IMG/VR virus record: IMGVR_UViG_3300022407_000924
Span: 1 to 24,723 of that record
Source: a virus
Lineage: Duplodnaviria > Caudoviricetes
DNA: 24,723 nt
Direction: 5' to 3' (one strand)
The translations under genes were made by a program, and so were the position numbers. Each line of letters opens with the position of its first letter. The first letter of the stretch is position 1. The notes beneath the pieces are model-generated. The model had not been told where the DNA came from. It worked only from the letters and a program-made list of their open reading frames with translations, and ran no database searches. Positions 1-24,723 of this stretch are shown here, one piece after another.

Positions 1-1
1 T

Positions 2-472
2 GTGTCCACAACCACAGGCGCTGGCTCCCCGACCACTGTCAACATCACGGTTTCTGGTTTTGACTACTACGGTCAGGCCATGAGCGAGGTGATTGCGACG
101 GGCACGGTGGCCTCAACAACTGTCAGCGGGAAAAAAGCCTTTTTCCAAATCTCCAGTGTTGTCTCTTCCGGGGCAAGCGTGGTGACCGTTGCGGTGGGTA
201 CAACCGACATCTTGGGTTCGCCACTGCGCATCACCGATGCTGGATACGTTACTCGTGCGGGCTGGAACAGCACCCTAGCCGAAGATGCCGGTACTTTTGT
301 CGCCGCCGCCACGTTGACGGCCACCACCACGACTGGTGATGTGCGTGGTACTTACCTCCCTTCCTCGGCGGCTGACGGTATCAAGCGCCTTGTAATGGGA
401 ATAGCCCTGCCAGCAATTGCAGCAGGCCCGAATGCAACCCGTATTGGCGCTCTTGGCGTCACACAAGCATAA
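2..472 (+). CDS. 5'-truncated phage structural protein (possibly capsid decoration/cement-type)
   Basis: Frame is open from the window edge to TAA at 470-472. Thr/Gly/Ala/Val-rich, beta-strand-like sequence; first gene of the co-oriented structural cluster. Function is inferred from context only. Confidence 0.55.
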   Translation: MSTTTGAGSPTTVNITVSGFDYYGQAMSEVIATGTVASTTVSGKKAFFQISSVVSSGASVVTVAVGTTDILGSPLRITDAGYVTRAGWNSTLAEDAGTFVAAATLTATTTTGDVRGTYLPSSAADGIKRLVMGIALPAIAAGPNATRIGALGVTQA

Positions 473-482
473 GGAGAGCGAC

Positions 483-1736
483 ATGGGTCAATACAAACCA
501 ATGGTCAAGATGGAGACCACCGAGCCCTCAGTTGAGCTGAAACTCAAAAAGGGTGGCAAGGTAGCCAAGAAGGCTGACGGAGGCATGATGGGCTCGCCTA
601 TGAGCGCCGCCGGTGCTATGCCCCCTTCCATGCCCGCTCGTGGCGGCATGATGGGTGCCAAGGCCCCTATGAAGCCGTCTCTGGCCATGCGCCGGCGTGC
701 CATGCGCGGCCGGCCATCCGGTGCCGGTCCAGCGGGTCCGGTCGGTGGCGCTGCTCAAATGCAGCCATCAATGCCGTCCGCTATGCCGCCCATGATGAAA
801 AAAGGCGGTAAGGCTGACACGGCGCAAGACAAGGCCATGGTCAAGAAAGCCTTCAAGCAGCATGACATGCAAGAGCACAAGGGCGGCAAAGGCACAAAGC
901 TGGCCCTTAAAAAGGGCGGCAAGATGGCCACGGGCGGTGTCACAAACGGCCAAGGCGGCTTTAAAAGCGGCGGTATGACCAAGAAGATGGCCACCGGCGG
1001 CGTAGTTAAAGGCGCTGCTGGTTATGCCACTGGCGGCGTTGCCAAATCAAACGGCGGTGGCTACAAAGAGGGCGGTGCCCCAAAAAAAGCCTACGCGGCA
1101 GGCGGGACTGTTAACTCAGGACGCGCCGTTGCAATGCCCCAAGGCAACAAAAAACCATCGCAGCCCGTAAAAACTAACCTCGTTGCCGGCACTTTTAAAA
1201 AGGGCGGCAAGGTCAGAAAAATGGCTGAGGGCGGCGACCCGTTTTCTTTGCTGAGTTCTGAGGAAAGGGATAGTTTAATTCGCGGAGCAAACAATCCGCC
1301 CGAGGTCGCTCTTGATTTTAGTCAAGACCCGAGTTTTCAAGATGGACCACAAGATCCGGTAAATGACTATGATTCAGCGTTACGCTTGAATACTGACCAA
1401 CGACGCGAGAATCAAAGTGATTATTACAACCAAGGCAATGTGGATTCTTATGCTCGGCCAATGTCTATAGAGTTTCCATTTGATGCATCACAGCAACGTA
1501 TTACGCCGCCACCGGAACCAAGTGATTTAACTGCTTTTGAGAAAGATAAGTTTGACCGTGCGGCACGTGAGGATAAACGTCCACCAATGCCGGTCCGTGT
1601 AGATGAGACGGGACGGGGGTATGGGTCTTATATGCGTGAGCCTTCAGCCCCACCTTACTATGCCAGACCTTACAAGGCTGGGGGGAAAGTTGCCCCAATC
1701 AAACGTATGACCGGCGGTCGTTCGGTAAAGTGCTGA
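483..1736 (+). CDS. Low-complexity Gly/Lys/Met/Pro-rich phage protein (417 aa) with repeated [FYML]-[AK]-x-G-G motifs; putative internal head/scaffold-associated protein
   Basis: ATG at 483 follows AAGGAGAG, a better start than 417. Motifs: LKKGG, KADGG, MKKGG, LKKGG, MATGG, FKSGG, MATGG, YATGG, YKEGG, YAAGG, FKKGG, MAEGG, YKAGG. A terminator follows. Confidence 0.7.
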   Translation: MGQYKPMVKMETTEPSVELKLKKGGKVAKKADGGMMGSPMSAAGAMPPSMPARGGMMGAKAPMKPSLAMRRRAMRGRPSGAGPAGPVGGAAQMQPSMPSAMPPMMKKGGKADTAQDKAMVKKAFKQHDMQEHKGGKGTKLALKKGGKMATGGVTNGQGGFKSGGMTKKMATGGVVKGAAGYATGGVAKSNGGGYKEGGAPKKAYAAGGTVNSGRAVAMPQGNKKPSQPVKTNLVAGTFKKGGKVRKMAEGGDPFSLLSSEERDSLIRGANNPPEVALDFSQDPSFQDGPQDPVNDYDSALRLNTDQRRENQSDYYNQGNVDSYARPMSIEFPFDASQQRITPPPEPSDLTAFEKDKFDRAAREDKRPPMPVRVDETGRGYGSYMREPSAPPYYARPYKAGGKVAPIKRMTGGRSVKC

Positions 1737-1739
1737 ACC

Positions 1740-1766
1740 AAAGTGGGGGCTTCGGCCCCTGCTTTT
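1740..1766 (+). terminator. Rho-independent terminator-like hairpin with C(UUCG)G tetraloop
   Basis: AAAGTGGGGGC-TTCG-GCCCCTGCTTTT directly after the stop at 1736; the U-tract is short. Confidence 0.8.
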
Positions 1767-1780
1767 AATTGGAGAAAAAT

Positions 1781-2185
1781 ATGGCTGATGCAGTGACAAG
1801 CCAGACGCTCATAGATGGTGAGCGCACGGTCATTATGAAATTTACAAACATCAGTGACGGCACTGGTGAATCTGCGGTTTTGAAGGTAGACGTGTCTGCC
1901 CTGACGGCAAGCGCATCAGGCGCGGCTTGTGACAGGGTTACAGTCACCAAAATCTACATTGCCAATCACGGCATGGAAGTCAGAATGTTCTGGGACGCAA
2001 CAACGGACGTGCCGTTCTTTCTCTCGTCGCCCGGTGCCACGCAGACGCTTGATATGAGCAACTTTGGCGGCATTTTTAACAACGGCGGCACCGGGGTGAC
2101 TGGTGACATCATGTTCAGCACGGCCGACGCCTCTGCTGGTGACACCTACTGGTGCATCTTGGAGATGGTCAAGGGGTATGCGTAA
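1781..2185 (+). CDS. Phage hypothetical protein, probably a beta-sandwich structural protein (134 aa)
   Basis: GGAGA at 1771-1775 precedes ATG 1781 (MADAVTSQTLIDGERTVIMKFTNISDGTGESAV...). TAATG overlap with the next gene. Confidence 0.75.
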   Translation: MADAVTSQTLIDGERTVIMKFTNISDGTGESAVLKVDVSALTASASGAACDRVTVTKIYIANHGMEVRMFWDATTDVPFFLSSPGATQTLDMSNFGGIFNNGGTGVTGDIMFSTADASAGDTYWCILEMVKGYA

Positions 2186-2463
2186 TGCCAAGCAAATCAT
2201 CTTCCCAGCATCGTTTGATGGAGGCGGTTGCGCATAATCCTGCGTTTGCCAAAAAGACTGGCATTCCTCAAAAAGTCGGCAAAGAGTTTGCCAAGGCGGA
2301 TGAGGGCAAAAAGTTTAAAGGAGGCGGCTTGTATGCGAATATCAACGCAAAACGTGACCGAATTTCTGAAGGCTCAGGCGAAAAGATGCGCCGAGTGGGC
2401 AGCAAGGGTGCGCCAACGGCTGGTGACTTTAAGCAGTCGGCTAAGACTGCCAAAGTGAAATGA
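2185..2463 (+). CDS. Small basic phage protein (92 aa); two halves joined by FKGGG
   Basis: TAATG coupling puts the start at 2185. Lys/Arg-rich: MPSKSSSQHRLMEAVAHNPAFAKK...FKGGG-LYANINAKR...GSKGAPTA. Confidence 0.7.
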   Translation: MPSKSSSQHRLMEAVAHNPAFAKKTGIPQKVGKEFAKADEGKKFKGGGLYANINAKRDRISEGSGEKMRRVGSKGAPTAGDFKQSAKTAKVK

Positions 2464-2714
2464 GCAAAAAGAACGTCAGTCTGGCCATTGGGCGCGGCGA
2501 GAAGTTGCCTGCTTCCAAAGGGGCTGGCCTGACTGCCAAGGGCAGAGCCAAGTACAACGCAGCCACGGGCAGCAACCTGAAGGCACCACAGCCCCAAGGC
2601 GGCGCACGCAAGGACTCGTTTTGCGCCAGAATGAGCGGTGTGCCCGGCCCGATGAAGGACGAAAAAGGCAAGCCAACCCGCAAGGCGGCGGCGCTTGCAA
2701 GATGGAAATGCTGA
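2460..2714 (+). CDS. Small basic phage protein (DUF6321-like, from recall)
   Basis: ATGA overlap. GLTAKGRAKYN..TGSNLKAP, SFCARM and C-terminal WKC motifs resemble a small protein family of aquatic phages; family name not verified. Confidence 0.6.
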   Translation: MSKKNVSLAIGRGEKLPASKGAGLTAKGRAKYNAATGSNLKAPQPQGGARKDSFCARMSGVPGPMKDEKGKPTRKAAALARWKC

Positions 2715-2715
2715 C

Positions 2716-3777
2716 ATGGCCTACTCAAACTCCGTTGGTACAACCGTCATAACGGTCCAAACGCTGATTGATCACGGCGCACGGCGCTGCGGCAAGCTGG
2801 CCGGTGAACTGACCTCGGAGCAAGTACTAAGCTCCCGCGAGTCGCTGTTCTTCCTGTTGTCCAACCTGATCAACATCGGCATCCAGTACTGGGCCATCAG
2901 CAAGAAGGTCTACGGCTTTACGGCTGACAAGGCAACGTACCTGCTCCCTCTGGGCGGCAATGACGTGCTGAACGCCTTGTACCGTTACATGAACCGCCCT
3001 GACGGCAGCTACACCACTTCGGCTGGCGGAACCGTTGCAAACGTCTATGACGGCGACGTAGAGACCGTCTGCACCCAAACCTCGGCCAACGGCAACATTG
3101 CTGTTGACTTTGGCCCGTCCAATCCTATTTTCATCGGCTCCATTGGCTTCCTGCCGGCCTCCAGCGGCACCAAATCATTTATCCTTGAATACTCCCTCGA
3201 CAACGTGACTTGGTCAACCTTGGTCGATCTGGGGCCCATCACCGTGGTGGACAACGAGTGGATCTGGACCGACATTGCCAATGGCCAGACCGTGCCGTAC
3301 TACCGCATCCGGGCCTACAGCGGGACCACTCTAAGCCTACGAGAGTTGTATTTTGGCAACAACAGCACCGAAATCACTATGTCGCGCCTGAACCGCGACG
3401 ACTACACCAACCTGCCCAACAAGAACTTTACAGCTAACCAGCCGTTTCAGTTCTGGTTCAACCGCACCATTCCGCAGAGCGAGATCGTGCTGTGGCCAAC
3501 GCCTCAAGATGCCTTCTATCAGATGACTATCTGGTACTCGCGCCAGATCATGGACGTGGGCGACCTGTACGGCGAGCTGGAGGTACCACAGCGCTGGTAC
3601 GAGGCCGTGGTGATGATGCTGGCTCACCGGATGAGCCTTGAGCTGCCCGGCGTGGACTTGAACCGCGTTCAGTACCTTGAGGGTCAAGCGGCAAAGTACC
3701 TTGCCATGGCCGAAGAGGAAGAGCGCGACAAGTCGCCAATCTACTTTGCCCCGAACATCAGCGTGTACACAAGGTGA
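2716..3777 (+). CDS. Head-to-tail adaptor/DNA stabilisation-type protein with an inserted discoidin (F5/8C-like) domain
   Basis: ATG 2716 lies just after the previous stop. The N-terminal helices (LIDHGARRCG...SLFFLLSNL) and C-terminal LWPTP...VPQRWYEAVVMMLAHRM pattern resemble podovirus adaptors. The central VYDGD, VDFG, LEYSLDNVTW, YYRIR, LRELYF motifs suggest a galactose-binding-like fold. Confidence 0.6.
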   Translation: MAYSNSVGTTVITVQTLIDHGARRCGKLAGELTSEQVLSSRESLFFLLSNLINIGIQYWAISKKVYGFTADKATYLLPLGGNDVLNALYRYMNRPDGSYTTSAGGTVANVYDGDVETVCTQTSANGNIAVDFGPSNPIFIGSIGFLPASSGTKSFILEYSLDNVTWSTLVDLGPITVVDNEWIWTDIANGQTVPYYRIRAYSGTTLSLRELYFGNNSTEITMSRLNRDDYTNLPNKNFTANQPFQFWFNRTIPQSEIVLWPTPQDAFYQMTIWYSRQIMDVGDLYGELEVPQRWYEAVVMMLAHRMSLELPGVDLNRVQYLEGQAAKYLAMAEEEERDKSPIYFAPNISVYTR

Positions 3778-3780
3778 CCG

Positions 3781-4143
3781 ATGGCCATCTTTCTGGACAC
3801 CCTTGGATACTCTGACATTGCGATTGCAATTTGTGATCGGTGCAAGATGAAGCGCCCGCATGCCGTGATGCGCAACGACCCCAACTTGCCGGGTCTCAGG
3901 GTGTGCAACGAGGGTTGTGCAGATGAGCTTGACCCCTACCGCCTGCCGGCTCGCAAAACCGAAAGAATAACAATTCGGTTTCCACGCCCCGACCTTCCAA
4001 TTGGTGCCGGCGATAACTATTTGCTCACGGGCGGCGAGACCAGCGTGTATCAGATCTCAACTGAGGGTAATACCCAGACTCCAACATCTACCGGGAACAG
4101 GGACACCATTTCACCAAACCCGCCAGACAACACGAGCACATAA
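3781..4143 (+). CDS. Small zinc-ribbon phage protein
   Basis: CDRC and CNEGC cysteine pairs, RFPRPD motif; TAATG coupling to the next gene. Confidence 0.7.
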
Positions 4144-5789
4144 TGTCCGCACAAGTCACTATCCTTCAATTGCCAGCGGCCGGTGCCATTACGGGCACGG
4201 AAGCGGTCCCGGTCGTCCAAAATGGCGTGACGGTGCAGACCACCGCCAGTGCCATCTCCGCCTCCCCGTCGCAGCCTTACACCTACCTGACCGTCAGCCA
4301 GACGCCTCAGTTGGCCAACAGCCGCTACGTTGGTGCAACCAATGGTCTGACGGTGACCGACGGCGGGGCGCAGGGCCTGTTCAATATAACGACCACAGAC
4401 GCTTTATTGTCCTTGGTCAACTCCAGCACCGGCATACAAGTCAAAACGTCCTCTACGGCCCTTACAGGCCGTTCTGTGGCCTCTTCCGGGGCGGGGTTGA
4501 CGGTAACCAACGGCTCTGGTGTTTCTGGCGACCCAACCATTGCCTTGAGCGGTCAAGTAGCAAATTTTGCCAACGCCAGTTTTAATGGCCTTGTGGCGCT
4601 TTCAACTGGTGGCGGCATCACTGCTGCAGTCATCACAGGCACCGCAAGTCAAATTGACGTGGCAAACGGCACTGGGGTCAGCGGCAACCCAACGGTTTCT
4701 TTGGCCACCGACCCCGTAATCCCCGGCAACGGGGGGGTCGTGGTTCCAGCCGGAACAACAGGTCAGCGTGGAACGTCTACGCTAGGAAACTTCCGGTTTA
4801 ACTCAACAACAGGCTTGTTTGAGGGTTACAACGGTGCTTGGACTGCATTTGCATCAGGCTCTGGCGTCACTTCAATTGCGACGGGAACTGGCCTAACGGG
4901 CGGTCCAATTACCTCCACCGGCACAATCTCTCTTGCTGACACGGCTGTTACACCGGGTGCGTACACCAACGCAAATGTGACCGTTGACCAGCAAGGCCGG
5001 ATTACTTTGGCGTCAAGTGGCGCAGCGGGGGGTGTAACGACCTTCAGCGCAGGGACCACCGGCCTCACGCCAAACACGGCTACCACCGGTGCAGTTACCT
5101 TGGCCGGCACGTTGGCTGTGGCCAATGGCGGTACAGGGGTTGTAACAAGCACGGGTACAGGCAGCGTTGTGTTGTCTACCAGTCCTACTTTAGTCACCCC
5201 TGATCTAGGCATCCCGGCAAGCGGCACCCTGACCAATGCAACGGGCTTGCCACTTACCACGGGCGTGACTGGCAACCTACCCGTTACCAATCTAAACAGC
5301 GGAACTGGTGCATCTGCCTCTACGTTTTGGCGTGGCGATGGGGCGTGGGCGGCGGCTGGTACAGGTTCAGTTACCAGTGTTGCCCAGTCGTTTACGGGTG
5401 GCATCATTTCGGTGGCCGGTTCACCAATCACGACAAGTGGCACTTTGGCCTTGACGGTTGCCGGAACAAGCGGCGGCGTGCCCTACTTCACAAGCACAAG
5501 CACTTGGGCTACATCTGCTCTGTTGGCGTCCAACGCTTTAATGGTCGGTGGAGGCGCTGGAGTTGCGCCAAGCACTGTGACTACCGGCACGGGCGTTGTG
5601 ACGGCTCTGGGGGTCAATACAGGCACCGCAGGGGCATTTGTGGTCAATGGCGGAGCACTGGGTACACCAAGCAGCGGCACTTTAACTAGCGCCACGGGCT
5701 TGCCACTTACGACGGGCGTGACAGGCATTCTCCCCATAGCCAACGGCGGTACTGGCACAATCTACGGCGTTGCAGGCGGGACATTTTAA
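4143..5789 (+). CDS. Gly/Thr-rich tail fibre protein (548 aa)
   Basis: Dominated by G/T/S/A/V, with [24 protein letters not shown] and LAVANGGTG fibre-shaft motifs; ends in GGTF. Confidence 0.8.
5208..5753 (+). repeat. Internal direct repeat in the fibre gene (2 copies of [21 protein letters not shown])
   Basis: ACGGGCTTGCCACTTAC.ACGGGCGTGAC.GGC occurs at 5241 and 5694, 453 nt apart. Confidence 0.85.
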
Positions 5790-5798
5790 GGAACCATC

Positions 5799-6416
5799 AT
5801 GGCACAAACAAACTTCACACCCATATCGCTGTACCACAGCACAACTGCGGCGGCTGTGCCAACTTCTGGCAATCTTGTTGCCGGTGAGTTGGCGCTCAAC
5901 ACGCTTGATGAAAAGCTGTACTTTAAGAACTCCGCAGGTACCGTAAAACTGCTTGCCGCTAATGTCACTCCAGTAGCTAACGGCGGCACGGGTGTAGCAA
6001 ACAATGCGGCAAGCACACTGACTATTTCAGGGTCTTTTGCATCTAATTTTACTGTTTCTGGTGCGTATACATACACGTTTCCGGGGCAGACCTCTTCTTT
6101 GGGTTACCTTAACGTCCCTCAAACGGGGAGTGCAAAAACAGCAAGTTACCCTTTAGTGGTTGGCGATGTAGGTAAATTCGTTGTTCTTGGCACAAGCGGA
6201 ACAGTTGTGATTCCAGCCAGCGTGTTTGCTGCGGGGGATGTCATATCCATAGTAAATAACACTACAGCGGGTATTTCAAATACTAGCTCTGCTATAACCG
6301 CATACCTTGGCGGTACAAATACAATAGTAACTTCTTTTACATTAGCTAGTCGAGGGGTTTGCACAGTTTTATTTGTGACCGCCTCTGTTGTCTTTATTAC
6401 TGGAAATGTATCGTGA
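5799..6416 (+). CDS. Tail fibre/adapter protein with an Mtd_N-like N-terminal domain
   Basis: AAGGAA precedes the [26 protein letters not shown] resembles the GE(L/I)A..D.KL N-terminal trimer domain of tropism-determinant-type fibres; PVANGGTG motif; C-terminal beta-rich domain. Confidence 0.7.
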
Positions 6417-8065
6417 GTGGAATTATGCTCACAGTTGTCGGTGGCAGCTACGGTGCTGCCCCAGTTAATACTGTGGCCCCCGCAGTTACGGGAACAGCCT
6501 CTGTAGGCTTTACGCTTACAACTACAAATGGAACATGGGCAGGTTCACCAGCACCAACATTTACATATCAATGGTTTAGAAGCCCAAGCACTTCAATTGG
6601 TGGTGCAACTTCTTCATCTTATGTGGTGGTTATAGGTGATTTTGGGTTTGGTATTTTTTGTAGAGTTAAAGCCACTAATGTTATTGCACCATCTGGAGTT
6701 ACGGCTGATTCCAATACCACAGCAGCGGTGACATCAGTCCCGGGCGCACCTACTATTGGAACAGCTACAGCCACAGGAACTACTACCGCAACTGTTGCAT
6801 TTACCCAACCAGCAAGTGATGGTGGGTCTGCAATTACTTTTTACACTGCTACAAGTTCTCCCGATAGCGTTACAGGAACTTTAGCTCAAGCAGGGTCTGG
6901 AACAATTACAGTTTCTGGGTTGACCACTAATACTTTGTATGCATTTACTGTTACGGCTACCAATGCAGCTGGCACAAGTGCAGCAAGTGCGGCAAGTAAC
7001 AGCGTTACACCAGCGCAATTACAACTTTGGACTTGGGGACAAAATAACGCTGGGCAATTAGGACTAAACAACACAACTCAGTATTCATCGCCAAACCAAG
7101 TTGGTGTAACAGTTTGGCTTAATATTTCCGGGGGGCAATATAATACTTTAGCAACCAGAAGCAATGGCACTCTTTGGGCATGGGGTGATGGTTCTTTAGG
7201 TAAACTAGGTCTTGGCAACACTACTTATTATTCTTCTCCTAAACAAGTTGGTGCATTAACCGCATGGTTACACGTGGCAGCATCAAAGTATTTTTCGCTT
7301 GGAACTAAAACAGATGGAACTCTGTGGTCGTGGGGAAATAACAATGATGGTCAGTTAGGTTTAGGTAACACAACTGGATATTCATCTCCAAAACAAGTAA
7401 GTGGAACATTGTGGAGTAAAATTGCTAACGGTTTTAAACACTCTATAGCAACGCAAACAAACGGAACATTATGGTCTTGGGGTCGAAATGCTCAAGGACA
7501 ATTAGGTTTGGGAAACACAACAAGCTATTCAAGCCCAGTACAAATTGGTGCATTAACTAATTGGTCTGTAGTATCTGCTAAATTTAATCAATGTCTTGCT
7601 ATTAAAACAAATGGAACTCTTTGGGCTTGGGGTGTTAATGGTAATTCGCAACTTGGTTTAGGCAATTCTACAAACTACTCTTCTCCCGTTCAAGTCGGTG
7701 CTTTGACTGCATGGATTCAAGTTGCTTGTGGGTCGTATCATACTTTAGCCCTGAAAACCAACGGAACCTTATGGTCTTGGGGAAACAACGTTGGCGGTCA
7801 GTTAGGATTGGGAAACACAACTTCATATAACTCACCAATGCAAGTTGGAGCATTAACCAATTGGTATGATGTTTCTGGTGGGCTTAGGCACTCACTATCT
7901 ACTAAAACAGATGGCACATTGTGGTCTTGGGGCCGAAATGGTCAAGGTCAACTAGGCTTGGGTAACATTACCTATATGTCCTCCCCCAACCAAGTAGGCG
8001 CTTTAACAACTTGGATAGAAGTTTCGGCAGGATACCGTTTTTCTACCGCAACCAAAATTCCGTAA
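6413..8065 (+). CDS. Putative receptor-binding/adhesin protein: Ig-like + fibronectin type III + 7 RCC1 repeats
   Basis: GTG start in a GTGA overlap (MSGIML...). Ig-like [12 protein letters not shown]...TYQW...CRVKATN; FN3 VPGAPTIG...DGGSAIT.Y...GLT....[14 protein letters not shown]; seven LW[TAS]WG.N..GQLGLG blades. Confidence 0.85.
7024..8050 (+). repeat. Seven ~50-aa RCC1 repeats (beta-propeller)
   Basis: LWTWGQN, LWAWGDG, LWSWGNN, LWSWGRN, LWAWGVN, LWSWGNN, LWSWGRN, each followed by G.LGL.N.T..(S/N)SP.QV/I. Confidence 0.9.
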
Positions 8066-8069
8066 ACAC

Positions 8070-9839
8070 ATGAACAAAACACTTCACTTCCTCTCTGGTA
8101 TTCCACGCTCTGGCTCGACAGTCCTTGCGGCTATCCTTAACCAGAATCCAATGACTCATGTCTCAACAACGTCTGGTCTGGTTCATGCGCTGGATGGCTT
8201 GGCAAATACGTGGCACTCGGCTGGGTTGCTGAACGAGAATGACCCTGAGCGGAAGAAGTTAGCCCAAACAATGCGTGGCGCTATTGATGCGTTCTACGAA
8301 GACACAGAGGCTCCGGTCATCATTGACAAGTCCCGTGGCTGGCCTATTTCTCAGATCATGGCGGCTATGTCTCAAGTCCTCGGCCATAAGCCCAAAATCA
8401 TTGCTACGGTGCGCTCAGTGCCTGATTGTGCCGCTTCATTTATCCGTGTGGCAAAACCTGAGAACCTTGACAAGTTTATGTACTCCGGTCAGTTAATGGA
8501 TCACCTGAAGGCTGCTTACATCTCGCTCCAGAACGGCTACGAGTACGCCCCTGAGAACTTCTTGTTTGTTGAGTACGAAGACCTGCTGGCTGACCCTAAA
8601 GCGCAACTGGCCCGTATCCACGCCTTCCTTGAACTGCCTGACTTTTCCTACGACTTTGACAACATTGACGGCTCCACGGTAGCTGAGGATGACGAGAACC
8701 TGCACGGTCACGTAGGTATGCACGATGTCAAGCCCAAGCTGGAAGCACAGCACAAGCAAGACCCCAAAGACCTTCTCAAGTCCCATTACGGAAGTTTCTG
8801 CCAGCCTGAGTTTTGGCTAGAGCGCCCCCGCACCACCCCAGAGCTTCACGCTCTGGATTTGCAGCTTGCGGCGTCCACAACAGGTGACTTTGCTGAAGGC
8901 TGGCGCTTGGCCCAGCAACTGGAAGCTGAAGAGCCAAACAACCACCGTGCCGCTTACAACCGGGGTTGGTACTACCTGCGCCAAGGGCAGATTCAAAAGG
9001 GCTACAGCCTGATGGACAGGGGCCGTGTGGCTGGTGTCTTTGGCAACAAGCACCCCAACGTACCCACCCAGCAGTGGGACGGCAAGACCAAGGGCATCGT
9101 CCTGCTCAATCTTGAGGGTGGTCTGGGCGACCAGATTCACCAAGTGCGCTACGCCAAGTACATTGCGGCACGGGGCTGTAAGGTCATTGTGGCCTGCACA
9201 GGGTCACTCGCATCTCTGTTCGTTGATGTGGAGGGTGTCTCCTCAGTCATCCAACACGAAGCTGTATTCGGCATCTACCACGACTTTTGGGTGGCAGGTA
9301 TGTCGGCGGTAGTGCCACTTGGCTTTGAGTTGGCAGACATCTCTGGCGCTCCATACCTGACAAAGCCGACCACCATCAAAGGCCGCAAGAAACGCATTGG
9401 CCTGCGCTGGCAAGGGCAGAGTCAGTTTGAGCATGAGCACCACAAAAAGTTTCCCTACGAGTTGATGTTTACCGCCGTCAAGGACGCAGACGCTGAGTTC
9501 ATCAGTCTGCAACGGGATGAGGGTGCAGACGCCTGCCCAGCTTGGGTTAAACCCGTGCAGCTAAATAGCTGGGAAGACACCCGCGCTGCTGCGGCATCGT
9601 GCGACTTGGTGATTAGCTCCTGCACCAGCGTCAGCCACCTGTCAGCAGCTATGGGGGTTGAAACTTGGGTCATCACACCCGTCATGCCCTACTTCCTGTA
9701 CGCGCTTGATGGTGAAGCTACACCCTACTACGACAGCATAAAGCTAATGCGCCAAGAAGTATTTGGCGACTGGGCTGCTCCGTTTGATCGCATCAAAGAC
9801 CGTTTGGGCCAGAAACCCGCATTAAGGAGCGTTGCATGA
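8070..9839 (+). CDS. Sulfotransferase / TPR-like / GT9-like glycosyltransferase fusion (589 aa)
   Basis: Sulfotransferase motifs GIPRSGSTVL (5'-PSB loop), DKSR, VRSVPDCAAS (3'-PB) and YEDLLADP. Helical TPR-like EPNNHRAAYNRGWYYL. GT-B motifs EGGLGDQI, IGLRWQG and DLVISSCTSVSHLSAAMGVETWV. Confidence 0.85.
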   Translation: MNKTLHFLSGIPRSGSTVLAAILNQNPMTHVSTTSGLVHALDGLANTWHSAGLLNENDPERKKLAQTMRGAIDAFYEDTEAPVIIDKSRGWPISQIMAAMSQVLGHKPKIIATVRSVPDCAASFIRVAKPENLDKFMYSGQLMDHLKAAYISLQNGYEYAPENFLFVEYEDLLADPKAQLARIHAFLELPDFSYDFDNIDGSTVAEDDENLHGHVGMHDVKPKLEAQHKQDPKDLLKSHYGSFCQPEFWLERPRTTPELHALDLQLAASTTGDFAEGWRLAQQLEAEEPNNHRAAYNRGWYYLRQGQIQKGYSLMDRGRVAGVFGNKHPNVPTQQWDGKTKGIVLLNLEGGLGDQIHQVRYAKYIAARGCKVIVACTGSLASLFVDVEGVSSVIQHEAVFGIYHDFWVAGMSAVVPLGFELADISGAPYLTKPTTIKGRKKRIGLRWQGQSQFEHEHHKKFPYELMFTAVKDADAEFISLQRDEGADACPAWVKPVQLNSWEDTRAAAASCDLVISSCTSVSHLSAAMGVETWVITPVMPYFLYALDGEATPYYDSIKLMRQEVFGDWAAPFDRIKDRLGQKPALRSVA

Positions 9840-10228
9840 GCAATAGTTTATTTGTAAGAATTCAAAACAACGCAGTAACCGACTGCTGGGACACAGCGCC
9901 CCCTGCCGGGCAAGATGGCTGGAAATCAGCCATTGAGGTGAGGCCAGCTATCACAGCGCATCGTCAAGGCTACACCGCCCACACGTTTGACTTGTCCACT
10001 GACCCAGTGCAGATCGTGTACGGAACCTACGACATCCCAGTTGCAGACCGCAAGGTTGGCATGAAAGCCAATGCCTCGTTCAGCTTCCAGCAAGTTGTCC
10101 AAGAACAGATGCGTGATCCAGCAAGCTACGACCTCGCTGCCGTTGCCGCTGCACAAGCTGCCATCGCTCCCAAGGTTGCTGCTATTGAGGCCGCTACAAC
10201 GCATGACGAACTTGACGCGCTGATGTAA
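9836..10228 (+). CDS. Hypothetical protein, possibly tail fibre assembly/chaperone-like (130 aa)
   Basis: ATGA overlap. The C-terminal helical KVAAIEAATTHDEL pattern resembles tail-fibre assembly proteins. Confidence 0.5.
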   Translation: MSNSLFVRIQNNAVTDCWDTAPPAGQDGWKSAIEVRPAITAHRQGYTAHTFDLSTDPVQIVYGTYDIPVADRKVGMKANASFSFQQVVQEQMRDPASYDLAAVAAAQAAIAPKVAAIEAATTHDELDALM

Positions 10229-11070
10229 TGAAAAAAATCCTGATCATGGGCCTACCGGGCAGCGGCAAGACTTACCTTGCACAAGCCCTCAAAGCCTACC
10301 TTGAGAGCAACTCAAGCATCAAGAATATGCCAGCACACAAGATGCAGGACACGGTTCCAGCATCTTACAAGTGCAGCGTGGATTGGTTCAATGCTGACGA
10401 CATCCGCAAGCGGTTCAACGATTGGGATTTTAGCAAAGAGGGCCGCATCCGTCAGTCCCTGCGGATGGCTGAGTTTGCTCTCAAGTCCACTGGCGACTAT
10501 GTCATCTGCGACTTTGTGGCTCCGCTGGTGGAGATGCGGAACAACTTTAAGGCCGATTGGACTGTCTGGATGGACACCATTGACCAAGGACGCTTTGAAG
10601 ATACCAACAAGGCATTTATTCCGCCGAAGGAATATGACTTCCGTGTCACTGAGCAGAACGCCGAGAAGTGGGCTGAGTTCATTGGTCAGCACATCCTAGA
10701 CAGCCGCCGCCGCCCCGTGTTTGACTGGAAGCGGGAAACGGTGCAAATGCTGGGCCGCTGGCAACCGTGGCATCCGGGCCACAGGGCGTTGTTTGACCGG
10801 GCCATTGCCAAGACAGGGCAAGTGGTCATCCAAATCAGGGACTGCCAAGGCTGGAACGGCTCCAACCCATTTGCCGCAGAACAGGTGAAAGACCTGATCA
10901 AGCGTGACCTAGACCCCCTGTACCAAGGCCAGTACGAGATACAGCTTGTGCCCAATGTCACAAATATTACCTATGGTAGGGACGTAGGCTACAAGATTGA
11001 GCAGGAGGTGTTTGACGCTGCTACCCACGCCATCTCAGCAACTGAAATCCGAAAGAAGATGGGTGTGTGA
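10228..11070 (+). CDS. Adenylylsulfate (APS) kinase-like P-loop domain fused to a HIGH-superfamily nucleotidyltransferase
   Basis: GLPGSGKT P-loop, NADDIR, DFSKEGRIRQSLR, CDFVAPLVEMR and FIPP (CysC-like). C-terminal MLGRWQPWHPGH (HxGH), SNPF and ISATEIR. Confidence 0.8.
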   Translation: MKKILIMGLPGSGKTYLAQALKAYLESNSSIKNMPAHKMQDTVPASYKCSVDWFNADDIRKRFNDWDFSKEGRIRQSLRMAEFALKSTGDYVICDFVAPLVEMRNNFKADWTVWMDTIDQGRFEDTNKAFIPPKEYDFRVTEQNAEKWAEFIGQHILDSRRRPVFDWKRETVQMLGRWQPWHPGHRALFDRAIAKTGQVVIQIRDCQGWNGSNPFAAEQVKDLIKRDLDPLYQGQYEIQLVPNVTNITYGRDVGYKIEQEVFDAATHAISATEIRKKMGV

Positions 11071-11279
11071 TGACTGAGAAAATGATCAGCGAGACTGAGG
11101 CAAAGCTGGCTACGCATGAGGCCATCTGCGCCGAAAGATACGAGGGCATCCAGAAGAGTTTTGCCGCTGGTTCAAAACGTATGGCAAAGATTGAGTACCT
11201 GCTGTACGGCGTGATTGTCTGCGTGTTGTTTGGCCCCGGCGTAGCGGCTGATCTTGTCAAGAAAGTATTAGGGTTGTGA
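11070..11279 (+). CDS. Small coiled-coil + C-terminal TM protein (lysis-cassette-associated)
   Basis: HEAICAERY coiled coil, then hydrophobic YLLYGVIVCVLFG. Start is ATG 11070 or GTG 11067. Confidence 0.65.
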   Translation: MTEKMISETEAKLATHEAICAERYEGIQKSFAAGSKRMAKIEYLLYGVIVCVLFGPGVAADLVKKVLGL

Positions 11280-11280
11280 T

Positions 11281-11427
11281 GTGGATTTCTTTGAAATCTT
11301 GTCTAAGGCATGGCCCATCCTGCTGGCGATCATCACGCTGATCATCGTGCTAGCTAAACTCGACTTGCGGGTGGCGGTGTTGGAAGAGAAGATCAAAACT
11401 CTGTTTGAGATGTGGAACAAGAAATGA
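11281..11427 (+). CDS. 48-aa membrane protein absent from the ORF track (MDFFEILSKAWPILLAIITLIIVLAKLDLRVAVLEEKIKTLFEMWNKK)
   Basis: Translated by hand: GTG 11281 to TGA 11425-11427. Fills the gap between neighbours with an ATGA overlap; one TM helix plus coiled coil. Confidence 0.75.
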   Translation: MDFFEILSKAWPILLAIITLIIVLAKLDLRVAVLEEKIKTLFEMWNKK

Positions 11428-11648
11428 AAGCCAAGCTCACTTTCTTCGTCACCTTGATGGTCAGCATGACTTTGTGTATCGTTGTCTTGTCAATGTCCGG
11501 TGTAATGCTGCTTGGACTGTTTGATGAAAAGGTGGACAACAACAAGATTTTTGAACTTGTTGGCCCTGCATTTCAAACCATTGTTGGTGGTTTTATTGGC
11601 TTACTTGCAGGCGTCAAACTATCGCATGAGGAAGAAAAGAAATGCTAA
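11424..11648 (+). CDS. Two-TM small membrane protein (holin-like)
   Basis: ATG 11424 in an ATGA overlap. Two hydrophobic segments, PAFQTIVGGFIGLLAG, and a charged C-terminus. Confidence 0.65.
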   Translation: MKAKLTFFVTLMVSMTLCIVVLSMSGVMLLGLFDEKVDNNKIFELVGPAFQTIVGGFIGLLAGVKLSHEEEKKC

Positions 11649-12133
11649 CCCTACTCTCAACCCTCATCAGCTTTCTGGCTGGTGGCCTGCCCAAGCTGCT
11701 TGGCTTTTTCCAAGACCGTGCTGACAAAAAACATGAGATGGCGATGGCCCAGTTGCAGATTGAGCGCGAACTGGAACTCCGCAAGGCTGGCTTTGAAGCC
11801 CAGCAGCGGGTGGAGGAGATCAAAGTTGAGGGCCAAGCCATTGAAGCCGAGGCGTCAGAACGGGCCGCACTCTACGCGCACGACATAGCCATAGGACAGG
11901 GTGCTAGTCAGTGGATGGTCAACCTGCGCTCCGGTGTCAGGCCCATGCTGACCTACGGCTTTTTCGGCCTGTTTGCCTTCGTGGAAGTTGGCGGCTTTAT
12001 TTACGCTTGGCATCGGGACATTGCCTTTGATGTGCTGATTGCAAAACTGTGGGACGCCGACACACAGATTATCTTTGCCAGCATCATCAGCTTCCACTTT
12101 GGTGGACGGGCGTTCAAGGGGAGTAGGGATTGA
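11642..12133 (+). CDS. Holin-like protein (GTA 3TM holin-like)
   Basis: N-terminal hydrophobic helix, coiled coil, SGVRPMLTY and C-terminal SFHFGGR with two TM segments; directly upstream of the endolysin. Confidence 0.6.
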   Translation: MLTLLSTLISFLAGGLPKLLGFFQDRADKKHEMAMAQLQIERELELRKAGFEAQQRVEEIKVEGQAIEAEASERAALYAHDIAIGQGASQWMVNLRSGVRPMLTYGFFGLFAFVEVGGFIYAWHRDIAFDVLIAKLWDADTQIIFASIISFHFGGRAFKGSRD

Positions 12134-12606
12134 AGGTCTCCGACCGCTGCAAGGAGATGATCAAGCATCATGAAGGCGTTAGGTTTAAACCGTACCGTTG
12201 CCCAGCAAGGCTTTGGACTGTAGGAGTTGGTCATGTTTTATACCCCGCTCAAGGACGTTTACCGCTGGATCAAAGAGACGCTTTCCCGCTTGCGCCAGAG
12301 GATAGTCGGGCTTTTTCAAAGGATGAGGTAGATGGAACCCTTAGTTTTGATCTCCAGCGATTTGAAGTTGGGGTCGCCCGACTTTTTCCTCTGGTGCTTA
12401 CCCAAGGTCAAAATGATGCTCTTGTCAGCTTTGCTTTTAATCTGGGTTTGGGGGGCGTACAGCGAAGCACCCTCCGTCAAAAGGTTCTTCGGGGCGAGAC
12501 GCAAGAAGCGGCAGATGAGTTCTTGAAATTTGTAAGGGGTGGGGGTAAAATCCTACCGGGGCTAGTCAAGCGTCGCAATGACGAACGTGCCCTGTTCCTG
12601 TCTTAA
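12130..12606 (+). CDS. Endolysin, GH24 phage lysozyme
   Basis: HEG..(E-x8-C-x5-T)..WTVGVGH, DALVSFAFNLG, STL, GLVKRRNDERALFL. TTG start in a TTGA overlap. Confidence 0.92.
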   Translation: MKVSDRCKEMIKHHEGVRFKPYRCPARLWTVGVGHVLYPAQGRLPLDQRDAFPLAPEDSRAFSKDEVDGTLSFDLQRFEVGVARLFPLVLTQGQNDALVSFAFNLGLGGVQRSTLRQKVLRGETQEAADEFLKFVRGGGKILPGLVKRRNDERALFLS

Positions 12607-12635
12607 AAACGCAACGTCGGATAACGGAGAACACA

Positions 12636-13271
12636 ATGACAGTCGCAGCCGTAATGACGTACGACAGTTTGGTTAACGACATCCAGACCTATCTGGAGCG
12701 CACAGACCAGCAGACGCTAGACAAAATTCCGCAGTTCATCATGCTGGCAGAGCAGATTATTGCGGCTGAGATCAAATTTCTTGGCAACCTGACTGTAGCC
12801 ACAAGCACCATGGTGGCCTCTGATAATGTTATCCCCAAGCCCGCACGCTGGCGCAAAACGGTTTCAATGAACGTCACCGTGGCAGGCAAGCGCCAGCCTG
12901 TTCTGCTTCGTACCTACGAGTACATCCGTGAGTATTGGCCAGAAGCGGCCAGCACGGACGTACCGTTATTTTTTTGCGACTACGACTACACGCACTGGTT
13001 GGTAGGGCCCACCCCCACATTGGCCTACTCCTACGAGGTGCTGTACTACGAGCGCTTGCAGCCCTTGGACTCATCAAACCAATCAAGCTGGTTTACCCAG
13101 TACGCCCCGCAAGCGCTGCTGTATGGCACTTTGCTGCAAGCCATGCCGTTCATCAAGAATGACGAACGCATGCCTATGTGGCAAAGCAACTACGACAAAA
13201 TCATTGAAGTCCTGAAGACGGAGAACGTCATTCGTGCCGCCGATCGTCAGGCGATTGTGAGGGATTCATGA
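12636..13271 (+). CDS. Tail adaptor / tail tubular A-like protein
   Basis: GGAGA SD. MTYDSLVNDIQTYLER...IPQFIMLAE...GPTP...Y.VLYY...APQALLYGTL is the pattern of podovirus adaptor rings. Confidence 0.7.
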   Translation: MTVAAVMTYDSLVNDIQTYLERTDQQTLDKIPQFIMLAEQIIAAEIKFLGNLTVATSTMVASDNVIPKPARWRKTVSMNVTVAGKRQPVLLRTYEYIREYWPEAASTDVPLFFCDYDYTHWLVGPTPTLAYSYEVLYYERLQPLDSSNQSSWFTQYAPQALLYGTLLQAMPFIKNDERMPMWQSNYDKIIEVLKTENVIRAADRQAIVRDS

Positions 13272-14764
13272 GTTTTAATAGCCCGTTTACCGGTCAGGTA
13301 ATTCAGCCAACCGACGTTTCATATCGAAGCATCACGCTTTCCGAAGACAGCACGCTGTCGTGGCCAATTAACGGCAGCGACACAGACAACGCGGCCGCCC
13401 GGGTCATGGACGTCACGTCGCTGTCAAGCGGCTTGGTCCTTGCTGGCGTCCTTGTTGCAGGCACGGGCGGGCAGTGCTCTTGCACCACTACCCCCAGCCT
13501 TTTCGTTGGCCAAGCCGTCGTTGTCACTGGGACTCTAACCGGCACGGCGACAGGCATTGTCACTGGCAATACCTACTACATCATTCTCACCAACGGCACG
13601 ACTACCTTTACGCTGTCGGCTACTTCAGGCGGCACGGCGGTGGCCACCACGGCCGGCACGACGACCGGCCTGACCTTCACGCTTGACTCGTTCACCTTGG
13701 ACATGCCGCCTGCAAATCAGGCGTCGGTGGGTATTGATGCCTTGTTCCGCAACGTCGGCTCTTACAGTTTTGAGGTCAGGACTTACGCAGGCGGCTCAAT
13801 CGTCACAATCGCCCCCGGTGAGGCTAAGTACATCTACCTGACCACCAACGCCACCACGGCGGGCACATGGGGACTAATAGCCTTTGGCGTGGGTACATCC
13901 AACGTGGATGCGGCCACCCTTGCTGGATTTGGCCTCAAGGCCATCTCTAACACCTTGAACGGGGCTATTGAGGTCAACACCTTTGCGTCCAACTACACCG
14001 CTCTGGCCACGGACCGTGCCTCAACTTATGTCTGGACTGGCGGCGCTGGCACCCTAACCCTAACGTCAGCCGTTACATTGGGCAATGATTGGTACATGAT
14101 GGTCCGCAACGGCGGGACTGGCACGCTGACCATTGCGCCATCTGGCGGTGACCTAATTAATGGCGCTGCAAATATTTCATTGCAGCCGGCCGACTCTTGT
14201 GTGCTTTGCTGCTCCGGCTCTGCCTTCTTCACTGTTGGCTTGGGCCGTAGCACTCAGTTCAACTTTACCCAGCTCACCAAGGCTGTGGTGTCTGGGAGCT
14301 ACACCCTGACCGCCGCCGAGGCCGCCAATGTAATTCAAAAGTACACCGGAACTCTGTCAGCCAATGTGACCGTGGTTCTGCCCCAAACCGTGCAGGTGTA
14401 CTACATCACGAACCAGACCAATGGTGGCGGCCCCGGCTATCAGATTACTTTTACCACGAGCGGTGGCGGGTCCACGGCGGTTGTTCCGGCCGGCCAGCAG
14501 GTAATTTTGCTGTGCGACTCAATCAACTTGCTCAACGCCTCTACGATCGCCGCCGGCGCGTTAAATATATCTCTGGCGGACGGCACAGTGGGCGCTCCAT
14601 CGCTGAACTTTGGAACGGAAACGTCAACGGGCGTTTACCGCCCCGGCTCCGGCGAGTTCGGTATTGCAATCTTGGGCGTCAAGCTGTTTGGGCTGACTGC
14701 TACTGGGTTGAACATACCGGGCACCGGGAACTTTACTGGGGGTGTTCAGGGCGGGCTTTTCTGA
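13268..14764 (+). CDS. Tail structural/fibre-like protein (498 aa)
   Basis: ATGA overlap; G/T/S-rich beta domains, DGTVGAPSLNF motif, C-terminal GGLF; lies between the adaptor and nozzle genes. Confidence 0.7.
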   Translation: MSFNSPFTGQVIQPTDVSYRSITLSEDSTLSWPINGSDTDNAAARVMDVTSLSSGLVLAGVLVAGTGGQCSCTTTPSLFVGQAVVVTGTLTGTATGIVTGNTYYIILTNGTTTFTLSATSGGTAVATTAGTTTGLTFTLDSFTLDMPPANQASVGIDALFRNVGSYSFEVRTYAGGSIVTIAPGEAKYIYLTTNATTAGTWGLIAFGVGTSNVDAATLAGFGLKAISNTLNGAIEVNTFASNYTALATDRASTYVWTGGAGTLTLTSAVTLGNDWYMMVRNGGTGTLTIAPSGGDLINGAANISLQPADSCVLCCSGSAFFTVGLGRSTQFNFTQLTKAVVSGSYTLTAAEAANVIQKYTGTLSANVTVVLPQTVQVYYITNQTNGGGPGYQITFTTSGGGSTAVVPAGQQVILLCDSINLLNASTIAAGALNISLADGTVGAPSLNFGTETSTGVYRPGSGEFGIAILGVKLFGLTATGLNIPGTGNFTGGVQGGLF

Positions 14765-17250
14765 TGGCCACCAAGGTCTTCACTCTTGACGCTAAGCCGG
14801 GCATCCAGCGCGACGGCACGATATTTGACAAGGTGTTTTACAGCGACGGCGAGTGGGTGCGCTTTCAACGCGGCCGTCCCCGCAAGATTGGCGGCTTTCG
14901 CGTCATCTCCGACCAGCTCACAGGCCCCTCACGCGGGATCTGGGTAAATCCGCAGAACGCCTTTACCTCAATTTTCAGCGGCTACAACGACGGCCTGCAA
15001 GTCTTGACCATTGACAACAACGGCGTGGGCGCTGGCATTGGCAACTTTACGTTGGCAAACTTTACGGCATCTGACCTGAACCTGTGGCAATTTGACGGGT
15101 TTTATGACGTTGGTGGAAATGGCATTCAGTCGCTCGTGGCGCACCCCGGGCTGAACCTTGCCTCAATCAGCAATGACAACAATACGCCTGTGCTGATTGG
15201 CGACATTAATGCCTTGACTATGCAACAGGTTGGTGTTTTTACTGACACGGGGTCCACGACAAATGGAAGCGCCAATGTAACTTTTGCAGCAGTAAACACG
15301 CTGATGGGGGCTGGGCAGTCGGTAACAGGCTCAGGCATACCCGCAAATACAACCGTTGTTTCTGTTGATCTTGTGGGCACCACAATCACATTGGCCGGGA
15401 CAACCATAACCGGAGTAGCCGGGCAGTTCTCGTGCAGCGCAACCACCCTGCTTGTGAACCAAGAAATTGTAGTTACTGGAACTTTAACGGGTACCGGAAG
15501 CGGAGTTTCTGCTGGGATTTATTTCATCATCGTAACAAACGGCACCACTACTTTTACGCTGTCAACAACTTTTGGCGGGCCGGCAATTGTTACGACTGCT
15601 GGAACAACTGCGGGGCTGACGTTTGTTGTGCAGGTGTCCAATTTGTGGACCGTGGTCTTGAGCGCAAACGCAACCGCTACAGCCTCCGTAGTTCTGACCT
15701 TCAACAACAACATTTCAGTCTCTGGCGGCGTTGTGTCGTTGCACCCATACCTGTTTGTGTACGGCAACAATGGGCTGATTCAGAACAGTTCGGCTGGCAA
15801 CCCCAGCGACTGGGTATCTGCCGACGCCAATGCGGTCAACGTGGCCTCCGGCAAGATTGTCCAAGGGCTACCCGTCAGGGGCGGCTCAAACGCGCCCTCT
15901 GGCCTGTTCTGGAGCCTTGACAGCCTAATCCGCGTGTCATTCATTGGCGGCACGGGGACGCCTGCTCAGTACTGGCGCTACGACATCATTAGCAGCCAGA
16001 CTTCCATCCTGTCTTCGCAGTCGGCCATCGAGTACGACGGCGTCTACTACTGGTGCGGCGTGGACCGCTTCCTGCTGTACAACGGTGTGGTCAAGGAGAT
16101 CCCCAACAGCATGAACCAGAACTACTTCTTTGACAACCTGAACTACGACCAGCGTCAAAAAGTTTGGGTGACAAAGGTGCCGCGTTTTGGTGAGATCTGG
16201 TGGTTCTACCCCCGTGGTGATGCGACCGAATGCACTGACGCCGTCATCTACAACGTGCGCGAAAACGTCTGGTACGACGCTGGCGAGGCACGCGGTGCCC
16301 AGCGCTCTGCCGGGTACTTCTCGCAAGTGTTTGCCTTTCCCGTGGCTGCTGACTGGCACGCTAGCGAGGCCGAGACCGTCTTCACAGACACTTACAACGA
16401 GGTGTCTGGCAGCGTTTTCCTCTACAGCGACACCTACAACACGCTGGTGGCAATTGGCCAAGTTATCACCGGCACCAACATCCCGGCAAACACGACCGTG
16501 GTGGCTATCACGACCAGCAACATCAAGACGCTTGGGGCAATCACGGCCGGGTCTGGCTATGTCAATGCAACCTACACCAACGTCACCCTCACAGGAGGGT
16601 CAGGATTGGGCGCTAAGGCCACGATCGTCGTTGCCGGGGGGGTAGTGACCACCGTGACCCTTACGTCCAATGGAGCAAGTTATGTCGTTGGCAACGTCCT
16701 GAGCGCCACGGCGGCCAGTTTGGGCGGCTCGGGGGCCGGGTTTGCCATCCCGGTCACGGCAATTTATGCTCAAGCCATTCAAATGTCGGCGGCGGCCACC
16801 GCCACGGCTGCGGTGTTATTGACCTTCTCAACCCCGGCTGACCTGATTGCCATGTACCAGCATGAGATTGGCACCGACGAGATTAATGGACAGATTGTGC
16901 TGTCCATCCCCAGCTCGTTTGAGACCAACGACCTTGGCTGGGTGTCTGGCGGCCCGTCCCAGTTGGCCACAGAAGGTGCAAATCGCTGGATCCGACTTGA
17001 ACGGATTGAACCGGATTTCATCCAATCTGGTGAAATGTCGGTCATTGTGACCGGCCGCCCGTTTGCTCAGGGTGAGGACAAGGAGTCCGACCCCTACGTC
17101 TTTGGACCCAACAACGGCAAAATTGACATGCGCGAGCAGCGCCGGGAACTGCGTTTAAAGTTCACCTCGGACGTGGCCGGGGGAGATTACCAGCTTGGCA
17201 AAATCCTGCTCAGTGCCGAGATCGGCGACGTGAGGCCATATGGCCCTTAA
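14764..17250 (+). CDS. Tail nozzle / tubular B-like (P22 gp10-type propeller) protein with inserted beta domains (828 aa)
   Basis: TGATG coupling gives start 14764, not 14512. PGIQRDGT...WVRFQRGRPRKIGG, YWCGVDRFLLYNG.V and EIWWFYP...VIYN..ENVW are typical of podovirus nozzle proteins. Confidence 0.7.
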   Translation: MATKVFTLDAKPGIQRDGTIFDKVFYSDGEWVRFQRGRPRKIGGFRVISDQLTGPSRGIWVNPQNAFTSIFSGYNDGLQVLTIDNNGVGAGIGNFTLANFTASDLNLWQFDGFYDVGGNGIQSLVAHPGLNLASISNDNNTPVLIGDINALTMQQVGVFTDTGSTTNGSANVTFAAVNTLMGAGQSVTGSGIPANTTVVSVDLVGTTITLAGTTITGVAGQFSCSATTLLVNQEIVVTGTLTGTGSGVSAGIYFIIVTNGTTTFTLSTTFGGPAIVTTAGTTAGLTFVVQVSNLWTVVLSANATATASVVLTFNNNISVSGGVVSLHPYLFVYGNNGLIQNSSAGNPSDWVSADANAVNVASGKIVQGLPVRGGSNAPSGLFWSLDSLIRVSFIGGTGTPAQYWRYDIISSQTSILSSQSAIEYDGVYYWCGVDRFLLYNGVVKEIPNSMNQNYFFDNLNYDQRQKVWVTKVPRFGEIWWFYPRGDATECTDAVIYNVRENVWYDAGEARGAQRSAGYFSQVFAFPVAADWHASEAETVFTDTYNEVSGSVFLYSDTYNTLVAIGQVITGTNIPANTTVVAITTSNIKTLGAITAGSGYVNATYTNVTLTGGSGLGAKATIVVAGGVVTTVTLTSNGASYVVGNVLSATAASLGGSGAGFAIPVTAIYAQAIQMSAAATATAAVLLTFSTPADLIAMYQHEIGTDEINGQIVLSIPSSFETNDLGWVSGGPSQLATEGANRWIRLERIEPDFIQSGEMSVIVTGRPFAQGEDKESDPYVFGPNNGKIDMREQRRELRLKFTSDVAGGDYQLGKILLSAEIGDVRPYGP

Positions 17251-17500
17251 TCCCGCTCAGATCTACGACCCGCGCTACAGCACGTTTGAATCGTGGGCAA
17301 GCCTCATGTGCGAGCTGTACGGGGCCCAGAATCTTCAGATTCCTGATGGCCAGACGGACTGGAGGCTGTGGGGCAATGGCTTAATTGCGATTGACGTTTT
17401 TGCAAACGAGGCTACGCCCCGCACGGAACAGTACGACAATTGGTTTGATTGGGCCGAGGCCATGGTGGCGGCGGTCAACCCAGCGACGCAAACAACATGA
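17240..17500 (+). CDS. Small phage hypothetical protein (86 aa, Trp-rich)
   Basis: Overlaps both neighbours; DPR...W...W..W...W..WA pattern. Confidence 0.7.
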   Translation: MALNPAQIYDPRYSTFESWASLMCELYGAQNLQIPDGQTDWRLWGNGLIAIDVFANEATPRTEQYDNWFDWAEAMVAAVNPATQTT

Positions 17501-18180
17501 ACTGGTGTGGCGACTCCCAATTCTTCACGCGGAACTGCAACGCCGTGAGCACGCTGTTTCCGGCGTGGGAGCGGGCGTTTGTGGCTGTGGCCAAGCATCA
17601 CCTGTTGCATGTCACGGACGCAGACCTAAAGCGCCGCATTCAAGAGTTTATCGGCGAAGAGCTGGCCCACGCCAGTGCCCATGATGCCTACAACGCCCGC
17701 GCCGGCATCACTGAGGTGGCCAACGCGGAGTACCGCAAGACCCGTCTGATCCACCGCCGCCCGGGCGCAAAGCTGTGGCTGGGCAGCATGGTGTCAATTG
17801 AGCACTTTGCAGCCTGCATGGGGCGCATGTACCTCGACCTGTACGGCAACAAGGTCGGGCGCGACCACAATTTGTTCGCGTGGCACTCTCGCGAAGAGAT
17901 TGGCCACAAGGACTTGGCCATGGACCTTTGGCGCAGTTTAGGCTACTCAGACGCTGATCTGCGGGCAATTGCAAGGCAAAATCAAGTTTATGTCATTAAA
18001 TTTATTGTGAGCCACACCTTTCAAGGTGTCAGTTTTCGGAGTTTCAAAGACTGGACTGACTTTGCGCACTGGGCGTGGCACATGACAACCAAGGTACTGG
18101 TGCCCATGCTCAAAATTTATTTACCCAACTTTCACCCCGGGCGGGTGGACGATCGACGCTACTTGGGAGTGGCCGCATGA
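17497..18180 (+). CDS. Predicted metal-dependent hydrolase (PF10118-like, ferritin-like di-metal fold)
   Basis: ATGA overlap at 17497. NAVSTLFPAWE, FIGEELAHASAHDAYN, EHFAA, WHSREEIGHK and C-terminal Y.PNFHP match the family pattern as recalled. Confidence 0.78.
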   Translation: MNWCGDSQFFTRNCNAVSTLFPAWERAFVAVAKHHLLHVTDADLKRRIQEFIGEELAHASAHDAYNARAGITEVANAEYRKTRLIHRRPGAKLWLGSMVSIEHFAACMGRMYLDLYGNKVGRDHNLFAWHSREEIGHKDLAMDLWRSLGYSDADLRAIARQNQVYVIKFIVSHTFQGVSFRSFKDWTDFAHWAWHMTTKVLVPMLKIYLPNFHPGRVDDRRYLGVAA

Positions 18181-18662
18181 CCGTTGCAGGCCTGCACCCA
18201 GTTAGCTCCAAGGAGCACATGCTGATCCCCACCGACATCTTTGCGGTGGCGGCGCATGAGGACAAAGAACGTTTGGAGGACATCAAACAGGCCGCCAAGA
18301 AGGCCGGCGTGTCACCTGAGCGCTTTGCCTACAGCATGATGATCCAAGAGTACAGCGACCCCAGACTGATCCGCATCCGGGCAGGCAACACCCTGTTTAC
18401 CATTGCGGCCTTTCCCAAAAGGGTTGGCTTTGTCCGGGGCTACAACGCAGACGTTGCCAAAATCTACATTGACAACATGATTGAGCTGTTTGAGGCTGGG
18501 CGCAAAATGGGTTTTGATTATTTGGTTGCCCACACCAGTAATGCGGTAGTGCAGGCTTTAAAGGTGGCGATCAAAAACATCAAGCAGGATGACTTTATCC
18601 CGCACTTTGATTCCCGCACAAAAATGTTCATGCTCAAGACCGGAAAGCCGAGGGCTGAGTAA
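18177..18662 (+). CDS. Hypothetical protein preceding the internal virion genes (161 aa)
   Basis: ATGA overlap at 18177 (alternative start 18219 after AAGGAG). Alpha/beta pattern; position resembles the T7 gp13-like slot (inference). Confidence 0.65.
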   Translation: MTVAGLHPVSSKEHMLIPTDIFAVAAHEDKERLEDIKQAAKKAGVSPERFAYSMMIQEYSDPRLIRIRAGNTLFTIAAFPKRVGFVRGYNADVAKIYIDNMIELFEAGRKMGFDYLVAHTSNAVVQALKVAIKNIKQDDFIPHFDSRTKMFMLKTGKPRAE

Positions 18663-21600
18663 TGGGTTACGTCAAAGAAAAAATAGGCTTTGACATTGCT
18701 GACCCGTTTACGTCGGTAGGCAAAATTATTGAAAAAGCCGCACAGACAATTGTCAATACTGTTGAAGCAATTTTAAAAGATCCGCTGCCAACTATTTTGC
18801 AAGTAGCCGGTTCCTATTTTGGTATACCGCCGTACGTAACATCCGCCGCCATTACTGCAATAAAAGGCGGCAGTATTGAGGACATAGCTAAGTCTGCGGC
18901 AGTATCTTATGCAACCCAAAAGTTTGGAGATTCAGATTTTGCCAAGGGTGTTTCTAATTTTGCAAAAACAACAGGGCAAGACTTTACGGCCGGCATGATG
19001 AAAACGTTTGACCTGCCTGCTGACATTGCCTTGTCTGTAGGCAAAGCAGCAACTGCTGGGTTAAATTCAAGTTTTACAGGCGGCTTCAATGCGCTTATGG
19101 CTGGAAAAAACATTGGCGAAGGCATGACGTCTGGGTTCACGTCCGGTGCAATTAATTCTGGCACAACCAGCTACTTTAACAGCCTCAAGGTTAATCCAAG
19201 CTGGGGAGTAGGTACCAAAACATTCGACTTGATTAAGGGAAGCGCCAGTGTAGCGTTGAACACCTTAGTAAGCGGCAACGGAAATATAGTGCAGGCCGTC
19301 GGCACTTATTTAGGGAACGCTGCTCTTGAAATGGGTCAGTCTGAGGTTACCAATCAATTTAAAACAAAATTTAACATTTATTCTAAAGCAGAGCGGGACG
19401 CCATTAATCAACAAGACGCCAGAAACGTAGTAGCAGATTTATATAATGATGGTTTAAGAGCCGCAGAAAAAATTCGTACTGATGCAACTACGTTGATGGC
19501 AGATTACGAAAACGGAATAAAAACAATTTACGAGCCCTATGTTGAAAAAGTAAATAAATTAAACACAGACGTAGCAGATTACAAAAAAGATTATGATTAT
19601 TATGTAAAAGAAGTAGAGAGGGCTAACGCTTATGTTCAACCAGAAACATACGGCGTTACCGGCGAAAATGCAGAAGGCCAAACATTGTATGGGTTTGTTA
19701 AAACTGGAGAAACTAAAGAACAAGTTATTGCTAAAGTAAAAGCACTAGAGCCTAGTTTGCAAGCTAAAGGCGAGGCAATAAACACGGATTATGCCGCCGT
19801 TACCGCAAGCTCCGCAGCAGTAGAGGGTTTAACAACATTAAAAACATCAACAGAAACAAAAATTGCTGAGTACGACACAGCAAGAGCAAATTTAGAAACA
19901 CCTGCTGGAGAGAATCTGGCCGCAAAATTAGCGGCAGAAGACAAAAAGTTAGAAACAGCATATGAAGTTTTAACTACGGCCAAAACAGATGCGGATACTG
20001 CTGCTGACAATTTTGATAAAGCTGTAGGAGCCGTAGCAATCAGAAACGTTGCAATTGATGCGCTCAATTCAGGCGCTATCACGGTCACAGGTGTAGAGGC
20101 TGATGGCTCGTATAAGTTGTCAAACAATACTTTCTTGAAGGACGGCAAGTTTTACCAAGACGGCAACCAGTTGTTTACCGAAGCCGGCGGCACCAGACAG
20201 AACGACCTAAATTTCACAGACAGCACGGGCAACAAGGTGGTGTACGACTCCAGTGCCGGCCGCACCATGTCAACCAGCGACGTTAAACAAGCCTTCTTGC
20301 GCGACTTTGGCTTTGACGTTGATGACACAACAGCGGCGGCTTTTGTTGGCAAGCCATACAACGCAGTAGATCACAAGGCGTATGAGAATGTTGTTGACAA
20401 TAAAATAACGACAGCTCATACCGCCTTGACTGGCAACACGTTAAGTGCTGAAGATTTGTCGTTGATTAAAAACTCAACCGGTTCAGCTATCAAAAATGAA
20501 GATGGCGCAGCAGTTATATTGACGGACAAGCAAGTAAACAATTTATTAGCTAAACAATTTATATTTGAAGGCGGTGATTTTAATACCAAACAGGATGCGG
20601 CAAGGGCCGCCAGATTGGCGGGGTATACGCAGTTTGAGTATGACAACAGCATCTACACAATGACCAGTGCTGGGCCAACTGAAAAAGACGTGTACCAAGC
20701 TGTTATTAACGATGCCCCAAATAAAAAAGAAGCCTTTGCACTTGCACGCAGTTTAATGGGCGCAGACAAAGTCTTTGATTACAAGGGCACATCTTTTACC
20801 ACCTCATATTATAAACCACCGGCTCAACCAGATCAACAAGTCCTTGGTGATGGAACCGCCAATACCAGCAGGGCGGGCACAAGGGTTGGCGCTCCTGTCA
20901 CAACAACTGAAGGACTGACTTATTTAACAGACCAAGAGAAATCGGTAAATCAAAGAATCTCAGAGGCATATGAAGGAACAACGTTATCAAAAATAGTTGG
21001 CACTACTGATGATGCGCTGCAAACTTTAATTTCCACAAAAGATATATTGTTGGGTCCAGCTAAAGGGGTTATCAGTACAGTAAAGTGGCTTGCTGATAGT
21101 TACTCAATTATTACTGGGGATATAGGCAATCCAGTATCTGAATCCATGCGCGGCTTGTTAAATAATTTAGATGAGTTAACAGGCGACAGAACAAAAGCTA
21201 CATTAAAAACCATGCAAGCCGTCATTGACGCAGCGGCAAAAGACGGGCAAGGCTCCGCAGCATGGGAGACAGCTAAACAACTAGTAACACATCCAGATAT
21301 AACAGTCGGCTTAGTTACACAGGCAATTAGTACGGTATTCCCTTCGCTTGCGGCTGCCGGGCCAATGATTGCGGCTGGCGTTCCAGTTGGTGTTGCAGCA
21401 TCTACTGCTATTGCTATCAACGCTCTATCGCACGGTGGTAGCGTAGCGCAAAGTGCTTATGAATATTTTGTAAAACAGGGAATGGAGGATCCCAGTCTTA
21501 GTATTGAGCAAGTACAAGCCTTAGCATTAACCGCAGGTCAAACAGCGCTTGTTCCTGCAACAGCCATTAGTGCAGTTATTAATTCGTTACCGCTTGCAAA

Positions 21601-24235
21601 ACCGTTTGAGAGGGCTTTACTTGGAAGTTCTGCTGGAGTAGGTAAAACGGCTTTGGTAGAAGCAATTCAAGAACCAATAGACGAAGTAACTGGCCAAGCT
21701 ATTTTTAACTACGTTACAAATCAAGACTTGGATAAAGGCACTGGTCAAGCCGCAGTTATTGGCAGCGTAGCTGGCGCTGGCGCGGGAGCCATAGCTGGTG
21801 CTTCACGTATTACACCAGCTCAAGCAACTCAAGTTTTACAGGAAGCTGGGATTCAAAATCCATCAGCTAGTCTAGTAACTTTAATCTCTAGTAATGAAAA
21901 TTTAGAGGTAGCCAAATCCGAAGCTGAGTCTTATATATTGGTTCAGGCTGCAAATGATCCATCAGTCTTAGTTGAACAAAATACAGATATTGCCGCCTTG
22001 CAAAGAGCTGGACTTACTGAAGCAGTCATAAGTAATATTACGGCTGGTGTTGCTGCAAATGACGCATCCACAAGCGGACAAGGCACTACCATATTGCCGG
22101 TGTCTGGAAATACTGCACTACAACCAATAGTTGAAGTTCAAGAGGAAAGCAACCTCGCCCCAGCAATAGTAGAGACTGTTGCACAGCCCAATACGGATGC
22201 TGCGAACGAATCAGATATCAAGGAAGACCAACCGTTGCCCGGAACGGTCACAAAGCCAGATGCTGGTTTTTCGTCCACCATTGCCCCTGATACCGTTGTC
22301 GGCATAGATGCAGATGGCAAGCCGGTAACAATGGCAGATATTTTGGATCTGCCAGAAGATGGTAAAAGAATAGAGCCAACCATTGATCCCAGCACAGTCA
22401 TTGGTGTCGATGAGGATGGTAAACCTGTAACGTGGGCTGACGTTGAACCCAATGCAATCATTCCGGAAATTGCCGACCCTGAGCTTAAAATTGCAACCGA
22501 TGCGGGCTTTCCTGACTTTGCCACCTACACCCGGTACGGTGGCAATTTGGCGGCATACAACGCAGACAAAAAAGCCGCAGAAAATTTGCAGATAGCTCAG
22601 GCGGCAGGGTTCCCGGACATCGCAAGCTACAGCCTATTTGGCGGCGATAAAGCCGCCTACGACAAAGCCAACAATGATGCTGCAAACATCCGGACAGCCA
22701 CAATCGCAGGCTTCCCTGACTATGCAACATTTGTTCAGTACAACGGAGATTATGCAGCGTATTCAACAGCAAAAATTGCGGAAGAAAAACAACAGATTGC
22801 AACCGCCGCCGGCTTTCCAGATCACGAGACTTACCTCCAATACAACGGTGACAAGGCAAGCTACGACGCCATCATTTCTGTGGCGGCAGGTGAGAAGCTG
22901 GCCACTGAGGCAGGTTTTCCCAATAACGCAAAGTACACGCAATACAACGGTAACCTTGCTGCTTACATTGCGGCAGAAGTCAACCCCGCAGTTACTCTAG
23001 TTACTGATGTAAATCCCGTCACTGAGGTGGCTCCAGTTACTGAAGTAAATCCAGTTACTGAAGTGGCTCCCGTTACTGAAGTAAATCCAGTTACTGAAGT
23101 GGCTCCAGTTACTGAAGTGGCTCCAGTTACTGAAGTGGCTCCAGTTACTGAAGTAAATCCCGTTACTGAAGTGGCTCCAGTCACCGAAGTGGCTCCAGTC
23201 ACCGAAGTGGCTCCAGTTACTGAGGTGGCTCCAGTTACTGAAGTAAATCCCGTTACTGAAGTGGCTCCAGTCACCGAAGTGGCTCCAGTTACTGAAGTAA
23301 ATCCCGTTACCGAAGTGGCTCCAGTTACTGAAGTGGCTCCAGTTACTGAAGTAAATCCCGTTACTGAAGTGGCTCCAGTCACCGAAGTGGCTCCAGCAGT
23401 AGACCCTGTTCCTGTAGTTACTCCAGTAGTAACACCTCCGGTAGTAACACCTCCGGTAGTAACACCTCCGGTAGTTAATCCACCGGTAGTTAATCCACCG
23501 GTGGTAAAACCGCCAGTGGTGAAGCCCCCGGTTGTTGTAGATCCACCGCCCAAACAGGGGGGACAAAAACCTGCAACATCAAGTGAACTGATAGACCCTT
23601 ACAAGCCCAGTTTTGCCGACATTGGTTTTAAAACAAAAGGCTTTGCAGAATTTGAAGGGCCTCTTGCAAAATATTTAAAAATGGTCTCTCTTGGGTCGTA
23701 CGCAGGAAATTTGCGAGAAATCCAACAAAATCAACAGGCAGCCCAAATGCAAGACGAACTTGACGCGCCACAGGAGCCCGGCTCCAACTACTTCACCTAT
23801 GGTCCGCAAAACGACATTGACCTGCCGGAGAACCCCGGCACGGAGATGCTGTACTCGAAGGCTGGAGGGCTTGCCACGCAATCATTTGCCGGTGGTGGTA
23901 CTACCCGGCACGGCAGGTACGCGGGAGGCGGCCTAGGGGTCATAGAGCACTCTGGCAAGGCCAGACTGGACTTCCGCACCGGCAATGCCGTGACGGGGCC
24001 CGGCGATGGCCAGTCCGACGACATCCCGGCCATGTTGGCTGACGGGGAGTTTGTGTTCCCTGCGGACGTGGTGGCGGCGCTTGGAAATGGCTCAACCAAG
24101 GCCGGGTCAGATAAACTCTACGACATGATGCATTCCATTCGGTCGTATCACCGGTCGGCCAAACCCAAAGACTTGCCGCCTCCAGCCAAAAAGTCACCGC
24201 TGGATTACATCAAAAATCGCAAAGTTAGGAGATAA
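18662..24235 (+). CDS. Large putative internal virion/ejection protein (1857 aa) with repeats and a C-terminal [20 protein letters not shown] domain
   Basis: TAATG coupling. Ala/Gly-rich helical segments, coiled coil and several repeat families. The C-terminal motif resembles the GPGT.TSDSIPA.LS.GEFV signature of tape-measure/ejection proteins. Confidence 0.75.
22481..22978 (+). repeat. Five 34-aa (102-nt) repeats IA..AGFPD.A.Y..Y.G(D/N).AAY
   Basis: AGFPDF (22502), AGFPDI (22604), AGFPDY, AGFPDH, AGFPNN. Confidence 0.9.
23000..23395 (+). repeat. In-frame 18-bp tandem repeat, 22 units encoding VTEV[A/N]P
   Basis: Alternating GTTACTGAAGTGGCTCCA / GTTACTGAAGTAAATCCC units. Confidence 0.95.
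23426..23530 (+). repeat. In-frame 15-bp tandem repeat, 7 units VV[T/N/K]PP
   Basis: VVTPP x3, VVNPP x2, VVKPP x2. Confidence 0.9.
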
Positions 24236-24237
24236 CC

Positions 24238-24723
24238 ATGGGCTTCCTTCAAGGCGCACCGCTGCCGGACATCAAGACGACCGAGACCAAGGTTGACGCG
24301 GCCCCGTCGTACTACACCGACTACCTGACTGGCCTGTCTGGCGCGGCCACCACGGCCATGGGCAAGACCCCCGGGCAGTCTGTCGCCGGGTACGACCCGA
24401 TGCAAAACACTGGGTACGGAATGCTGCCCACGGCCGCAACGTCATATATGCCGGGGCTACAGGCCGCGCAAGACACTGCGGGACAGGCCGCCCAAGGCAT
24501 CACGCCCGAGCGCATTCAGGCCCTGATGAACCCTTACACCAGCAACGTGGTGGACGAGATGGGGCGGCTGACGCAAGAGAATGTGCAACGCAACCTGCTG
24601 CCCACCATGAAGGCTGGGTTTGTTGGCACCGGTGGTCTGGGCGGCCAACGCTACGCCAATGCCCTTGGCCAGTCCATGTCAGACATTCAAGCCGGGTTGA
24701 CTGGCCAGCAGTACGGTGCCCTG
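24238..24723 (+). CDS. 3'-truncated putative DNA pilot/ejection protein
   Basis: AGGAGA then ATG 24238; open to the window end. MGFLQGAPLPDIKTTETK...APSYYTDYL...MNPYTSNVVDEM...AGFVGTGGLGGQRY, Gln/Ala/Gly-rich as in podovirus ejection proteins. Not in the ORF track because it has no stop. Confidence 0.75.
   Translation, partial: MGFLQGAPLPDIKTTETKVDAAPSYYTDYLTGLSGAATTAMGKTPGQSVAGYDPMQNTGYGMLPTAATSYMPGLQAAQDTAGQAAQGITPERIQALMNPYTSNVVDEMGRLTQENVQRNLLPTMKAGFVGTGGLGGQRYANALGQSMSDIQAGLTGQQYGAL

Follow-up and report, generated by a model that had tools for sequence, protein, structure and literature searches.

RESULTS

The window analyzed here, a 24,723-nucleotide stretch of DNA from a tailed phage, carries a three-gene cassette that we interpret as a device which makes PAPS late in infection and attaches sugar and sulfate to propeller or fibre proteins of the phage itself, a reading to which we assign a probability of about 0.5. 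That the target is a structural protein of the phage itself we consider reasonably probable. All three open reading frames were found on the plus strand, at 8070-9839 (589 aa), 9836-10228 (130 aa), and 10228-11070 (280 aa), which confirms the earlier observation of the cassette. The first gene starts 4 nt behind the stop codon of the upstream gene and overlaps the second in ATGA, and the second overlaps the third in TAATG. An RCC1-propeller fibre gene lies on the 5′ side and the lysis genes on the 3′ side. The initial annotation, whose interpretation of the cassette as a whole is partly supported by our results, had placed the cassette directly behind an adhesin gene and before the lysis genes. 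Both positions held, but small ORFs intervene before the endolysin gene at 12130, and the presumed adhesin proved to be an FN3 protein with a seven-blade RCC1 propeller.

The cassette genes are under purifying selection, as exemplified by 120 synonymous and 21 non-synonymous codon differences to the related locus L013; for the nucleotidyltransferase (NT) part of the third gene, 32 synonymous and 2 non-synonymous codon differences to locus L102 were counted. Scans of positions 3000-13500 for promoters (9 seen, 6.4 expected) and terminators (8 seen, 12.1 expected) gave hits at chance level. In the four of six lake metatranscriptome runs that were compared, only short contigs of relatives were detected across the region, which indicates presence rather than transcription or habitat.

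The candidate substrate is encoded at 6413..8065 (plus strand), starting either with GTG at 6413 or with ATG at 6425, in a region of lower GC content (0.42-0.46). It matched the Pfam families fn3 (E 6e-9) and RCC1 (E 2e-72, seven stretches) and is predicted to be a fibre head. Further fibre proteins are encoded upstream of it, at 4143-6416. Serine and threonine make up 26% of its residues, aspartate and glutamate only 1.8%. A tyrosine occupies a surface-loop position in 840 of 1398 RCC1 blades. The motif N-x-S/T was present in 1150 of 1398 RCC1 loops; we keep N-glycosylation as a lead, since the glycosyltransferase is GT9-like and RCC1 proteins from elsewhere were lacking for comparison. Complex prediction for the 589-aa protein and the RCC1 domain gave a score of 0.00 twice, which counts neither for nor against an interaction.

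The 589-aa protein is a fusion of a predicted PAPS-dependent sulfotransferase domain (residues 1-258; 8070..8843, plus strand), a short TPR module (residues ~259-325; 8844..9044, plus strand), and a GT-B glycosyltransferase (GT) domain of the GT9/heptosyltransferase type (residues ~330-586; 9045..9839, plus strand), as had been proposed before. Residues 7-190 matched PF13469 with an E value of 4.7e-16 (60.1 bits vs. a cut-off of 27), and the closest folds were those of TPST1/2 (Z 18.0-18.6), whereas carbohydrate sulfotransferases reached at most 14.4. The PRSG motif, K87, and R115 align with motifs of TPST2 at an overall identity of 16%, and R13, S14, T17, R115, and S123 of the 5′-PSB and 3′-PB motifs are, like K87, invariant in 34 of 34 aligned sequences; the phage enzyme differs from the TPSTs in being a soluble fusion. 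According to the sequence alignment, CGEET of TPST2 lies opposite VSTTS of the phage domain, with T33-T34 in place of Glu-Glu. In TPST2, the glutamate E99 behind the PSB loop is catalytic; this base appears to be missing in the phage enzyme. In the case of the TPR module, the matches to Pfam TPR_16/17 were weak (E ~0.006, below the cut-off), but the region contains a helical hairpin in the model of the fusion (pLDDT 88.8) and aligns with the TPRs of AspH and OGT (Z 11).

The GT domain had no Pfam match, PF01075 included. Its fold (residues 337-586) resembles WaaC (Z 16.3), WaaF (15.9), and a third GT9 entry (15.3), as well as TibC (15.1). GT9 enzymes usually have LPS as acceptor. D354, H357, T519, S520, and H523 are invariant in 34 of 34 sequences. 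D354 lies in GGLGDQIH and, matched by motif rather than by residue-level superposition, may correspond to the catalytic D110 of TibC. TibC and AAH, the partners of TibA and AIDA-I (PMC4358343), share with the phage domain a GT-B fold near that of WaaC, an invariant aspartate at the start of the domain, and a gene adjoining that of a Ser/Thr-rich adhesin; the four-cysteine iron finger of their C-lobe is absent from the phage GT. The only cysteines in the C-terminal half are C489, C511, and C518, the first being kept in 21 of 34 sequences. Further differences are the sulfotransferase and TPR parts in place of the N-terminal barrel and the putative substrate, a propeller rather than the beta-helix of TibA and AIDA-I. 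In architecture, the order of TPR and GT-B is that of FlmG of Caulobacter, which binds its protein substrate via the TPR in the cytoplasm before assembly and transfers pseudaminic acid to flagellin (PMC7591256); the phage fusion has an additional sulfotransferase domain and a shorter TPR. Among cultured phages, single domains were matched in 11 records and the whole fusion in none. At 90% identity, the fusion proteins of full length, 68 in number, fell into 17 groups.

The initial annotation had suggested checking for co-occurrence with fibre genes in other phages. For the fusion enzyme this was observed: all 65 informative loci, i.e., those with at least 2.5 kb of upstream sequence among the 76 fetched, have an RCC1 homologue in front of the fusion gene. 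In the kinase-NT gene (the third cassette gene) and on either flank, locus L102 shares 87-89% identity with the window, but where the window has the RCC1 gene, the fusion gene, and the 130-aa ORF, L102 has a block of FN3-Lcl adhesins, a different small ORF, and a sulfotransferase with 28% identity. The sulfotransferase family to which the fusion belongs thus also stands beside adhesins in a locus that contains no glycosyltransferase. The strict linkage and the block swap argue that the fusion gene does not assort independently of the structural module. In locus L090, a Stf0-type sulfotransferase gene is located two genes before the kinase-NT gene.

Calling the cassette self-contained was an overstatement. 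Among 39 informative relatives, the kinase was found nearby in 27 and NT in only 14, two near-complete relative genomes lack NT, the kinase is missing in four of five partial contigs, and no sugar-donor genes were detected on the phage contig. Genes resembling those of ADP-heptose synthesis occurred among 152 loci in the form of PfkB (18), epimerase (19), and RfaE-II-like (10) genes. In large phages, the kinase-NT gene is also found by itself and at a distance from the structural modules.

The 130-aa protein (9836..10228, plus strand) belongs to no known family; none of the 31 members of its group matched a Pfam family, PF16778 included, and no match was obtained among cultured phages. Its ORF follows the fusion gene in 38 of 39 loci. 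Among the named Atlas clusters, tail chaperones come closest (0.85-0.87), which we regard as a lead, and in locus L150 the same slot is taken by a PF16778 chaperone, to which the 130-aa protein has an hhalign probability of 11%. The ORF called chaperone-like before is present, with a weak likeness to chaperones, and its product is possibly a fibre assembly chaperone.

The 280-aa protein consists of a trimmed APS-kinase domain (residues 1-161; 10228..10710, plus strand) and a 116-residue HxGH nucleotidyltransferase (10720..11070, plus strand), in agreement with the fusion recognized earlier. The kinase domain matched PF01583 (E 5e-7) over 5-94 of 152 model positions, and of 48,161 chains, the five most similar in fold were APS kinases (Z 13.2-15.8), compared with 12.7 for shikimate kinase. 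A P-loop, GLPGSGKT, is present at residue 8. The APS-binding segments D-x-x-R, F-S/T-x-E-x-R, and F-V-x-P-x-x-x-x-R align with 2yvu and are invariant or nearly so in alignment A1. The score of a full-length CysC was not reached (TIGR00455, 20.5 bits vs. a cut-off of 138.7), and GRFEDTN occupies the region of the CysC lid segment, which we take to be RDPKGLY.

In NT we identified GRWQPWHPGH (residue 176), YGRDVGY, and ISATEIR, of which the HxxH (HPGH) and C-terminal SxTxxR (ISATEIR) motifs are at least 96% conserved across the distant representatives aligned. Apart from the HxGH histidines (H182/H185), the arginines R204 and R251 are conserved. PF01747, a model of 212 positions compared with the 116 residues of NT, gave no match at E 0.01, and GRWQP takes the place of QxRN, presumably the sulfate motif of Sat-type ATP sulfurylases. 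The best sequence matches were NMN adenylyltransferases, far below the cut-offs (27 bits vs. 127 for NF002243, 25.8 vs. 181 for TIGR01527) and limited to the first 60-70 positions; GRWQPWHPGH aligns with the GRFQPFH-x-GH motif of NadM in 2qjt and 1f9a. The NT model was of moderate confidence (pLDDT ~37-81 by block) and matches to the kinase domain took up the fold search with the 280-aa model, so that the family likeness of NT rests on sequence; judged in this way, NT belongs to neither the Sat nor the CysD family and looks NadM-like. Human PAPSS1 (1x6v) and the Aquifex Sat-CysC protein (2gks) likewise join an APS-kinase fold (Z 14.3-14.6) to a HIGH-superfamily nucleotidyltransferase, PAPSS1 presumably in the same kinase-first order. 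Their chains have 530-590 residues; in the phage protein, the kinase is trimmed and the 116-aa NT is NadM-like, without PF01747 or QxRN.

A function of NT in sulfate activation is suggested by gene fusions and genome profiles. Fusions of NT to canonical CysC exist in both orders, NT being first in P0269 (E 6e-63) and last in P0358 and P0382. Five further apparent fusions (P0262, P0265, P0271, P0291, and P0377) have the appearance of chimeric assemblies and were left out of the count. Among 50 NT-bearing bacterial genomes, 49 encode a sulfotransferase, two Sat, and one CysD. In 121 genomes of the SAR86 order, NT and sulfotransferase were found together in 61, NT alone in 2, sulfotransferase alone in 9, and neither in 49 (Fisher's test, 5e-22, a value that overstates independence because the genomes are related and incomplete); the two genes are at most 600 bp apart in at least 21 genomes. 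CysD was present in two of the 121 genomes and Sat in one. The distribution of NT was independent of that of NadD (25 genomes with both, 38 with NT only, 32 with NadD only, 26 with neither; p 0.10), and thus NT is no stand-in for a missing NadD; the link between NT and sulfotransferase persisted within the NadD-positive and the NadD-negative subsets. RfaE-II-like and NT genes occur together in eight loci and are therefore not interchangeable. In a second lineage, NT was found in 11 of 16 genomes and CysD in none of the 16, with canonical CysC in all three genomes checked; a SAR116-like family (NT in 1 of 26) was uninformative.

A sulfotransferase homologue was present in 39 of 48 kinase-NT loci. 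In a wider scan for NT, our own profile detected a sulfotransferase within ~6 kb in 12 of 27 loci; of the other 15, two were on contigs with a sulfotransferase farther away, and among 26 ORFs chosen from the last 13 loci, none matched a sulfotransferase family of Pfam. Phage DLP_6 has kinase-NT and no match to PF13469 or PF17784, and around two divergent NT copies neither a kinase nor a sulfur gene was evident. In phage Sano, kinase-NT adjoins a NADAR gene, and two genes upstream there is a sulfotransferase-like ORF, whose match to PF17784 (E 4e-4) is below the cut-off. Taken from the fusions and genome profiles, it is quite likely that kinase-NT acts as a PAPS synthase, and the context points to NT as a new minimal ATP sulfurylase. 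The earlier proposal that the phage makes its own PAPS is hence well supported by context, whereas the Sat-type ATP sulfurylase that it implied is not. No description of a minimal ATP sulfurylase or of the cassette was found in the literature within our search, outside which most subscription papers and supplements lay. Gene lists in such supplements could bear on the novelty of both.

DISCUSSION

Based on these data, we propose that NT would join ATP and sulfate to APS, which the trimmed APS kinase, assigned by its computed fold, would convert to PAPS. The TPR of the 589-aa enzyme may hold the substrate, by analogy to FlmG, while the GT-B domain, again judged by its fold, would place a heptose-like sugar from an ADP-sugar on Ser/Thr with D354 as base. 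This donor is suggested by relatives in which RfaE/HldD-like genes adjoin the cassette, and the nucleotide-sugar would come from the host. The sulfotransferase would then add sulfate, with a slight preference on our part for the sugar over direct transfer to Tyr/Ser/Thr, and the 130-aa protein might aid fibre assembly. The outcome would be anionic, decorated receptor-binding heads.

A variant inside this explanation assumes two independent marks on the virion, one set by the GT on Ser/Thr and one by the sulfotransferase on Tyr (or Ser/Thr), and no sulfated glycan. The TPST-like fold, the occurrence of this sulfotransferase family beside adhesins without a GT in L102, and the frequent surface-loop tyrosine in RCC1 blades agree with it. 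TPSTs prefer acidic sites, however, of which the RCC1 protein can offer few, the Glu-Glu of TPST2 is opposite Thr-Thr, and the fusion to a GT suggests sequential action; we regard two separate marks as doubtful. It is unlikely that the cassette modifies the host envelope instead of the virion, i.e., the LPS core or another glycan at the cytoplasmic face, so that superinfection is blocked or release made easier. The GT is indeed closest in fold to the LPS heptosyltransferases WaaC and WaaF, and relatives carry ADP-heptose-like genes together with the cassette, but the cassette sits among late structural genes, is strictly adjacent to RCC1 genes, is swapped together with adhesins, and combines the GT with a TPR, as does FlmG, a glycosyltransferase that acts on protein. 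Quite unlikely, too, is an NT that serves as NMN adenylyltransferase or sugar-phosphate nucleotidyltransferase, in which case the 280-aa protein would be no PAPS synthase and APS or PAPS of the host would be needed. The GRFQPFH-type motif with NadM as best match, the NADAR gene in phage Sano, and the absence of NT from many cassettes fit such a role, whereas the bit scores far under the NMNAT cut-offs, the independence from NadD, the CysC fusions in both orders, the coexistence with RfaE-II-like genes, and the sulfotransferase-like ORF of Sano argue against it.

Phage cysC is usually read as an auxiliary gene for assimilatory sulfate reduction, as in PMC10914622, where its transcription in a lake is reported. 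That kinase-NT has this function and its neighbours are incidental is highly improbable, as the sulfotransferases next to which kinase-NT occurs are of several families, and as in the window kinase-NT is coupled to the cassette in translation and had no reductase gene among the neighbour clusters scanned. Hypermodification of phage DNA with a sulfated sugar is the least probable of the readings considered. It is suggested by Ralstonia phage RSL1, where a related kinase occurs with glycosyltransferase, sulfotransferase, and thymidylate-synthase-family genes, and by kinase-NT genes in what we take to be 7-deazaguanine clusters (L120, L149, L309, and L314). Near the fusion, however, no base-modifying genes were seen in its clade, and the fusion is surrounded by fibre genes and contains a TPR.

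Decoration of the phage's own fibre heads has partial precedents. Glycosyltransferases of mycobacteriophages modify structural proteins of these phages (Freeman et al. 2023, as cited in PMC12619734), there capsid and tail tube rather than fibre heads, and the passages available mention neither sulfation nor donor synthesis. Iyer et al. (2010; PMC2938197) predicted operons in which genes for hydroxylases, sulfotransferases, and PAPS synthetases stand together with those for tail-collar or collagen-like proteins, with sulfation of the co-encoded fibre-like proteins and a linked PAPS supply as the proposed function; these operons are bacterial, follow a hydroxylate-then-sulfate scheme, were described computationally, and, as far as the accessible text shows, contain no GT9 fusion or minimal NT.

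As a broader and tentative proposal, a widespread class of aquatic phages might coat swappable RCC1 receptor-binding heads with a sulfated heptose-type glycan, by means of a sulfotransferase, TPR, and glycosyltransferase in one chain and a PAPS synthase of 280 residues. NT might then be an ATP sulfurylase of a third type, derived from NadM, and might also account for the PAPS of SAR86 and further abundant bacteria of the ocean, whose source is missing so far. If this were true, sulfation of phage particles, of which we found no description in the literature searched, would add a new layer to host recognition or shielding among lake phages that are very common. SAR86 and other streamlined bacteria of the sea have sulfotransferases and no known APS route; this gap in the pathway would be closed by an ATP sulfurylase of 116 residues that is unrelated to CysD and differs from Sat. 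Many phage cysC genes regarded as auxiliary genes of sulfur cycling, such as those in PMC10914622, would then supply the donor for macromolecule modification, and the 280-aa PAPS synthase would be a compact tool for PAPS regeneration.

The cassette and its linkage to fibre genes

The window is a single virus record of 24,723 bases, and every long ORF in it lies on the plus strand, with matches to adaptor, fibre-like, endolysin and other structural proteins. The three cassette genes proposed in the initial annotation were found as plus-strand ORFs: the gene for the 589-aa fusion of sulfotransferase, TPR and GT-B glycosyltransferase (8070-9839), which starts 4 nt past the stop codon of the upstream gene; orf130, encoding 130 aa (9836-10228), which shares an ATGA overlap with the fusion gene; and the gene for the 280-aa kinase-NT protein (10228-11070), which joins an APS-kinase domain to an HxGH nucleotidyltransferase (NT) and overlaps orf130 in TAATG. 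Codon comparison with relatives indicated purifying selection on all three. The upstream gene, described as a Ser/Thr-rich adhesin, is indeed rich in these residues (26% Ser+Thr); Pfam refined its identity to an FN3 domain plus a seven-blade RCC1 propeller, and its GC content is below that of the neighbouring genes. For orf130, position and weak likeness to chaperones weakly suggest the proposed chaperone role; no family match was obtained.

Viral stretches encoding the fusion numbered 184, compared to about 860 for kinase-NT and about 3500 for NT. The expectation that the cassette travels with fibre genes was borne out for the fusion enzyme: among 76 fusion loci, an RCC1 gene lay directly upstream in all 65 with enough upstream DNA, although the set of fusion loci is redundant, its 68 full-length proteins falling into 17 groups at 90%. 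In the 39 loci with 5 kb downstream, orf130 was present in 38, the kinase in 27 and NT in 14. The relative L102 is 87-89% identical to the window in both flanks and in kinase-NT, but between them (L102:2986-8001 versus window 5964-10227) FN3-Lcl adhesins, a different small ORF and a stand-alone sulfotransferase (28% identical) take the place of the RCC1 gene, the fusion gene and orf130; no glycosyltransferase was seen in the locus. Adhesin and transferase were thus exchanged as a unit and the donor enzyme was retained, as expected of a substrate-matched modifier with a shared PAPS supply. In another relative, L090, a Stf0-type sulfotransferase is located two genes upstream of the same kinase-NT.

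As a general rule, the claim that the cassette is self-contained did not hold. Two genomes of 98-100% completeness possess the kinase and lack NT, both are missing in four of five partial contigs, and the window contig carries no sugar-donor genes. In some relatives (152 loci), PfkB (18), CTP-transferase (10), epimerase (19) and cupin (16) genes follow the cassette; they resemble an ADP-heptose pathway, with genes that we would label RfaE and HldD, and fit a GT9-like enzyme. Such donor genes coexist with NT in eight loci. The PfkB kinase, RfaE-II-like transferase, epimerase and cupin genes stand directly behind the cassette in L008, L015, L049, L059, L064, L073 and L096.

The fusion enzyme

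Pfam searches with the fusion gave Sulfotransfer_3 (E 4.7e-16), weak TPR matches and no match for the C-terminus. In a model built from a 34-row alignment (pLDDT 88.8), residues 1-258 aligned best with human and tick tyrosylprotein sulfotransferases (TPSTs; Z 18.0-18.6), followed by CurM (16.2), olefin-synthase (15.8) and carbohydrate sulfotransferases (at most 14.4), and residues from about 340 to 585 aligned with WaaC (Z 16.3), WaaF (15.9) and TibC (15.1). R13, S14, T17, K87, R115, S123, D354, H357 and H523 are invariant in all 34 rows. The Glu-Glu pair of TPST2, which we take to be catalytic, has no counterpart, the aligned residues being Thr-Thr. In the aligned sequences, the GT-B domain lacks the four-cysteine iron finger described in the available text on bacterial autotransporter heptosyltransferases (BAHTs; PMC4358343). 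Because both features are missing, the fusion is a member of neither the BAHT nor the TPST family. In FlmG, the TPR binds its substrate flagellin, according to the accessible part of PMC7591256. By analogy, the fusion would work in the manner of protein glycosyltransferases of the FlmG or TibC type, with a PAPS-dependent sulfotransferase joined on.

The kinase-NT protein and a predicted ATP sulfurylase

In a fold search against 48,161 chains, the best five folds for kinase-NT residues 1-161 were APS kinases (Z 13.2-15.8), and their APS-binding segments align in this region, although it is a shortened domain whose score falls well under the CysC cut-off. The last 116 residues form the NT; the fold lists for the 280-aa model were filled by kinase matches, and the NT part was modelled less confidently. 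A Sat-type ATP sulfurylase, as implied initially, is not present, since NT gave no PF01747 match. At several loci (e.g., L164:8352-8564, L187, L200) a gene for a small DUF2061 membrane protein adjoins or separates kinase and NT, and in L036:14265-14891 a DUF2061-like segment is apparently fused to the kinase.

Four lines of evidence from fusions and genome profiles lead us to predict, with a probability of roughly three in four, that NT is an ATP sulfurylase. Most of the 58 longer NT representatives scanned (of 150 listed) contain an APS-kinase-like domain, and in three a canonical full-length CysC is joined to NT (NT first in P0269, last in P0358 and P0382). In GTDB, 450 stretches encode NT, usually as a 130-aa gene directly behind the same short kinase. 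Of 80 loci, 50 were used; in the corresponding 50 NT-bearing bacterial genomes, PF13469 was present in 49, Sat in two and CysD in one. In 121 SAR86-order genomes picked irrespective of NT, 63 have NT and 70 sulfotransferases, with both in 61 and neither in 49; CysD occurs in two, both without NT, and Sat in one. In a Bacteroidota family, NT is present in 11 of 16 members and CysD in none; three members checked all carry canonical CysC, followed by a presumably CysQ-like gene, and no Sat. The genomes behind these counts are related to one another and incomplete. The rival view that NT is a non-sulfur enzyme remains: its best matches are NMN adenylyltransferases, far below the cut-off, and two divergent copies have no evident sulfur context nearby, a third lying amid surface-polysaccharide-like genes. 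In the SAR86 order, NT occurs independently of NadD, and its link to sulfotransferases persists in both the NadD-positive and the NadD-negative subset. In SAR86 and other marine bacteria, short kinase and NT form a two-gene operon (L172:7595-8387 and similar; bacterial locus G044:C1:1170252-1171008), often adjoining a sulfotransferase, and no Sat or CysD was found.

Proposed mechanism and alternatives

From the genes, folds, invariant residues, synteny, block swap, fusions and genome profiles we infer the activities, donor, acceptor and purpose (charge, shielding or receptor tuning). Most likely, NT would make APS, the kinase would convert it to PAPS, and the TPR would hold newly made propeller or fibre chains, to which the GT-B domain would add a heptose-like sugar on Ser/Thr and the sulfotransferase a sulfate, for which the sugar is a slightly likelier site than the protein.

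Modification of the host envelope instead of the virion remains an alternative, against which the RCC1 linkage and the joint swap speak. Kinase-NT is also found apart from fibres: just 12 of the 27 loci in a wider profile search had a sulfotransferase nearby, and no Pfam sulfotransferase was obtained from 26 ORFs selected in 13 of the other 15. In phage Sano, kinase-NT adjoins NADAR in a non-structural region, and the ORF lying two genes upstream weakly resembles a sulfotransferase; kinase-NT-bearing phage DLP_6 gave no match to two sulfotransferase families. Kinase-NT would therefore be a donor module of general use, and the association with fibres is a property of the fusion enzyme. A role of kinase-NT in sulfur assimilation remains, the usual interpretation of phage cysC in the accessible text of PMC10914622, as does DNA modification by the cassette, given that the kinase of Ralstonia phage RSL1 lies inside an apparent DNA-modification cluster.

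In that cluster (L156:7995-16354), a candidate for sulfo-glycosyl DNA modification, the related kinase is followed by glycosyltransferases, nucleotidyltransferases, a sulfotransferase, an HMUDK-domain gene and thymidylate synthase. L120, L149, L309 and L314 hold kinase-NT within clusters of glycosyltransferases and genes resembling 7-deazaguanine genes, presumably QueE, QueD and FolE. In large phages, a TctC-like gene and unannotated ORFs that begin with P-loop-like sequences (GPQGSG, GAPGSKWS) adjoin kinase-NT (L270:8951-10807, L285:2881-4079, L288:2586-5555, L299, L310); the ORFs had no Pfam match and are possibly very divergent sulfotransferases.

The available portion of Iyer et al. 2010 (PMC2938197) describes bacterial operons with linked PAPS synthetases that are predicted to sulfate tail-collar or collagen-like proteins encoded alongside, and virion glycosylation is known in mycobacteriophages (as cited in the accessible part of PMC12619734); the part of PMC12801897 available contained nothing bearing on the cassette. 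A literature search, subscription papers and supplements aside, turned up no description of either the cassette or a minimal form of ATP sulfurylase. The cassette is a variation on known kinds that may contain a new enzyme class.

Other features of the window and its relatives

The propeller loop reads G-N-T-T-x-Y-S-S-P in window 7013-8065 and the RCC1 genes of L002-L152; of 1398 blades, 1150 have an N-x-S/T sequon in the loop and 840 Tyr at the loop position. In relatives, RCC1 paralogues, up to several in number, occur on both sides of the fusion gene. Two SU10-adaptor-like genes, at 2695-3777 and 12636-13271, enclose the block of fibre, cassette and lysis genes; the first has an F5/8 type C insertion with a weak match. 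An ORF of 1857 aa (18662-24235) has an A-rich, low-GC middle (0.42-0.46) and a weak PHROG as sole match, and a predicted metal-dependent hydrolase (PF10118, 8e-37) is encoded at 17449-18180 amid structural genes.

Follow-up and report, generated by a model that had tools for sequence, protein, structure and literature searches.

The stretch of DNA analyzed here (the window) is a 24.7-kb virus record of 24,723 nucleotides that carries podovirus-like adaptor, tail, and endolysin genes. At positions 10228..11070, on the plus strand, an intact open reading frame (ORF) encodes a 280-aa, two-domain protein, an APS-kinase-like domain followed by a mini HxGH adenylyltransferase, which we predict to be a minimal PAPS synthase. 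Its start codon overlaps the stop of the upstream gene (TAATG), and its stop codon overlaps the start of the downstream gene (TGATG). That upstream gene is a 130-aa ORF (9836..10228, plus strand) which overlaps both of its neighbors and has no family match; similar ORFs occur in 40 of 168 viral loci. Two genes ahead of the fusion gene, 8070..9839 (plus strand) encodes a sulfotransferase domain (residues 7–190), a TPR region, and a C-terminal domain, making it the likely PAPS consumer. Pfam recognized the sulfotransferase domain (E 1.5e-16) and, weakly, the TPR. These two were all that could be confirmed in this gene: neither the C-terminal domain nor the GT9 domain claimed for this gene in the initial annotation had a Pfam or PDB match. 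The gene at 6413..8065 (plus strand), an fn3 and RCC1-repeat propeller sitting among tail-fiber-like genes, is a candidate target of sulfation. GC content is 42–46% across positions 6001–8000, compared with 51–60% in the first 6 kb, and this low-GC stretch covers the fn3-RCC1 gene and the gene preceding it, which suggests a swapped fiber module. Farther along, positions 17500–18180 encode a predicted metal-dependent hydrolase (PF10118, E 6.6e-36) amid virion genes, and 18662–24235 encode an 1857-aa protein with a long run of a six-residue repeat, Val-Thr-Glu-Val-x-Pro, near its end.

Residues 1–163 of the 280-aa protein (10228..10716, plus strand) form an APS-kinase-like P-loop domain according to Pfam, PDB profile, Foldseek, and alignment, in agreement with the CysC-like kinase initially annotated. 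The domain scored 30.3 bits against Pfam APS_kinase (PF01583; cut-off 21.1). A profile built from 26 homologs found APS kinases as its best PDB matches (2yvu, E 2.9e-16), far better than NadR, and the top Foldseek rows for the AlphaFold model of the whole protein (pLDDT 86) were also APS kinases. The P-loop GLPGSGKT occupies residues 8–15 (10249..10272, plus strand), and the family-invariant residues D57, R60, F68, R73, F96, and P99 align with D-x-x-R, F, R, and F-x-x-P of CysC (TIGR00455, PF01583). Where CysC has its RDPKGLY...FTG cap, the phage kinase has a shortened lid remnant at residues 121–133 (10588..10626, plus strand), a GR(F/Y)EDTN..F..P segment whose residue-to-residue match to the cap is not assignable; the absence of an RDPKGLY lid had been noted correctly. 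Arg, Lys, and Phe of the CysC cap are considered important (PMC13213808), and these residues do not map confidently onto the short lid. Against the apsK equivalog the phage kinase reached 20.5 bits, far under the 138.7 cut-off, and its best NCBIfam match was PRK05541 rather than apsK. The insert of about 24 residues described initially is real (residues 29–52; 10312..10383, plus strand) and lineage-specific. It is confined to close phage relatives and missing from SAR11, SAR86, and distant phage homologs, so we ruled out that it is functionally central.

The small domain spans residues 164–280 (117 aa; 10717..11067, plus strand) and is a mini HIGH-superfamily nucleotidyltransferase, predicted to act as an ATP sulfurylase. 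Its motifs, all on the plus strand, are a NadM-like GRWQPWHPGH containing HxGH (10753..10782), NPF (10864–10872), YGRDVGY (10972..10992), and ISATEIR (11032..11052); the first, second, and fourth are those originally reported, and the first lies at the position given for it. In YGRDVGY, which resembles the GRD loop of Sat, residues G250, R251, V253, G254, and Y255 are invariant and D252 is variable. In ISATEIR, R275 is invariant; the motif resembles SGTxxR of Sat, and a similar one occurs in NMNAT. Across 57 sequences, 15 columns were invariant, including GRxQPxHxGH, GRxVGY, and R275. The model of this domain (pLDDT 92) shows a minimal HIGH-superfamily fold. Residues 242–262 are predicted as extended in the monomer model, and one idea is that they are a candidate for pairing across a dimer.

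The small domain had no Pfam match, including to PF01747, and Foldseek returned nothing for it at E <= 0.001 in PDB or BFVD. Its closest solved sequences are NMN adenylyltransferases of 164–181 aa. NadM-type NMNATs (PDB 1f9a, 1ej2, 2qjt) and PPAT/CoaD share GRxQPxHxGH and NPF with it and are nearest in both sequence and fold. The phage domain is nevertheless about 50 residues shorter than NadM-type enzymes, the genes stand in sulfur-pathway rather than NAD settings, and the NMN adenylyltransferase family score was 27 bits against a cut-off of 127. The fold search gave PPAT (Z 10.2), NMNAT (Z 9.9), and Sat from Thermus (1v47; Z 8.6, rmsd 3.2, 114 residues aligned); these VIA fold rows are near ties, in which Sat is not separable from NMNAT or PPAT. 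TagD and HldC folds (Z 8.0 and 7.0) fall within the general superfamily band, with sequence E values of about 1. The structural comparison proposed at the outset did not give the substrate, and neither did sequence.

The motifs of Sat are given as HxxH, GRD, SGTxxR, QxRN, and GxxKxxD in PMC3779200. Like Sat (PF01747; Thermus 1v47, Allochromatium 4dnx), the small domain has the HIGH fold and HxxH, the latter as an invariant HxGH. It also has look-alikes of two other motifs, a GR(D)-like loop with invariant GR and variable D and an S-x-T-x-x-R motif (SATxxR); similar motifs occur in other HIGH enzymes. Unlike Sat, it has about 120 aa rather than 330–400, GRWQP stands in place of QxRN, and GxxKxxD is absent. 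An hhalign comparison with four Sat proteins gave a probability of 4.2% over 22 columns, with the HxxH helix alone aligning, and this profile-profile result ruled out descent from Sat. Because the match is confined to that helix and QxRN and GxxKxxD are absent, we do not place the small domain in the Sat family, and our claims about its function rest on gene context. The likeness to GRD was set aside as proof of Sat-type function because the Asp varies.

Among 8,000 scored candidates, 7,912 were homologs, and the whole protein matches PHROG 10255 (E 3.9e-45); the observation is therefore not chance. PHROG 10255 (e.g. Xylella phage Sano gp35) forms one protein family with it over residues 54–279, but is labeled "kinase" alone, leaving the second domain without an assigned function. 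We estimate that about 3,800 viral stretches carry the family. A pattern search of prokaryote genomes gave 509 matches, of which 464 were confirmed; the family also has 15 matching cultured-phage records, and a profile of the small domain gathered 112 representatives at E <= 1e-30. Automatic names of members are generic, e.g. "cytidyltransferase." A quick tree was built on 122 columns, and we draw no conclusions from it about where the family arose or which way it was transferred.

The two halves are found in one fused gene, in neighboring genes that overlap (SAR86, SAR11), and in reversed order; the small domain also stands alone. Of 150 proteins listed, 32 were chosen by length and scanned, and five of these (P0165, P0292, P0266, P0263, and P0212) join the small domain to a full-length, lidded CysC. 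Their kinases score between E 1e-45 and 6e-63 and have an RD-x-x-G-x-Y cap, and the small domain comes first in one and last in four. Two further proteins (P0152, P0172), in which the small domain adjoins fragments of chorismate or dehydroquinate synthase, were rejected as probable assembly chimeras, and a search for longer fusions found, among the 120 matches listed, near-identical kinase fusions and nothing else. Three viral fusion genes (L206:2839-4096, L207:2085-3342, L212:7001-8240) are about 400 bases longer than normal, possibly owing to an intein or intron. At L300:6261-7655, where a contig ends, a class III aminotransferase shares its reading frame with a truncated small domain. In Ralstonia phage RSL1 (L084:5995-12229), the lidless kinase has no small domain attached and is the first gene of a cluster that also holds glycosyltransferases, a nucleotidyltransferase, and a Sulfotransfer_2 gene.

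The initial annotation had drawn a parallel with animal PAPS synthases, and it holds in part. Human PAPSS1 (PDB 1x6v) and the Sat-APS kinase fusion of Aquifex (PDB 2gks) likewise join an APS kinase to a HIGH-superfamily adenylyltransferase, the phage kinase matches their kinases by profile and fold, and PAPSS has the same kinase-first order. The phage protein is not a shrunken PAPSS, however, given the Sat probability of 4% and the occurrence of its halves as separate genes and in reverse order. The animal-type layout, in which a PF01747 sulfurylase of about 400 aa comes after the APS kinase, was not found: the second domain has 117 aa, does not belong to PF01747, and lacks both QxRN and the PUA-like domain, and the whole protein has 280 aa and a shortened lid, compared with 546–630 aa for the known fusions.

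We sampled 201 mostly partial SAR11 genomes from the family of a Pelagibacteraceae-labeled carrier and found the small domain in 151, aprA in 146, and Sat in 10, nine of which also carry the small domain. The small domain and aprA occurred together in 137 genomes, the domain alone in 14, aprA alone in 9, and neither in 41, counts that ignore relatedness; without the five seed carriers and the unpublished genome G188, the table reads 136, 9, 9, and 41. At least 24 of the 137 double-positive genomes have the small-domain gene upstream of aprA and in the same orientation; in the remaining 113 it was not seen beside aprA. In 21 of the 24, the gap is 1,409–1,438 bases, and in the four such loci that we read it is filled by a 263-aa AprM-like gene, which had no Pfam match and was named by its position, and aprB. 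The stand-alone homologs in SAR11 are 51–56% identical to the small domain of the window. In one locus (L298, with the small-domain gene at 7068-7457), tauE follows aprA and xsc is nearby. The other SAR11 loci read mostly contained the split pair with the lidless kinase, adjoining a DddP-like gene.

Since sat stands directly upstream of aprMBA in Allochromatium, according to PMC3779200, the SAR11 gene ahead of aprM-like, aprB, and aprA occupies the sat slot of a sat-aprMBA operon. PMC5069961 reports that P. ubique has aprBA and is missing sat and cysDNCHIJ, which has left the fate of APS in SAR11 open; elsewhere, sat is reported from one of seven strains (PMC3448164), and the P. ubique Apr is placed in SOB lineage I (PMC2211403). 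A HIT-family gene and a CADD-family gene also lie near the SAR11 aprMBA region (L297:2142-2537, L298:6395-7057), and the HIT protein is a possible further route of APS disposal.

In a wider sample of Alphaproteobacteria, the small domain was found in 10 of 401 genomes, including the unpublished G496. Two of the ten led to one alphaproteobacterial order, which has it in an operon with a chelatase, a cysG-like methylase, CysI (707 bits against a cut-off of 457), CysH (248 against 154), DUF2061, and the lidless kinase, which takes the cysC slot. The operon is complete in eight of the nine genomes of this order, and in the ninth the contig stops inside the kinase. Neither CysD over its cut-off nor Sat was found in the seven genomes of the order that were searched (0.7–1.2 Mb, partial), and the weak CysD matches there fall on cysH. 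The operon itself holds every step except a recognized sulfurylase, and the small-domain gene stands inside it. DUF2061 (L335:7285-7548 in this operon, where the kinase and small-domain pair occupies L335:7555-8401) also lies near the fusion in many phage loci (e.g. L025:8815-9045), with 45 ORF matches at E <= 1e-3, duplicates included; it is absent from the module in the window.

Of the 20 genomes of a Marinoscillum-labeled family, 12 carried the small domain and none had CysD. In G036, G037, and G045, a cysQ-like gene, whose family was scored for G036 alone, comes after a canonical cysC, and a search of these three genomes for Sat found none. SAR86 has the kinase and small-domain pair without aprA, Sat, or CysD. 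Over 50 carrier genomes, Sat was present in 4 and CysD exceeded its cut-off in 3; in all, four carriers other than the Sat-positive SAR11 genomes have CysD over the cut-off. We also looked for mutual exclusion of the small domain with Sat or CysD and did not find it. The small-domain gene takes the place of sat or cysDN in sulfur operons of genomes in which neither was detected.

Sulfotransferases provide a further link. A profile made from the sulfotransferase domain of the window matched in 86 of the 168 viral loci; every match shares the strand of the fusion, and 43 of the 86 lie within 1 kb of it. As a control, we fetched 151 loci of sister phages by two structural genes: 3 had both genes, 1 had the fusion only, none had the sulfotransferase only, and 147 had neither. 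Within this set, 22 loci contain the whole interval (21 with neither gene, 1 with both). On these small numbers, the two genes come and go together in sister phages and behave as one accessory module. Among cellular copies, those in L132, L137, L139, L149, L158, and L338 adjoin sulfotransferases, the copy in L155 is in frame with one, and the copy in L136 is followed by CysQ; many others have unrelated neighbors, and many lie in glycan islands.

Four contexts (apr, the cys operon, CysC fusions, and sulfotransferase or CysQ neighbors) point to APS, and we therefore consider it quite probable that the 280-aa protein is a minimal PAPS synthase whose ATP sulfurylase is of a third type. The stripped-down nucleotidyltransferase first proposed for this gene thus gains support from both bacteria and phages. 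Both folds, the motif conservation, and the genomic settings are shown, and from them we infer its two reactions. The small domain would convert ATP and sulfate to APS and PPi by standard HIGH-family chemistry, and the fused kinase would convert APS to PAPS. The first of these steps is unfavorable, and the kinase, by removing APS as PAPS, and the host pyrophosphatase would pull it. PAPS would then feed the sulfotransferase two genes upstream, which, judging by its position, probably decorates a phage fiber or its glycan. In SAR11, the small domain would run in reverse after AprBA, turning APS and PPi into ATP and sulfate, whereas its role in the alphaproteobacterial order would be the entry step of assimilatory sulfate reduction. 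The small domain would be a third, non-orthologous ATP sulfurylase family besides Sat and CysDN.

Other readings share part of this evidence. It is unlikely, but conceivable, that the bacterial family is an ATP sulfurylase while some or all phage copies serve something other than their own sulfotransferase, either topping up host PAPS or APS or depleting APS, PAPS, or ATP in the course of infection. Such a use would suit the Sano/Salvo-type phages, where the fusion lies among early or replication genes (after an NADAR gene in Sano) and where three complete genomes with the fusion had no match to three sulfotransferase families. It would also suit the 43 viral loci that have no sulfotransferase domain nearby, out of 109 with 5 kb or more of upstream sequence. 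However, the window and its sister phages gain and lose the two genes together, phage DLP6 has a sulfotransferase gene at another place in its genome, and divergent sulfotransferases could escape detection. An APS hydrolase or an APS:phosphate adenylyltransferase, disposing of APS rather than making it, would be compatible with a position after AprBA and with the missing sulfate-binding QxRN motif of Sat. We regard this as very unlikely: the cysIH operons need an APS maker where CysD and Sat were not found, an APS-destroying gene is a poor fit for fusion to an APS kinase, and the HxGH and S-x-T-x-x-R motifs are kept.

The alternatives raised in the initial annotation, NAD or NDP-sugar metabolism, have been weakened, as they account for the motif and fail to account for the apr, cys, and CysC-fusion settings. 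A reversed NadR-like salvage enzyme, combining a riboside kinase with an NMN adenylyltransferase, would account for the NadM-like GRxQPxHxGH and NPF, for the NMNATs among the best PDB sequence matches, for the NADAR neighbor in Sano-like phages, and for SAR86 genome G050, in which NadD was not found. We nevertheless think it very unlikely. The SAR11 genomes have their own NadD (3 of 4, with CoaD in 4 of 4); G050 encodes a separate 367-aa protein with a C-terminal CTP_transf_like domain (L315:892-1992), which may be an NMN/NaMN adenylyltransferase; the kinase resembles APS kinases far more than NadR; the small domain is much shorter than the matched NMNATs (117 compared with 164–181 aa); and no NAD-pathway genes were seen adjoining its cellular copies in the loci examined. 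The pair might instead make a different 3'-phosphorylated nucleotide donor for surface glycans (an NDP-linked phosphoramidate, phosphonate, or sugar), like Campylobacter Cj1415–Cj1418, of which Cj1415 is CysC-like. According to PMC11800397, Cj1415–1418 make CDP-phosphoramidate 3'-phosphate, so kinase-nucleotidyltransferase sets that make other donors do exist, and the PRK05541 match, the many copies in glycan islands, and the "cytidyltransferase" names are in keeping with this. We still judge it quite unlikely, as it leaves the aprMBA and cysIH positions, the fusions to full-lid CysC, and the adjacency to CysQ unexplained.

A minimal PAPS synthase remains our preferred reading, and its wider form also seems probable to us. 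In that form, the NadM fold gave rise, separately from Sat, to a third ATP sulfurylase family. This family would be the "missing sat" of SAR11, allowing sulfite released from organosulfur compounds to yield ATP by substrate-level phosphorylation. It would also be the first step of sulfate assimilation in an alphaproteobacterial order that is streamlined, and phages in their thousands would have it in a 280-aa PAPS synthase with a lidless kinase. To our knowledge, Sat and CysDN are the sole ATP sulfurylases recognized in pathway annotation. Our literature search, which covered few subscription papers, found no title or abstract describing the family; the reaction is known, and an enzyme family of this kind for it is not described in the literature found. 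If the assignment is correct, a gene of about 120 residues, which three out of four of the searched SAR11 genomes carry, would close the APS gap of SAR11, and streamlined marine genomes would have to be judged anew for sulfate auxotrophy. It would also suggest that phage auxiliary genes labeled "cysC" are in many cases whole PAPS synthases that serve to sulfate phage parts. At under half the length of PAPSS1, the 280-aa protein is a possible compact tool for enzymatic sulfation.

One more gene recurs in these neighborhoods. In SAR11-type glycan islands, a pyruvate-kinase-barrel gene of 325–465 aa (L266:6838-8199, L275:5952-7346, L268:6104-7078, L276:5927-6904, L299:5034-6011) repeatedly lies beside Sat/CysC, the lidless kinase, or the fusion, together with sulfotransferases; perhaps it regenerates ATP for PAPS synthesis.
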